DNA of 64,000 nt. Source: an uncultured Planctomycetaceae bacterium (GTDB lineage: Bacteria > Planctomycetota > Planctomycetia > Pirellulales > Lacipirellulaceae). The DNA lies in the NCBI GenBank assembly GCA_964353155.1, contig CAYGUP010000012.1:4828-68827 (forward strand), in the 5' to 3' direction. Shown here piece by piece: positions 1 through 64,000 of the stretch (the stretch's first letter is position 1; each line of letters opens with the position of its first letter). Both the position numbers and the translations under genes were made by a program. The notes under the pieces were generated by a model. That model did not search any database. It was not told where the DNA came from and saw only the letters and a program-made list of their open reading frames with translations.

Positions 1-1
1 C

Positions 2-409
2 TACGTGGCGATGATCGCCCGCCGGCGGATGATCGACCTGATCCGACGCTCGAAGGCGGCCCGCCGAACCCTCAACCCGGACGAAGCGAGTGGCCTGGGA
101 GCCCCGCCGGCGGTTGAAGAGCTGGCGGCGGCGGGGCCGACCACGATCCAGGCCGATGGGGTCGGGTTGCAGGGCTTCGAGATCGCCGAAGAAGCCGAGC
201 GGGTCCGCGTCCAGATGGCTGCGCTCAGCGAAGACCAACAGAGGGTCCTCCGGCTCGCCCTGGTCGAGGGCCAGAGCCAGGCTCAGATCGCCGAATCGAC
301 CGGTTGGCCGCTGGGGACCGTGAAATCCCACGCCCGCCGCGGCATGAAGCGGCTCCGCGAACTGCTTTCCCAAGAATCGAACACCCCACGCCAGGAGGCC
401 AATCGATGA
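2..409 (+). CDS. ECF RNA polymerase sigma factor (SigK-like), 5'-truncated at window edge
   Basis: End of region 2 (IARRRMIDLIRR) and region 4 (LSEDQQRVLRLALVEGQSQAQIAESTGWPLGTVKSHARRGMKRLR); frame open to window start; stop overlaps next ATG (ATGA 406-409). Confidence 0.9.
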   Translation, partial: YVAMIARRRMIDLIRRSKAARRTLNPDEASGLGAPPAVEELAAAGPTTIQADGVGLQGFEIAEEAERVRVQMAALSEDQQRVLRLALVEGQSQAQIAESTGWPLGTVKSHARRGMKRLRELLSQESNTPRQEANR

Positions 410-1251
410 GCAACGCTCCTCATAACGGGCCTCCCGGCCTACCGCCCGACGACGCGGCGCGGCTAGAAGAGCTCCTCGCCGACCGGGCGGTCTTCGGCCT
501 CGACTCGGCCGACGACTTAGAAGAGCTCGACAACCTGCTCGCCGCCGCCGGCCACGACGATGACTTCGAGGCGGACCTGATCGCCGCCTCGGTCGCGACG
601 AGCCACACGGCCGTGGCGGAGCCGATGCCCGCGACGCTGCGCGAGCGGGTCCTCGCCGCCGCGCCGCATAAGGCTACCCTGCACAAGAACGAGCCGGCCT
701 CGGTCGCCAGTCCTCGCACCTCGGGTTCGGACCCCGGCCAGATGGGATGGAAGACGATCGCGATGGCGGTCGCCGCCGGGTTGCTGGTTTCGCTGATGAT
801 CAACAACCTCCGCCCCGCTCCGACGCCGACGCTCGCCGATAACCGGGCCGCGTTGATCGCGGAGGCCGGCGACCTCGTGCAAGTCGCCTGGGCGCCACAG
901 CCGGATGACTCGGTGCAGGAAGGCCTCGAAGGCGATGGCGCGTACGGCGATGTCGTGTGGTCCGATGCCACGCAGACCGGCTACATGCGTTTCCACGGCC
1001 TCAAGGCGAACGACCCGACGGTCGAGCAGTACCAACTCTGGGTCTTCGACGAGGCCCGCAACGCCGAGCACCCGGTCGATGGGGGCGTGTTCGATATCGC
1101 CGCCAATACGAACGACCGCGGCGAGGTGATCGTGCCGATCGACGCCAAGCTGCCGATCACGAAGGCAACGCTCTTCGCGATCACCGTCGAAAAGCCGGGC
1201 GGCGTGGTGGTCTCCGATCGCTCCCGGCTGCCCTTGCTCGCTCAACGCTGA
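406..1251 (+). CDS. Anti-sigma factor, RskA-like
   Basis: Coupled to the sigma gene; N-terminal cytoplasmic helices, one TM (IAMAVAAGLLVSLMI), C-terminal YQLWVFD...GGVFD...FAITVEKPGGVVVS typical of RskA domains. Start moved from 304 to ATG 406. Confidence 0.8.
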   Translation: MSNAPHNGPPGLPPDDAARLEELLADRAVFGLDSADDLEELDNLLAAAGHDDDFEADLIAASVATSHTAVAEPMPATLRERVLAAAPHKATLHKNEPASVASPRTSGSDPGQMGWKTIAMAVAAGLLVSLMINNLRPAPTPTLADNRAALIAEAGDLVQVAWAPQPDDSVQEGLEGDGAYGDVVWSDATQTGYMRFHGLKANDPTVEQYQLWVFDEARNAEHPVDGGVFDIAANTNDRGEVIVPIDAKLPITKATLFAITVEKPGGVVVSDRSRLPLLAQR

Positions 1252-1310
1252 GAAGCAGGTTGAGTTGCAGTCCGCCTTGCGCCGGCCTACAGGCGTCTAA
1301 CCTGATGATT

Positions 1311-1337
1311 CTTGGCGCTCTTGGCGTCTTGGCGGTT
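1311..1337. repeat. Short tandem repeat (cttggcg x3), lone arm of the 8-9 bp periodic intergenic palindrome family
   Basis: cttggcgct-cttggcgt-cttggcggtt; reverse complement aaccgccaagacgccaagagcgccaag resembles the arms at 56108-56180. Confidence 0.55.
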
Positions 1338-1403
1338 CCTTCCCGTCGGCGGTAGTTATCATAGGCGGCTCATCCAAGCCCTTCTCCCGCTGAGACCACG
1401 CCG

Positions 1404-2354
1404 ATGAAACGCCGCGCCTTCCTTGCCAAGACCGGGCTCGCCACCGCCGGAGCCGCCGCGGCGGCCGTTTCGACTTCCGCTCCGGCCTCGGCACAGCAAG
1501 GGGGCTCGGGGCAAGAAGGGCCGCGCCCGCCGAAGCCGTTCAAGCTCCGCTACGCGCCGCACTTCGGGTTGTTCGAGGAGACCGCAGGCAAAGACAAGGT
1601 CAAGCAGCTCGAGCACGCCGCATCGTTGGGCTTCCGCGACTGGGAAGACAACCGGATGCACAAGCGGCCAATCGAAGAGCAGCAACTCTTGGCCGACGCG
1701 ATGGAGCGACTCGGCATCCGGATGGGCGTCTTCGTGGCGTACGGCATCGGGGCGTTCAACAAGACCGCGTTCACCGGCAGCGACCAGAAGCTCCGCGACC
1801 AAGCGGTCGAAGAGGTCCGCGCCGCGATCGAGGTCGCCAAGCGGGTCAACGCGAAGTGGATGACGGTCGTGCCCGGCGCTTTCAACAACGGTGTCGAAGA
1901 GGGCTATCAAACGGCCCGCTGCATCGACCTCTTGCGGCGTTGCGCGGACGTGCTCGAACCGCACGGCTTGGTGATGGTCTTGGAGCCGCTCAACTGGTGG
2001 ACGAACCACGCCGGGCTCTTCCTCCGCGAGACGCCGCAGGCGTACGAGATCTGCCGGGCGGTCAATAGCCCGTCGTGCAAGATCCTCTACGACATCTACC
2101 ACCAGCAGATCCAAGAAGGGAACCTGATCAAGAACATCGACCGGGCGTGGGACGAGATCGCCTACTTCCAGGCCGGCGACAACCCGGGCCGCAACGAACC
2201 GGGCACCGGCGAGATCAATTACCTGAACGTCTTCAAGCACATCCACTCGAAGGGTTTCGAGGGCGTCGTCGGCATGGAGCATGGCAAGAGCCGCGACGGC
2301 GTTGCGGGTGAGAAGGCACTGGTGGATGCCTACCGGGCGGTGGATGCGTTTTGA
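1404..2354 (+). CDS. Tat-exported hydroxypyruvate isomerase / xylose-isomerase-like TIM barrel protein
   Basis: Twin-arginine signal MKRRAFLAK; LEPLN, LYDIYHQQIQEG, YFQAGDNPGRNEPGTGEINY, VGMEH motifs of the Hyi/AP-endonuclease-2 family. Confidence 0.85.
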   Translation: MKRRAFLAKTGLATAGAAAAAVSTSAPASAQQGGSGQEGPRPPKPFKLRYAPHFGLFEETAGKDKVKQLEHAASLGFRDWEDNRMHKRPIEEQQLLADAMERLGIRMGVFVAYGIGAFNKTAFTGSDQKLRDQAVEEVRAAIEVAKRVNAKWMTVVPGAFNNGVEEGYQTARCIDLLRRCADVLEPHGLVMVLEPLNWWTNHAGLFLRETPQAYEICRAVNSPSCKILYDIYHQQIQEGNLIKNIDRAWDEIAYFQAGDNPGRNEPGTGEINYLNVFKHIHSKGFEGVVGMEHGKSRDGVAGEKALVDAYRAVDAF

Positions 2355-3004
2355 GCGACGGGTTGCACATCGCGAGTTGGCCGCTCGAAGAGCCCGCGGC
2401 GATTGTCGCCAAGCTCCTCGGATGGCTCAGCGACGACGAGCGTCAGCGAGCCGATACGTTCACACGCGAAGAGGCCCGCCGGCGGTTCGTTGTCGGCCGG
2501 GGCCGGCTGCGGCAGCACCTCGGGGAGCGGCTGAACGTCGCGCCGAACACGATCGCCTTCCGCTACGGCCCCGCCGGCAAGCCGGAGGTGGCCAACGATC
2601 CGACGACGCATTTCAACCTGGCCCACTCCGGCGAACTGGCCCTCTTGGCGATCGGCGACCGGCCGGTCGGGATCGACCTGGAACGCCGCCGGCCGATGAA
2701 GAACGCTCGGGGCCTCGCCGAACGCTGGTTCCACCCGGCGGAGGTGGCCCGGATCGCCGCCGCGGAGGCATCGCTCGACGAGTTCTTCCGCACGTGGACG
2801 ATGAAAGAGGCCGCATTGAAGCTCGTCGGCGTGGGCGTCGGCGAGTCGCTCCCCAAGGTGCGCACGCCCGACGACCCAGCCGGCGGCCTCGCCACCGGCT
2901 TGCCCGCCAACGCGTTGGGCGTGGCCTGCTGCCGTGTCGAACCGATCGCCAGCGACGCGGCGTTCTCAGCGGCGATCGCGTTGCCGCCCGACGGCGACGC
3001 TTGA
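2351..3004 (+). CDS. 4'-phosphopantetheinyl transferase (Sfp type)
   Basis: YGPAGKP, FNLAHSG, VGIDLE and WTMKEAALK motifs; TTG start overlaps the upstream stop. Confidence 0.92.
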   Translation: MSDGLHIASWPLEEPAAIVAKLLGWLSDDERQRADTFTREEARRRFVVGRGRLRQHLGERLNVAPNTIAFRYGPAGKPEVANDPTTHFNLAHSGELALLAIGDRPVGIDLERRRPMKNARGLAERWFHPAEVARIAAAEASLDEFFRTWTMKEAALKLVGVGVGESLPKVRTPDDPAGGLATGLPANALGVACCRVEPIASDAAFSAAIALPPDGDA

Positions 3005-3853
3005 GGCGATGAGTAGCAAGACCGCGGTGGTCGGCTCTGGGATGGCCACGGACGAAGCAGCAGAGTGGAACGTCGTGCCCAGGTTGTCGCGCCAAACCGT
3101 GTAGTCGGCCGCATCGACCCGGCCATCGGCGTTGCCGTCGGCGGCGAGCCGCGCGCCGATCGAGCCGTATTGCTGCGTCCACAGCGTGTAGTCGACTTCG
3201 TTCACCACGCCGCTGTTGTCGTAGTCGCCCGGCAGGGCGAACTCGAAGAGCACCTCCGCCGCGCCGTAGCCGGGCAGCGGATCACCGGTGAGCTCGTGGC
3301 CCAAGTAGACGCGGTACGACGCCCAATGCGGATGGCTCATGAAGTCTTCGGCGGCGTAGTAGTTGTGGACCATCGTGGTGGTGGACCACTTCCACCGCGT
3401 CAGCGTGCCGGCCGTGCCGAAGATCGGCGCGTAGCCGGGCGTCTCGGGCGGGGCTTGGTAGACTTCGAGGCCTTCGGACGAAGCGGTCTGCTCGATCCAA
3501 TACGTCCCGCCCGTCGGGAAGACGGTGAAGCCGCTCGGGTTCCAGCCGTACTGGGCGTTGTGGGCTTTGCCCTGGAGCACCGACCAAGGCTGTAGCGGGT
3601 CGAACGAAACGCCTTCGGGCAACGGGCGGAGGCGGGGGGCCTGGATCGAGGTATCGATCTCGACCTCCACCGCGTCCATGAACGCGACATGGAACGCGAC
3701 GTCGGCGTGCTTCATCGGCGCGCCGGCTTCCATTGTGACGGTCCCGCCACCCAGCGACGGGCGAACGAACTCGGCGTTGGCAGCGGCCGCCATCGCCAAC
3801 AACATCGTCAGCGGTGTGAGCGTATGTAGCGGAATGATTCGATTGGATTGCAT
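2966..3853 (-). CDS. PEP-CTERM surface protein with Met/His motifs and dockerin-like repeat (paralog 1)
   Basis: Signal peptide; GAPMKHA, KAHNAQYGW, MVHNYY; GDYDNSGVVNEVDY...ADGNADGRVDAADYTVWRD; C-terminal IPEPTTAVLLLIASSVAVGRQRDRR. Confidence 0.85.
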   Translation of the reverse strand: MQSNRIIPLHTLTPLTMLLAMAAAANAEFVRPSLGGGTVTMEAGAPMKHADVAFHVAFMDAVEVEIDTSIQAPRLRPLPEGVSFDPLQPWSVLQGKAHNAQYGWNPSGFTVFPTGGTYWIEQTASSEGLEVYQAPPETPGYAPIFGTAGTLTRWKWSTTTMVHNYYAAEDFMSHPHWASYRVYLGHELTGDPLPGYGAAEVLFEFALPGDYDNSGVVNEVDYTLWTQQYGSIGARLAADGNADGRVDAADYTVWRDNLGTTFHSAASSVAIPEPTTAVLLLIASSVAVGRQRDRR

Positions 3854-3930
3854 CTCACCCCTCCCGGGTTAGAAACGGCCCGGCCGCGATTGGCTGGTCG
3901 CGGCCGGGCGAAAGAGCGAACGACCGCGCC

Positions 3931-4617
3931 TCAGCGACGCGTGCGGAGCGTCGTGGCGACGGCGATCAGCAGCAGGCCGAGCGTCACCGGCTCAGGGACC
4001 GGCGTGGCGGACCAAGCGAAGGTAACCGTGTCATCGCCATACACCGGTGCGCCGAGTGCATCGGTCGGTTCCACGCCGGTGACCGCGTCGGCCAGGTAGA
4101 CCCGGTAGATCGCTTCGTAGCTTGCCTCTGTCGGATTCGTGACCGCGTACACGTTGTGCGTCATCACGCCGCTCCAAACCCAAGGCGCGCCGGCCGCGAA
4201 GATCGGCTCGAAGGTCATCATCCGGATCGTCTCCTCGCTCATGAAACGCCCCCCTTCGTAAACCTCCAGCCCCGGCGTGCTGGCGAGTGGCTCGACGTAC
4301 ACGCTCAGCCCGGCCGGCGGCGCCCACGTGCTGCCGAGCACCCAGCCGTATTGGAAGTTGTGGGCCTTGCCGCTCAGCACCGCCCACGGCTCGGCGGGAT
4401 CGAACTCGTGCTCGGTCAGCCCACGCAGCAACGGTGTGGCGACCGACTCGTCGACGTGGACCGAGATATCCGTGCCGTCGAAATCGATCGAGGCGTGCTT
4501 CATCGGCGCGCCATCCATGCGGGTGACCTGGGCGCCGCCCATGGTCGGGAGCACGCTGTGAGCCGAGGCCACTCCGCTAAGCAAAATAGAGAAAGCACAT
4601 ATGGGTAGCATCTTCAT
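3931..4617 (-). CDS. PEP-CTERM surface protein with Met/His motifs (paralog 2)
   Basis: Signal peptide; GAPMKHA, KAHNFQYGW, MTHNVY shared with paralog 1; C-terminal VPEPVTLGLLLIAVATTLRTRR. Confidence 0.85.
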   Translation of the reverse strand: MKMLPICAFSILLSGVASAHSVLPTMGGAQVTRMDGAPMKHASIDFDGTDISVHVDESVATPLLRGLTEHEFDPAEPWAVLSGKAHNFQYGWVLGSTWAPPAGLSVYVEPLASTPGLEVYEGGRFMSEETIRMMTFEPIFAAGAPWVWSGVMTHNVYAVTNPTEASYEAIYRVYLADAVTGVEPTDALGAPVYGDDTVTFAWSATPVPEPVTLGLLLIAVATTLRTRR

Positions 4618-4682
4618 CGCTTGTAAATCCTGTTTGTGTAAGGCTCGTTGCTAAGCCTTTGGTTCATGTAAGGCGACGCTCT

Positions 4683-5426
4683 TCAACGCTCGCCCGCCGT
4701 GCCGGGATTCCACCGGTCGAGCGGGATTGGTTCGCTGAGGTCGAACGTCGTTTCGAAAGCGGCCGAGGCCGCGTGACCATCGACCCACAGGTAGTTGGAC
4801 ACCCCGGCGTGGCGGTCTTGGGCCACGTCGGGTTTGGCGTTCCGAGAAACCCATAAGTGGGCCATCAGGTGATCTTGCTTCCCTTCCACCTCGGCGAAGA
4901 GCACCGTGCGTGAGGTCGCCGGCACGCTTTGCAGGCGTGGGTAGACCGGCCCCTTGGGCTCGCCCAAGACCTCGCCGCTCTCGCTGGGGAGCAGCTCGAA
5001 CCACGCGTTCTTGCCGTAGCTGTAGTGCCGCGGCCCACGCCGCTCGTCGTCGGGGCAGCGGTAAACGCTGTCCATCAGCACGGCGGGGTACGGGTCACGC
5101 TTCGGGTCGAACGCCGGGTTCAACGACGCGGCGAGCGTCCACGGCCACGGGGCCACCCGCTCGCGCGTGGCGGAGTGCGTGCTGCGTGGGAACTCGCCGT
5201 TGTGGGTGTCGAGGTGCAGGTGCACCGCGAGGCCGATCTCACGCAGTTGGTGGAGGCATTGCGTGCGCCGTGCCGCGCCGCGAGCCGCTTGCACGGCCGG
5301 CAGCAACAACGCCACGAGCACCCCGATCACCGCGATGACGACCAGGAGTTCCACCAGCGTGAACCCGCCTCGGCTTGGCTGCGTGCGCAGCATGGCCGGG
5401 AGACTCCGCTTGGAAAGGGATGTCAC
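4683..5426 (-). CDS. DUF1559-type prepilin (N-terminal cleavage/methylation site, H-X9-DG motif)
   Basis: [31 protein letters not shown]; YRCPDD; [14 protein letters not shown]. Confidence 0.92.
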
Positions 5427-5465
5427 GAGCCAATCGCAGGCGCAGCAACCACGCCGCGGCTTCGA

Positions 5466-6221
5466 TCAACTCAGGGAGAATCCCAGCCCATCGGGCGGCG
5501 GCGGCGTGGGGGCGTCGCCCGGGCGGCACCAGAGTGGTGCGGGGGCCGGCGTGGCGTAGACGGTCACTTCGGTCGTGACCACTTCCGCCGCCGGCGGGAT
5601 CGGCGCGTGGCCGAGTTGCATCCAGGCCTCGGCGAGGCCTTGGCACGCCATCGCCTTGAGCAATGCCACGCCCGGCGTGGGCCGCTCGTTCGGCGACTGG
5701 TCTTCTGGTTGGCTTGCCGGGGTCTCGCACGTCGGCTGGCTATCGCAACAAGCGAGCCGCTGCCGGCAGCAGGGCGGCAACGCCTGCTCAGCGGGGGCCG
5801 ATCCGGGCTTCTCGCATCGCACCTGGTAGCGAGCCATCGGCCGCCACTCGCGGATATCGAGGCCGGCCCGCTCGGCATCGTCGAGCGCCGTCTCCGGTGG
5901 GCGGACGCCCTCGCTCTTGGCCCAGGAGATCCGCTGCGCGAGCGTGTGACAGCAGCAGGCGTTCCAGCAATGCTCGGCGGTGCCGCAACCGCAAGGGCAC
6001 GCCTCGCAGGGGAAACGCTCGGTGTCTTCCACCGCCGGCAGCGTCCAAGCCACCACCGACGACAACGGCAACGGCGCACCGCTCACCACGACCACCGTGT
6101 AGGCGGCGAGCAGAGCGGCGAGCAGGCGACGGGGCTTCAAGCGGTTCGGGGCCAGAACGGACGAGGGACCGATGGCAAACCCCCAATCGTACCCGACACC
6201 CTTTCGCGGCGGTAAGGCCAT
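5466..6221 (-). CDS. Cys-rich membrane-anchored protein, putative metal binding
   Basis: Hydrophobic segment then RFPCEACPCGCGTAEHCWNACCCHT, PPCC..LACC..PTCE, AMACQG; start at ATG 6221, 10 nt after the PKS stop. Confidence 0.75.
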   Translation of the reverse strand: MALPPRKGVGYDWGFAIGPSSVLAPNRLKPRRLLAALLAAYTVVVVSGAPLPLSSVVAWTLPAVEDTERFPCEACPCGCGTAEHCWNACCCHTLAQRISWAKSEGVRPPETALDDAERAGLDIREWRPMARYQVRCEKPGSAPAEQALPPCCRQRLACCDSQPTCETPASQPEDQSPNERPTPGVALLKAMACQGLAEAWMQLGHAPIPPAAEVVTTEVTVYATPAPAPLWCRPGDAPTPPPPDGLGFSLS

Positions 6222-6231
6222 CGCTGCGGCG

Positions 6232-9200
6232 TTACGTCGCGGCTGGCTGCGATGCGGCCGCTGTTTGCACGAGGTCTTGAGCGATCGCCGCCGCTCCCTC
6301 GCCACTCATCATCGTGAAGTGGTCGCCCGGCACGGTGCTCTCGGTCAGACGATCGCCGAGCCGCTCCCGCCAGAAATCGACTCCCCGACTGGTCAGCGTG
6401 GTGACCGCTTCGAGTGCCCCGCCGATCGTGGGGGTGAAGAAGCGGACCGGGGCATCAATCGGGTGGGGCTGGTAGCCGCGGGTCGCAACGACCAGGGCTT
6501 CGCCGACCGCGATGAGCCGACGGATGTATGACTCATCGACCTCCGCCGGAACTAGGCCGGCTTCCTTGGCGATGGCGAGCGTCTTGGCGAACCGCTCGTG
6601 CTCCGACTCGCCATCGACCGTGTCGCCGCCGAGGCTCTCGACCCGCTTGCCGGCGAAGCGGGCCGCGAAGTCGAGGATCGCCGCGAGGAAGACCGCGTCG
6701 TCCTCGGTATCGACCTCGTCGTAGACGCTCGGTGTGGGCGCATCCAACAGCGTGACGCCCGCGACGGTCGCGCCGTCCGCTTCGAGTCGCGCCGCCACCT
6801 CCAGGGCCGTGATGCCGCCGGTCGACCAACCGGCCAGTTGGTAAGGCCCTTCTGGCTGGTGGTGACGGATGGCGGTGGCGTAATCGCGGGCGGCGTCTTC
6901 GAGCCGGTCGTGCGGCGTGTCGTCGGTATCGAGGCCGCGCGGGCGGATCGCAATGACCGGTTGGTCGGCGGGAAGGGCCTCGGCCAGATGGCGATAAGCG
7001 CCGGCGTCCCCGCCGAGGACCGGCATCAGGAAGATCGGCGGCGTCCCCGCGGCCCCTTCGCGGAGCGTCACCAGCGGTTGCCACTCGGCCGCCTTCGCCG
7101 CGGGCGCTTCGCCGACGAGTTCTTCGGCGGCCGCCTCGGCGAGCGTGACGACACTCGGCCCGGCGAGCAGCTTGCCCATCGGCAGCGTGATCGCCAGCTT
7201 CGCTTCGAGGTTGTTCTTGAGTTCCAACGCCATCAGTGAATCGATGCCGATCGCCGTCAACGGCGCGGCGGGATCGATCTCTTCGGCGGCGACGCTGGTC
7301 ACCCGCGCGAGCTCGCTCCGGACCATCTCCACGAGTTCCTCGGTCCGTTCCTCGGCCGAGGCTCCGAGCAGTCGCTGGCGCAGCGCGGCATCGCCGCGGC
7401 CACCGGCCGCGGTGTCTGCCTCGACGAGTAAGCCTTCGAGCAGCGCCGGTCGGCGGCCCGCCATCAGCTTCGACATCGCCTCCCAGCGGGCGTCCAACAC
7501 CGACACGGCGGGTGTCTCGGTCGCCATGATGCGGCCCATCAGGCCGAGCGCCTCGTCGGCCGGCAACAGGTCCATCCCCTTGCTGCGGACCGCGTCGGCC
7601 GTGTCGCCGGCGGCCATCCCGCCCCCGGCCCACGGGCCCCAAGCGAGGCTCGTCGCCGGGAGACCGTGCGTGCGGCGGTGTTGGGCGAGGGCGTCGAGCG
7701 ACGCATTCGCGGCGGCGTAATTCGCTTGGCCCGGCGAGCCGAGCGTCGCGGCGACGCTCGAAAACAGCACGAACTGCTGGACGCTCGCCAACGGCGAATC
7801 GGCGTCCTGGGTCGCCTCGTGCAGATGCCAAGCCCCGATCGCTTTCGGCCGCATCACCTTCGCGAACCGCTCCGCGTCGAGGTCCGTGATCAGGCCGTCG
7901 TCCAAGACGCCGGCCGCGTGGATCACGCCCGCCATCGTCGGGAAGTCTTTGGGCAGTTCTTCCAGCGAGGCGGCCAATGAATCGGCGTCGCCGACGTCGC
8001 CTTGCAAGCAAACAGCCTCGGCACCGGAAGTGCGCAGTTCGTCTAGGAATGATTGAGCCTCGGCGTTCGGCTCGCGGCGCGACATGAGGGCCACGCCCCC
8101 CGCCCCGCGGTCTATAAGCCAACTCGCCACCTGTCGGCCCAACGCGCCGAGCCCGCCGGTGATCAAGTACCCGCCGCCACGCAGGACCGGGCCTTCTTCC
8201 GCGGCCTCGGCCTCCTCCGGCCGCATCGAGACAACGACCTTGCCGATATTCTTCCGCAGCGACATGTAGCGGAACGCATCGGCCGTCTTGTCGGTCGCGA
8301 AACGGGTGAACGGCAGCGGCCGGTACACGCCTTCGTCGAACCGCTGCATCACGTCGGCGAAGAGCCGGCGGACCTGCTCGGGGCGTTCGCGTAGCAAGCG
8401 GTCGAGGTCGATCGCGAAGTACGACAGGTTATCTTGGAACGGCAGCAGGCCGATCTTGTGGTCTTGGTAGATGTCGATCTTGCCGATCTCGCAGAACCGG
8501 CCGTACGCCCGCAGCAGGCCGAGGCTCGCGTCGATCGCGTCGCCCGGGAGCGAGTTGAGGACCACATCGACGCCCTCGCCGCCGGTCGCTTCGCGGACCT
8601 GTTGCACGAAGTCGAGCGAACGCGAGTCCATCACGTGCTTCACGCCGAGCGAACGGAGCAGGTCACGCTTCTGGTCGCTGCCGGCGGTGGCGAAGACCTC
8701 AGCGCCGGCGTCTTGGGCGATCTGCAACGCCGCCAAACCGACGCCACCGGCCGCCGCGTGGATCAAGACCCGTTCGCCTCGCTCGATCTGCGCGAGCCGG
8801 ACCAACGCGTGGTGGGCCGTGAGGAAAACGATCGGGATGGTCGCCGCCTCTTCGTGGGTGATGCCGGCCGGCTTCTTGACCATCGCGTAGGCGGCCGTCG
8901 TCGCGTATGAGCCGAAGGCATACGGCAGCACGCCGATCGCCTCGTCGCCGACGCGGAGGTGCTCGACCCCCTCGCCAACCGCGGTCACCACGCCGGAGGC
9001 CTCGATCCCCAGCGGCACCACGGCATCGCGGATGCCCGGGTAGAGGCCGAGGGCCTTAAGCACGTCGCTGAAGTTGAGGCCGGTCGCGTGGACCTCGATC
9101 TCGATTTGCCCCGCTTCGGGAACCGTTCGCTGGGCGGCCTCGTACGCGAGCCCGTCGAACGAGCCGCTCCGTTTCAAGCCGAGCCGCCAGCTCGCCGCGT

Positions 9201-12200
9201 CGGGCGGGGGCGTCCCTTCGACCGTGCCGCCGACCTGCTCGGCGAGGGCCTCGGCCTTCACCAGCCGCGCCACGTAGCGCCGCCCATCGCGGTAGGCGAT
9301 CTGATTCTCTTCCGCGGCGAGGGCGATCTCGTCGAGCAACGCCTCGGCGTCGAGCCGATCGAAGTCGATCATCCGCACGCCCAGCTCGGGGTGCTCCATC
9401 GCCGCCACGCGGCCGAAGCCGACCAACGCGGCCTGCTGCGGCGACGCCGGCGGCTCGCCCTTCACGTCCACGGTTTGGGCGTTCTCGGTCGCGAGCCAGA
9501 CGCCCCGCGTCGGCGTCACGCCCCGCCTCGCGAGTTGCTGCACAAGCGGCAGCGCACAATCCACGCCGCCCCACCCGGCCGCCGATTCCCCGGCCCAGGC
9601 GTAAACGACCGCCGCCGGCTTGCCGGCCGGATTTGCCGCGAGCAACTCGGCGAGACGCTCGAAGTGCGAGACGTCTTGTGGGTCGATCGTGATCACTGTG
9701 CGGACGCTGCCGGCGGCCTCCTCGATCGTGGTTGTGAACGCCTCGCCCGCCCGCACCACGACACAGGCCCCGCCCCGTGCCTCGACCGCTTGGGCGAGTT
9801 CGTCATCGCCGAACAGGAGCGTCGGGCCGTCTGGCCAAGCCTCGGCCGTCTCTTGTTCGTTGGCTTGCCAATCGATTTGGTACAGCCAATCGGCCGGTTC
9901 GCTAGCCGGCTCCTCCGAACCGGTGCCGCCCGCCAGCCGCTGCACGCGGACGCCTTCGAGCATCGCCACGGTCCGCCCGCCGCCATCGATCAGGTAAGCA
10001 TCCGCCTCGACCGTCTCGGGACTCGGCTCGTCTGCGCCCGGGGCGGGGGTGCGGCGGACGGCGTAGGCGGTGAGCGGCTCGCCCTTCTCGAGCGGGCGAT
10101 AGAGCCGGACCGAGTCGATCCGCACCGGCAGGTACGTGCGCGGGCTGTAGCTCCCATCGGCTTCGAGCGGCAGCGTGGCGGCGACCGTTTGCAGCAGGCC
10201 GTCGCCGATCGCCGGGTGCAGCCGGTAGCGATCGAGCTCGGCGGCGACCGCCCGGCTGGGGACGAAGTCGGCCGCGGCGTCATACTCGCTCCGTCGGATA
10301 TCGTCGAGCACACGGAACGCCTGGCCGTATTCGAGACCCCGGGCGGCGACCGTCTGGTAGAAATCGCCACGCTCCAAGCGGGCGATCTGGCGTTGCTCGA
10401 AGCCGTCGCGATCAATCGACGCCGGCCGGCTATCTGGCGAATCGACCAAGGTCGCTTCGGCGTGCGCGGTCCAGGCGGGCTGTTCCGCGCCGGCCGGGGT
10501 CGAGTGGATGGTCATCCGCCGACGCCCGCCCGCGTCGCGTTCGACGATCGTCTGCAAGCGGAGCCGATCGCCCTCGGGCGGCACCAGGGCTTGGCGGATG
10601 ATGACCCCATCGACACGCAACGGGGCAGCCGTTGTCTCGGCCAGCTCGGCCGCGGCGGCGAGCGCCTGCTCGACGAACATCGCCCCCGGCGCGACGATCG
10701 ACCCGCGTACCTGGTGATCGACCAACCAAGCGGGCGTCTTCTCATCGATCGGCGCTTCGTAGACGCGTCCCTCGATGGCGACCGGCAACGCGGCCCCGAG
10801 CACCGGCGACGCATCGGCCGATGCCTTGGCGATCGACGGCCCGCCCGCTTGCAGGTTCTCGTACCAGAAGCGTTCGCGGTGCCACGGGTAATTGGGCAGC
10901 GGTAAACGTTGCCGCGTCCGATCGCGATCGACTGCTCGCCAATCGACGGTGCCACCGCCGGCCCAATGCGTGGCGACGGCCTTGGCGAGAGTCGCTCCTT
11001 CCGCGGCTTTCGGCCTGAGCGAAGCAATCCAGGTCGGACGGCCGGCGAACTCCGTATCGCAACGGGCCGCCATGCCGGCGAGGATCGGCGCGGGGCCGAT
11101 CTCGATCCAATGCTGCGTCCCGCTCCTCGCGGCCCGATCCACGCCATCGGCGAAACGAACCGTTCCGCGCAAGTGATCGCGCCAATACCGCGGCCAATCA
11201 GCAGGCGGGTTGTCGGTGGTGAGCAGCTTGCCGGTCACATTCGAAGCGATCGGCACCCGCGGCGGTTGGTATTGGATGGTCGCGGCGAAGCGCTCGAACT
11301 CATCGAGTACCGGGTCCATCAGTGGCGAGTGGAACGCGTGTGACACGACAAGCCGCTTCGCCTCGATACCCTGCTCGCCGAGCTGCGCGAGCGCCGCTTC
11401 GAGTCCGACGCGATCGCCGGAGAGGACGGTGTTCTGTGGCCCATTTACCGCAGCGATCGCCAGATGCTTCTCGCGGCCGGCAAGCACCGGCACGACGATC
11501 GCTTCGTCGGCAAACACGACGGCCATCGACCCGTCGCCGGGCGCCGAGTGCATGAGCCGCGCCCGCTCGCCGACCAAGCGGGCGCCGTCTTCGAGCGATA
11601 ACACGCCCGCCGTTACGGCGGCGGCGTACTCGCCGATGCTGTGGCCGAGCAACACCTCGGGCCGCACGCCCCAAGCATTCCAGAGGGCAGCGAGGCCACA
11701 TTCGATCGCGAACAACGCCGGCTGCGTGTAGCGGGTTTCGTTGATCCGCGAGGCATCCTCCGAATCAAACAACACCTCGCTCAGCCGGTCGGGCAACACG
11801 TCGGCCAACACGGCGTCGCAACGATCGATCACGTCGCGGAAGACCGGCTCGGTCCGATAGAGGTCGCGCCCCATGCCGGCGCGTTGCGACCCCTGCCCCG
11901 TGAAGAGCCAAGCGGTCCGCGGCGCACTGCGGCTTGGCAAGATCTCATCGGCCATCGCTCCGCTGGCGACTTCGTCGAGCCGGGTGAGCAACGCGTCGCG
12001 TGAATCGACGGTCATCGCCGCCCGGTGGGGGAAGTCGCAACGCCCCGTGTTGGCCGTGTGGGCCACATCGGCGAGGGTCGCCTTTTGGCCAGCGTCGGAA
12101 CGGAGCCACTCGCCGAGGCGGCGGGCTTGCTCGGGGACGCGGTCGGGCGTCTTCGCGGCGAGCTTCACGACTTGGTGCGAGCGGGGCTTGGGCACGGCCG

Positions 12201-13707
12201 TGGTCGGGGCGGGCCGCCCCGGTGCTTCGGCGACGATCAGGTGCGTATTGGTTCCGCCGAAGCCGAACGAGCTCACGCCGGCGATCCGCGGGCTGCCCCC
12301 TTCGGCCAAACGGCTCCGCCACGGCTGCGGCTCGGTCGGCGGGACGACGCGCGATCCGTCGATCACCGCGTGCGGGTTGAGCTTCTCAAGATGCAATTGA
12401 GGCGGGACGACCTCGTGCTTGAGCAGCAGGATCGTTTTGATCAGGCCGGCGACGCCGCTGACCGTTTCCGTGTGGCCGATATTGGCTTTGACGCTCGTCA
12501 CCCACAGCGGCGGATCGACGTCCGACTCCCTCGGGAAGACATGCGCGAGCGCCTGCAACTCGATCGGGTCGCCCAACGGCGTGCCCGTGCCGTGGCCCTC
12601 GACATAGTCGATATCGCTCGGCGTGACGCCGGCGTCGGCCATCGCGGCGTGCAGGCAGGCCTGTTGCTGGATCACCGACGGCGCGCTGATGCCGGGCGTG
12701 CGGCCGTCCTGGTTCACGGCGCTGCCGCGGAGCACGGCCAAGACTTCATCGCCGTCAAGCTGGGCTTGCCGGAGTGTCTTGAGCATAACGAAGGCACAGC
12801 CCTCGCCACGCACGTAGCCGCTTGCGCCGGCGTCGTACGAGCGGCAACGCCCCTCGGGCGAAAGCATCTGCGCGTTGCTGAAGGCGATCGTCACCTCGGG
12901 CGTGAGGATCGCGTTCGCGCCGCCCGCCAGGGCCGCGGTGCACTCGCCCCGCCGGAGGCTCTCGACCGCCAAGTGGATCGCCAGCGAGCTGCTGCTGCAC
13001 GCCGTATCGACCGCCATGCTGGGGCCGCGCAGGTCGAGCGCATACGAGACCCGATTAGCAGCGATCGACAACGCGTTGCCGGTGCCGACGTGCGCGTCGA
13101 TCAACTCGAAGTAGTCCGGCGCATGAATCGGCGCCTTCATATAGTCAGTAGCCCCGACCCCGACATACACACCGGTCGGCGTGCCGACCATCTGATCGGC
13201 CGGGCGGCCGGCGTTCTCGAAGGTCTCCCACGCGACCTCCAACAGCATCCGCTGCTGCGGGTCCATGCGGGCCGCCTCGCGCGGCGTCACGCCGAAGAAC
13301 GTCGGCTCGAACTGATCGACCCCGTCGAGGAACGCGCCCCGCCGGGTTATCGTCTTGCCGGGCCCGCCGCTGGGGGAGTAGAAGTCGTCGACGTCCCACC
13401 GATCGGCCGGCACCTCGCGAGCGCCCTCCAACCCGTCGCGGATCATCCGCCAATAGGCCTCGACGTCCGGGGCCCCGCCGAAGCGGCAGGCCATCCCGAC
13501 GATCGCGATCGGCTCCCCCGGTTCGACCTCCGGCTTGACCACCGAGGCGTTGTCGGCCGGGCCGGCTTCGGCGGCGGCCCGCATCCGCGCGGCGGCACGC
13601 GAGAGCAGCCGCTCTTGCACGCGCGCTCGCTGGTCCGGCGACAGCCTATCGGCACGGTTCCGCTTCGCTGGTCGGTCTCGCCGCTCCGGGCGATCCAAAT
13701 CTGCCAT
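6232..13707 (-). CDS. Type I polyketide synthase, single fully reducing module KS-AT-DH-ER-KR-ACP-TE
   Basis: KS DTACSSS / HGTGT / NIGH; AT GHSIG and HAFH; DH HQVRGSIVAP; ER LIHAAAGGVG; KR ITGGLGALG, HAAGVLDD, YAAAN; ACP GIDSL; TE GWSTG and GDH. Confidence 0.96.
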   Translation of the reverse strand: MADLDRPERRDRPAKRNRADRLSPDQRARVQERLLSRAAARMRAAAEAGPADNASVVKPEVEPGEPIAIVGMACRFGGAPDVEAYWRMIRDGLEGAREVPADRWDVDDFYSPSGGPGKTITRRGAFLDGVDQFEPTFFGVTPREAARMDPQQRMLLEVAWETFENAGRPADQMVGTPTGVYVGVGATDYMKAPIHAPDYFELIDAHVGTGNALSIAANRVSYALDLRGPSMAVDTACSSSSLAIHLAVESLRRGECTAALAGGANAILTPEVTIAFSNAQMLSPEGRCRSYDAGASGYVRGEGCAFVMLKTLRQAQLDGDEVLAVLRGSAVNQDGRTPGISAPSVIQQQACLHAAMADAGVTPSDIDYVEGHGTGTPLGDPIELQALAHVFPRESDVDPPLWVTSVKANIGHTETVSGVAGLIKTILLLKHEVVPPQLHLEKLNPHAVIDGSRVVPPTEPQPWRSRLAEGGSPRIAGVSSFGFGGTNTHLIVAEAPGRPAPTTAVPKPRSHQVVKLAAKTPDRVPEQARRLGEWLRSDAGQKATLADVAHTANTGRCDFPHRAAMTVDSRDALLTRLDEVASGAMADEILPSRSAPRTAWLFTGQGSQRAGMGRDLYRTEPVFRDVIDRCDAVLADVLPDRLSEVLFDSEDASRINETRYTQPALFAIECGLAALWNAWGVRPEVLLGHSIGEYAAAVTAGVLSLEDGARLVGERARLMHSAPGDGSMAVVFADEAIVVPVLAGREKHLAIAAVNGPQNTVLSGDRVGLEAALAQLGEQGIEAKRLVVSHAFHSPLMDPVLDEFERFAATIQYQPPRVPIASNVTGKLLTTDNPPADWPRYWRDHLRGTVRFADGVDRAARSGTQHWIEIGPAPILAGMAARCDTEFAGRPTWIASLRPKAAEGATLAKAVATHWAGGGTVDWRAVDRDRTRQRLPLPNYPWHRERFWYENLQAGGPSIAKASADASPVLGAALPVAIEGRVYEAPIDEKTPAWLVDHQVRGSIVAPGAMFVEQALAAAAELAETTAAPLRVDGVIIRQALVPPEGDRLRLQTIVERDAGGRRRMTIHSTPAGAEQPAWTAHAEATLVDSPDSRPASIDRDGFEQRQIARLERGDFYQTVAARGLEYGQAFRVLDDIRRSEYDAAADFVPSRAVAAELDRYRLHPAIGDGLLQTVAATLPLEADGSYSPRTYLPVRIDSVRLYRPLEKGEPLTAYAVRRTPAPGADEPSPETVEADAYLIDGGGRTVAMLEGVRVQRLAGGTGSEEPASEPADWLYQIDWQANEQETAEAWPDGPTLLFGDDELAQAVEARGGACVVVRAGEAFTTTIEEAAGSVRTVITIDPQDVSHFERLAELLAANPAGKPAAVVYAWAGESAAGWGGVDCALPLVQQLARRGVTPTRGVWLATENAQTVDVKGEPPASPQQAALVGFGRVAAMEHPELGVRMIDFDRLDAEALLDEIALAAEENQIAYRDGRRYVARLVKAEALAEQVGGTVEGTPPPDAASWRLGLKRSGSFDGLAYEAAQRTVPEAGQIEIEVHATGLNFSDVLKALGLYPGIRDAVVPLGIEASGVVTAVGEGVEHLRVGDEAIGVLPYAFGSYATTAAYAMVKKPAGITHEEAATIPIVFLTAHHALVRLAQIERGERVLIHAAAGGVGLAALQIAQDAGAEVFATAGSDQKRDLLRSLGVKHVMDSRSLDFVQQVREATGGEGVDVVLNSLPGDAIDASLGLLRAYGRFCEIGKIDIYQDHKIGLLPFQDNLSYFAIDLDRLLRERPEQVRRLFADVMQRFDEGVYRPLPFTRFATDKTADAFRYMSLRKNIGKVVVSMRPEEAEAAEEGPVLRGGGYLITGGLGALGRQVASWLIDRGAGGVALMSRREPNAEAQSFLDELRTSGAEAVCLQGDVGDADSLAASLEELPKDFPTMAGVIHAAGVLDDGLITDLDAERFAKVMRPKAIGAWHLHEATQDADSPLASVQQFVLFSSVAATLGSPGQANYAAANASLDALAQHRRTHGLPATSLAWGPWAGGGMAAGDTADAVRSKGMDLLPADEALGLMGRIMATETPAVSVLDARWEAMSKLMAGRRPALLEGLLVEADTAAGGRGDAALRQRLLGASAEERTEELVEMVRSELARVTSVAAEEIDPAAPLTAIGIDSLMALELKNNLEAKLAITLPMGKLLAGPSVVTLAEAAAEELVGEAPAAKAAEWQPLVTLREGAAGTPPIFLMPVLGGDAGAYRHLAEALPADQPVIAIRPRGLDTDDTPHDRLEDAARDYATAIRHHQPEGPYQLAGWSTGGITALEVAARLEADGATVAGVTLLDAPTPSVYDEVDTEDDAVFLAAILDFAARFAGKRVESLGGDTVDGESEHERFAKTLAIAKEAGLVPAEVDESYIRRLIAVGEALVVATRGYQPHPIDAPVRFFTPTIGGALEAVTTLTSRGVDFWRERLGDRLTESTVPGDHFTMMSGEGAAAIAQDLVQTAAASQPAAT

Positions 13708-13851
13708 GAATACTCTTTAACGACGGGGCCGGGCCTGTTCGGCCGGCTCGATGACCGTCGTCATGACGGTGATCCGCAGCGCGGTCAATCAGCAGCCACG
13801 CGTGTCCTTCGCGTGCGACAGGTGGGGTAGGTTGTTCGAGTTCTCGCCCTA

Positions 13852-15024
13852 CTATTGGACAGACTCGACTTTCTGCCAAGCATCCGCCTCGGCCGAGGCC
13901 TCGACCGCTTCGAGCACCGCGACGCAGCGGGCCCCATCGAGGAAGTCCGGGGCCACCTCGCTGCCGGCAGCGATCGCCTGGACCAAGTCGTGCACGCCAT
14001 GCACAAAACCGTGCTCGTAGCCGAGGACGTGGCCGGGCGGCCACCAAGCGGCCACGTACGGGTGATCCGCCTCGGTGGCCATGATCCGGCGGAAGCCCTG
14101 GCGGTTGGACGGTTCGTCCATCGAGTAGTACTCCAGGACATTCATGTCCTCGAAGTCCCATGCTAGCGTTCCCTTGCTGCCGCTGATCTCGAAGCGGTTG
14201 TAGTTCTTGCGGCCGGGCGCCATGCGGGTCGCCTCGAAGGTGCCGATCGCCCCGTTGCCGAACCGCGCGAGGAAGATCGCGGCGTCATCGACCGTGACCT
14301 TGCCCATGCCGGTCTCGCCGCCGCCCGAAGCGCCGACGCCCGTGCCGCTGCCGTCCGGGTAGGGACGCTCGTCGATGTAGGTCTTCATATCGCCGACGAC
14401 TTCGGTGATCTCGTCGCCGGTGAGGAAGCGGGCCAAGTCGATGAGGTGCGCGTTCAGGTCGCCGTGGGCGCCGGAGCCGGCGACCTTCTTGTCGAGCCGC
14501 CAGCTATAGGGGCTCTCCGGGTCGACCAGCCAGTCTTGCAGGTAGGTCGCGCGGTACTGACGGACCTCGCCGATCTCGCCAGCCTCGATCATCTGCCGGG
14601 CGAGCGACACCGCCGGCACCCGGCGGTAGTTGAAGTTCACCATATGGCGGACGCCCGCTTCGCGGGCGGCGGCGAGCATCTCCTTGGCATCGGCCAGGGT
14701 GTTCGCCAGCGGCTTCTCGCAGAAGACATGCTTGCCCGCCTTCGCCGCGGCGATGGCGATCGGGGCGTGCGTGTTGCCGGGCGTGCAGACATCGACCAGG
14801 TCGATGTCGTCGGCCGCCACGACCGACTTCCAATCCGTGTCGGCCCGCTCCCAGCCGAACTGGTCGGCAAACGCCTGCGTGCCGGCCGCGTCGCGGGCGC
14901 AAACGCTCTTCATGACGGGCTGGATCGGCAGATCGAAGAACTTGCCGACCTTCACGTAGGCGTTCGAGTGGGCCTTGCCCATGAACCGGGCGCCGATCAT
15001 CGCGACGTTGAGCTGGTCTGACAT
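13852..15024 (-). CDS. Gfo/Idh/MocA family oxidoreductase
   Basis: VAMIGARFMGKAH, VCTPGNTHA, HVFCEKP, GDLNAHLID. Confidence 0.92.
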   Translation of the reverse strand: MSDQLNVAMIGARFMGKAHSNAYVKVGKFFDLPIQPVMKSVCARDAAGTQAFADQFGWERADTDWKSVVAADDIDLVDVCTPGNTHAPIAIAAAKAGKHVFCEKPLANTLADAKEMLAAAREAGVRHMVNFNYRRVPAVSLARQMIEAGEIGEVRQYRATYLQDWLVDPESPYSWRLDKKVAGSGAHGDLNAHLIDLARFLTGDEITEVVGDMKTYIDERPYPDGSGTGVGASGGGETGMGKVTVDDAAIFLARFGNGAIGTFEATRMAPGRKNYNRFEISGSKGTLAWDFEDMNVLEYYSMDEPSNRQGFRRIMATEADHPYVAAWWPPGHVLGYEHGFVHGVHDLVQAIAAGSEVAPDFLDGARCVAVLEAVEASAEADAWQKVESVQ

Positions 15025-15149
15025 GCTATCGCTGGGGGTCCGACGGAGAGCTGTTTCGAGCCACGGATCATACCAAAAAGGCCCCCGTTCGGGGCAGCCC
15101 TGAGACGATCTGTCACCCTTTCGGCGGCGAATCGCCTATTCTGTGCGGC

Positions 15150-16385
15150 ATGCCAGAGACCCCGAATGCCGACGCCCCCAAGCCCGACCGGCTCCTCTCG
15201 CTCGATGTCATGCGGGGAGCCACCATCCTGGCGATGATCCTGGTCAACAACCCGGGCGACTGGGGCACCCTCTACGCACCGCTCGCCCACGCCGACTGGC
15301 ACGGCTGGACGCCGACCGACCTGATCTTCCCGTTTTTCCTGTTCATGGTCGGCGTGGCGATGGCGTACAGCTTCGCTAAGTACACGAAAGCTGGGCACAC
15401 CAACGGCGACGGGAAGCCGACGCGAGCCGTCTGGCTGCGGATCTTCCGCCGCGTCGGCCTGCTGATCTTGCTCGGGCTGGCACTGAACGCATCTGGGCGG
15501 TTGATTGGCGTCCCGTTGGGTTACCAAGCGGCCTGGGAGTGGGAAACACTCCGTTGGCCTCACGTGCTGCCACGGATCGGCTTGGCGTACCTGGGGGCGT
15601 CTTTGCTGGTGCTGCGACTCGATTGGCGTGGCCAACTGGCCGCCGCTTTCGCCGTGATGCTTCTCTATACCATCGCGCTGACCTCTCTCCCCATCAACGC
15701 TTCACCAGCCGAACGCTTCGGCGAGCGCGACAATCTCGTCCGTGAGATCGACGTGGCCGTGTTGGGCAAGCAGCACATGTGGACGCAATCGACCAGCCGC
15801 CCAACCGATCCGGAAGGCCTGCTGAGCACCCTCCCCTCGATCGTGACCGCGCTGATCGGTTACTGGACAGGGCGATCTCTTCGCGGCACCAACGCAACCG
15901 CGACTAACCTCGGAAAGCTGCTCGGTATCGGCCTCGCTATCGCAGCGATCGGGCAGGCTTGGGGGTTCCTCCCGATTCCTAACTGGGGCATGCCGATCAA
16001 CAAGGCCCTCTGGACGCCCAGCTTCGTGCTGCTGTCCGGCGGGCTGGCGATGGTGGCCTTGGCTTGCTGCCTGTTTGTGTTTGATATCGCGGGCAAGCAC
16101 TCCCCAGCGATCCAGCGCATTGCCGCCGCATTTCAGATGGTCGGCGTCAACGCGATCTTCGTCTTCGTCGCTTCGGGCTTCGTCGCGCGGGCGATTGGGA
16201 TCGTGAAGATTGGCGACCTGTCGGTGAAGGATTGGCTCTACCAGAATCTATTCGTCGGGCCGCTCGGGGCCATCGGCCTGAGCGACCCGCGGCTCGCTTC
16301 GGTTGTGTATGCGATGGCGTTTGTGGGGTGCTGGTGGCTGATCCTTTGGTTCATGTGGCTGCGCAATTGGTCGATCCGGGTGTAA
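15150..16385 (+). CDS. Heparan-alpha-glucosaminide N-acetyltransferase-like membrane acyltransferase (DUF5009/NagX-like)
   Basis: RLLSLDVMRG, MILVNNPG, HADWHGWTPTDLIFPFFLF, DPEGLLSTLP, INKALWTPSF; multiple TM helices. Confidence 0.88.
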   Translation: MPETPNADAPKPDRLLSLDVMRGATILAMILVNNPGDWGTLYAPLAHADWHGWTPTDLIFPFFLFMVGVAMAYSFAKYTKAGHTNGDGKPTRAVWLRIFRRVGLLILLGLALNASGRLIGVPLGYQAAWEWETLRWPHVLPRIGLAYLGASLLVLRLDWRGQLAAAFAVMLLYTIALTSLPINASPAERFGERDNLVREIDVAVLGKQHMWTQSTSRPTDPEGLLSTLPSIVTALIGYWTGRSLRGTNATATNLGKLLGIGLAIAAIGQAWGFLPIPNWGMPINKALWTPSFVLLSGGLAMVALACCLFVFDIAGKHSPAIQRIAAAFQMVGVNAIFVFVASGFVARAIGIVKIGDLSVKDWLYQNLFVGPLGAIGLSDPRLASVVYAMAFVGCWWLILWFMWLRNWSIRV

Positions 16386-16390
16386 CGAAG

Positions 16391-17023
16391 ATGTCACGAC
16401 TCACCGAACTCGAACTCGATATCCCCACGGTCCCGATCCCCGACCGGGTCCGCCGGCTGCTGGACGACGCCGACGACCGCGTCGAACGGTTCCACCAGGA
16501 TCACCGCGACCGCCCCGTGCCGGCGTTCGTGCCGTGCGACTTCGTCGAGGCCTACCACGCGATCGGCCGCGTTCAGGAGTTAAGCCTTGCGCCGGGCGGG
16601 CGGTTCGTCGAATGGGGCAGTGGGGTCGGCGTGGTGACCTGCCTGGCGAGCCTGCACGGCTACGACGCGATCGGCATCGAGATCGTCGACGACCTCGTGG
16701 ATATCGCCGTCGCCCTCGCCGAGGACCACCAGATCGAGGCCGAGTTCATCCGCGGCAGCTTCGTCCCCGAGGGGGGCGACGAGGTCCTCGAAGACAACGC
16801 CTACAACCTGGCCCGCAACGTGACCTGGCTCCAAACCGGCGGCAACGATGCCTACGAAGAGCTCGGGCTCGACCCGGACGACTTCGATTTCGTCTTCGCT
16901 TACCCCTGGCCGGGAGAGGAACAAACCATCTTCGACCTCTTCGCCGAGTTCGCCGGCGTCGGCGCGATCCTGATGACCCACCACGGCGAGGATGGCATGC
17001 GGTTGCAGCGCAAACGACGCTGA
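16391..17023 (+). CDS. Class I SAM-dependent methyltransferase
   Basis: FVEWGSGVG motif I, IGIEI motif II, VFAYPWP; start moved to ATG 16391, just after the upstream stop. Confidence 0.8.
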   Translation: MSRLTELELDIPTVPIPDRVRRLLDDADDRVERFHQDHRDRPVPAFVPCDFVEAYHAIGRVQELSLAPGGRFVEWGSGVGVVTCLASLHGYDAIGIEIVDDLVDIAVALAEDHQIEAEFIRGSFVPEGGDEVLEDNAYNLARNVTWLQTGGNDAYEELGLDPDDFDFVFAYPWPGEEQTIFDLFAEFAGVGAILMTHHGEDGMRLQRKRR

Positions 17024-17146
17024 CTGCAAGTGCCCGTCAACCTGCTAGCCCTCGACGTCTGTTGCGGGGCCGCGCTCAGAACCAAGCCGCTCTCCACTCC
17101 AAACCAATCCCCCGACTAACGTCGAGGGCTAGCCAACCCCCTTCGA

Positions 17147-19108
17147 ATGCTTCGCGATTCCGTCCTCGACCTGCAACGCCACGGCCACCTACGGCGGATC
17201 GATGCGCCGATCGACGCCTACCTCGAAGCGGCCGCCATCCAACGGCGGGTCTTTGAGGCCGAGGGGCCTGCGATCTGGTTCACCAACGTGGCCGGCTGCC
17301 AGTTCTCGATGGTCAGCAACCTGTTCGGCACGCTCGAGCGCTCGAAGTTCCTGTTCCGGAAGACCTACGACTCGGTGCAGCGGCTGATCGACCTGAAGGT
17401 CGATCCGACGCGCGCCATGAAGTCGCCGCTCAAATACGCGAGAGCGCCGCTGACGGCGCTGACGATGTTGCCCAAGTCGGTCCGCTCCGGCCCGGTGATG
17501 GCGGGCGAGACCACCATCAGCCAGTTGCCGAACCTCGTCAGTTGGCCCCGCGACGGCGGGCCCTTTGTCACGCTGCCGCAGGTCTATACCGAAGACCCGC
17601 ACGCGCCGGGGCTGATGAAATCGAACCTCGGCATGTACCGCATCCAATTGCGTGGCAACGAGTACGAGATCGATCAGGAGATCGGGCTGCACTACCAATT
17701 GCATCGCTCGATCGGCGTGCACCAGGCCAAGGCGATGCGGCTGGGGCAGCCGTTCCGCGTGAACACGTTTGTCGGCGGCCACCCGGCGATGACCCTCGCC
17801 GCGGTGATGCCGTTGCCCGAGGGGATGAGCGAGCTGACGTTCGCCGGGGCCTTGGCCGGCCGCCGCATCCGCATGGTGAAACGCCCCGGCGAGTTGCCAG
17901 TCTACGCCGACGCCGACTTCGCCATCTGTGGCACCGTCATACCCGGCGAAGAGGGCGAGCGTGGCCTGCCGAAGATGAAGCCGGAAGGCCCGTTCGGCGA
18001 CCACCTGGGCTACTACTCGCTCCAGCACCCGTTCCCCGTGATGCGGGTCGATAAGGTCTATCATCGCAAGGACGCCATCTGGTCGTTCACGGTCGTCGGC
18101 CGGCCGCCCCAAGAAGACACCGCCTTCGGCGAACTGATACACGACCTGACCGGCCCGGTGATCCCGACCGTCCTGCCCGGCGTGCTGGGCGTGAACGCGG
18201 TCGATGCGGCCGGCGTCCACCCGCTGCTGCTCGCGGTCGGGAGCGAACGCTACATGCCTTTCTATGGCGAGCCGCGCCCGCAGGAAATCTTGACGCAAGC
18301 GTCCGGCATCTTGGGCCAGGGTCAGTTGTCACTCGCCAAGTTCTTATTCATTGCCGACGCCGGCTGCTGGCCGAAGGCCGCCGACGCGCTGCACGACCTG
18401 CATGCGGTGCGGCCGTTCTTGGAGCAAGTGCTCCGCCGGGCCGACTGGACGCGCGACTTGCACTACCAAACGCAGACCACGATCGACACGCTCGACTACT
18501 CGGGCGACTCAATCAACGCCGGCTCGAAGGTCGTCATCGCGTCGGCCGGGCCGGCGAAGTTCGACCTAGCAACCGAGCTGCCAACCAACCTCGGCACCCT
18601 GCCCACAGGATTCAGCGAGCCGCGTGTCGTCATGCCGGGCGTCGTTGCGGTGCGTGGGCCTCAGTTGCCCAAGCCCTCGTTCGACTACGACGCCGTTCAT
18701 CGCGGTGCCCTCACCGGCGAGCAGATGGAGGCAGCCGCCCTCGCCGAGCCGCAAGCCGTCGGGTCGGTCGAGATGAAGCGATTCACCGAGGGCCTGTCTC
18801 TCGATCACCCGCTCTGCGCCTTCCGTTTGATTGTGGTCGCCGACGATCCCAATTTTGTCGCCGCCACCAGCGGGCGCGAGGGGATCGGCAACTTCCTCTG
18901 GACCGCCTTCACGCGGGCCAACCCGGCGAGCGACCTGTGGGGCGTCCGCTCGTTCGTCCACCGCAAGCACTGGGGCTGCCGCGGCCCGCTGGTGATCGAC
19001 GCCCGTATCAAACCGCACCACGCCCCGACGATGGAAGAGGACTCGGCGGTCACCCAGAAGATCGAATCGATGGCCGCCGCGGGCGGGCCGCTCGAAGGCC
19101 TATTCTAG
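17147..19108 (+). CDS. ubiD: UbiD family prFMN-dependent decarboxylase
   Basis: LVSWPRDGGPFVTLP, NLGMYRIQ, EGPFGDHLGYYS, GRPPQED. Confidence 0.88.
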   Translation: MLRDSVLDLQRHGHLRRIDAPIDAYLEAAAIQRRVFEAEGPAIWFTNVAGCQFSMVSNLFGTLERSKFLFRKTYDSVQRLIDLKVDPTRAMKSPLKYARAPLTALTMLPKSVRSGPVMAGETTISQLPNLVSWPRDGGPFVTLPQVYTEDPHAPGLMKSNLGMYRIQLRGNEYEIDQEIGLHYQLHRSIGVHQAKAMRLGQPFRVNTFVGGHPAMTLAAVMPLPEGMSELTFAGALAGRRIRMVKRPGELPVYADADFAICGTVIPGEEGERGLPKMKPEGPFGDHLGYYSLQHPFPVMRVDKVYHRKDAIWSFTVVGRPPQEDTAFGELIHDLTGPVIPTVLPGVLGVNAVDAAGVHPLLLAVGSERYMPFYGEPRPQEILTQASGILGQGQLSLAKFLFIADAGCWPKAADALHDLHAVRPFLEQVLRRADWTRDLHYQTQTTIDTLDYSGDSINAGSKVVIASAGPAKFDLATELPTNLGTLPTGFSEPRVVMPGVVAVRGPQLPKPSFDYDAVHRGALTGEQMEAAALAEPQAVGSVEMKRFTEGLSLDHPLCAFRLIVVADDPNFVAATSGREGIGNFLWTAFTRANPASDLWGVRSFVHRKHWGCRGPLVIDARIKPHHAPTMEEDSAVTQKIESMAAAGGPLEGLF

Positions 19109-19216
19109 GGTCTCGAACCAGGGGCAACGCGCCCGCCCGGCTCGGGGTGTGTATAATCCCGGCCCTGCCGGCGGGGCGACCGCCTGCCCACTCTTTCACG
19201 AGCCCCGGAGCCTCGC

Positions 19217-20473
19217 GTGCCCCGCTACTTCTTCTCGCTGTTCTGCCTCGTCCCGCTGGCCCTCGGCTGTGCCCCCACGGCCTCGACCGGCGCGGATGTC
19301 GACTCTGCCGAAGTCGCTTCTGCCGACGCGGCCGCAACGGCCGAGGACGCCAGCGAATCGGCCTCCGATGACGGGATGCTCACGATCGGCTCGACCGCCC
19401 CGCGGCTCGACGTCTCGCATTGGTACCCAACCGAACTAGAAGACGCCGAGCCGATCACCCAGCTCGGCTCGGGCGAGGTGCATGTCGTCGAGTTTTGGGC
19501 GACCTGGTGCGGCCCCTGCGTTTCGAGCATCCCGCACATCAACGAGATGCAAAAGAGCTACGGCGATCGGGGCGTGACCTTCGTGAGCATCACACGCGAA
19601 GACACCGAAACCGTCGAACCGTTCTTCGAGCGAACCGTCCGCGGCGAAGAGGGAGACGACGCCCCCATCTACGGCGACCTGATGAAGGCCTACCGCGTCG
19701 GCTCGGACCCCGACGGATCGACCAACCGCGACTACATGGAGGCCGCCGGTCAGAACGGCATCCCGTGCGCCTTCATCGTTGGCAAGACCGGCAAGGTCGA
19801 GTGGATCGGGCACCCGATGGCGATGAGCGAGATCCTCGAGCGCGTCGTCGAAGACCAATGGGACCGCGAAGCTTACGCGAAAGAATTCAAAGCCAAAAAG
19901 CGGATGGAGGCTTTGATGCAACAGATCGGGCGAGCCTTCCAGCAAGGCGATGCCGAGAAGGCCAACGAGCTGCTCGACAAGATGCTGGCCGAGTCCGACG
20001 ACCCGAGGATGAAGGCACGCGTCGCGGGGATCCGCGAGCAGATGAGCCTCCAGATGTTCTATACCAAGCTCGGCGAAGACCCCGAGAAAGACCTCGACGA
20101 ACTCCGCACCCGCGTCGCCGCCTTTGAAGGTGACCTCGAACAGATCAATCGTTTCGTCTGGCCGTTCGCCGCGATCAGTGCCCAAGGGGGCGACGTCAGC
20201 GACGACTTGCTGAAGCTCGCGGCGGAGCTGACCGAAGCGGCCCTCGCCGAAACGCCCGGCGTCGAGGACGGCAACGTGCTCGACACCCTCGCCCACCTCT
20301 ACCACGAGCAAGGCGACCTGCCCAAGGCGATCGAGCGGCAACGCCAAGCGGTCGCGGCCGACAATCCGCCGGGGATACAACAACAGCTACAGAGTTATCT
20401 TGATCAACTGTTGGTCGAGCAGAAAAGCCTCGAAGAGCCGGCCGAAGAGGAAGCCACCCCGGAAGCAACGTGA
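19217..20473 (+). CDS. TlpA/redoxin-family lipoprotein with C-terminal TPR-like region
   Basis: Lipobox LALGC; VVEFWATWCGPC; GIPCAFIVGKTGKVEWIGHP; DTLAHLYHEQGDLPKAIERQ. A perfect TATAAT lies at 19152-19157 upstream. Confidence 0.88.
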   Translation: MPRYFFSLFCLVPLALGCAPTASTGADVDSAEVASADAAATAEDASESASDDGMLTIGSTAPRLDVSHWYPTELEDAEPITQLGSGEVHVVEFWATWCGPCVSSIPHINEMQKSYGDRGVTFVSITREDTETVEPFFERTVRGEEGDDAPIYGDLMKAYRVGSDPDGSTNRDYMEAAGQNGIPCAFIVGKTGKVEWIGHPMAMSEILERVVEDQWDREAYAKEFKAKKRMEALMQQIGRAFQQGDAEKANELLDKMLAESDDPRMKARVAGIREQMSLQMFYTKLGEDPEKDLDELRTRVAAFEGDLEQINRFVWPFAAISAQGGDVSDDLLKLAAELTEAALAETPGVEDGNVLDTLAHLYHEQGDLPKAIERQRQAVAADNPPGIQQQLQSYLDQLLVEQKSLEEPAEEEATPEAT

Positions 20474-21303
20474 TGGACCGGCTGCGATCGGGCGCATTTC
20501 AAGCGATCGGATGCCTCGCTATGCTGGCCGGCCTCTCGTTGAGCGTCGCTGCGGTTCGGGCGGAGGCCTCCCTCGATATCCGACCGGCCGCCGAAGGAGT
20601 CTTCGTTGGCCCGCTGCCGAGCGGCGACGACTGGAAGGCCCTGCGCGAGCGAGGCATCCAGACCGTCGTCGGCGTGGACGGGCTGCCCCCCGATGTCGAT
20701 GCCGCCCGCACGCACGGTTTGCGTGTCGTCCATATCCCCATCGGGTACGACGGGATCGATCACCACGCCGCGGGCCAACTGACCCGGGTCGCCCATGAAC
20801 TGCCCCGCCCGATCTATGTTTGCTGCCACCACGGCAAGCACCGCGGCCCCGCGGCGGCGGCCCTTGTGTGCCGAGCGGCCGGCTTGCTCGATGAAGCCGG
20901 CGCGATCCAGTTGCTCCAAGGTGCCGGCACCGATCGCCGCTACGCCGGCCTCTGGCGCGATGTCCGTCGGTTCCAACCACTCGACAACAACGCCGAGCTC
21001 CCCGAACTGTCGCCGCGATCAGCGGTCTCGCCCCTCCGGCTGGCCATGAGCCAACTCGATCGAGCCTGGGACGCCCACCAAGCTGCCGCAACCGACCAAC
21101 AACGCCGCGAGACGCACCTACTGGTCCGCGAAGCCCTCAAAGAATCCCGCCGAGCCGCGGCCGCTAAGCCAAAAACCCCAACGGCGATGATCGAACGGTT
21201 CGACCACCAGCTCGCTGGCTGGTCGAATCCCAAGAGAACAACGAAGCCAACTCAGGAGCCGGGACAAAGCTGCCTCGACTGCCACGAACGCTTCCGCGAC
21301 TAA
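20470..21303 (+). CDS. Secreted phosphatase-fold (CX5R) protein fused to a C-terminal CxxCH heme-c motif
   Basis: Signal peptide; VCCHHGKHRG P-loop; helical C-terminal part ending SCLDCHERFRD; GTGA overlap with the upstream gene. Confidence 0.75.
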   Translation: MMDRLRSGAFQAIGCLAMLAGLSLSVAAVRAEASLDIRPAAEGVFVGPLPSGDDWKALRERGIQTVVGVDGLPPDVDAARTHGLRVVHIPIGYDGIDHHAAGQLTRVAHELPRPIYVCCHHGKHRGPAAAALVCRAAGLLDEAGAIQLLQGAGTDRRYAGLWRDVRRFQPLDNNAELPELSPRSAVSPLRLAMSQLDRAWDAHQAAATDQQRRETHLLVREALKESRRAAAAKPKTPTAMIERFDHQLAGWSNPKRTTKPTQEPGQSCLDCHERFRD

Positions 21304-21376
21304 CTCAGCAACACGCCGGCGCCGCGCGTGACTCGCCTGGCTTCAATACACCACGCGGGTCGTCTAGCCTTATCCC

Positions 21377-21745
21377 ATGCCCAACTGGCTCTCCAACCTG
21401 TTCGATGGCTTCGAGCGGACGCCGCTGTGGTTGGAGCATGCGCCGTGGTGGGCCGCGGCGCTCTGGTTATTCGCTGTCGGCGGGTGCGTTGGCAGCTTCT
21501 TGAATGTGGTCTCGCTCCGCGGCAAGCGGGGCGAGGACATCGTCTTCAAGCCGAGCGGCTGCCCGGTCTGCGGCCATCGCATCCGCCGGCGGCACAACCT
21601 GCCGATCGTTGGCTACGTGCTGCTCCGTGGCCGCTGCTACGACTGCAAGACGCCAATCCCCAGCCGATACTTCCTCTGGGAGTTGGCCTTCGGCGTGTTG
21701 TTCGCCGTGGTCGGGATGTGGCTGGTGGGCCGCTACGTGCGATAA
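21377..21745 (+). CDS. Stand-alone prepilin peptidase N-terminal Zn-binding domain
   Basis: GGCVGSFLNVV...SGCPVCGHRI..NLPIVGYVLLRGRCYDCKTPI; stops after the next TM helix, with no catalytic A24 domain. Confidence 0.8.
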   Translation: MPNWLSNLFDGFERTPLWLEHAPWWAAALWLFAVGGCVGSFLNVVSLRGKRGEDIVFKPSGCPVCGHRIRRRHNLPIVGYVLLRGRCYDCKTPIPSRYFLWELAFGVLFAVVGMWLVGRYVR

Positions 21746-21829
21746 GCCGCGGTTGGGGAGAAACCACCAAGCGGGTTAGACTGTGGCTCGGTTTCTCGCC
21801 CCTCGTCCCTAAGCCCTAGCTCCTCATCT

Positions 21830-23239
21830 ATGCGTCTCACCTTCCACGGGGCGGCCGGCACGGTCACCGGCAGCAAGTACCTGCTCGAAGCCGACGGCGC
21901 GTCGGTGTTGATCGATTGCGGGATGTTCCAAGGGCTCAAGAAGCTCCGCCAGCGGAACTGGGCCGGCACGCCCTTCAAGGCGGGCGAGCTCGATGCCTGT
22001 TTGCTGACGCACGCCCACCTCGACCACACCGGCTACCTGCCGCGGGTCGTGAAGGAGGGCTTCAACGGCCCGATCTTCTGCACGCCCGGCACGGCTAAGC
22101 TGGCCGAGCTAATCATGCTCGACTCGGCGAAGATCCAAGAGTACGACGCCGCCTACGCCAACAAGAAGGGCTTCAGCAAGCACAAGCCGGCGTTGCCGCT
22201 CTACACCGGGCAAGACGTGCTGACCACCGTCAAAAATTTCCGCGAAGTCGGCCGCAACGACTGGGTCCACATCGCCGGCCCGATCCACGCCAAGTGGCAC
22301 GACGCGGGCCACTTGCTCGGCTCGAACCTGATCGAGATCGAAGTCCGCGAGGAGGCCAAGACGACGCGCCTCGTCTTCTCCGGAGACATCGGCCGCTACG
22401 ACGGCCCCCTCTACCACGACCCGACACCCCCACCCGAGTGCGACTACCTGATCTGCGAGAGCACCTACGGCAACCGCAACCACCCGGATGTCGATCTGCC
22501 CGAAGCCCTCGCCGAGGTCGTCCATCGCGGCATCGAGCGGGGCGGCGTGATGCTGATGGCCTCGTTCGCCGTCGGCCGCGCGCAGCAGCTCATCTACCTG
22601 CTGCAAGTTCTCAAGTGCGCGGGCAAGATCCCCGACCTGCCGATCTACCTCGACAGCCCGATGAGCGTCGACGCCACGAAGATCTACCGCGAGCACTGCG
22701 AAGACCACGACCTGTCCGAAGCCCAGCTATGCGGCAAGGAGAGCCCCTGCTCCGTGGGCGATCGCCCCGTGCTGGGCGGCGACGCCGTGCACCTCTGCAA
22801 GACGGTCGATGAGTCGAAGGGGCTCAACAACGTGAAGGGCCCGGCGATCATCATCAGCTCCAGCGGCATGATGACCGCGGGCCGGATCGTGCATCACTTG
22901 AAGAAGCGGCTGCCCGATCCCTCGACCACGGTCATCCTCGGCGGCTACATGGCGGTCGGCACCCGCGGCCGCCGCCTTGAGCAGGGTGAGAACCCGATCC
23001 GGATGCACGGCCAGGAGATCCCGGTGAAGGCCGCCATCGAGAAGGTCCCCGGCCTCTCCGGCCACGCCGACCGCGACGGCCTGTTGCAATGGCTCGGCCA
23101 CCTCAAGACCCCGCCCAAGCAGACCTTCCTGACCCACGGCGAACCCGACAGCGCCGCCGCCCTCGCCGAAACGCTCCGCGACGAAAAGGGCTGGCACGTC
23201 ACGGTGCCGGATATGGAGGAGTGGCACGAATTGGATTGA
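21830..23239 (+). CDS. MBL-fold beta-CASP RNA-processing metallohydrolase
   Basis: GTVTGSKY, LIDCG, THAHLDHTG, AGHLLGS, ESTYG, SSSGM, LSGHAD, THGE. Confidence 0.93.
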   Translation: MRLTFHGAAGTVTGSKYLLEADGASVLIDCGMFQGLKKLRQRNWAGTPFKAGELDACLLTHAHLDHTGYLPRVVKEGFNGPIFCTPGTAKLAELIMLDSAKIQEYDAAYANKKGFSKHKPALPLYTGQDVLTTVKNFREVGRNDWVHIAGPIHAKWHDAGHLLGSNLIEIEVREEAKTTRLVFSGDIGRYDGPLYHDPTPPPECDYLICESTYGNRNHPDVDLPEALAEVVHRGIERGGVMLMASFAVGRAQQLIYLLQVLKCAGKIPDLPIYLDSPMSVDATKIYREHCEDHDLSEAQLCGKESPCSVGDRPVLGGDAVHLCKTVDESKGLNNVKGPAIIISSSGMMTAGRIVHHLKKRLPDPSTTVILGGYMAVGTRGRRLEQGENPIRMHGQEIPVKAAIEKVPGLSGHADRDGLLQWLGHLKTPPKQTFLTHGEPDSAAALAETLRDEKGWHVTVPDMEEWHELD

Positions 23240-23276
23240 GTGGACGCCCAACCGACTTCTACCCAAAGAGGAACCG

Positions 23277-23495
23277 ATGCTACGGAAAGCTCTTGCGGTC
23301 GTCTTCTTGTTACTCGCGGTGTCGAGCGCGATCAACTTCGCCAATCGTCAGGAGGCTCTCGATTTTAGTTCTCCTAGGCAGGCTGGATCGGCCCTCGCTG
23401 TTCTGATGTTGCTTGCCATATCACTCCGACTGTGGAGCCGCTCATCCAGGCGGCCACGGAGGGACACCGACCGCGAGTCGTCGGACCTGGACTGA
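23277..23495 (+). CDS. Small two-TM hypothetical membrane protein
   Basis: 72 aa, two hydrophobic segments, upstream GAGGA, fits the gap between flanking genes. Confidence 0.55.
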   Translation: MLRKALAVVFLLLAVSSAINFANRQEALDFSSPRQAGSALAVLMLLAISLRLWSRSSRRPRRDTDRESSDLD

Positions 23496-23600
23496 CTCCC
23501 TTTGCGCCTTCGCAGCTTTGCGTGAGACTCTGTTAAGCCGCCGCTAGGGTCCGGACGACGCGGCTCGCCCTCACCGCCCACCCCTACTGCCAACTCTCTC

Positions 23601-24545
23601 ATGCCGCAAAACAAGCCCTCCAAGCACATCGGTTCCGAAGCCCAGAAGCCGGCCGAGCCGATGGACGTCGCGCCGGATTTCAACCTCGACGCCCACCAGG
23701 GCGGGCTGCCGCCCGAGGTCGAGGAGAACCGGCAGGCGATCATGGAGTCGCAGGCGTATATCCTGCCGGAGGCCGATACCGAGTGGCTCAAGGAGTCCGA
23801 GATGCGGCCGGTCCGCATGCAGCTCGAACTGCAGAAGACCGAGATCCTGCTCCAGCGTGAGAATATCGAGTCGACGGTCGTGGTCTTCGGCGGCACGCAG
23901 ATCGTCCCCAAGGAAGAGGCCGAGGAACGCCTCGCCAAGGCCCAGGCCGAACTCGACGCCAACCCCAACGACCACCAAGCCCAACGCGGCGTGGTGCGGG
24001 CCGAGGCCCGGATGAAGAAGGTCCGCTTCTACGAGGAGTGCCGCGCGTTCGCCAAGCTCGTCAGCAGCCGCTGCCAGATCGACGGCAAGTGCGAGTACGT
24101 GGTCACCACGGGCGGCGGCCCGGGCATCATGGAGGCCGGCAACCGCGGCGCGTTCGAGATCGGCGCCAAGTCGGTCGGCCTCAACATCGAGTTGCCGCAC
24201 GAGCAAGAGCCCAACCCGTACATCACGCCGGAACTCTGCTTCCAGTTCCACTACTTCGCGATGCGGAAGTTCCACTTCATCCTGCGTGCCGCGGCGTTGG
24301 TGGTCTTCCCGGGCGGGTACGGCACGCTCGACGAGCTGTTCAACTGCCTCTGCCTCCGCCAGACCGGCCGCATGCAAGCGATCCCGATCATCCTGTACGG
24401 CAAAGAATACTGGGACTCGGTCCTCAACTTCCAATCCCTTGCCGACGAGGGCGTCATCGCCGACGAGCACCTCGACCTCATCTCCTACGCCGACACGCCC
24501 GAAGAGGCCTGGGGCCTGATCGCCAAGTTCCATAACGTGGAGTAG
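23601..24545 (+). CDS. LOG family (TIGR00730-like) nucleotide phosphoribohydrolase
   Basis: TGGGPGIMEAGNRGA, GLNIELPHEQEPN, FHYFAMRK, FPGGYGTLDELF. Confidence 0.92.
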   Translation: MPQNKPSKHIGSEAQKPAEPMDVAPDFNLDAHQGGLPPEVEENRQAIMESQAYILPEADTEWLKESEMRPVRMQLELQKTEILLQRENIESTVVVFGGTQIVPKEEAEERLAKAQAELDANPNDHQAQRGVVRAEARMKKVRFYEECRAFAKLVSSRCQIDGKCEYVVTTGGGPGIMEAGNRGAFEIGAKSVGLNIELPHEQEPNPYITPELCFQFHYFAMRKFHFILRAAALVVFPGGYGTLDELFNCLCLRQTGRMQAIPIILYGKEYWDSVLNFQSLADEGVIADEHLDLISYADTPEEAWGLIAKFHNVE

Positions 24546-24563
24546 TTGAATACGGGAGAAGCA

Positions 24564-25019
24564 ATGTCGGAAGCGCAGCTAATCACTGGTGCCGAGAAAC
24601 TCACATCGGTTTTTGGCTACTGGCCTTCGTTTCACGACGCTGAGATTGTCTGGATCAAAATCGATCGTTCTGCTGGCTCTGATTCTGACGATCGCGGGCC
24701 AACGCTGGACACCTTGATTCATGCATTCGAGATGACCAAAGAGATTGATTCCAACGGCTACTATTGTTTGCGGAACCATGTCTTAGTGCATCTGCGATTT
24801 CATGAGGCAGTCGAACTGAGTCTTGAAGGGTTCAATCATCAGAATGTTCTTATGGAGTTGACCATCTCAGATTTGACAGAGAGGCAACTTGAGCGGGTCC
24901 GATGGCGCGTTCATTTCGCATCGTCTTGGGGCGTTGAATCGACCTTTAACTGCTATCACGCTGAAGTCATTTCTGTAACGCCTTGTGACAAGCATGGAAC
25001 GGCATTACCAGAGTGGTAA
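24564..25019 (+). CDS. Imm50-like immunity protein (orphan)
   Basis: FGYWPSFHDAEI N-terminus and LSLEGFNHQNVL resemble Imm50 proteins (recognition from memory); visibly AT-richer than neighbours; GGGAG RBS before ATG 24564. Confidence 0.7.
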   Translation: MSEAQLITGAEKLTSVFGYWPSFHDAEIVWIKIDRSAGSDSDDRGPTLDTLIHAFEMTKEIDSNGYYCLRNHVLVHLRFHEAVELSLEGFNHQNVLMELTISDLTERQLERVRWRVHFASSWGVESTFNCYHAEVISVTPCDKHGTALPEW

Positions 25020-25105
25020 ATGCTGGCACCGCCGGCAAGCTTGACGACTCGCACTCGTCAGGCAATGAAGAAGGGGTCACCAGCCCCTTCGATCGAGGCC
25101 TTGGC

Positions 25106-26722
25106 ATGGGCGGAATCAGGCGGATCGGCTTCGCGGCGGCTCTCTTTCTGATCGGCAACGCCCCGGCCTCGGCCACCGATCGGATCGTTGGCACCACCGG
25201 CGGGCTCTCCGTCGCGCTCGCCGCGGCGGTGCCGGGCGACACGATCTCGCTGCTGCCGGGGGTCTACGACGGCGGGCATTTCCGCGCCGGGCTGACCGAC
25301 GTGACCATCCGCCGGCAGCCGGGTTCCGCGGGCGAGGCGATCCTCCGCGGCGGCGTGAACGGCATCCAGCTCTCCGACGCCACGCGGGTCACGATCGATG
25401 GGCTCACCTTCGAGGCCCAGACCGGCAACGGGCTGAACATCGACGACGGCGGCACGTTCGCCTCGCCCTCGACCGAGATCACGCTCCGCAACCTCACCGT
25501 CCGCGACATGGCGGCCACCGGCAATAACGACGGCATCAAGCTGTCGGGCGTCACCGGCTTCACGATCGATCGCGTCCGCGTCATCGACTGGGGCGCCCGC
25601 GGCAGCGCGATCGATCCGGTCGGGTCGCACCGGGGCGTGATCCGGGACTCGCACTTCCTCAGCAACGTGCTGACCGACAACGGCTCGGTCATCCGCCCCA
25701 AGGGGGGCAGCAAGGCGATTCAAGTCCAAGGCAACTTGATCGAACTCCCCGCAGGAGCAGGCCGGGCGTTGCAGGCCGGCGGCTCGACGGGCGATGCCTT
25801 CTTCCGCTTCGTTGATGGGGACTCGGGCTACGAGGCCAACGAGATCCGCTTCGAAGGCAACCGCGTGATCGGCGGTGCTAGCGCGGCTCATTGGGTCAAC
25901 ATCGATGGCGGCGAGTTCCGCTACAACGACTTCCGCAACCCGTCGCGTTGGGCGATGCGGATACTCAACGAGCGGCAGGGCGACCCGATTGTCGATACGC
26001 AAAACGGCGTCTTCACCGACAACTATCTCCGCTACGACGGCGACTCCTGGTCGCGGGCGGTAAACATCGGCGCGGAGACCGACACCGGCTCGTTCACCTT
26101 CGCTCGCAACGGCTGGCTGAACACCGCCGACCCCACCTCGGCGGGCTCGACCCCCTCGCTGCCGGCCGCCGAAGCCGATGGCCAGTACGGCGTCGCGGCT
26201 CCGTGGGACGCCGACGAGCCAATGCGTTGGTCGTTCGACTGGGGCGAATGGATCGTGCCGCTCGACGCCGCCGATACCACGCTCCCGGTGACCAACCACC
26301 AAGAGCTGCTGCTCGCCACCCCCGGGGCGGACGGCCTCTTCGATCCCGCGGCTGCCGATCCCCTTTCAGGCGACTGGCTCCTGCGGCCGGCCTCGGAAGA
26401 CTTAGCCACCAACGCCTTCGAGCCGGCGGTGCTGATCCGGCCCGCCTCCTGCGGCATCTGCCAGACGGTCGCCGGCGACTACGACCGCAACGGCCTCGTC
26501 GACTCGGCCGATCGCTCCCTGTGGGCTCAGCAGTACGGCTACGCCGGCGACGGGGCCTTGGCCGATGGCAACGGCGATGGCCGCGTCGATGCGGCCGACT
26601 ACACCGTTTGGCGTGACGCGATGGTGCCAGCCCCCGCCGCCGTGATCCCCGAACCGGCCGGGCCGGCTCTCGTTTTGTTCGCGGCGATGGGTGTTGCCGG
26701 CAGGCCCGAGCGATCACGATAG
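25106..26722 (+). CDS. PEP-CTERM protein with right-handed beta-helix (pectin-lyase-like) domain and dockerin-like repeat
   Basis: Signal peptide; PGDTISLLPGVY, NGIQLSDA, DGIKLSGV beta-helix repeats; GDYDRNGLVD...ADGNGDGRVDAADYTVWRD; IPEPAGPALVLF. Confidence 0.85.
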   Translation: MGGIRRIGFAAALFLIGNAPASATDRIVGTTGGLSVALAAAVPGDTISLLPGVYDGGHFRAGLTDVTIRRQPGSAGEAILRGGVNGIQLSDATRVTIDGLTFEAQTGNGLNIDDGGTFASPSTEITLRNLTVRDMAATGNNDGIKLSGVTGFTIDRVRVIDWGARGSAIDPVGSHRGVIRDSHFLSNVLTDNGSVIRPKGGSKAIQVQGNLIELPAGAGRALQAGGSTGDAFFRFVDGDSGYEANEIRFEGNRVIGGASAAHWVNIDGGEFRYNDFRNPSRWAMRILNERQGDPIVDTQNGVFTDNYLRYDGDSWSRAVNIGAETDTGSFTFARNGWLNTADPTSAGSTPSLPAAEADGQYGVAAPWDADEPMRWSFDWGEWIVPLDAADTTLPVTNHQELLLATPGADGLFDPAAADPLSGDWLLRPASEDLATNAFEPAVLIRPASCGICQTVAGDYDRNGLVDSADRSLWAQQYGYAGDGALADGNGDGRVDAADYTVWRDAMVPAPAAVIPEPAGPALVLFAAMGVAGRPERSR

Positions 26723-26749
26723 AGGGCTGCTCCACTACCCTCCCCCGCC

Positions 26750-27928
26750 GTGAACTCGATCGCCGTGCCCCGCCTCGCCCTGCTGCTCGTTGCTTGCCTC
26801 CTGCTCACCGCCTCAGCGTTTCCTGCCCGATCGGCCGAGCGTGTGATGATGGGCTACTACGCCACGTTCGGCGACCTGCCGGTGGAACGGATCCCCTGGA
26901 ACCGGCTGACGCACGTCGGCCACGCCTTCCTGCGACTCGACGCCGAGGGCAAGCCGGTCAAGACCGACGCGATGCCTAACGCCGCCCTCACGGCCGACGG
27001 TCGCAAGAACGGCGTGCCGGTGCTGATGACCGTCGGCGGCGGTGTCACGGTGAAGGGCCTTGAGAAACGGCTTGTCGATGAGGCGGCAACCCAAGCCCTC
27101 ACGACCGAGTTGATCGACCTGCTCGCCGCAGGCCGGTACGACGGCATCGACCTCGCCTGGGAGTACCCCCGGAACGCCACGACCCGCACGGCCCACGCCC
27201 GCCTGCTGGCTGCGTTGCGTCGCGGCCTCGATGCCCGCGCCAAGGAGACAAACCGCGCGACTCCCTACCTGCTGACGGCGAGCCTCAGCCCGACCGAGTT
27301 CCTCGGCGAGTGGGTCGATACCAAAGCGGTCGCGCCACTGGTCGATTGGTTCAACGTGATGACCTACGACATGAGCGGGCCGTGGTCGCGTCTGGCCGCC
27401 CACCACGCCCCGCTATTCGCGTCGTCGAAAGACACGGAGGACGCCGGCCGGAGCGTCGTCGCGGCGATGCGATACTGGGAGCAGCAACGGCGCGTACCGA
27501 AGGCGAAGCTCGTCGTCGGCGTGCCGCTCTTCGGCCGCGTGATGCCCGCCAAAGAGCCGTACCAGACGCTCGACCCGGAGCAGGCTCGGCGTCACCGCGT
27601 GATGGCGTTCGCCGCCATCCGCAAGCTCGCCGGCGAGGGCTGGCCCGCCGAGTGGGACAACGAAGGCCGCACCCCGTGGCTGAGCAAGCCCGAGCCGAAA
27701 ACCGAGCCCAAGCCGGGCCTCTCGCCGCTCACGCCGATCGACGATCAAGCCGACGACGGCCCGGTCCTCATCGGCTACGACGACCGCAACTCGGTCCACA
27801 TGAAGACCACCTGGTCGCGCGAGCAAGGCTACCGCGGCATGTTCTTCTGGGCGATCCACCAAGACCAAATGCCCGACCGACGCCACTGGCTGCTGGATGC
27901 GGCAAACAAAGCGTGGCCGGCGGAGTGA
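26750..27928 (+). CDS. GH18 chitinase-like protein with variant catalytic motif
   Basis: Signal peptide; LTHVGHAF, YDGIDLAWEYP, FNVMTYDMSG, KLVVGVPLFG, GMFFWAIHQD. Confidence 0.88.
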   Translation: MNSIAVPRLALLLVACLLLTASAFPARSAERVMMGYYATFGDLPVERIPWNRLTHVGHAFLRLDAEGKPVKTDAMPNAALTADGRKNGVPVLMTVGGGVTVKGLEKRLVDEAATQALTTELIDLLAAGRYDGIDLAWEYPRNATTRTAHARLLAALRRGLDARAKETNRATPYLLTASLSPTEFLGEWVDTKAVAPLVDWFNVMTYDMSGPWSRLAAHHAPLFASSKDTEDAGRSVVAAMRYWEQQRRVPKAKLVVGVPLFGRVMPAKEPYQTLDPEQARRHRVMAFAAIRKLAGEGWPAEWDNEGRTPWLSKPEPKTEPKPGLSPLTPIDDQADDGPVLIGYDDRNSVHMKTTWSREQGYRGMFFWAIHQDQMPDRRHWLLDAANKAWPAE

Positions 27929-28095
27929 GCCGATTGCTCGCCCAAGCCACACTTCACCCGGCTGCACGAGAGGCCACGGGCCAGCCGCCCGCGACCGATG
28001 AGGGCCACTACCTTCACACGTAGCGATTTCACCGTGAAGCTGCGCCGTACGAGGAAGACTCTGCGGTTTTTACCCACGCTCTTCGCAGCAAATGT

Positions 28096-28153
28096 GGGTC
28101 ACTCATTTGTACTTAGCGGACCTCTTCTAAAATGCGTCGAACGATGAAGCCGA
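28096..28153 (+). promoter_or_regulatory. 58-bp repeated promoter-like element, copy A
   Basis: 52/58 identical to the reverse complement of 35648-35705; contains TTTGTA-N16-TAAAAT. Confidence 0.65.
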
Positions 28154-28289
28154 GGCGTCATCGCGGAGGAAGTTTCGAAGCACCAGAGGGTCACGCCTAT
28201 CGCACTTACGAAGATGAAGGAATCGGGCTTGAGCAGCATCGTCCGGTTGTCGCAGGTTAGCCTCGCGATATGCGTCGCAGCGACTTAGA

Positions 28290-28601
28290 ATGCCGGCTAT
28301 GCCGCTATCCGAAAGACTTGTTGAACTTGAAGATGCCGTCTGCGACGAACGGACGTTTCTCGACTTCCTTAACGCACTTGCCCAGGAGCGGCTGGCGGAT
28401 GAAGAGGCCGAAAGCAAGACGCCGAGCAACCCATATGGCCCCAGTCATGCTGGTTGGGAGTGCTCTACAATAGGAACCTACCTTGATGCAGCCAGTGCAT
28501 GGGCTGAGTCCTCTATAGATGGCCTTCCGTTGATGCCGAAAGAGACGAATTCTTGGAAGCGTATAGCTCAGATACTTCATGCAGCCAAGGCTTTCGAGTA
28601 A
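28290..28601 (+). CDS. Small acidic hypothetical protein (immunity-like, tentative)
   Basis: 103 aa, lower GC; RTFLDFLNAL...GWECSTIGTYLDAASAW...SWKRIAQILHAAKAFE recalls small accessory proteins of polymorphic-toxin loci; family not confirmed. Confidence 0.6.
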   Translation: MPAMPLSERLVELEDAVCDERTFLDFLNALAQERLADEEAESKTPSNPYGPSHAGWECSTIGTYLDAASAWAESSIDGLPLMPKETNSWKRIAQILHAAKAFE

Positions 28602-28613
28602 CTCGCTGCCCGC

Positions 28614-28789
28614 GGGTGGCACGGACAGTCGGCCGCGAGGGACTCGGTGATCGGCTGAATCGAGTTCGGCCGATTGTCCGTGGGCGTCAGCCCAAGAGGC
28701 ATGCCGATTGGCCTCCCGTCGCCGAGCGACACCGACACGTGTCCGGGCCAAGTCTTAAGAAAGACGATGCGTATCGCGGACAAGTGTCG
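28614..28789. repeat. Pair of GGGTGG-footed REP-like hairpins
   Basis: Arms cacggacagtcggcc (28620-28634) / ggccgattgtccgtg (28668-28682), 14/15; and cgacacgtgtccg (28733-28745) / cggacaagtgtcg (28777-28789), 12/13. Confidence 0.7.
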
Positions 28790-28952
28790 CTGCTACCCCT
28801 GGCTAGGATGACGCCTCGGCGTGAAGCTTCCACGCCGATTGGGTACTTCTCTTGCTGAGCTCAAACGCGATCGCCGGGGACGGTCTGCGAGAGGTCCGGG
28901 TTTTGATTAGAATGTGGGAGCTCCGGTCCGAACCCCCGCACGAGACACCAAG

Positions 28953-30368
28953 ATGAACGAATCGGCTTCCCGCTCGTCGATCACACGGCGCGACCTGCTC
29001 AAGACCTCGGCGCTCGCCGCTTCGTCTGGAGTATTGGCTCCCGGGCTTGGGTTCGGCGCGGCGAAGATGGCGTCGCCCAACGAGCGGCTGAATGTCGCGT
29101 TCGTGGGGATCGGTGGGAAGGGAGACCACAACCGGACCATGCTGCAGAAGACCGGTCTCTGCAACGTGGTGGCGTTGTGCGATATCGACTTGGAGGGACC
29201 GCGGACGCTCTCGGCTCGGATCGCCAACGGCGACGCCCCCGTGCCCGAGGGCAAGACGGCCGCGCAGTTCGTCCCGATCGATACGAAGGCGCCGTACTTC
29301 ACCGACTTCCGGGTGATGCTGGACAAGATGGCGGACCAGATCGATGTGGTCGTGGTCTCGACGCCCGACCACACGCACTTCCCGGTCGCGATGGCGGCGA
29401 TGGCCTTGGGCAAGCACGTCTATGTCGAGAAGCCGCTCGCGCACACCTTCGGCGAGTGCCGCCGGCTGATGGAGATGGCCGATCGTTCCGGTGTCGTGAC
29501 CCAGATGGGCAACCAGGGGCATTCCTCGGCCAACTTCACGCAATACAAAGCCTGGACCGAAGCGGGCGTCATCCGTGATGTCACGCGCATCACCGCGTAC
29601 ATGAACAAGGGCCGGAGGTGGCACGGGTGGGGGCGCAAGGTCGAAGCCTACCCGAGCGAGCCGATGCCGAAGCACCTCGCGTGGGACACGTGGACCGGCC
29701 CGGCGCCCGAGCACCCGTTCAGCAAGCGGCTCCACCCCGGAAACTGGCGGTCTTGGTTCGACTACGGGAGCGGCGCGTTGGGCGATTGGGCTCCGCACAT
29801 CTTGGACACGAGCCATCGCTTCCTGAAACTCGGCCTCCCGGAGAGGGTCACCGCCGCTCATCGCGACGGGGCGAACCCGCTGGTCTATCCGCAGGAGACC
29901 ACGCTGAGTTTCCAATTCCCCGAGCGCGAGGGGATGCCCGCCTGCGAAGTGGCTTGGTACGACGGCACCAGGAACCAGCCGGAGTTCGATGCCGACCTCG
30001 GCGCGGTCAACACGCAGAGCCCCGGCAAGGTGATCTACGCCGGCGATCGGGTCTTCCAGGGCGCCTCGCACGGCAGCACGCTGTGGGTCCTTTCGGGCGA
30101 CAAGGATTCCCTGCCCGAGTACGAGAAACGAGTTCCGAACCACTGGATGAACTTCATGCTGGCCTGCAAGGGCGAGGCCGAGTCGTCCTCGCCGTTCTCG
30201 GTCGGCGCCCCGCTGACGCAGGTGCTCAACCTCGGGATGATCTGCCAGCAGCTCGGCGGGACGGTCGAGTTCGATCGCGAGACCGAACAGATCACCAATA
30301 ACGAGGAAGCCAACGCCCTGCTCGACCCCACGCCACGCAAGGGCTGGGAGTCGTACTACCGGATGTAG
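28953..30368 (+). CDS. Tat-exported Gfo/Idh/MocA oxidoreductase
   Basis: ITRRDLLK Tat motif; VGIGGKG, STPDHTH, HVYVEKP, QMGNQGHS, GALGDWAPHILD. Confidence 0.92.
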   Translation: MNESASRSSITRRDLLKTSALAASSGVLAPGLGFGAAKMASPNERLNVAFVGIGGKGDHNRTMLQKTGLCNVVALCDIDLEGPRTLSARIANGDAPVPEGKTAAQFVPIDTKAPYFTDFRVMLDKMADQIDVVVVSTPDHTHFPVAMAAMALGKHVYVEKPLAHTFGECRRLMEMADRSGVVTQMGNQGHSSANFTQYKAWTEAGVIRDVTRITAYMNKGRRWHGWGRKVEAYPSEPMPKHLAWDTWTGPAPEHPFSKRLHPGNWRSWFDYGSGALGDWAPHILDTSHRFLKLGLPERVTAAHRDGANPLVYPQETTLSFQFPEREGMPACEVAWYDGTRNQPEFDADLGAVNTQSPGKVIYAGDRVFQGASHGSTLWVLSGDKDSLPEYEKRVPNHWMNFMLACKGEAESSSPFSVGAPLTQVLNLGMICQQLGGTVEFDRETEQITNNEEANALLDPTPRKGWESYYRM

Positions 30369-30384
30369 CGGCCCGCCTCGGCCA

Positions 30385-31944
30385 CTACTCCGAGGCGAAG
30401 GTGATTTTCACGGCGTAGGCGTGCTGGCACGGGGCCTCCTCGGGCATCGTGACCAGCAGCCCGTCGGCGTGCGGCTCCCAATCGAGCGGGTCGGACGAAC
30501 CGAGCAGCTCGACCGAAGCGATTGGCCCGCCCGGCATCTCCGGCGAGGGTTTGAAGAGCTCCGTGACGAACTCGAACTTGATCGGCTCGCCATCCTTCGG
30601 CCAACCCATCACCAAGGCATACAGCACGCCTGGCTCGCCGTCGCGGCTCGGTTTGGCGGTGTAGCGGATGTCTTTGGCGGTGAGCTTCGATCGCTTGTCG
30701 TGCGCGCCGATCTCACGATGGCCCTCGCCGTAGACGGCCCACGGCCGCGTGCCGTAGATCGCTTCGCCGTTGATATCGAGCCATTCGCCGACCTCGACCA
30801 GCACGTCGGTCGCCGGTTGATCGAGCGTGCCATCGGCGCGGATCGGAATATTGAGCAACAGGTTGCCGTTCTTCGAGACGATATCGATGAGCTTATCAAC
30901 AACGAGGCCCGGCTCCATGTACGGCACGCTCGGGTTGTAGCCCCACGAGCCGATCGAGTCGTCCGTCTGCCACGGCTCGGGCAGGATGCTGCTCGCCTTG
31001 CCGCGCTCGTAGTCGAGCGTCGCGATGCCGTTGGCGTACAGGCCCTGCCAGGGGCGCTGCTTGATGCACATGACGCCTTCGGGGCGTTCGTTGTAGAAGT
31101 GCGAGATCACGCCCAGGCCGGTCCGGCCCTGGTCCTCGCCGCGGAAGGGGACCGCGCAATCGAAGTAGAGCAGGTCCGGGTCGTAGTCTTCGACCAACTG
31201 ATCGACCCGCTTCGCCCACAGCTCTCGCCACGCGGCGGGGGCCTTGAACGGGGCGCGCGGGTGCGTGCTCTGCCCGTCGTTGGCCGGGTAGAGGCCGGGG
31301 GCTTTCCCCGCGGCGCCGTCGTACGGAACGCCCTTGAGCGGGCCGCTCGTGTCGGCCTGGTTCGCCGTGTTCAGCCAACTGTAATTCCGCGACAGGTGCG
31401 TGGTGACGCCGAACCGGAGCCCCGCCTTGAGGGTCGCTTCGCGCCAGGCTTGGATGAGGTCGCGTTTCGGCCCCATCTTCACGGCGTTCCATTCATGGTG
31501 CTTCGAGTCCCAGAGGTCGAAGTTGTCGTGGTGCACGGCGCACGGGGTGAAGTACTTGGCCCCGGCTTGCTTGAACAAGGCGACCAAGGCTTCCGGGTCG
31601 AACCGCTCGGCCTTCCATTGCGGGATGAAGTCGGCGTAGCCGAACTCCGAGGGGTGGCCGTAGGTCTTCACGTGGTAGTCGTAGTCCGGCCCGCCCTCGA
31701 TGTACAGCTTGCGGGCGTACCACTCGCCCCGCTCGGCGACCGAGTAGGCCCCCCAGTGCAAGTAGATGCCAAACTTGGCGTCGCGGAACCACTCCGGGCA
31801 GGTGTAGCCGCTTAGCGATTCGATGGTGGGCTCGAACGCGCGGGCGGCGGTCTCGGCGGCCATCAACGGGCGAGGGCCGCCGAGCAGCATCGAGCAAGCC
31901 AAGAGAACAAGGCCGAGTCGTGGCCGGGTGGTCGTGTGGAGCAT
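30385..31944 (-). CDS. Alpha-L-fucosidase (GH29)
   Basis: PEWFRDAKFGIYLHWG, AVHHDNFDLWDS, LLYFD, WQTDDSIG, IVSKNGNLLLNI, NGEAIYGTRPW. Confidence 0.93.
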   Translation of the reverse strand: MLHTTTRPRLGLVLLACSMLLGGPRPLMAAETAARAFEPTIESLSGYTCPEWFRDAKFGIYLHWGAYSVAERGEWYARKLYIEGGPDYDYHVKTYGHPSEFGYADFIPQWKAERFDPEALVALFKQAGAKYFTPCAVHHDNFDLWDSKHHEWNAVKMGPKRDLIQAWREATLKAGLRFGVTTHLSRNYSWLNTANQADTSGPLKGVPYDGAAGKAPGLYPANDGQSTHPRAPFKAPAAWRELWAKRVDQLVEDYDPDLLYFDCAVPFRGEDQGRTGLGVISHFYNERPEGVMCIKQRPWQGLYANGIATLDYERGKASSILPEPWQTDDSIGSWGYNPSVPYMEPGLVVDKLIDIVSKNGNLLLNIPIRADGTLDQPATDVLVEVGEWLDINGEAIYGTRPWAVYGEGHREIGAHDKRSKLTAKDIRYTAKPSRDGEPGVLYALVMGWPKDGEPIKFEFVTELFKPSPEMPGGPIASVELLGSSDPLDWEPHADGLLVTMPEEAPCQHAYAVKITFASE

Positions 31945-32026
31945 CGTAAGCGTGGGTCGGTGTTGTCGTGTGGGTTCGCTAGGTCGCCAGCCCCTCATAG
32001 TAACACGCCGGCCCGGATTGATCCGA

Positions 32027-32428
32027 TCACTCCTCTTCGAGGACCCAGGTCAGCCGCTCATCACGCCAGAAGACCCAGCCGCCGGAGAGGTCGCCATCGT
32101 CGATTTGTTGATCAATCGCGTGCCAAGCGGCAAGCTTATCGGGCGTGGCATTCTCGATCACGACCGCGGCGAGCATCCCGGTACGGGTCCACGTGTAGCG
32201 GCCGCCTAGCGGCGTGGGGCCGTGGTCCCGGCTGGTCGGCCACGCCCCGGTGGCTCGCTCTTGGTGGTCGGCGGCGTCGGCGATGTGGCGGAGCCCCTCG
32301 ATCGTCGCGGCGAGGTCGGCCGAGTCGATTCGGTTGCCGCCACGCGACAGCGATAGAGCGATCCCGGCGACGATCGCCAGGAGCGTCAGCAGCAGGGGCG
32401 TGCGGGTTTGAGCGGAGCGGCGGGCCAT
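32027..32428 (-). CDS. Pilin-like hypothetical protein
   Basis: N-terminal hydrophobic helix, TPLGGRYTW and IDQQIDDGDLSGG, but no G|F cleavage site. Confidence 0.55.
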   Translation of the reverse strand: MARRSAQTRTPLLLTLLAIVAGIALSLSRGGNRIDSADLAATIEGLRHIADAADHQERATGAWPTSRDHGPTPLGGRYTWTRTGMLAAVVIENATPDKLAAWHAIDQQIDDGDLSGGWVFWRDERLTWVLEEE

Positions 32429-32492
32429 GCAGCAAAGGTAGCTCACGGCGCACCAAGCTGATGAGATCGCCCGGAGGCCGTACAATCGGCCC

Positions 32493-33440
32493 ATGGCATC
32501 CAAAGCATCCTGGCTGATCGGCGTGGACGAGGCGGGCTACGGACCGAACCTGGGGCCGTTGGTCGTCGGCGCCACCGCTTGGCGACTGCCTGCGGGGGGG
32601 GACCTGGACGAGTTGCTCGCCGACGCGGTGATCCGGACGCCCGTGGCGGGCGACGCGCGTTTGCTGATCGCCGACTCGAAGGCGGTCTATCAGCCGGGCG
32701 GCGGGCTGACGAAGCTCGAACGCGCCGTCTACGCCGCAACCGGCCCGCCCGATCGTTGGACGAGTCTGGTCGCGACACTCGACGCCGACGCCACCAACCA
32801 ACGGGCCAGCCTCCCGTGGCACACGGGGTTCGATCCTGCGCTGCCGATCAACGCCGATGCCACCGACCTCGCCGACGCCACCAATCAACTAAAAGCGGCG
32901 TGCCAAGCGTCCGGCGTCACGCCCCCGCGGCTGAGAGCGAGGCTCGTCTATCCGGGGCGGTTCAACGAGTTGGTTGAGCGAGACGGGACGAAGGGGGCGG
33001 CGTTGTCGTCGGTTTCGATCGGTTTGGCTCGCTCGCTGTACGACGAGGTCGTCGGCGAGGGCGAGCCGTGTGCGTTCGTCTTCGACAAGCACGGCGGCCG
33101 CAACCGTTACGGCGAGTTGATCCAGGAGCACTTCGACGACGCGTGGGTCGAGATGCGTGAGGAGTCGCGACCGGTGAGCCGGTACCGCGTCGGTGAGCGG
33201 CTGACGTTTCGATTCCGCTCGAAGGGCGAGGAGGAGCTGCCCGTGGCGCTCGCGTCGATGGCCGCCAAGCTGCTCCGCGAGTTGTCGATGAAGGCCTTCA
33301 ACGACTACTGGCTTAAGCAGGTCCCCGGCGTGAAGCCGACGGCCGGCTATCCGGTCGACGCCAAGCGATTCAAAGCCGCGATCGAGGCAAAGCAGGCGGA
33401 GCTTGGGATCGCGGATAAGGTCTTGTGGCGATCTCGATAA
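32493..33440 (+). CDS. Divergent RNase HII-like protein
   Basis: LIGVDEAGYGPNLGPLVV, IADSK, VFDKHGG, VALASMAAK, GYP. Confidence 0.8.
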   Translation: MASKASWLIGVDEAGYGPNLGPLVVGATAWRLPAGGDLDELLADAVIRTPVAGDARLLIADSKAVYQPGGGLTKLERAVYAATGPPDRWTSLVATLDADATNQRASLPWHTGFDPALPINADATDLADATNQLKAACQASGVTPPRLRARLVYPGRFNELVERDGTKGAALSSVSIGLARSLYDEVVGEGEPCAFVFDKHGGRNRYGELIQEHFDDAWVEMREESRPVSRYRVGERLTFRFRSKGEEELPVALASMAAKLLRELSMKAFNDYWLKQVPGVKPTAGYPVDAKRFKAAIEAKQAELGIADKVLWRSR

Positions 33441-33456
33441 ACCCGAGGAGCTAACG

Positions 33457-33954
33457 ATGCTCATCTATCTTGCACGCCACGCCTGGGCCGGCCACTACGG
33501 CGACCCCCCGCCCGCCAACGGCTCGTGGTCGGACGACTCGCAACGGCCGCTCACAGCGGAGGGCGTCGAGCGGTATGGGCGGGTCGTCGGGGCGCTCGCC
33601 GAGCGAGGCTTCCAACCGGAACGCCTGATCGCCAGCCCGTACACGCGCTGTTGGCAGACCGCCGAGCTCATCGCCGAAGCGGTCGGTGTCTTGCCCGAGC
33701 CGTTCGAGGGCCTCGAGCCGGGTGCCCGTCTGGAGCCGTTGCTCGAATGGACCCGTCGCATCCATGCGGCGTCGGTCTGCTGGGTCGGGCACAACCCGGA
33801 TTGCGAGCGGCTGCTGGCGGAGCTGATCGGCGAGGGCTGGGCGTCGATCCGTTTCGCGAAGGGCTCGGTCGCCGCGGTCCGCTTCGAAGGCCCCCCCGCC
33901 GCTGGCGAGGGGACGCTGGTCTGGCACGCGACCGCGAAGCTGCTGGGAGTTTAG
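33457..33954 (+). CDS. sixA: Phosphohistidine phosphatase SixA
   Basis: IYLARHA, QRPLTAEG, ASPYTRCWQTA, VGHNP; GAGGAG RBS before ATG 33457. Confidence 0.88.
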   Translation: MLIYLARHAWAGHYGDPPPANGSWSDDSQRPLTAEGVERYGRVVGALAERGFQPERLIASPYTRCWQTAELIAEAVGVLPEPFEGLEPGARLEPLLEWTRRIHAASVCWVGHNPDCERLLAELIGEGWASIRFAKGSVAAVRFEGPPAAGEGTLVWHATAKLLGV

Positions 33955-34067
33955 AGCGGGCGGCGACGTGACGCAGGTCGGCAGGCCACGGCTCGACACC
34001 CAGGTCGACGCCTCATTTGCAGGTTGGCCAGACTCGACGCTTCCTTTTCCGGGGCCAGCATGGAGGA

Positions 34068-35399
34068 TCAGCCCGGTGAGCGCCAGCACCACCGTCGCCT
34101 CGCGAACTGTAGCAACGCAGGAGCTCCCAAGATCAGGCCAGCCGGCTCTGGTACGCTCAGCGGCTCTCCGAGAAAGTTGTCACGCCATACCGTGTAATCC
34201 GCGGCGTCAACCACGCCATCTCCGTTGCCGTCGCCCCAGGTAAACACGCTGACAGTGTCGCCATAGCGGGATTTCCAAGTTTCGTAGTCGCCGGCATCGA
34301 CCGAACCGTCGAAGTTGAAGTCTCCTGCTAGCACGCGACTCACCCTTACGCGGGCGTCGGCGGCAACGTATCCATCGGGGGAAAGCGGATCGCTGTCGCT
34401 AAGGCTTAGCGAGAACTGGCTGCCGTCGCGCAGGACGCCCGAAAGCGTTCCCGAACGCTCGGCGATTGTATGCGTCCCAACGTCGAGTGGTGAGCCGTTC
34501 ACTGAGAACTCATATCCCTCAATGTACACATTGCTCCTAGGCATGAGGGTAATCGCTCCGCCGAACTCTCCACCGTAGGCGCGGAGCCCACCATAGACGG
34601 TCATGCCGGGTTCAACCGACCCGCTAATGACGTCAAAATACCCGTCTACCGTCAGTCCAGTGCCTACCGATCCGCCGTGCATCCGGATGTAGCCGTTAGG
34701 CGCCACGTAAGCATCTGGACCGATCAAACCGCCGCTAACTGTAGTGGATGTATCGGTGCCGAAGCGGAAGCGACTTCCGATCTCGCCGTCGACAACGGTC
34801 ATTCGCGTGAAGCCACCGCTGATGTAAGAATCTGCGCCGAGGGTCCCTCCCGTCATGGTGATATCAGCGCCGCCTAAGGGCGATGATCCTATAGGGGCAA
34901 TCAACTCGCCAACTGTCCCTCCGGCGATTGTGATATCGCTTCCTCCCGACCAGACGCCTAAAACGTCAACGACCCCCCCGCCAACCACGGCGCTCCCTTC
35001 GTATGCATCGAGTTGACGGACACGTCCTCCGTTGACGTTGACCAGGGCACCGTAGGAGGTGCTGACCTGTCTGGCTGTCCCACCGCTGATGTTAATCTCG
35101 CTGCCCTCGATGGCATTGAGACCCCACTCGATTGCACCCCCCATCAGGTTGACGACGACATTGCTGTTCACTTCCCCGTGCAAGCCAGCATTGAAGGTGT
35201 GTCCAACCGAACCGCCGTCGAAGACGTTTAGCGTAGTGTTTGATCCGATCGACTCGTTGTCACCGATTGAGGTTGGTGGAGCGTTGATTATGCCCGGGGG
35301 AAGAGTTTGTGCGGTGGCATAACCAGCTGTCGCTAATGAAGAAAGAGCTACAGACAAAGTGGCGAAGACCTGAGAATAGGCCCTTGGCAAGATGGTCAT
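34068..35399 (-). CDS. Lower-GC PEP-CTERM protein with Gly-rich beta-solenoid-like repeats and dockerin-like repeat
   Basis: Signal-like N-terminus; repeated (I/V)NxSGG units; GDFNFDGSVDAGDY...GDGNGDGVVDAADYTVWRD; SVPEPAGLILG. Confidence 0.82.
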   Translation of the reverse strand: MTILPRAYSQVFATLSVALSSLATAGYATAQTLPPGIINAPPTSIGDNESIGSNTTLNVFDGGSVGHTFNAGLHGEVNSNVVVNLMGGAIEWGLNAIEGSEINISGGTARQVSTSYGALVNVNGGRVRQLDAYEGSAVVGGGVVDVLGVWSGGSDITIAGGTVGELIAPIGSSPLGGADITMTGGTLGADSYISGGFTRMTVVDGEIGSRFRFGTDTSTTVSGGLIGPDAYVAPNGYIRMHGGSVGTGLTVDGYFDVISGSVEPGMTVYGGLRAYGGEFGGAITLMPRSNVYIEGYEFSVNGSPLDVGTHTIAERSGTLSGVLRDGSQFSLSLSDSDPLSPDGYVAADARVRVSRVLAGDFNFDGSVDAGDYETWKSRYGDTVSVFTWGDGNGDGVVDAADYTVWRDNFLGEPLSVPEPAGLILGAPALLQFARRRWCWRSPG

Positions 35400-35647
35400 G
35401 GGAGTATCGCAACTTCTGGGGATACGAAGTGTGGGCATGCCCAAATCATTAGCGGCATCAGCTGCTCCAGCCACTTTCTTCGGGGGGGGCGTATTCCGCA
35501 TAGATGAGAATGATTGCAACATGGTAGCCGTCAGTCTCATTTGAAGCTCTTCCCAGCAGTGGGGCGTTCTTCAGCCACCCCACGTTCCTCCCGTTCAAGC
35601 CACATGCAATAGCCCGTGGCAGGGGGCTGTCGCATCGGAAAATCGTG

Positions 35648-35705
35648 TCGGCTTCATCGTTCGACGCAATCTACCAGAGGCCCGCTAAGTGCAAATGAGT
35701 GACCC
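35648..35705 (-). promoter_or_regulatory. 58-bp repeated promoter-like element, copy B
   Basis: Minus strand reads gggtcactcatttgcacttagcgggcctctggtagattgcgtcgaacgatgaagccga; TTTGCA-N16-TAGATT with TG at extended -10 spacing. Confidence 0.65.
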
Positions 35706-35789
35706 TCCGGGGAGACTTGGCGGCGGGCACCCTCTGAGCTGAGTGGCTGGCTGGCGTAACTCCCAGATCGACGTCTCTTGGACATCAGC

Positions 35790-35891
35790 TCACTTGCCAC
35801 CCTTCTTCTTCAGCTTGAGAAACACAGCCGTACCGGCGATCCCCCCGATAACACCGCAGATAAGTGGCCCCAAGATGTCATTGAGTTCCAT
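35790..35891 (-). CDS. 33-aa single-TM peptide with basic tail (below the ORF-track size cutoff)
   Basis: Translated by hand: MELNDILGPLICGVIGGIAGTAVFLKLKKKGGK*; AGGGG RBS 5 nt upstream. Confidence 0.6.
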   Translation of the reverse strand: MELNDILGPLICGVIGGIAGTAVFLKLKKKGGK

Positions 35892-35973
35892 AGCTTCCCC
35901 TAAAGAGTTTCGAAAAGAGGCTTCTTGCTTGATGAGTGTACCCAGCACTCTCTACCTAAGCCAAACACCCGGC

Positions 35974-36080
35974 GGGTGGCCGAGGTCGCAGCGAAGCGGA
36001 GCCCCCGGTTGAATCACCACCGCAACGCCCAATCGCTAAACGCCGCGGGCTACGCCTGGCGGCTCCGACCCCGGCCACCC
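35974..36080. repeat. GGGTGG-footed REP-like inverted repeat
   Basis: gggtggccgaggtcgcagc (35974-35992) vs reverse complement of 36062-36080 (gggtggccggggtcggagc), 17/19. Confidence 0.72.
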
Positions 36081-36170
36081 CGAACGGTACGGAAATGCTG
36101 CTGAGTCTTCCTCGTTTGACGCCTTCTAGGCTTTGCCTTGCTTGGCTATTGGTCGCCAGACATGAAGGCG

Positions 36171-37028
36171 TCAGCCTCTGGTAAGGAAGGTGCCGATCAC
36201 GCGCTGTTGCTGTAACTTGCCAGTCGGGTCCGCTTCGGTCTTCAGGCGGCTGAAGTCTTCCGCCCACGGAGAGGTCCTCACCCGGATAGGCGGGTCCTCG
36301 GATTCGATGGCTTCGGTGACGATTTGGGCGATTTCCTCGGGGGTTTGGTAGAGGCGATCGATCTCTCGCCCGGCCGAGCCAAGATAGTCTTCCAGGATCG
36401 GCTTGTATTCGTCGTCGAGGATGCCCCCCGACTCCTGGAACTTGGCAAGGGCGCTGGCGGCGAACTGGGACCGGATGCCTCCGGGTTCAACGACCGTGAA
36501 ACGGATGCCGAACCGCGGCTGCAAATAGCTGGCCATCGCTTCGGTGAACCCTTCGACGCCGAACTTCGCGGCACAGTAAATCTCGTTGAAGGGTTGGCCC
36601 ACGAGCCCTCCCACCGACGAGATGTTCACGACATGGCCGCTCCGACGCTCCCGCATGTGAGGGATGACCGCCTTGGTGCAGCGGATAACGCCCATCAGGT
36701 TGAGGTCCAGCACCCACTGAATCTCTTGCTCGGTGGCTTGCTCGGTCGTGCGGACGAAACCCGCCCCGGCGTTGTTGATGAGCAGGTCGAGGCGTCCCTC
36801 TTGAGAGAGGATTTCCGAAACGCAACGCTCGACGCTTGGGGTAACGGTCACGTCGAGTTGGGTGACCTCGACGGACACTCCCCGCTGGGCAGCCGCGTCG
36901 AGCAGGAAGCCCTTCTTCGCTGGGTTACGCATCGAGGCGTAGGTCTTGTAGCCGCCGGCGGCCAACGCGATCGCCAATTGGGCTCCAAGGCCCGACGACG
37001 TCCCCGTGATGAGTGCAACTTTCGTCAT
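36171..37028 (-). CDS. Short-chain dehydrogenase/reductase (SDR)
   Basis: ITGTSSGLG, LINNAG, NISS, YCAAK. Confidence 0.93.
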   Translation of the reverse strand: MTKVALITGTSSGLGAQLAIALAAGGYKTYASMRNPAKKGFLLDAAAQRGVSVEVTQLDVTVTPSVERCVSEILSQEGRLDLLINNAGAGFVRTTEQATEQEIQWVLDLNLMGVIRCTKAVIPHMRERRSGHVVNISSVGGLVGQPFNEIYCAAKFGVEGFTEAMASYLQPRFGIRFTVVEPGGIRSQFAASALAKFQESGGILDDEYKPILEDYLGSAGREIDRLYQTPEEIAQIVTEAIESEDPPIRVRTSPWAEDFSRLKTEADPTGKLQQQRVIGTFLTRG

Positions 37029-37305
37029 GCCCGTTCCCGCTTGCTTTGTCTACGCCGATGCCTGTGAGAGAGCCGCACCTCACACGCATCAGCTTATTCG
37101 ATTTCCCTTCGTGCGTAATGAGTGAACTCCCTGGGCACTCACAAAGGGGCACCCTTTCGGAAAGGGCTCTGCCACGGCCGGCGTTTTTCCTCTGGGCATG
37201 GCGTTTCCCTTCAATCACGAGCAGCAGCGTTCGGCAGGATCGGACCGGGATGCCGGCTTGGTATACTGCGGGCGTAGCCTGTCACCGTGGCCCGAGGATC
37301 TATCC

Positions 37306-38619
37306 ATGTTGCGACGATTCGCTTGCCTCGCCCTTGCCGTGTGGTTCGTTTCGAACGCCGTGGCGGATGTGATTCACTTGACCGACGGACGCACCCTCCG
37401 GGGCGAGGTCACCGCGTACGACAACGGGGTGATCCGGTTCAGCGCCGCGGGGAACGACGACCGCGTTATCGCGTTGAATCTCGTGGATCGGATCGAGTTC
37501 GACCGACCGGCTCCCACCGACGAGACGACCCTCGTCATCCCGCCGCCGCCCGCGTACGAGGAGGCCTTGAGGCGGCAGGTCGAGCAAGCCCGCAAACGCC
37601 TCGACGCGGGTCGCGGCGACTCGGCCGCGATCGTCATGTACCTCGACACCGCACTGGGCGAACCGCCGATCCCCGAAGGGACGGCCGAGTACCGATGCTA
37701 TCGCGGCGGTGGCTACTCGGGCATCCAAGAGGTGCCGGTCGGCACGCCCTGGATGCGTTTCGAAACCGTCCGACAACGCGACGATGGTGTGCGGCGTCTC
37801 GTGATCGATCCGGGGCCTCCCTACGCGGCGATCAATCAAGGCGTGACCCTGATCCCGGGTGAGGTTACCAACCTGGGGCGCATCGTGCTGCGAAGGATCC
37901 GGACCGATAAGACCGTGGGCCTTTCGGGCTATGTCCGCGACAGCCACCAAGACCCAATCGAGGGGGTGCTGGTATCGGCCGGCGCCCGTCGCACGCACAC
38001 CGACGCCGACGGCTTCTATCGGCTCGACGGGTTCGGGTTAGAAGAGGTCAACCTGACGGCTCGCAAGAAAGGGTTCGTCAACGGCGGGTCGCGGCTGGCG
38101 ATCCGTGACACGAACAAGACCGAGATCCCGATTGATATCAGCCTGTTCCGACCCCGCCGCTTGAAGATCTCCTACGTCATCGGCACCGAACGATCCGACT
38201 CGTTCGAAGGGCCGGGCGTGGAGACCGGCTCGATCGAACGGATCGTTGACTCGCCGCGGATTCCCTTGGACGAAACGATCCATGCCTCGAAGTCTTTCCA
38301 ACGCTTCGCCAGAGAGGCCCACCTCTACCTCGGCGTCAGTGAAGGACGCCTCACGCTCAGCCATTCCCACGGGCCGATCTTCTACCAACAGGCCGAGGCG
38401 AACGTTCGCTTCGAGGATATCCGGGACGCCGGCGATGCCTCGATGAATGCTCAACGCTGCCCGCCGCTCACCGAGGGCGCGGTGATCGTGATGCGCGGCT
38501 ACAGCGACGAGTCCCCGCACGCGGTCTCGCCGTTCTGCGTGAAGCTCTTGGTCGAGGAACTCTCGACGGAGACCGGCGAGTTTGGCGAGCAGGACTACAC
38601 ACCGGTCGGGGCCGAGTGA
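37306..38619 (+). CDS. Secreted protein with carboxypeptidase-regulatory-like beta-sandwich domain
   Basis: Signal peptide; DVIHLTDGRTLRGEV; LSGYVRD...PIEGVLVS...TDADGFYRLDG. Confidence 0.75.
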   Translation: MLRRFACLALAVWFVSNAVADVIHLTDGRTLRGEVTAYDNGVIRFSAAGNDDRVIALNLVDRIEFDRPAPTDETTLVIPPPPAYEEALRRQVEQARKRLDAGRGDSAAIVMYLDTALGEPPIPEGTAEYRCYRGGGYSGIQEVPVGTPWMRFETVRQRDDGVRRLVIDPGPPYAAINQGVTLIPGEVTNLGRIVLRRIRTDKTVGLSGYVRDSHQDPIEGVLVSAGARRTHTDADGFYRLDGFGLEEVNLTARKKGFVNGGSRLAIRDTNKTEIPIDISLFRPRRLKISYVIGTERSDSFEGPGVETGSIERIVDSPRIPLDETIHASKSFQRFAREAHLYLGVSEGRLTLSHSHGPIFYQQAEANVRFEDIRDAGDASMNAQRCPPLTEGAVIVMRGYSDESPHAVSPFCVKLLVEELSTETGEFGEQDYTPVGAE

Positions 38620-38713
38620 CTCGGTTCGGACCGTTCTTTGCATGCCGACACGTGGCCAAGAATGCCACAACGATCCCGCTCTTGCCTTAGAATGGAGGCA
38701 CGCCTCGAAACGC

Positions 38714-38847
38714 GGTTAGGTCGCACCGACGCTGCGACATGACCGGGCATGCGACAAAACCTAAAACGATAGGTCGCAACAACTTAAGACCGCCTTCGAG
38801 CTCTATCGGCAACTCCCGCCGAGGCGACATCTAGCTGCGACAAAACG
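38714..38847. other. Array of six 12-bp motifs (core GTCGCA), recombination-site-like
   Basis: Copies at 38714+, 38733-, 38750-, 38767+, 38823-, 38836-; lies between convergent gene 3' ends. Confidence 0.6.
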
Positions 38848-38867
38848 CGTACGGCTTTTGGCCGCTT

Positions 38868-40103
38868 CTAGTTTTTGATCACGACCGCGTCGCTGAAGCG
38901 TTCGATCATGGCCGACGTATCGAAGCGTTCTTGCACGAGCTTCGCAGCCCGATTGCCCATCGCGGCGAGCTCTTCTTTCGGCAGGGCGCGGATCTCATCG
39001 ATGGCCGCGATTGCGCCGTCCACGTCGCCGTGCTCGATCGACCAACCGATCCGCGCCGCCGGGTCGTCTTCGTTGAGCAGGTCGGTCACATGGCTCGGCC
39101 GGGGCCCCGCGTACAGCACGGGCCGGCCGAGCGCCAACGCGCCGTAGACCTTGCAGGGGTGAACGCAGCCAACGACCGCATCGCCGAGCGTGACCAGGTG
39201 CACGTCGGCGGCCGAGAGGCTGTAGCGGATCGTTTCGAGCGGCTGGTATGGCAGGCTGATGAGGTTGGTCGGGCGGTGCTTGGCGAGGGTCTCCTCGACC
39301 GACTTCTTACGCACCCCCCCGCCGATGAACATGAAGACCAAGTCCTCGCGATCCTGCATCCGCACCGCCGCTTCGAGGATGGTCTCGATCGGGTTGGTCA
39401 GCGCATGATTGCCGCTGTACATGACAACGAACTTCCCCTCGAGCCGATGCTCGGCGCGGAACGGGTTCTCTTCGTGCGGCAGCGGGGCATCGTGCTGGCC
39501 GTGCGGCCAAGGCGGCATGACGAGCATCTTGTCCGAGACATCGACCTTGGCGTTAAGCCGGTCGGCCATGAAACGATCCAACGCGACGACCTTCGCCGCT
39601 CGCTTGAGGATGCGGCGGTTGAACCAATTGAAGACCCGCGCCGACAGCGACTTCTCGGTCACCTTACCGAGTTGGATCATCTGGTCCGGGTTCAGGTCCA
39701 TCGACCAGTACGTGATCGGCACGCGGCGGACAAAGCCGATCAGCACGGCCACGAACGAGGCCAGCGGCGGTGAGGTGCTTACCAAGATGCCGCTCAGCCG
39801 GGGCGTGAAGAGCCCCCGCACCAGCGCCTGAACCAGGAAGACCACCATGCCGGCGAGGCGGTGGGCGATTGTCTTCTTGCCGAACGACGCCAACGGCATC
39901 CGCACGATCTCGACGCCGTTGAGCGTCTCGCGGAGCGGGTAACGCTGCGACGGGTCGTCGAACCCTCGCGCGGAAGTGATCACACGGACTTCGTTGCCAC
40001 GCGCGGCGAGCGCCTCGGCCGCGTCGGCGAGGTGCTGACCGACGGAGGTCGGGTCGGGCAGGTAGACCTGCGTGATGACAAGGACGCGGGGATGCTTGGG
40101 CAT
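38868..40103 (-). CDS. Glycosyltransferase family 4 (WcaI-like)
   Basis: VLVITQVYLPD, STSPP, YSGNH, PCKVYGALALGRPVL. Confidence 0.9.
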   Translation of the reverse strand: MPKHPRVLVITQVYLPDPTSVGQHLADAAEALAARGNEVRVITSARGFDDPSQRYPLRETLNGVEIVRMPLASFGKKTIAHRLAGMVVFLVQALVRGLFTPRLSGILVSTSPPLASFVAVLIGFVRRVPITYWSMDLNPDQMIQLGKVTEKSLSARVFNWFNRRILKRAAKVVALDRFMADRLNAKVDVSDKMLVMPPWPHGQHDAPLPHEENPFRAEHRLEGKFVVMYSGNHALTNPIETILEAAVRMQDREDLVFMFIGGGVRKKSVEETLAKHRPTNLISLPYQPLETIRYSLSAADVHLVTLGDAVVGCVHPCKVYGALALGRPVLYAGPRPSHVTDLLNEDDPAARIGWSIEHGDVDGAIAAIDEIRALPKEELAAMGNRAAKLVQERFDTSAMIERFSDAVVIKN

Positions 40104-40252
40104 CGCGGTATTCAATCGAGCAAAGAAGCCAAAACCGCAGTTTAATCCGATGAGCCAAAGACCGAGCGGCTCGCCAGAGGCCAATCACCAAGTGTTGCGG
40201 CGAGCCCGGCCGGATGTGCCGGATGTACCGGATCCCACCCCGTGCCGGGCGG

Positions 40253-41296
40253 CTACTCGGCTTCGAGCGAAGCGAGATCGGCTTGCGTCATCAGGCGGGC
40301 CAGCTCGGGCGCGTAAACGGTTGGCTTCCAACCGAGGACCCGTTCCGCCTTCGAGGCATCGCCGCAGAGCGTATCGACCTCGGTGGGGCGGAAGTAACGA
40401 GGGTCGACCTCGACTCGCGTGCGACCGTCGGCGTCGAGGCCGCGCTCTTCGACGCCGTGGCCCTCCCACGTGAGCGGCAGGCCGGCCTCGGCGAAGCAGT
40501 AATCGCAGAACTGCCGCACGGTGCACGTCTGGCCGGTAGCGATGACGAAGTCGTCCGGCTCGTCGGTTTGTAGCATCCGCCACATCGCGTCGACGTAGTC
40601 GCCGGCGAAGCCCCAATCGCGGGTCGCGTCGAGGTTGCCCAGGTACAGTTGCTCTTGTTGCCCGTGGCGGATGCGTGCCGCCGCGTGGCTGATCTTCCGC
40701 GTGACGAACGTCTCGCCGCGGCGGGGCGACTCGTGGTTGAACAGGATGCCGTTCACCGCGAAGAGGCCGTACGCCTCGCGGTGGTTGCGCGTGACATGGA
40801 ACGCGAAGGCCTTGGCGGCGGCGTACGGGCTGCGGGGCCAGAACGGCGTCGACTCCGACTGCGGCGACTCGACCGCCCGGCCGTACATCTCGCTCGACGA
40901 GGCTTGGTAGAACTTGCAGTCGAGCCCCAGCCCACGGATCGCCGCCAGCAACCGAACCACGCCGACGCCCGTCACATCGCTGGTGTACTCGGGTGTCTCG
41001 AACGAGACCTTCACGTGCGACTGCGCGCCGAGGTTGTAAACCTCGTCGGGCTGCGACTCGCTCAAGGCGTGGCGGATCGATTCGTTGTCCGCTAGGTCGC
41101 CGTAGACCAGCTTCAACCGCCGATGCGATTCGTGCGGGTCCTGATAGATATGGTCGATGCGGCCGGTGTTGAACGACGAACTCCGCCGGATCATCCCCCA
41201 AACCTCGTACCCCTTGGCGAGCAAGAGCTCGGCTAGGTAGGAGCCGTCTTGGCCGGTGATGCCGGTGATCAGCGCACGTCTTGGTTCTTCGCTCAA
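40253..41296 (-). CDS. gmd: GDP-mannose 4,6-dehydratase
   Basis: [53 protein letters not shown]. Confidence 0.97.
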
Positions 41297-41320
41297 AGCT
41301 TTGTTGACTCTTTTTCAAAT

Positions 41321-41460
41321 AACCACGGAGGTACGGAAGGCACTGAGAAAGAAGTCCTGACGCGATCAACAAGATTGACGGGATGAAGCTTGGGATTCAC
41401 TCCTATCGATCTTGTGAATCCTGTCAAAGAATTCTCGGTATCCTCCGTGGCTCCGTGGCT
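41321..41460. repeat. Nested intergenic palindrome
   Basis: Outer arms 41321-41348 / 41433-41460 (21/28, ccacggag units); inner arms 41358-41383 / 41401-41425 (acaagat core). Confidence 0.75.
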
Positions 41461-41465
41461 GGCAT

Positions 41466-42419
41466 TTAGGCGGGGCGATCTAGGTGGGATAGGAACCATT
41501 CATACGTGGTTCTCAGGCCTTCGGCCAGACCGGTCCGATGCTGCCAGCCGAGCGAGTGGAGGCGTGAGACGTCCAGCAGCTTGCGGGGCGGGCCGTCGGG
41601 CATCGCGGTGTCGTAGGCGACCGTGGCCTCGGGGCAGACGATCGCCCGGACGTGGTCGGCGAGTTCAGCGATGGTGACGTCCTCGCCGCAGCCGACGTTG
41701 ATCGGCGACTCGTCGTCGTAGTTCTCTAGCAAGAAGAGGCAGGCGTCGGCGAGGTCGTCGACGTACAGGAACTCACGCCGAGGGCTGCCCGTGCCCCAGA
41801 GCGTGACGGCCTTGTCGCCGGTCTGGCTCGCCTCGTGGAACTTGCGCAGCAAGCCGGCGACGACGTGCGAGCCTTGCGGGTCGAAGTTGTCGTTGGGCCC
41901 ATACAGGTTGGTCGGCATCGCGGAGATAAAGCGGCAGCCGTGCTGGCGGCGATACGCTTGGCACGCTTTCACGCCGGCGATCTTCGCGATGGCATAAGCC
42001 TCGTTGGTGGTTTCGAGCGGGCCGGTCAGCAGGTGCTCCTCGCGCATTGGCTGCGGGCAGCCGGGCGGGTAGACGCAGCTACTGCCCAAGTACAGCAGCC
42101 TCTCGACGCCCGTCCGCCACGCGGCTCGCAAAACGGTCGCGTGGATCATCAGGTTGTCGTACAGGAACTCGGCCGGCCGCGTCCGATTCGCCTGGATGCC
42201 GCCGACCGTGCCGGCGGCGTGGACCACGTGCTGAGGGCGATGCTCAACGAACCACGCATCGACGGCCGCCTGATCGCGGAGGTCACACGCCTGCCGCGTC
42301 GCGGTAAGCAGGTTCGTAAAGCCGGCCTCCGTGAAGCGGCGCACCAGCGCCGAACCGACCATCCCGCGATGGCCGGTGAGGAAGACGCGGGCGTCGCGTG
42401 GGATGGGGGCGAGTGACAT
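41466..42419 (-). CDS. fcl: GDP-L-fucose synthase
   Basis: TGHRGMVGSA, AGTVGGIQAN, LGSSCVYP, YAIAK, MPTNLYGPNDNF, WGTGSPRREF. Confidence 0.96.
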   Translation of the reverse strand: MSLAPIPRDARVFLTGHRGMVGSALVRRFTEAGFTNLLTATRQACDLRDQAAVDAWFVEHRPQHVVHAAGTVGGIQANRTRPAEFLYDNLMIHATVLRAAWRTGVERLLYLGSSCVYPPGCPQPMREEHLLTGPLETTNEAYAIAKIAGVKACQAYRRQHGCRFISAMPTNLYGPNDNFDPQGSHVVAGLLRKFHEASQTGDKAVTLWGTGSPRREFLYVDDLADACLFLLENYDDESPINVGCGEDVTIAELADHVRAIVCPEATVAYDTAMPDGPPRKLLDVSRLHSLGWQHRTGLAEGLRTTYEWFLSHLDRPA

Positions 42420-42432
42420 GCGGAGAAAAGAA

Positions 42433-42521
42433 CTGTGGGAGGCGTCTCCCGATGCCGATGACGGTCCGCTAGCCACTTAGGCTAAACACCCGGAATCGAC
42501 GCAGAGAGACGCCTCCCACAG
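42433..42521. repeat. GTGGGAG-type REP doublet, copy 1
   Basis: Perfect 16-bp inverted repeat ctgtgggaggcgtctc (42433-42448) / gagacgcctcccacag (42506-42521); internal tagcc..ggcta hairpin. Confidence 0.8.
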
Positions 42522-42547
42522 GGGAAGGGTCAGGCAAACGGCTAGGA

Positions 42548-43537
42548 TCAGACCGCCGCGCCGTGCTTGGCGAGGTACTCGGCGTGGATCCATTTGTAGG
42601 TCTTCTCCATGCCATCCCGCAGCTTGATGCCGGGGGCCCAGCCGAGGAGTTCCTGGATCAGCGTGTTATCGCTGTTGCGGCCGTTGACGCCCTTCGGGGC
42701 GTCGAGGTTGTGGTCGCGGGTGATCTCGATGCCGGCGATCTCGGCGACCATCTCGGTGAGGCCGGTAATGGTCGTGAGTTCATCCGAGCCAAGGTTGATC
42801 GGTTCGAGGATGTCCGAGTCGGTGATCTTGAGGATGCCGTCGATGCAGTCATCGATGTACATGAAGCTGCGGGTCTGCTTGCCGTCGCCCCAGACCTCGA
42901 TGTTGTGGTCGCCGGTCTCCTTGGCGTGGATGATCTTGCGGCAGATCGCGGCCGGGGCCTTCTCGCGGCCGCCGTCCCAGGTGCCGAGCGGGCCGTACAC
43001 GTTGTGGAAGCGGGCAACGCGGGTCGTCAGGCCGTAGTCCTCGCGGAAGTGGCGGCACATCCGCTCGCTGAACAGCTTCTCCCAGCCGTAGCCATCCTCG
43101 GGCATGGCGGGGTAGGCGTCTTCCTCTTTCAGGGCGACGACGTCCTCGCACTTCTGCTTGTCGGCGTTGTAGACGCAAGCGCTGGAGGCGTAGAAGAAGC
43201 GATCAACGCCGGCGTCCTTGGCGGCTTCCAACAGGTGGGTGTTGATCAGCACGCTCAGCATGCAGAGCGCTTTGTTGTTTTCGATGAAGCCCATCCCGCC
43301 CATGTCGGCGGCCAGGTTGTAGACGCGGTCGGCTCCCTCGCAGGCAGCGACGCAGGCGTCCTTGAGCTTGAGGTCGGCCACGACGTTCTCGACGCCGTCG
43401 TGGACCTGGTACCACTGGTCGGTCGGCTTGATATCGACGCAGCGGATGCGGGTATGACCCATCTCTAGAAGCCGGGCAATGAGGTGTCCGCCGATGAATC
43501 CGCCGCCGCCTGCCACCAAGATCAGTTTATCGCTCAT
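42548..43537 (-). CDS. NAD-dependent epimerase, GDP-mannose 3',5'-epimerase-like
   Basis: AGGGGFIGGH, LAADMGGMGFI, YASSACVY, YGWEK, REKAPAAICRK, VNGRNSDN. Confidence 0.88.
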   Translation of the reverse strand: MSDKLILVAGGGGFIGGHLIARLLEMGHTRIRCVDIKPTDQWYQVHDGVENVVADLKLKDACVAACEGADRVYNLAADMGGMGFIENNKALCMLSVLINTHLLEAAKDAGVDRFFYASSACVYNADKQKCEDVVALKEEDAYPAMPEDGYGWEKLFSERMCRHFREDYGLTTRVARFHNVYGPLGTWDGGREKAPAAICRKIIHAKETGDHNIEVWGDGKQTRSFMYIDDCIDGILKITDSDILEPINLGSDELTTITGLTEMVAEIAGIEITRDHNLDAPKGVNGRNSDNTLIQELLGWAPGIKLRDGMEKTYKWIHAEYLAKHGAAV

Positions 43538-43676
43538 CGTTATTCGTTCGTTTGCTTGAGGTGGAAGAAGAGGGTTCGCGATGGTTAAGAGAAGGGGCGA
43601 TCCGTCGTCTTCCCGCTGCTAGGTTGTCGTCCGACCAAGGGATGGCCGGGGTCTCTTTCTGGAGGATTCGTAACCG

Positions 43677-45284
43677 TCAGTTTTGGCCGGCGGTCACCAG
43701 CGACGCCGCTTCGTGCCAGGACTCGTCGTCCGGCGTGTCCGAGGGGCTAGCCGCCGGCGTGGCGGCGGGCCGCTCCCCCGCGGCGAGGCCCTCCTTCACG
43801 CGGCGGATATTATCCTCGATCGGCTCGAGGAAATCGAGCACCTCGGCGACCTGGGCCAGGGTCGAGCGGCTGGTGTCATCAACGATGCCCGTGACCTCCA
43901 GCTTGCCGACCGACTCGCCATCAACCATCAGCGGATGGGCGACGCGCCAGACGCTGTCGCTCGAGGCGATCGCGTTCTTGGGGGCCCGCCAGTTGGCGTA
44001 GAAGGCCTCGTGGACGGCCGGCATATGGATCGTGAGACGAAGCTTGGTGAGGCCGTACCCGGGGGCCGATTCGACCAGCGAATCCCAGAGGACCTCCCAT
44101 TCGTGCGAGCCCTGGAGTCGGACGGCCCCGTGCTGGGCTCCTTCCTTTTCTTCCTTGGTCGATCGCAACGAGATGCCGTGGTGCCGCAGCCGGTTGCGGA
44201 GCAACTCGAACTCGACATGGCCGAAGGTCTTGCTGCCAATCAGGAAGACCACCACAAAGGCGACCGTCGCGAGCACGATCCATTCGCTCCGCCAGAAGAC
44301 GCCCAGAACGGCGCTGAGGCAGGTGACCGCACAGATCAGCGTGATGAAGATCGACGCCTGCCGGACGGTCCAGCCGCGGGTCAGCAGCGAGTGGTGCAGG
44401 TGGCCGCGATCCGGGTCGAAGATGCTCCGGCCGGTCAGCCGACGGCGGACGATCGCCGCCCCCGAGTCGAGGATCGGCACGGCCCAGACGGCCATCGGCA
44501 CGATCATCGCCACCGCGAGCGGGGCCTTCTGCTGGGTGTGCAGGGCGACCGAGCCGATGATCAGGCCGATCACCATGCTGCCCGCATCGCCCAGGTAGAT
44601 CGACGCCGGCGCGAAGTTGTACCGCAGGAAGCCGAGCAACGCCCCAGCAAGAGCGAGCATCACCACCGCTTCGGGGAATTGGCCCGAGTAAGCGTTGATC
44701 GCGGCGAGGGTCAGGCAGAGCACCATGCCGATGCTCGAAGCGAGCCCATCGATGCCGTCGAGCAGGTTGATGGCGTTCGTGGAGCCGAGCAACCAGAAGA
44801 GCGAGAACGGGATTGCCATCCAGCCGAGTTGGTACTGGTGGCCGAACAGGCCGAGGCGATCGGTTTGGATCCCGAGATAGACCAGCACGCCGGCAATGGC
44901 GAGTTGGCCGAGCAGCTTGTAGCGGCCCCGCATGTTGGTGGCATCGTCGTAGATGCCCAAGACAAGCGTCGCGGCGGCGGCGGCTCCCAGCCCCAACAGG
45001 AATCGGCCATCGCCATCGAAGAAGGCGCGTGTCAGGGTCGCGTCGGCAAAGATGAACGCCACAACGACCGCGGCCAGAGCACCGCCGAAGACAGCCACGC
45101 CGCCGCCGAGCGAGATCGCTGTCTCTTGGGTCTTCCGCCCGCCCGGCTTGTCGACAAAGCCAAGCCGGATCGCCGCGAGGCGTACGGTTGGCGTCAGCAT
45201 GTAAGCGACCAACCAGCCGACCGCCAGCGCGAGCAGATAAGTCGCGGCGCGGTATTCAGAAAAGAAAAGGGACGACAGCGTCAC
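43677..45284 (-). CDS. wecA: WecA/TagO-like undecaprenyl-phosphate sugar-1-phosphate transferase with C-terminal extension
   Basis: LGIYDD, NAINLLDGIDGL, YNFAPASIYLGDAGS, DRGHLHH; GTG start at 45284 with AAGGA RBS. Confidence 0.88.
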   Translation of the reverse strand: MTLSSLFFSEYRAATYLLALAVGWLVAYMLTPTVRLAAIRLGFVDKPGGRKTQETAISLGGGVAVFGGALAAVVVAFIFADATLTRAFFDGDGRFLLGLGAAAAATLVLGIYDDATNMRGRYKLLGQLAIAGVLVYLGIQTDRLGLFGHQYQLGWMAIPFSLFWLLGSTNAINLLDGIDGLASSIGMVLCLTLAAINAYSGQFPEAVVMLALAGALLGFLRYNFAPASIYLGDAGSMVIGLIIGSVALHTQQKAPLAVAMIVPMAVWAVPILDSGAAIVRRRLTGRSIFDPDRGHLHHSLLTRGWTVRQASIFITLICAVTCLSAVLGVFWRSEWIVLATVAFVVVFLIGSKTFGHVEFELLRNRLRHHGISLRSTKEEKEGAQHGAVRLQGSHEWEVLWDSLVESAPGYGLTKLRLTIHMPAVHEAFYANWRAPKNAIASSDSVWRVAHPLMVDGESVGKLEVTGIVDDTSRSTLAQVAEVLDFLEPIEDNIRRVKEGLAAGERPAATPAASPSDTPDDESWHEAASLVTAGQN

Positions 45285-45604
45285 GGTGTCTTCCTTGGGT
45301 GCGTCTTCTCGTCGGAGAACCGAATTATGGCGGCCTTCGTCGATCCGGTCGATGATCGGATCACTAAGTTCGCTCCAGATCGGTCTTCCGTGGGTTCCGA
45401 TCATGCAAGCGGCAGGCCAATCCCCCCGCTCTGGGGCTCAATCAGCGCAGACCGCCTCTATCCGACGCTTTGGACGCACTGAACGGGGCGAAAGTTGCCC
45501 ATCGGCTTGAAAAATCGAAAAGAACCGACCAGCCGGCCTCCCCGTGCCAGCAACGCTAGGTTGCCGAAAAGCAACGCATGACGCGAATCGAAGACACGCC
45601 GGGC

Positions 45605-46267
45605 CTACGCCGCGGGCGGTTCGCGGTCGGCGATGACCTTCGCCGGGCAGCCGCCGACGACCTTCGCGGGCGGCACATCGCGGGTAACCGAACTGCCGGC
45701 CGCCACGAGGGCGTTCGGGCCGACCGTCACGCCGCCCAAGACCAAGGCCCCGGCCGCCACCCAGGAGCCATCTTCCAGGGCGATCGGTCCGCACTTCAGG
45801 TCGAAGCCGCGGCTCCGATGGTCGTGCCCGCCGGTGCACAGGTAGGCCCGCTGCGAGACACACACGTGGTTGCCGATCCGTACCTCAACCAGGTTGTCGA
45901 TCCAGGCCTCCTGGCCGATCCAGACATGGTCCCCGATCGCCAGCCGCCAGGGGTACTTGATCCGAACGTTGGGCTTGATCGTGACCTTGGTGCCGACCTG
46001 GGCCCCAAACGCCCGCAGGATCGAGGGCTTCAATCGGGTCGCGATGAACCAACCCGACTCGAAGAACCAGAGACTAACGAAGTACCAAACGACCTGCACC
46101 AGCTTTCCCCGCCCCGGGCGATAGTCTCCGGGCGTGTAGCTCGACAGGTCGATCCAGGCTTCGGTCGGCGGTGGTGAGTCGTTATCGGGCAACGGGCTTC
46201 TTGGTTGAGACGGCGAGAGAAAGCCGGGGGGCGACTCGCGGCGATCACTCGGCTTTGTAGAGCCCAT
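45605..46267 (-). CDS. wcaF: WcaF-like hexapeptide acetyltransferase (true start probably downstream of 46267)
   Basis: LRAFGAQVG, IKYPWRLAIGDHVWIG, VSQRAYLCTGGHD, VVGGCPAK. Confidence 0.88.
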   Translation of the reverse strand: MGSTKPSDRRESPPGFLSPSQPRSPLPDNDSPPPTEAWIDLSSYTPGDYRPGRGKLVQVVWYFVSLWFFESGWFIATRLKPSILRAFGAQVGTKVTIKPNVRIKYPWRLAIGDHVWIGQEAWIDNLVEVRIGNHVCVSQRAYLCTGGHDHRSRGFDLKCGPIALEDGSWVAAGALVLGGVTVGPNALVAAGSSVTRDVPPAKVVGGCPAKVIADREPPAA

Positions 46268-46847
46268 CGGCTAGGAGCATCAGCGCGTCACCGACCTGCT
46301 GGACCTCGCCGCGGACGACCACCTTGTCGCCCTGCTCCAGGCCGAAGGCCTCCCGGCTATCGATCATGATCGGCTTGCCCGCTTCGCTCGGGAAACTCAC
46401 CGACACGACGCTGTTGGCGTGCTTCTGGGCTTCGCGGCGGCAGAACGGGCAGTCGTGGTCGATCCCCTCTTCGCCGGCGTGGGCAACGAACTCCTCGACG
46501 ATCGAGCCATCCACCAAGTAGAAGGTCGCTTCGCCGGCCTTCCACGGGAAGTCGGTCACGTCCTCGCCGAACGGGTTGAGGATGCCGCCGACCACGCCGG
46601 TCATCACAACACGGCCGTCGGCCGGCTCGTCGGCCTGGGGCGTGGCGGCCAGGTCGGGAACGCCGTCATCAACCTGCGAAGCGAGGTAACCGAGCGGCGT
46701 GACCGCCCCGGCGGGCTCGACCTCCAGCACGTAGCGGCTCTGTAGCTCGGAGATCACCGCCGGATCGGGTCCGGCCGGCTTGCTATCACACCCCGGCAGG
46801 CCGATGGCGGCGAGGGCGACAAAGAGCAGGCTCTGCGGGGCTTTCAT
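46245..46847 (-). CDS. Hypothetical lipoprotein with CPFC motif and OB-fold-like C-terminus
   Basis: Lipobox LPGC; HAGEEGIDHDCPFC; VVVRGEV. Confidence 0.7.
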   Translation of the reverse strand: MKAPQSLLFVALAAIGLPGCDSKPAGPDPAVISELQSRYVLEVEPAGAVTPLGYLASQVDDGVPDLAATPQADEPADGRVVMTGVVGGILNPFGEDVTDFPWKAGEATFYLVDGSIVEEFVAHAGEEGIDHDCPFCRREAQKHANSVVSVSFPSEAGKPIMIDSREAFGLEQGDKVVVRGEVQQVGDALMLLADGLYKAE

Positions 46848-47067
46848 GCTTGGGACGCGGCGTTGGGTGCTTGGGAGGGTCGCGGGCGAGTCTTCCATTC
46901 TATCGGCTTCGGCCCGGTGGGATGGAGGGCGGATTTTTTTCTCCGACGCCGCAAGATCGCCCCGCGGTCCGCGAAGTCCTGATTGTCAGCCGACTTTTTC
47001 GGCCGTTTCGCTCAATCCGGTGACGCCCTCCGCCACCCCCAACGCTCGCAATCGGGGAACCCAAGCC

Positions 47068-47910
47068 ATGCTCAAGAAGATCGTCGTTACTACTGTCCTG
47101 GCCGCCCTCGTGGGTGGCGTTACGCTCGGCACCGGCGTCGGAAGCTACGTCTCCACGGCGTGGAATCGCTGCACCGACAGCGTCGAACGGGCTGTGCCGG
47201 TCGAGTTCCAGCTCGATCGGGCCCGCCAGATGGTCCGCGACCTTGCCCCGGAAGTCCGGCGGTCGATGGAAGTGCTCGCCAAGGAAGAGATCGAATTGGA
47301 GCGGCTCGAAGAGCAGATCGACGCCGCCATCGAGCAGACCGCCAAGAGCAAGACCGAGATCATCCGCCTGCAATCGGACCTCGATTCCGACCGCGATGTC
47401 TTCCGCTACGCCGGCCGCAGCTACGAGCGGAACCAGGTGACCGAGGACCTCTCTCGGCGATTCACGCGGCACAAGATCGCCGACGAAACGCTCGCTCACT
47501 TACAAGACATGTACCACGCCCGCACCTCCAACTTGGATGCGGCCCGCCAGAAGCTCACGGCGATGATCGCCGCTCAGAAGAAGCTTGAGACCGATATCGT
47601 CAACCTGGAAGCCAAGCGACAACTCGTCGAAGTCGCCCAAGCCTCGAGCGACGTGGTCGCCCTAGACGAGAGCCAGTTGTCGCGGGCCAAGGGCCTGATC
47701 TCCGATATCCGTTCTCGGCTCGACGTGGCCTCACGCCTCGCCAACGCCGACACGACCTTCCCCGGCGAGATCCAACTGGACCCGGCTGCCTCCGAGGATG
47801 TGCGTGACCAAGTCGCCGCGTACTTCTCGCTGGAAGCCGGCACCGAGATCGCCAGCGTGAAGGAAGGCGGCAAGATCACCGCGGTCTCGGCGACGATCTC
47901 GCTCGACTGA
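47068..47910 (+). CDS. Membrane-anchored long coiled-coil protein
   Basis: N-terminal hydrophobic helix, then heptad-rich helices (IELERLEEQIDAAIEQ, QKKLETDIVNLEAK). Confidence 0.75.
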   Translation: MLKKIVVTTVLAALVGGVTLGTGVGSYVSTAWNRCTDSVERAVPVEFQLDRARQMVRDLAPEVRRSMEVLAKEEIELERLEEQIDAAIEQTAKSKTEIIRLQSDLDSDRDVFRYAGRSYERNQVTEDLSRRFTRHKIADETLAHLQDMYHARTSNLDAARQKLTAMIAAQKKLETDIVNLEAKRQLVEVAQASSDVVALDESQLSRAKGLISDIRSRLDVASRLANADTTFPGEIQLDPAASEDVRDQVAAYFSLEAGTEIASVKEGGKITAVSATISLD

Positions 47911-47932
47911 TCGACGACCCGTTCGATTGTCT

Positions 47933-48020
47933 CTGCAGGAGGCTTCTCTCGAAGCCGATTCCGGGCTGCCAGCCACAACGGCCGTCACACCGCGATCGGC
48001 GTCAGAGACGCCTCCTGCAG
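47933..48020. repeat. GTGGGAG-type REP doublet, copy 2
   Basis: ctgcaggaggcttctctcgaagccgat (47933-47959) / atcggcgtcagagacgcctcctgcag (47995-48020). Confidence 0.78.
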
Positions 48021-48064
48021 TTTTGTTGTTACGATCCCCTCCCCCCTCGCGACGCCGCGGTACG

Positions 48065-48817
48065 ATGCCTCTCGCGACCGACGACACGCCGACCCAGTGG
48101 TACAAAGCTTCGAGCCGGGTCGGCGAGATTTCCCTCCGCTTGCGTCAGACGACCCGGGCGGGCGGTTCCTCCGAGGAACAGACCGTGCCAGGCAAAGCGA
48201 CAAGCGACCGACGCGATCAGCGGATGCTGTGGGTCGATGGGGTCGGCGGCTATCTCGTGTCGCTCGACGAGGAGATCACCTTCGGCCAACCCACGGCCCC
48301 CGGCGGCGAGAGTTCCCACCACGGGCCGACCCTCGCCATCCTGGCCGACTTGTCGCGGCGTCACGCCAAGCTCGCCCGCACCGGCGGCCGCTACGTGCTG
48401 ACGCCCTACAGCGAGACCACCGTCGAGGGCAAGCCGATCGACGGACCGACCGTGCTGGCCGATGGCGTGCGATTCGAGCTCGGCAGCGTGCAGTTCCGAC
48501 TCAGTCGGCCCCACGCCCTCAGTGCCTCGGCCCTGTTGACGATCGAGAGCGGCCACCGCACCGCCCCCGCGGCCGACGCCGTGCTGCTGATGGCCGAGAG
48601 CTGTGTCCTCGGGCCGAAACCGCACAGCCACATCCGTTGCCCGGCTTGGACCGACGAGGCAATCCTCTTCCGCGGCAGCGACGGACTCGTCTGCCGCGCG
48701 ACCGGCGGGCTGCTCGTCGATGGCAAGCGGTGCGACGGACCGATCCCGATTATTCCCGGCCAGCGGATTGAGGGGCAAGATTTCGCTCTGTGCGTCGAAG
48801 AGGTGAATGAGGCCTGA
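48065..48817 (+). CDS. FHA domain-containing protein
   Basis: ITFGQ, ADLSRRHAKL, ETTVEGKPI, VLADGVRFELG; second degenerate FHA-like half. Start uncertain. Confidence 0.78.
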   Translation: MPLATDDTPTQWYKASSRVGEISLRLRQTTRAGGSSEEQTVPGKATSDRRDQRMLWVDGVGGYLVSLDEEITFGQPTAPGGESSHHGPTLAILADLSRRHAKLARTGGRYVLTPYSETTVEGKPIDGPTVLADGVRFELGSVQFRLSRPHALSASALLTIESGHRTAPAADAVLLMAESCVLGPKPHSHIRCPAWTDEAILFRGSDGLVCRATGGLLVDGKRCDGPIPIIPGQRIEGQDFALCVEEVNEA

Positions 48818-48883
48818 GGCTTAAGGGATGAGGCCCGCCTGAAAGAAAGGACTGCTGCCGCGACCCTCACCCCTCAAGTCTCA
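48815..48883. repeat. 7-bp periodic intergenic inverted repeat
   Basis: tgaggcttaagggatgagg (48815-48833) vs reverse complement of 48865-48883, 16/19. Confidence 0.7.
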
Positions 48884-48938
48884 CGCTTCACCGACTAGAC
48901 TGATGTTCGCCTCCACCCTCCTCCGCAAACGTTCCGCC

Positions 48939-50948
48939 ATGTCGCAAGATGCGTCACCCGCTGCGAACGACGACGCCGAGGCAGGCGAACCGCCTTCGGC
49001 CGGCTCGAAAAGCCGTAAAGCGGCCCGCTACCAGTACGCCACCGGCGATACGCCGCTCGATGGCTACACCATCAAGCGGGGCGTCGGCCGTGGCGGCTTC
49101 GGCGAGGTCTACTTCGCCACCAGCGAGGCCGGCAAAGAGGTCGCGCTGAAGCTCATCCGCCGCAACCTCGATATCGAGCTCCGCGGCGTTCGGCAGTGCC
49201 TCAACCTGAAGCACCCGAACCTCGTTGCGCTTTACGACCTGCGGACCGACTCCATCGACGACCAATGGGTCGTCATGGAGTTCGTCAACGGCGAATCGCT
49301 CGAAGACGCCATCAACCGCCACCCCGAGGGGATGCCGGTCGACGAGGCCCTCCAATGGCTCCGCGGCATCGCGGCGGGCGTCGGTTACCTGCACTCCAGC
49401 GGCATCGTCCACCGCGACCTGAAGCCGGGCAATATCTACCTCGAACGGGGCAGCGAGCCGATCGGCCAACGCATAAAGATCGGCGACTACGGCCTCTCGA
49501 AGTTCATCTCAACCAGCCGCCGCAGCGGACAGACCGAGTCGGTCGGCACGGTCCATTACATGGCGCCCGAGATCGCCGGCGGCCGGTACGGACGCGAGAT
49601 CGACACGTACGCCCTCGGCGTGATCCTCTACGAGATGCTCACCGGCCACGTGCCGTTCGAGGGCGAGAGCGTCGGCGAGGTGCTCATGAAACACCTCACC
49701 GCCGAGCCCAAGCTCGACGCGGTCGAGGAGCCCTACCGGACGATCGTTGCGCGTGCCTTGGCGAAGGACCCCGAGTCGCGGCTCTCGAATGTCGAAGAGA
49801 TGATCGCGTTGCTCCCGTCGGATCAACCGATACAGCAACTCCCGCCCGATGCGCAAGCACCAATCACGCCGACCGTCGGCGAGGTCTGGACGCCCGTCTC
49901 TCGGCCGCCGCACACGGACCACCCGAAGCCGCCACGCGAACCGCTGTGGGAAGGCTTGGTCAACCTGACGGACGAGCTCCGCACGAGCTGGCGCGGCTGG
50001 AGCGCCCCGCCGCTCGGCAAGGGGTTGGTTCTCTTTGGCATGGTCTCCGCGGCGCTGGTCACCTCGCCGGCGTGGCTGGGGGTTGCGGGCTCGCTCGCCT
50101 TCTTTTACCTCGTTTACTACGTCATCTGGGCGGCGTTCCTGCAGGGCACCGTTGCGACGCCAAGCACGCCTACCGCCACGGTAGCCCCGGCAAAAATCAA
50201 ACCGTCCTCGCCGCCTCGCAAGCGATACAACTGGCGTGCCGCCGCGATGCGCGAGCGGGCCAAGCGGACCGCCCGCCAGAAGGCGTCCACGCTGACCGGC
50301 TCGATGCTCGTTGCCGCGTGCTTCGCCCTCCTCGCCGGAGTGGTCGCGGGGCCGCTGCTGACGAAGGGGACCCCGATCGACACCGTCGCCCTCGGCACCT
50401 GGTTCGCCGTGGTCGCGACAGTCGGGTCATGGGGCGTGCTGGTCTCGAGCACCCTGGCCGAGACACGCTTCGAGGACCACCTCCCCCGCCGTGGCATGCA
50501 GTTGCTGGCCGGGATGATCGTCGGGGCCATCGCCTTCGGCGCGGCCAGCCTGCTCGGTCTCGACCTGCCATTCCGAGACATGACCTTCGACTCCCGAGAG
50601 AGTCTCCTCAACAACTTCTTCAATATCGATCTGTACCAAGGGACGCGGCACTCGCACAACACATCGGCCATTCCGATCGCCGGCTCGCTCGCTTACTTCG
50701 GCTCCCTCTTCCTGATCCTCCGCTGGTGGCAGACGACGCTCTACACCCGGCGGAGCCGGATCAGCTTATGGTCGATCTTCGCGGCCGGCCTGGGGGCTTG
50801 GCTCGTCTCGATCTTCGCCTGGTACCCGCAGCCGACCGGCCTCGCCCTCGCCGCGGCGATCGCCTTGGCGGTCCAGGCCGCCAGCCCGTGGTGCCCGCCC
50901 AGCAAGCGAGCCGCCCTCGCCCGCGGCGTTGAAGGAGGTGCGGCATGA
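48939..50948 (+). CDS. Ser/Thr protein kinase (Hanks type) with C-terminal multi-TM region
   Basis: GRGGFGEVY, VALK, HRDLKPGN, DYG, GTVHYMAPE; several hydrophobic helices in the C-terminal third. Confidence 0.95.
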   Translation: MSQDASPAANDDAEAGEPPSAGSKSRKAARYQYATGDTPLDGYTIKRGVGRGGFGEVYFATSEAGKEVALKLIRRNLDIELRGVRQCLNLKHPNLVALYDLRTDSIDDQWVVMEFVNGESLEDAINRHPEGMPVDEALQWLRGIAAGVGYLHSSGIVHRDLKPGNIYLERGSEPIGQRIKIGDYGLSKFISTSRRSGQTESVGTVHYMAPEIAGGRYGREIDTYALGVILYEMLTGHVPFEGESVGEVLMKHLTAEPKLDAVEEPYRTIVARALAKDPESRLSNVEEMIALLPSDQPIQQLPPDAQAPITPTVGEVWTPVSRPPHTDHPKPPREPLWEGLVNLTDELRTSWRGWSAPPLGKGLVLFGMVSAALVTSPAWLGVAGSLAFFYLVYYVIWAAFLQGTVATPSTPTATVAPAKIKPSSPPRKRYNWRAAAMRERAKRTARQKASTLTGSMLVAACFALLAGVVAGPLLTKGTPIDTVALGTWFAVVATVGSWGVLVSSTLAETRFEDHLPRRGMQLLAGMIVGAIAFGAASLLGLDLPFRDMTFDSRESLLNNFFNIDLYQGTRHSHNTSAIPIAGSLAYFGSLFLILRWWQTTLYTRRSRISLWSIFAAGLGAWLVSIFAWYPQPTGLALAAAIALAVQAASPWCPPSKRAALARGVEGGAA

Positions 50949-52129
50949 CAGCCGGTATTGGTCTCGTTTCGATCTTCGCCCTACTGGCCCTTGGGTTCTT
51001 CGCCTTGCTGCTGGTCGCCGGCGTCGTCGCCGCGATCCGCCACGGGCGTTGGGGGATTGTGCTGTTGCTCGGGTTTGTAGCCTCCGTGCTGTTCCTCTTG
51101 CCGTTTGCGATGTTCGTCGGCTACGCCCGCGTGCAAAGTGACTTCGGCGGCACGCCAAGCTTCGCTCCCCTGAACTCTCTGGATCGCCCAAGGCTCTCGG
51201 CCTCAATGCCGGCGGCCGAAGTCGCCAGCGACGCCGAACTCCTGGCAATCGCCAGCCCCGCACCGCAGATCGATCTCGATCAACCCGCCGCCACCAACGC
51301 GAAAGACAAGGGAGCGTCCGGGCTCCCCGATTGGATCGACGCCAAGGCAAAGCTCCACGATAAGGTAATCGCCGCGGGGCCCTATCTCACCCAGGCCGAG
51401 TGTGCCGAAGACATCCAAAAGCAAACCCTCGCTTGGCTTTGCGAGAAGGCGGGGATCGATTGCCCAGAACAGGTGCCGGCCAACTGCGAAAAGCTGCTCG
51501 ACGACCTGATGCGACGGACCCATCTGACTCGGCGGCTTTCAAAAGAAGGGATCATCTACCTGCAATACGCACGCGTTCACTCCAGCGATCGCGTTGTCGA
51601 GTTGATCCGAAAGAAGATCGCCGCCGTTGCTGACTCGGTCGGATCAGAGCAACCCGCGGTCGCCAAGAGCGAGAAGGACAACAAGCGTCCCGGCTGGGTC
51701 GATGGCGATATCACCGCCGCGCAAAAGGTCTTCACGTCCGGCCCGTTCACCACGCCCGAACAAGGCCGCGAAGACGCCCGGCGGCAACTGGCCGAGTGGG
51801 TCTGGCGCGAGGCCCGAGGCGACAACGCAGACGCCCCCGAAGCCTGGGGCGTCGCCTCCTCGGAGGTCGAGGGCCGCTTCGACAAGGAGCGTTACTTAGA
51901 GAAACGCGACACCTCGGTCGGCGAGGTCTACCTGCTCTACACGCTCGGCGAGATCGACGACGCCGACCAAGAATGGCTCGACAATCGCGTCCGCTTCTGG
52001 GTCCAGAAGTCTCAACGCGAAACAGGCCTCCGCACGCTCGCGGTCGGCGGCGGCTTGATGCTGGGGGCCCTCGGTCTGCTGCACGGCGTCCTGAGGACCG
52101 GCGGCCGGCATTCCGACGAAGCCCCGTAA
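50945..52129 (+). CDS. Membrane protein with tandem-duplicated extracytoplasmic domain
   Basis: N-terminal TMs and one C-terminal TM; repeats PDWID..KVIAAGPYLT..IYLQY and PGWVD..KVFTSGPFTT..VYLLY; ATGA overlap with the kinase gene. Confidence 0.72.
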   Translation: MTAGIGLVSIFALLALGFFALLLVAGVVAAIRHGRWGIVLLLGFVASVLFLLPFAMFVGYARVQSDFGGTPSFAPLNSLDRPRLSASMPAAEVASDAELLAIASPAPQIDLDQPAATNAKDKGASGLPDWIDAKAKLHDKVIAAGPYLTQAECAEDIQKQTLAWLCEKAGIDCPEQVPANCEKLLDDLMRRTHLTRRLSKEGIIYLQYARVHSSDRVVELIRKKIAAVADSVGSEQPAVAKSEKDNKRPGWVDGDITAAQKVFTSGPFTTPEQGREDARRQLAEWVWREARGDNADAPEAWGVASSEVEGRFDKERYLEKRDTSVGEVYLLYTLGEIDDADQEWLDNRVRFWVQKSQRETGLRTLAVGGGLMLGALGLLHGVLRTGGRHSDEAP

Positions 52130-52298
52130 AACGGCGCAGCGTCCGGACCGATCGCCACCGCGAGCCGTCGGATGATCCCAGCCGGGCGGGGCCACCTTCG
52201 GATGGGTCTGACGAGTCACGATTGCAACCTCTCCCCTCACTGCCAATACTACGGCTAGGCGCACCAACCCTTATCGCTTGTTCACCTGTCTCTCCACG

Positions 52299-52988
52299 AT
52301 GTCTGATCGCCACGCCCCTATCGACGACGTGGCCGCCACGGAGCCGGAAGTCTCGCCCGAGTCGTTGCTGGTCGTCGATATCCGCCACGGCAAGCCGGAC
52401 GCGTGGAAGCGGCTGATCGATGAGTTCGAGGGCCGCCTGCTGGCGTTCGTGCGGAGCCGGCTGGGGACACAGCGTTCCAGCGCGAGCGAGGACGTGGTCC
52501 AAGAGACCTTCATCGGGTTCCTCAACAGCCTGCCGAACTACGACGCCCGCCGCCCGCTCGAAGGCTGGCTCTTCTCGATCGCCGCCCACAAGCTGACCGA
52601 CCACCTCCGCCGCGAGGGCCGCCGCCCCGCGGTCACGCTCTCCAGCACCGAGGGCGACTCGGGCGGCGCCTGGGACCTGCCCGGCTCCGACCGCAAGGCG
52701 AGCACCATCGCCCGCAGCGGCGAACGCCGCCAGCTCGAAGAGGCCGCCCTCGCCGAAGCCCTCGAAGAGCAGATCGCCGTCTGGCGCGAGCGGGGCGACT
52801 GGCCCAAGATCAAGACCATGGAGCTGCTCTTCGTCCGCGGCCTCGGCAACAAGCAGGTCACGGAGCTCGTCGGCCTCACCGAGCAGCAAGTCGCCAACTT
52901 CAAGTTCGACTTCCTCGCCAACCTCAAGAAGCGGCTGAAGAAGCAGGGCCTCAACGAAGAAGTCTTCCCGGAGCTCGCCTCGACCTAG
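52299..52988 (+). CDS. ECF sigma factor
   Basis: AWKRLIDEFEGRLLAFVRSRL, SEDVVQETF, WLFSIAAHKLTDHLRR, GLGNKQVTELVG. Confidence 0.92.
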   Translation: MSDRHAPIDDVAATEPEVSPESLLVVDIRHGKPDAWKRLIDEFEGRLLAFVRSRLGTQRSSASEDVVQETFIGFLNSLPNYDARRPLEGWLFSIAAHKLTDHLRREGRRPAVTLSSTEGDSGGAWDLPGSDRKASTIARSGERRQLEEAALAEALEEQIAVWRERGDWPKIKTMELLFVRGLGNKQVTELVGLTEQQVANFKFDFLANLKKRLKKQGLNEEVFPELAST

Positions 52989-53004
52989 CTGGCTTATCCC
53001 TATA

Positions 53005-53176
53005 AAGGGAGATGAGGGGGATCGTTGGGGATAGGGGGGATCGTGTCCGCCACGGTTTATTCCTTCTGGAGGACGCTCCCCGATCGACTGTCAATCAAGT
53101 CTGCTTTTTGCTCCGGAAAGCTCAAACCCACCAAGCGGCCATCTCCTTATCTCCAACCATCTCCCTCATCTCCCTT
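53005..53176. repeat. 9-bp periodic intergenic inverted repeat
   Basis: aagggagatgagggggatcgttggggata (from 53005) pairs with 53141-53176 (reverse complement aagggagatgagggagatggttggagata); first 14 nt identical. Confidence 0.75.
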
Positions 53177-53198
53177 CCTAACGCCTCCCAGCAAACCG

Positions 53199-53606
53199 AT
53201 GCCTCAGTTCACCGACGCCGAACTCCAGGCCTACCTCGACGAGGCGGCCCCCGCCGAACAGGTCGTTGAGATCGAGAACGCGCTCCGCGAGGACGAGTCC
53301 CTGCGCGAGCAACTGGCGACCCTCGTCGCCGGCCGCGACGCCGGCCTGCACTCGCTGGGCGAGGTCTGGCGCCGGCGGCGGCTCACCTGCCCCTCGCGCG
53401 AGGAGCTCGGCAGCCACCTGCTCGGCGTGCTGCCCGAAGACCAAGCCGACTACATCGCATTCCACCTAGAGACCGTCGGCTGCCGCTGGTGCAACGCGAG
53501 CCTCGAAGACCTCCGCCAACAGCACGAGCAGGCCGAGGCCGAAGAGACCCCCCGCCGCCGCGGCAAGTACTTCGAGTCAAGCGTTGGACGTCTCAAGTCG
53601 TCCTAA
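53199..53606 (+). CDS. Soluble zinc-binding anti-sigma-like protein
   Basis: CPSREEL...HLETVGCRWC; N-terminal ligand-less repeat of the same fold; no TM. Confidence 0.8.
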   Translation: MPQFTDAELQAYLDEAAPAEQVVEIENALREDESLREQLATLVAGRDAGLHSLGEVWRRRRLTCPSREELGSHLLGVLPEDQADYIAFHLETVGCRWCNASLEDLRQQHEQAEAEETPRRRGKYFESSVGRLKSS

Positions 53607-53643
53607 GCAAACGACGGCCTTGTGGGAAGCATCACGATGGCCT

Positions 53644-53727
53644 TGTGGGAAGATCTCCCGATGCCGATAACGCACGTTTAGCCGAAACGGCTAGGACACT
53701 CCCATCGGCATCAGGAGATGCCTCCCA
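53644..53727. repeat. GTGGGAG-type REP doublet, copy 3
   Basis: tgtgggaagatctcccgatgccgat / atcggcatcaggagatgcctccca; internal tagccg-aaa-cggcta hairpin; 14-bp direct duplication at 53616 and 53639. Confidence 0.75.
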
Positions 53728-53756
53728 AAAGAGACCATAAACGGGCGGTCCGATCT

Positions 53757-54239
53757 CTAGTTCACCGCCGGCTGGCGGACGGCGGCGACCTCGCGCGGTT
53801 GCAGCGCCGGCTTGAGCAAGCGGGTCAGCTCCAGCGGCTCCATGAAGCCGGGCTTGCCCGCGAACGCCTTGCCTTGGGGCGTGATGAGCACCGTGGTCGG
53901 GAAGGCCCGGACCTTCAACGCGGCGACCTCTTCCGGGTGCTGGCTGGCGTGCAGCTTGAGCGGCACGAAGCCCCGCTCGACCAGGCGGCCGATCGCCGGC
54001 TCGTTCCAGGTCTCCTTCTCCATCTTCTTGCAGTAGCCGCAATGATCGCTGGTGATATAGGCGAGGATCGGCTTGCCGCTCAGGCGGGCCGCTTCGAGGG
54101 CCTCGCCCGGCTCATCGACCCAGTCGATCGACGGCCGCTCCGCCTCGCCCCGGTCGAAGAAAGGGAACTGGGCTTCGGCTAGCGAACCGGCGAGGAGCGT
54201 CAGCAGCAGGGCGGCGAGCGGCTTTGGCAGGTGAGACAC
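53757..54239 (-). CDS. Exported thioredoxin-fold protein
   Basis: Signal peptide; SDHCGYCKKM; FPTTVLI. Confidence 0.85.
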   Translation of the reverse strand: MSHLPKPLAALLLTLLAGSLAEAQFPFFDRGEAERPSIDWVDEPGEALEAARLSGKPILAYITSDHCGYCKKMEKETWNEPAIGRLVERGFVPLKLHASQHPEEVAALKVRAFPTTVLITPQGKAFAGKPGFMEPLELTRLLKPALQPREVAAVRQPAVN

Positions 54240-54451
54240 GGCAAGGGCTCCGGGCGATCAGGCGGGAATCGAAGACCCGGGTGGGTCTGACCCTAAAGAT
54301 CGGCCGTCGGGGCCGTGCCACTTCGTATCGAAGGACACACTCCGGGATTCCCGTCGGTCGGGAACGGTGAGGCATCCTACCAACCCGAACCGATCCGCCC
54401 CGAATCGGCCTGCCAAACAGGGCAAACCGTCCGCCATCGAAGAAAACCCCG

Positions 54452-54859
54452 CTACGGGTTTGCCATCACTTCCTGCTCGTACAGGTATTCCTCGATCTGC
54501 GGCTCGTACTGGTTGCTATCGAGCACCACCATCCCGATAAAGAGCACCAAGAACACGACCGAGGCGATCAGGATCACGCTGTTGATCAGCTTGTCGTGCT
54601 GCAGGTGCATGAAGATCACCGCGACCAGCAACGCCTTGGCGGTGGCGATCGTGAGCGTGATCGGCATATCGAGCCAAGACACGTCCAGCGGGTCCGGCAG
54701 TTCGATCGGCGAGTACGGCTCGACCCAGGCGGTCTCGATCCCGTCGAGCGGCAGTTGCGCCATCGCCACGGTCAGCAGCGTCAGGCCAACCAGGGCAGCG
54801 AACGTCGCCCAAAGCAACGCCGGGCTCGAGATATGGTGCGTGTGGGCTTCGTGCGACAT
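54452..54859 (-). CDS. ctaF: Cytochrome c oxidase subunit IV (caa3-type)
   Basis: ALVGLTLLTVA, IATAKALLVAVIFMHLQHD; last gene of the cox block. Confidence 0.88.
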   Translation of the reverse strand: MSHEAHTHHISSPALLWATFAALVGLTLLTVAMAQLPLDGIETAWVEPYSPIELPDPLDVSWLDMPITLTIATAKALLVAVIFMHLQHDKLINSVILIASVVFLVLFIGMVVLDSNQYEPQIEEYLYEQEVMANP

Positions 54860-54965
54860 GGGGAGCAGACAGGAGCTAGGGGGAAGGGGTTAGGGCTATG
54901 GCGTGGAGCCGATGACTGGGGTCGCGTCTTCCGCACCCCCGGGCTCCTCACCTCTCACCCCTCCA

Positions 54966-56081
54966 CTAGTGAATCAGGTACAGCAGCGGGAACAGGTAGA
55001 TCCAAACCAAGTCGACCAAGTGCCAGTACAGGCCGACGTTCTCGACCGGCAAGAAGTACTCGGTATCGAATTGGTTGCCGGCCGCCTTGGCGATCACCCA
55101 GGTGATCGCGATCATCCCGGCCAGGATGTGGACGGCGTGGACGCCGGTCATCACAAAGTAGATGCCGAAGAAGTTCGGCCCGCCGAAGCGTTTGCGTTCT
55201 TCGAGCGTCGGGCCGGCCGGCTCTTCGGCGTCCGCTCCTTCGCCCTCGGCGGCATCGCCTTCGGCAGCGGCTTCTGGATGGGCACTGGCTTCACCTTGCT
55301 CCTCAGAATCGTGCTCTTCGGCATGGTCGCCCGCGTGGCCGTGGGCCGCGTGGTCGTCGCCGTGTTGGGCGTGCTGCATGGCGACCAACTCGGCGTGGGT
55401 CGGCATCACACACTTGGCCACGACGATCCCGAGGCCAAACGCCAGCACGCTGACGCCCAGCGACATCGTCACCCAGCCCTTCACCGCCTTGCTGGTCGAC
55501 CAGAGGGCCCCGAGGGCGGTGATCAGAACGCCTGCCACCAACGATGCGACCGTGATCCCGAACATATAACCGCTGAAGTAGCCGCCTTCGGCCGCGTGGG
55601 CCCCTTCGGTGAACGTGTAGAAGTCACCGGCGCCGATGCCCTCGTCCCACTTGTGGGTGTACTCGATCGCTTTGACGCCCATGAACAACGCGGCACAGCC
55701 GAGCGTGAACAGGTGCGTGCTGAGGATCGTGGCGCGGTCGCCCCGCATGGCGGCCCGCACGCCCCACGCGATCGCGAGGCTGCTCGCGAGCAGCACGACC
55801 GTGTTGAACGCCCCGAGCGTGGTGTTCAGGTGGTGGTGCGCGTTGACGAACACCTCCGGGTTGTGCCAGCGGTACACGGTGTACGCGGCGAACAGCCCCG
55901 AGAAGAACAGCACCTCCTGCGCCAGGAACAGCCACATGCCGAGCTTGCCGGCCTCGAACTGCTGGTCCATGTCCTCGAAGAAGTGTTCGAGGGCCGGGTG
56001 GCGATTTTCGTCGTGCCCGTGACCGTGGTCCGCGGCGTGCGGTTCGGATTCTGGGGATTCTACAGTGGCGGCGTCGGCCAT
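54966..56081 (-). CDS. ctaE: Cytochrome c oxidase subunit III with large insertion
   Basis: [55 protein letters not shown]. Confidence 0.92.
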
Positions 56082-56107
56082 CGTTTTGTTCTTGAGCGAA
56101 GGAACTC

Positions 56108-56180
56108 ACCGCAGAGACACGGAGTTCGCCAAGGGGTTTGCTTGAAGCAATGCCCTCGCCGTGCTCCGCGTCTTCGCGGT
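56108..56180. repeat. 9-bp periodic intergenic hairpin
   Basis: accgcagagacacggagttcgccaaggg (56108-56135) / reverse complement of 56153-56180 accgcgaagacgcggagcacggcgaggg (21/28), with inner ttgct/agcaa pairing. Confidence 0.75.
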
Positions 56181-56195
56181 TAATTGGCTTTGGTA

Positions 56196-57977
<1,782 letters not shown>

Positions 57978-58040
57978 GGTCAGGCTTTAGGCTGGAGGCC
58001 GTAGGCTTGAGGACGGTTTGTATCGGGTCGCGTCGCCGCG

Positions 58041-59216
58041 TCAGGCAGCGTCGGCGGTTGTTTCTTCTTCGGCAAGTTCTTCTTCCGGGGCGTCCTCGGC
58101 ATCGGTGCCTTCCTCACCCTCTTCTTCCTGGCCGGGCACGCCGCCCGCCTCCTCCCAAGTCTCCGGCACTTCTTCGCCGTCCTTGAGGCTCCGGATGAAG
58201 TAGATCAACGCATCCAGCTCGGCATCCTTTAACTGGCCTTGGTAGCTGGGCATCACACCCTTGTAGCCGGCACGGATCTTCGCCATCGGGTTGAGGATCG
58301 ATTCGCGGATGTAGTTCGGATCGACCTCTACCTTGGCCCCGCCAACCATCTCTTGCTCGGTGCCGTAGGTGCCTTGCCAGGTGGGGCCGGTGCCGGACTT
58401 GCCGTCGATCGAGTGACACTGCTTGCAACCGCGTTGCAGCCACAGGTTGCGGCCCAGTTCGACCGGCGAACTGGCCGGGTCGATCTTGTTCGCCTCTTCC
58501 AGCCACGCCTCGAAGGTGCCCGACTCGTGGACGTACACCTTCGCATTCATCGACGAGTGGCCTTGGCCGCAGTACTCGGTGCAGAAGAGGTCATAACCCT
58601 TCTCATCCGAGCCGGTCAGCAAAGCCTCTTCGGCGGACAGGTTCGTGATGTCTTCGGCGGGGGTCGCTTCCTTGGCACTGAACCAAAGCGTGCTGTAGCG
58701 GCCCGGGACACAGTCCATCTTCACCCGGAACGCCGGAATGTAGAGGCTGTGGAGAACGTCATCCGATCGCATGATGAGCTTGACCGGCCGATCCTGCGGG
58801 ACGTGGAGATTTGGGCGGATGACACCGTTCGGGTACTCAAAGGCCCAGTTCCACTTCTTCGCCACGACGTTGATCTCGTAGGCGTTCTCCGGCGGGGTGC
58901 GGAGGTCGAGGTAGCCGATCACGCCGTACCAGAAGATGCCGACGACCAGGAATCCCGGGAAGATCGACCACGCCGCTTCGAGCGTGTTGTTGTGGTGGGG
59001 CGTGTGCTCCGCTTGGTGGCCGGGCCGTGCGTAGTAGCGGGCCACGAACAGCACCATCAACGCGACGATCAGCACGAAGAACACGACGCAGATCGCGAGA
59101 ATCCCGTAGTAGAGATTATCGACCGCGCCGGCCTCGGCGGTGCCCGCTTCACGGAACCAGAACCCCGCCAGCGGCAGCGTCAGATCGGCCAAGCTATTCG
59201 ATTGCAATGGGAACAT
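58041..59216 (-). CDS. ctaC: Cytochrome c oxidase subunit II with fused cytochrome c (caa3)
   Basis: DVLHSL, CTEYCGQGHSSM CuA motif; CKQCH heme c and distal Met in GVMP. Confidence 0.96.
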   Translation of the reverse strand: MFPLQSNSLADLTLPLAGFWFREAGTAEAGAVDNLYYGILAICVVFFVLIVALMVLFVARYYARPGHQAEHTPHHNNTLEAAWSIFPGFLVVGIFWYGVIGYLDLRTPPENAYEINVVAKKWNWAFEYPNGVIRPNLHVPQDRPVKLIMRSDDVLHSLYIPAFRVKMDCVPGRYSTLWFSAKEATPAEDITNLSAEEALLTGSDEKGYDLFCTEYCGQGHSSMNAKVYVHESGTFEAWLEEANKIDPASSPVELGRNLWLQRGCKQCHSIDGKSGTGPTWQGTYGTEQEMVGGAKVEVDPNYIRESILNPMAKIRAGYKGVMPSYQGQLKDAELDALIYFIRSLKDGEEVPETWEEAGGVPGQEEEGEEGTDAEDAPEEELAEEETTADAA

Positions 59217-59219
59217 ATC

Positions 59220-60137
59220 TTAAGCGACTTCGATGGGTTCCGGCTCGGCGGCGGTCGCCGCCTCGGCCGGTGGAGTTTCGTCGTTGGTTTCTTCGGACGC
59301 CGCGGCCGTGGCCTGCCGCCTGAGCCAATAGGGGATCAGCCCGACCGCCAGGGCGAAGACCGTCACGCCCGCGCCGAGGCTCATGATGCGCCTCGCGGTG
59401 GGGGCGTAGCGGCCCTTGGTCTCGTCGTAGTGGTAGCAGTACATGAAGAGGCTGTCGAACACCGTGCCGACCTTGCCGTCGGACGCCTCGACCAGCGAGA
59501 GCCGCACGGTCTGCTTGTCGTAGGCCACGCCTTGAAGGTATCGCGAAACCATGCCGCTCGGCGAGCAGACGATCTCCGTGGCGGTGTGCGAGTATTCCTT
59601 CGTGTCCGGGATGTACTTGTAGCGGAAGCCGACCGCGTCGGCGAGCTTCTTGATCGTCCGCTCGTTGCCGGTCAAGAAGCGGAAGCCGTTGGCCGCCCCG
59701 GCACGCCCGTATTGCTTGAGGTACTTCTGCTCGGTCTGCTTCGCCCGGGTGGTGGTCTCCAGCGGGTCGACGCTCACGCTGACCACGAGGTACTCCTGGC
59801 CGGCGGACCACTCCATCTCTTTGAGGGTGGTTACCAGACCGCTCAGTTGGAGCGTGCAGAGCATCGGGCAGTCGCTGTAGTTCAGCGAGAGAAGCACCGG
59901 GCGGCTGCCGTCGAAGACATCGGCCAGCGAGAGGGCTTGGCCGTTCTCATCGCGGAAGCGGAGATCGAGCGGGATCTGGTCGCCCGACTTGTCATCGACC
60001 CCAACGCCCTGCATGCCCTCGGGCAGGTCCTCGACCACCTGCGCCGGAGCAACCGTTGCGAACGACAACAGGATCCCCACAGCCACGGCGAGAATCGCCG
60101 GCCGAGAGGGGTCCGTCTTGCGTCCGAGGGGGGTCAC
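59220..60137 (-). CDS. SCO1/SenC copper chaperone
   Basis: YSDCPMLC (CxxxC), YSH, C-terminal TM; GTG start overlapping the upstream TAG. Confidence 0.9.
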   Translation of the reverse strand: MTPLGRKTDPSRPAILAVAVGILLSFATVAPAQVVEDLPEGMQGVGVDDKSGDQIPLDLRFRDENGQALSLADVFDGSRPVLLSLNYSDCPMLCTLQLSGLVTTLKEMEWSAGQEYLVVSVSVDPLETTTRAKQTEQKYLKQYGRAGAANGFRFLTGNERTIKKLADAVGFRYKYIPDTKEYSHTATEIVCSPSGMVSRYLQGVAYDKQTVRLSLVEASDGKVGTVFDSLFMYCYHYDETKGRYAPTARRIMSLGAGVTVFALAVGLIPYWLRRQATAAASEETNDETPPAEAATAAEPEPIEVA

Positions 60138-60484
60138 TACTCGCTGGCTTCCTGCTTCAGGTCGTTGAGGACGAGCTTCTTGGCTTCTTCGATCGGGATG
60201 ATGTACGGGTTGCCCTCCGCGGTGGGGGCCTCGTACTTGGCGAGCAGGCCTTGCTGGCGGAGCACCACCTCGTCCGAATCGACGTAGTTCGGCGCGACGA
60301 TCCGCTGCTCGTTGAAGTCTTGCTGCAATTGGAAGAAGAACGCCGCCGAGGCGAACATCAGGCCCAGCACCACGACACACGACACGAAGCCCCACATCAG
60401 CAGGGTCGGCGTATCGATGCCGTCGGGCTCGACGCCCGCTTCGGGGATCGGTTGTCCGGCGGGGATCTCGTGGTGACCGCTCAT
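60137..60484 (-). CDS. Small single-TM protein of the ACIII cluster (ActG-like position)
   Basis: One TM helix; lies between actF and sco; YIIPIEEAKKLV tail. Confidence 0.65.
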   Translation of the reverse strand: MSGHHEIPAGQPIPEAGVEPDGIDTPTLLMWGFVSCVVVLGLMFASAAFFFQLQQDFNEQRIVAPNYVDSDEVVLRQQGLLAKYEAPTAEGNPYIIPIEEAKKLVLNDLKQEASE

Positions 60485-60623
60485 CGCTTGGACTCGCTTC
60501 TTCGGCTTGTATTGAGAGTGCTAACCGGCGGGACGGGTCGGAATCAACTTCGGCTCGGTCGGGGGCGATCAGCCTAGCAGGTGCCGATCGCCGTAACCGC
60601 TTGTGAGTTCGGTGGTTGTGCCA

Positions 60624-61874
60624 TCAGTGATTGTGATAGCTGAGGGCGATCGGCAGGCGTGGGTCCTGCACCGGCAGCAGCCACTTGCCCGCCGCCCCGC
60701 TCATCCAGGCCCAAGCGAACACGCCGAGGGTCCCAACGGTGGCTCCGAGGCCCAGCAGCAGGGTCACGCCGACATTGGCCTCGGCCCGCACCTGCGGCAG
60801 GATCATGTAGGCCATATCGCACCAATGGATCAGCAGCATCCAGACGGCCCAGAACTTCATCGCCGTCGGGCTGCGTCGCACCGCACTCGACATGAAGCCG
60901 AGGAACGGGATGAACAGGTGGCCCAGGATCAAGAAGCCGGCTCCCCAGTACGGCCAGATGCCGTTCTGGCGGATATCGAACCAGAGGGTCTCCTCGGGAA
61001 TCGCCGCGTACCAGATCAGCAGGTACTGGCTGAACGCGATGTAGCCCCAGAAGACAACGAACGCGAACATCAGCTTCGCCAGGTCGTGGCGGTGCTCGAC
61101 CGTGATCGATTGGGTCAGCACGCCCCGCTCTTGCAGCTTGATCGCCAGCAGCAGGGTCATCGCCAAGAACGCACCGAACGAGCCGGCGAAGAGGTACACG
61201 CCGAACATCGTGCTGAACCAGTGCGGTTCGAGCGACATGATCCAATCGAACGCGGCGACATTCAGGCTGAGGGCGAAGATCGGCAGCATGGGACCGGCCC
61301 ACCACTGCATCGACTTGGCCCGCTTGAGCGGCTCGCTGCTGTCCTGGCGGACCGAGATGCCGAGCATCGTTTGGGCCATCCAGATCCAGAGGCCGAAACA
61401 GACAATCGCTCGGATGCTGAACCACATCGGTGAGAGGTAATCGGCTTTGCCGTCGAGGATATGGTCCTTGTAGACCATAGCGCGATCGCCCCACGGGTAG
61501 AGCGCGTCGCCGCCGCTGAGCACCCCAACCAAGATCGGCAGGAACAGCACGGCCGATATCTTGAGTGTGCCGGCGGTGATCTCGGCCAGCCGGCGGACCG
61601 TGGTCCCCCAGCGTCCGCCCGTGATGTGGTGGGCGAGCACGAAGAACAAGCCGCCGATGCCGAGCGAGGTCACGTACATCACGCCGAGCAAGTAGGCGTG
61701 GACGAACTGCTGCCACAGTGCCTCGTAGCCGGCGCCCTTGCCGATCGAGAAGCAGGCGAACGCCCCGACGCCGAGGATCGCCGCCCCCACCACGCCGGGC
61801 AGGAACGCGTAGCCGGCCAAGCCATGAGAGGCTTGGCGTGTTTCGGTGATGTCGGCGTTGACTAGGCTAGCCAT
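60624..61874 (-). CDS. actF: Alternative complex III subunit ActF
   Basis: About 10 TMs; HHITGGRWG, FDWIMSLEPHWFSTMFG, HDLAKLMFAF, SQYLLIWYA. Confidence 0.92.
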   Translation of the reverse strand: MASLVNADITETRQASHGLAGYAFLPGVVGAAILGVGAFACFSIGKGAGYEALWQQFVHAYLLGVMYVTSLGIGGLFFVLAHHITGGRWGTTVRRLAEITAGTLKISAVLFLPILVGVLSGGDALYPWGDRAMVYKDHILDGKADYLSPMWFSIRAIVCFGLWIWMAQTMLGISVRQDSSEPLKRAKSMQWWAGPMLPIFALSLNVAAFDWIMSLEPHWFSTMFGVYLFAGSFGAFLAMTLLLAIKLQERGVLTQSITVEHRHDLAKLMFAFVVFWGYIAFSQYLLIWYAAIPEETLWFDIRQNGIWPYWGAGFLILGHLFIPFLGFMSSAVRRSPTAMKFWAVWMLLIHWCDMAYMILPQVRAEANVGVTLLLGLGATVGTLGVFAWAWMSGAAGKWLLPVQDPRLPIALSYHNH

Positions 61875-61930
61875 CGAAAGTTTCTTCCGTTTCTATTTTC
61901 GCGAGGGCCATTCAAGGCCCGCTTGTTCGT

Positions 61931-63355
61931 TCAGTTACGATTAGCGATTTCACGCTTCTTGTCCGCCGGCAGGTCATCGACCGACGCGTTCTGCGAGCGT
62001 TGCAACGCCTGGATATAAAGCACGATCGCCCAACGATCTTCCGGCGAGATGTGCTCGCGGTAGCCCGGCATCTTGCGGCGTCCGTTGCTGATCGTGTCGA
62101 AGATCCGCCCGACCGGCTGCGTGGCGACCGCCTCGGTGTGGAGGTTGGTCGGCGGAGCCCAGCTCGCCCCGCTCACCTTCGACGCCCGCTGCGAGACCAA
62201 GCCATCGCCGTTGCCGGCCAAGCCGTGGCAAGCGGCGCAGTGGATGTTGTAGCGTTGCTCGCCTCGGTCGATGAACGTCTTGGTGATCTTCAGCGACTCG
62301 GGAAAGGTCTTCGTCCAGTTCTTCTCTTCTTCTTGGGCCGGCTCGGCGGCGGCTTCGCCCCCGTCGGCTGACTCTTCGGTGGCTTCTTCGGCCTCTTCCT
62401 CATCGGCGGCGAAGCGGGCCTTCACCTTGTCCGACTTGAACGAAGCAAAGTACAGGTCGCTCTCGCCAAACAGGCCAGCGAGGTTCGATTCGGGCTCGAC
62501 CCCTTGGTAGAACCGGAGGTCGTCCTTGCCGCTGCCGTAGGCAACCGTGCCCTCGATCGGCTGGCGGGCCGCCCGGCCATCGCCGAACAGGGTGCTGGTC
62601 GTTTGGGCCTTCGATTTGGCCTGCGACTCCATGTCCTTGAAGATCGAGATCCGCGGCACGCTCGACGTCGTCGAAGCGGTCATCCAGATATACAGCGGGA
62701 TCAGCAGAGCGACCGTCGCACCGGCGGCACCAAACAGGTGGATAAAACCGGGGACGCTATGGCCCTCGGTCACCTCGTCGACACCCTCCACGGCGGTCGC
62801 ACCGATCGAAGTCAGGTAAGCCTCGGTCTCAGCACCGGCGTACTTCGGATCGCTGGTTTCGACGAACAGGAAGAAGCCGTTGTCCGTGGCGGACGCGAAT
62901 CGCTCGCTACGGAACAGCGGGTTCGACAGCCGCGGCAGCTTGTTTAGGATCAGCATGCCGAAGAACGCCCCGAAGGCGCTCAGCAGGATGATCACCTCGA
63001 ACGTCACGGGGATGAACGCCGGGATGCTTGAGAAGCCGGGCTTCGCGCTGATCAGGAACTCGTAGCCCGAGAGCCACCAAGGGCCCTCGACGCCGTTCAT
63101 ATAGAGCTGCATCGCCAATGCTTTGACGCAGCCGGTCAGGCCGAGGCAGAGCACGATCCACGGCAGGATCGTCTTCTTCGCCTTGAGGGCCTCGTCGATG
63201 CCGATGACGGCAAACGGCGAGAACGCCTCGACCTTCGTGTAACCGTCGTCGGTCACCTTCTCGGCGGCGGCGATCAGCTCGTCCGGACCGTCGAATTGGG
63301 CGAGCACGCCCAAACGCTTCGGCTCGGTCACAGCGGTGTTGTGTGTATCGGACAT
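61931..63355 (-). CDS. Alternative complex III ActD-ActE fusion (DUF3341 plus monoheme cytochrome c)
   Basis: ActD part (EAFSPF, FIPVTFEVIILL, ATDNGFFL) followed in frame by DMESQAK and CAACH, with distal Met in KMPGY. Confidence 0.9.
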   Translation of the reverse strand: MSDTHNTAVTEPKRLGVLAQFDGPDELIAAAEKVTDDGYTKVEAFSPFAVIGIDEALKAKKTILPWIVLCLGLTGCVKALAMQLYMNGVEGPWWLSGYEFLISAKPGFSSIPAFIPVTFEVIILLSAFGAFFGMLILNKLPRLSNPLFRSERFASATDNGFFLFVETSDPKYAGAETEAYLTSIGATAVEGVDEVTEGHSVPGFIHLFGAAGATVALLIPLYIWMTASTTSSVPRISIFKDMESQAKSKAQTTSTLFGDGRAARQPIEGTVAYGSGKDDLRFYQGVEPESNLAGLFGESDLYFASFKSDKVKARFAADEEEAEEATEESADGGEAAAEPAQEEEKNWTKTFPESLKITKTFIDRGEQRYNIHCAACHGLAGNGDGLVSQRASKVSGASWAPPTNLHTEAVATQPVGRIFDTISNGRRKMPGYREHISPEDRWAIVLYIQALQRSQNASVDDLPADKKREIANRN

Positions 63356-63424
63356 GGCTTTTTGGCGGTCAGCTCGAGAGCTGGTTGATGCTTTTGACTC
63401 GTCGCTTAGAGACTTAGCGGTGGA

Positions 63425-64000
63425 TCAGTGACCCGCTTCGCCCGCTTTCAGGTGTGGGTTGCCATCGACATGGGCCATCACCTGCTTCACTTCGCTCATC
63501 GCCACGATCGGCAGGAAGCGGCAGAACAGCAGGAACAGTGTGAAGAACAGCCCGAAGCTGCCCACCAGCATGCCGAGGTCGATCCAGGTCGGCACGAACG
63601 ATTGCCAGCTGCCCGGCAGGAATGTCCGCTCCAATGAGAGGATGATCACGAACCGCTCGAACCACATCCCGATGTTTACGAAGATCGAGATCAGGAAGAT
63701 CACCCAGACCCGATCGCGGACCCACTTGAACCAAAACAATTGCGGGGAGACCACGTTGCACGTGAACATGATCCAGTACGCGTAAGCCGCCGGGCCGAAC
63801 GCCCGGTTCATGAACGCGAATGTCTCGTACGGGTTTTGGCCGTACCAAGCGATGAAGAACTCGGTCAGGTACGCGAAGCCGACCATCGAGCCGGTGGCGA
63901 TGATGATCTTGCACATGCAGTCGATGTGCCGCATGGTCACGATGTCTTTCAGGCCGTAGATCTCGCGGGCCGGGATCATCAGTGTCAGCACCATGCCGAA
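63425..64000 (-). CDS. actC: Alternative complex III subunit ActC (NrfD/PsrC family), 5'-truncated at window edge
   Basis: [34 protein letters not shown]. Confidence 0.93.

Follow-up and report, generated by a model that had tools for sequence, protein, structure and literature searches.

A conserved 58-bp sequence as the probable boundary motif of a family of small accessory-gene cassettes in planctomycetes

The DNA analyzed here, referred to as the window, is a 64-kb segment (64,000 nt) of a planctomycete chromosome with a GC content of 65%, and its closest protein matches lie in the Lacipirellulaceae, near strain MalM25 and Botrimarina. Its gene content includes a 2491-aa type I polyketide synthase (KS-AT-DH-ER-KR-ACP-TE; 6232-13707) and, near the gene for this enzyme, a phosphopantetheinyl transferase gene (2351-3004). 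An earlier note on this DNA, made from the sequence alone, had pointed to a 58-bp promoter-like element occurring twice in opposite orientations, and alignment showed that the repeat is real: 28096-28153 (+) and 35705-35648 (-) are identical at 52 of 58 positions, with sharp borders and unrelated flanks. A repeat finder returned the same pair (58 nt, 90% complementary, 7494 nt apart) as the best inverted repeat in the window. When either half of the 58-mer was searched for with up to three mismatches, only these two sites were found in the 64 kb, for which shuffled sequences give an expectation of 0-0.02 matches, and an nhmmer profile of the 58-mer (hereafter L) detected no further degenerate copy within the 64-kb window. 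The count of two given in the note therefore holds for the window but not for the genome, since more copies are present on metagenome contigs of the runs that contain the window.

The copy at 28096-28153 stands at the left end of cassette A. It is made up of a core (28096..28119, +; GGGTCACTCATTTGTACTTAGCGG), which contains the -35-like hexamer TTTGTA at 28106-28111, and an inner module (28120..28153, +; ACCTCTTCTAAAATGCGTCGAACGATGAAGCCGA), which contains the -10-like hexamer TAAAAT at 28128-28133. Outside the core lies an outer extension of the left end (28073..28095, +; CCCACGCTCTTCGCAGCAAATGT) that is common to other copies of the A-type subfamily, and on the cargo side of the inner module lies a degenerate second core-like sequence (28184..28208, +; AGAGGGTCACGCCTATCGCACTTACGAAG), which nhmmer detected weakly and which blastn aligned, also weakly, with the L core of locus L031. 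The cargo gene (28290..28601, +; GC 53%) encodes a DUF7660 protein (Pfam PF24693). This gene is missing in a related strain, ~95% identical to the window, contained in the biofilm-metagenome run X5, in which sequencing depth was 0 over 28160-28567. Beyond the cargo is a 3' repeat region (28611..28840, +) with two palindromes that have 16-nt arms (28620-28682 and 28730-28792) and are unrelated to each other. The region, whose right boundary is at 28840, is multi-copy in X5 (depth up to 31 vs. about 5-6 for single-copy sequence), several X5 contigs stop at 28840, and it behaves as a separate repeat family joined to the right side of cassette A.

Next follows a conserved block (28841..33990, no strand assigned) in which Pfam recognized a GFO/IDH/MocA oxidoreductase, a GH29 fucosidase, an RNase HII-like protein, and a His_Phos protein. 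On its far side lies cassette B, which is read on the minus strand. Its L (35648..35712, -) consists of the 58-mer (35705-35648) and a 7-nt outer extension, with the outer boundary at 35712 placed by a junction in X5, and carries the -35-like hexamer TTTGCA at 35695-35690 (-) and the -10-like hexamer TAGATT at 35673-35668 (-). The cargo gene (34068..35540, -; GC 58%), also missing in the X5 strain, encodes a secreted dockerin-domain protein (Pfam Dockerin_1), and past it lies a second motif, R (33998..34028, -; GGCCAACCTGCAAATGAGGCGTCGACCTGGG; nhmmer E = 3.9e-8). Since the dockerin part of this cargo is similar to that of a resident gene at 2966-3853 (81% identical over 58 nt; repeats at 3083-3140, 34176-34233, and 34266-34323), part of cargo B has relatives in the same genome. 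The dockerin part of the resident gene also matches the 3' end of a beta-helix gene (3086-3229 vs. 26474-26617). Just outside cassette B, in DNA of 59% GC, are a possible gene for a transmembrane miniprotein of 33-52 aa (35790-35948; MELNDILGPLICGVIGGIAGTAVFLKLKKKGGK) and a 107-nt palindrome (35974-36080) with 19-nt arms, GGGTGGCC...GGCCACCC.

Much of what the earlier note had said of these surroundings was confirmed. The hexamers are spaced as described (TTTGTA-N16-TAAAAT at 28106-28133 and TTTGCA-N16-TAGATT at 35695-35668), and both L copies face inward, toward the DUF7660 gene on the plus strand and the dockerin gene on the minus strand, in cargo regions of lower GC (57-58.5% vs. 64-68% in the flanks). 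Pfam found neither a transposase nor an integrase domain in the ~50 open reading frames of the 64-kb window, and no direct repeat indicative of a target duplication was seen at the outer boundaries of L and R. The palindromes reported near the two copies are indeed present (28620-28682, 28730-28792, and 35974-36080), but they are mutually unrelated in sequence, and the suggested link to REP elements was not supported, as the palindromes also differ in place, lying inside cassette A in one case but outside cassette B in the other.

Compared with other sequences, L proved to be multi-copy, with unrelated flanks and with copies in several genera of the Lacipirellulaceae. At least 6-9 further copies lie on metagenome contigs of the same population and of the related strain: among Logan contigs of the biofilm-metagenome runs (X1-X5), nine different contigs in X1, six in X2, and at least five in X5 matched L, again with unrelated flanks. 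Scanning one genome per species for the exact core yielded four more copies (L001-L004), distributed among Adhaeretor mobilis (1), a Bythopirellula MAG (1), and a Planctomycetota MAG (2), while another, L031, was found independently by profile and has one change in the core. The core (consensus GGGTCACTCATTTGyACTTAGCGG) is identical or nearly so in Adhaeretor, Bythopirellula, the Planctomycetota MAG, and one Logan contig; the invariance of its 24 nt is partly by construction, as copies were found with an exact pattern of 19-20 nt. The inner module is kept in the cassette B copy, L002, and L004, and only ACGwTGA is left of it in L001 and L031. Conversely, contigs of X1 and X2 contain the inner module without the core (matching 28116-28151), half-copies on Logan contigs have breakpoints at 28111-28119, some of them keeping nothing past 28114-28116, and one contig has two L copies in tandem, 16 nt apart. 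Other copies in X1, X2, and X5 begin to match at 28066-28085, i.e., 10-30 nt upstream of the 58-mer. A tRNA, phage, or plasmid origin of L was rejected: L had no match among plasmids, and pattern hits in viral and JGI-metagenome sequences were low-GC chance matches without flank similarity.

The R motif was first noticed as a partner arm of L. An X5 contig reads from 35712 through CT to 33999 and on into 33999-34027, past the dockerin gene, and the same 18-nt R sequence was found at the far end of the L031 cassette. When an HMM built from these two arms only was used to search ~190 kb, the next-best matches fell in L001, L004, L002, and L003, each on the same strand as L and right after the cargo; aligned, the motif reads (G)CTAACCTGCAmAGGAGGCGTCGACCTTGG. 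Eight copies of L and seven of R were readable in sequence, and both motifs are conserved across genera of 52-65% GC. The polarity L-cargo-R is strict in six of seven loci, where R lies 0.6-1.7 kb downstream of L on the same strand, the cassettes measure 0.64-1.7 kb, and one to three low-GC accessory genes stand between the motifs (GC 53-58% vs. 64-68% in the flanks). Cassette A is the exception: no clear R occurs on its own strand, and its sole R-like match, a weak one, is on the minus strand (28817-28804). R was not found in the L-free loci (L013-L030, L032-L034) or in ~90 kb of the relatives' genomes.

The cargo differs from cassette to cassette. Besides the DUF7660 protein of cassette A and the dockerin protein of cassette B, it comprises an 82-aa protein, Imm35, and a RING-like protein in L002; SnoaL_2 in L003; a 171-aa protein of no known family in L004; a 141-aa protein, DUF7660, and a 137-aa protein in L031; and, in L001, a 168-aa secreted protein encoded on the strand opposite to L. 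Among the DUF7660 homologues, only the one at 83% identity, in L031, has L, which there stands ahead of a three-gene cassette, and homologues of up to 79% identity sit in other contexts without L or R. The possibility that L is an obligatory 5' region of DUF7660 genes was rejected, as at least 20 homologous loci are without it.

Sites without an insert were found in relatives. The site between the His_Phos and GH18 genes is empty in five genomes or contigs (L038, L039, which is MalM25, and L041-L043), where the two genes are convergent and their stop codons lie 0-1 nt apart, giving TGA(N0-1)TCA. In the window the site is filled. At the same site, L040 has a 555-nt insert (11455-12009) with diverged L-like and R-like ends and a small low-GC open reading frame of 92 aa without known family. 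The right end of this insert may repeat ~15 nt of the His_Phos 3' end (p ~0.02), a duplication that was not significant in the window. In the X5 strain, which is without the DUF7660 and dockerin genes, the site is occupied by an A-type cassette with other cargo. A single intergenic site is thus occupied by different cassettes in different strains and empty in others, and the boundary at 33990 is common to different cassettes at this one site in two strains. Three further genes, encoding the fucosidase (30385-31998), an SDR protein (36171-37028), and a 473-aa protein (37198-38619), are missing from the relatives' locus. Elsewhere in the window, a low-GC Imm50 immunity gene (24546-25019) lies exactly between the stop of LDcluster4 and the start of the beta-helix gene; this stretch of 480 nt is missing in the X5 strain (joint 24541->25022), a gene of 353-419 aa takes its place in more distant relatives, and the ends of the Imm50 gene show no L or R motifs.

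Synteny with the relatives (L038, L039 [MalM25], L040, and L041-L043), whose gene order matches that of the window on both sides (17147-27928 and 38868-46267), revealed that the block 28841-33990, which runs from the oxidoreductase through His_Phos, is turned around with respect to its two flanks when compared with five related genomes. This 5.1-kb block is bracketed by cassettes A and B in opposite orientations, with their L ends outermost. The simplest origin of the inversion would be recombination between the two inverted 58-bp copies of L or between cassette ends. Since the X5 strain has an un-inverted junction, the inversion is a recent event that arose at strain level. An X5 contig also joins 33990 to the reverse complement of 28840; this joint was rejected as proof of an inversion of the block alone, because an A-type cassette at the ancestral site explains it equally well. 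Switching of an invertible segment within the population was likewise rejected, as runs X1-X4 contained no alternative joints.

We also examined how the two motifs relate to each other. Immediately ahead of the L core is sequence similar to the center of R in direct orientation, TGCAmAGGnGG(c)GTC(g)AC, and this common block is marginal in significance (p = 0.01-0.06 in four of six cassettes). In inverted orientation, L and R gave a significant match for cassette B only (CTCATTTGCA/TGCAAATGAG, 10-nt perfect, p = 0.003), and L002 and L004 have the short matches TTAGCGG/CCGCTAA. The outer inverted repeats were not significantly specific to their own pair (p = 0.25), and cassette-specific outer inverted repeats as a sign of palindromic targets were rejected for this reason. 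Where R is directly followed by L, as in the X5 contig and L001, the two form an imperfect palindrome of ~70 nt. Single-strand folds of L units, R units, and the R+L junction gave z values of -2.0 to +1.0 vs. shuffles, on a scale on which the canonical attC of L003 itself reaches only -1.3, and the idea that L and R are copies of one hairpin unit was rejected, the folds being no better than shuffles. Because the inverted matches are partial, the outer repeats non-significant, and the folds like those of shuffles, we treat L and R as putative boundary motifs with partial symmetry, rather than as proven terminal inverted repeats or hairpins.

Two readings of L as an expressed sequence were considered. 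A conserved small RNA, which the earlier note had offered as an alternative, was not borne out: Rfam returned 0 hits at the gathering threshold, and RNAalifold on four long copies gave -4.55 kcal/mol with 0 compensatory pairs and no shared structure. Two frames of L give short open reading frames (...GHSFVLSGPLLxCVxR-stop and MxxRVTHLYLADLx-stop), and some of the differences between copies look synonymous. A small ORF or leader peptide was rejected, as L004 is frameshifted and both L001 and one X5 copy are without a start codon; a peptide profile searched against 5.8 billion proteins found only the L003 open reading frame and one chance match.

Among the explanations of L that compete with a cassette boundary, it seems unlikely that L is a conserved promoter or operator of an accessory-gene regulon, served by a regulator or alternative sigma factor and the -10 box, with R unrelated and no role in mobility. 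Such a reading draws on the arrangement TTTGyA-N16-TAnAnT kept in both window copies, on the extended -10-like TGnTAGAwT in the cassette B copy and L002, on the nearest cargo gene, which is co-directional and 100-180 nt downstream of L in six of seven loci, and on a degree of core conservation that would be unusual for the interior of a mobile element. However, a sigma-70 scan called no site at either L copy, the candidate hexamers being below the standard threshold: TTTGTA agrees with TTGACA at three of six positions and the -10-like box matches at four to five of six in both window copies and L002, whereas the box is missing from the core-only copies L001, L003, and L031, and the cargo gene of L001 is antisense to L. 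Sigma-54 and ECF promoters, assessed by eye, were rejected on their spacing and conserved bases. The half-copies and the tandem pair are also unlike a fixed promoter, L is gained and lost together with its cargo at sites that are empty in relatives, and closer DUF7660 homologues are without L. Least probable, in our judgment, is that L and R are passive intergenic repeats, i.e., REP- or MITE-like relics flanking variable regions, in which ordinary recombination, whether homologous or illegitimate, lets genes build up and the repeats do no more than provide inverted homology for inversion. Inverted 58-bp repeats do bracket the inversion, REP dimers with DNA inserted between the partners have been described (PMC3733652), and the Imm50 gene is a strain-specific insertion as well, one without L or R. 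Passive repeats would nevertheless sit poorly with the strict polarity in six of seven loci and the absence of R elsewhere, with the conservation of both motifs across genera of such different GC content, or with a boundary (33990) held in common by different cassettes.

Quite improbable, too, though ahead of passive repeats, is that L and R are the arms of a non-canonical attC, with the cassettes forming a CALIN-like remnant and an IntI-like tyrosine recombinase encoded elsewhere. The hallmarks of attC sites are the boxes R'' (RYYYAAC) and R' (GTTRRRY), with invariant AAC and GTT. R starts with an RYYYAAC-like box (CGCTAAC, GGCCAAC, CCTAAC), retaining AAC in five to six of seven copies; L ends with the near-complement CTTAGCG; R and then L give the ~70-nt palindrome; copies break at the very end of the site, which is where crossovers take place in attC; and the size of the cassettes and the style of their cargo fit. 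In L003, moreover, a canonical attC (GCATAAC...GTTAGCT; 2432-2517; 36.4 bits) comes directly after the SnoaL cargo and borders on the R-like motif, which its R' box overlaps, and chromosomal integrons with taxon-specific attCs exist in Planctomycetes (PMC8352920). Yet with PSSMs of the arms, derived from the published attC model for Planctomycetes (PMC8352920, supplementary data 1), L scored -31 bits as a right arm and R -17 to +0.3 bits as a left arm. All L copies have CTT where R' has a near-invariant GTT; the order L-cargo-R splits the half-sites around the cargo, whereas in an integron an undivided attC comes after the cargo; the folds did not surpass those of shuffles; and the cassettes lie singly between housekeeping genes. 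No Phage_integrase domain (intI) was detected in the ~50 open reading frames of the 64-kb window, and no integrase was visible in the 8 kb examined at L003. The split arrangement, the CTT found where GTT is expected, and the missing intI argue against attC membership, while the adjacency in L003, the AAC box of R, and the near-complement in L keep a non-canonical attC-like mechanism alive.

Comparison with known systems gave partial likenesses in each case. Integron cassettes and CALINs are similar in their small cassettes with variable accessory cargo, sometimes reversed, and in the imperfect palindrome formed by R+L; they are unlike the present family in that L and R fail the Planctomycetes attC model and the cassettes lie singly between convergent housekeeping genes. 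Mobile insertion cassettes (MICs) and cargo-carrying MITEs are IS-derived, transposase-less elements that are mobilized in trans. Short conserved ends, one to few passenger genes, the lack of a transposase, multiple copies with unrelated flanks, and presence or absence between strains are all features held in common with them, but the present family showed no target duplication, its terminal inverted repeat is weak, and the best-conserved bases of L are at the cargo-proximal rather than the outer end. No parent IS with L/R ends was found in the window or the loci examined, and there was no match among plasmids or viral contigs. The pdif modules of Acinetobacter plasmids are bounded by 28-bp XerC/XerD sites. 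These modules would be alike in being without a recombinase of their own, in their short, oppositely oriented sites, in exchange between locations, and in the inversions to be expected; they would be unlike in that L and R seem to have no recognizable dif-like dyad. The Correia elements of Neisseria and REP/REPIN sequences are also short, multi-copy intergenic repeats that supply promoters and take part in rearrangements, but L has no stable hairpin and no GTAG or CGTC tag structure, and in the L/R family genes lie between end motifs that differ from each other. A possible resemblance of the inner module to Tn3-family inverted repeats (CTTAGCG..GAATTCTGCG in L004) was set aside, having received no blastn support among plasmids.

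In outline, the earlier proposal of a portable sequence tied to captured genes has held up: L is multi-copy, crosses genera, has a partner motif, and occurs at sites that are empty in relatives. Two features escaped the note: the copies are inverted repeats on either side of a chromosomal inversion, and a second boundary motif, R, exists. We consider it probable that the 58-mer serves as the boundary, or as the attachment motif, of cassettes that form a non-autonomous family, with promoter activity of the inner module as an optional feature. On this best reading, small accessory-gene cassettes of marine-type planctomycetes, which lack a transposase, have L as their conserved left end. Each cassette would run from the L core through the 34-nt inner module, in some copies, to the cargo and then to R, and would hold between one and three accessory genes but no recombinase of its own. 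Insertion or exchange would be carried out by an enzyme encoded elsewhere, either a transposase or a site-specific recombinase acting on L and R; alternatively, the cassettes may be exchanged by recombination for which L and R serve as portable homology. The inversion may stem from recombination between the two inverted L copies or between cassette ends, and the inner module may contain an inward-facing promoter (TG-n-TAnAAT) that drives the cargo. No autonomous copy with its own transposase or integrase was found in the 64-kb window or the loci examined, and no movement of cassettes was observed, cassette B being fixed in the four runs X1-X4.

A more specific version, which we put forward only tentatively, is that L and R are the attachment sites of an integron-independent system of the Lacipirellulaceae, in which a recombinase encoded elsewhere swaps single cassettes and a promoter built into L would activate whichever cargo has been taken up. 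Cassettes would then be inserted and excised at gene-free junctions between convergent housekeeping genes, and the R-(2 nt)-L junction of the related strain would be that of a circle or a tandem. Measured against the known kinds, the family has the expected copy number and the expected filled and empty sites; of the enzymatic hallmarks that define each kind, it fails some and may or may not share the others. The literature searched contained no description of an L/R cassette family.

Planctomycetes have large and poorly understood accessory genomes, and to our knowledge almost nothing is known of the movement of single genes in these bacteria. Here, a defined pair of motifs marks small cassettes whose cargo includes immunity-type, secreted, and no-known-family proteins. 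Whole genomes can be scanned for these motifs in order to mark out accessory genes, to trace the responsible enzyme through its phyletic co-occurrence with them, and to account for inversions between strains. Should there be a dedicated recombinase, the L/R family would represent a second gene-cassette system beside integrons; if there is none, it would be a clean example of short portable repeats driving both gene exchange and inversion.
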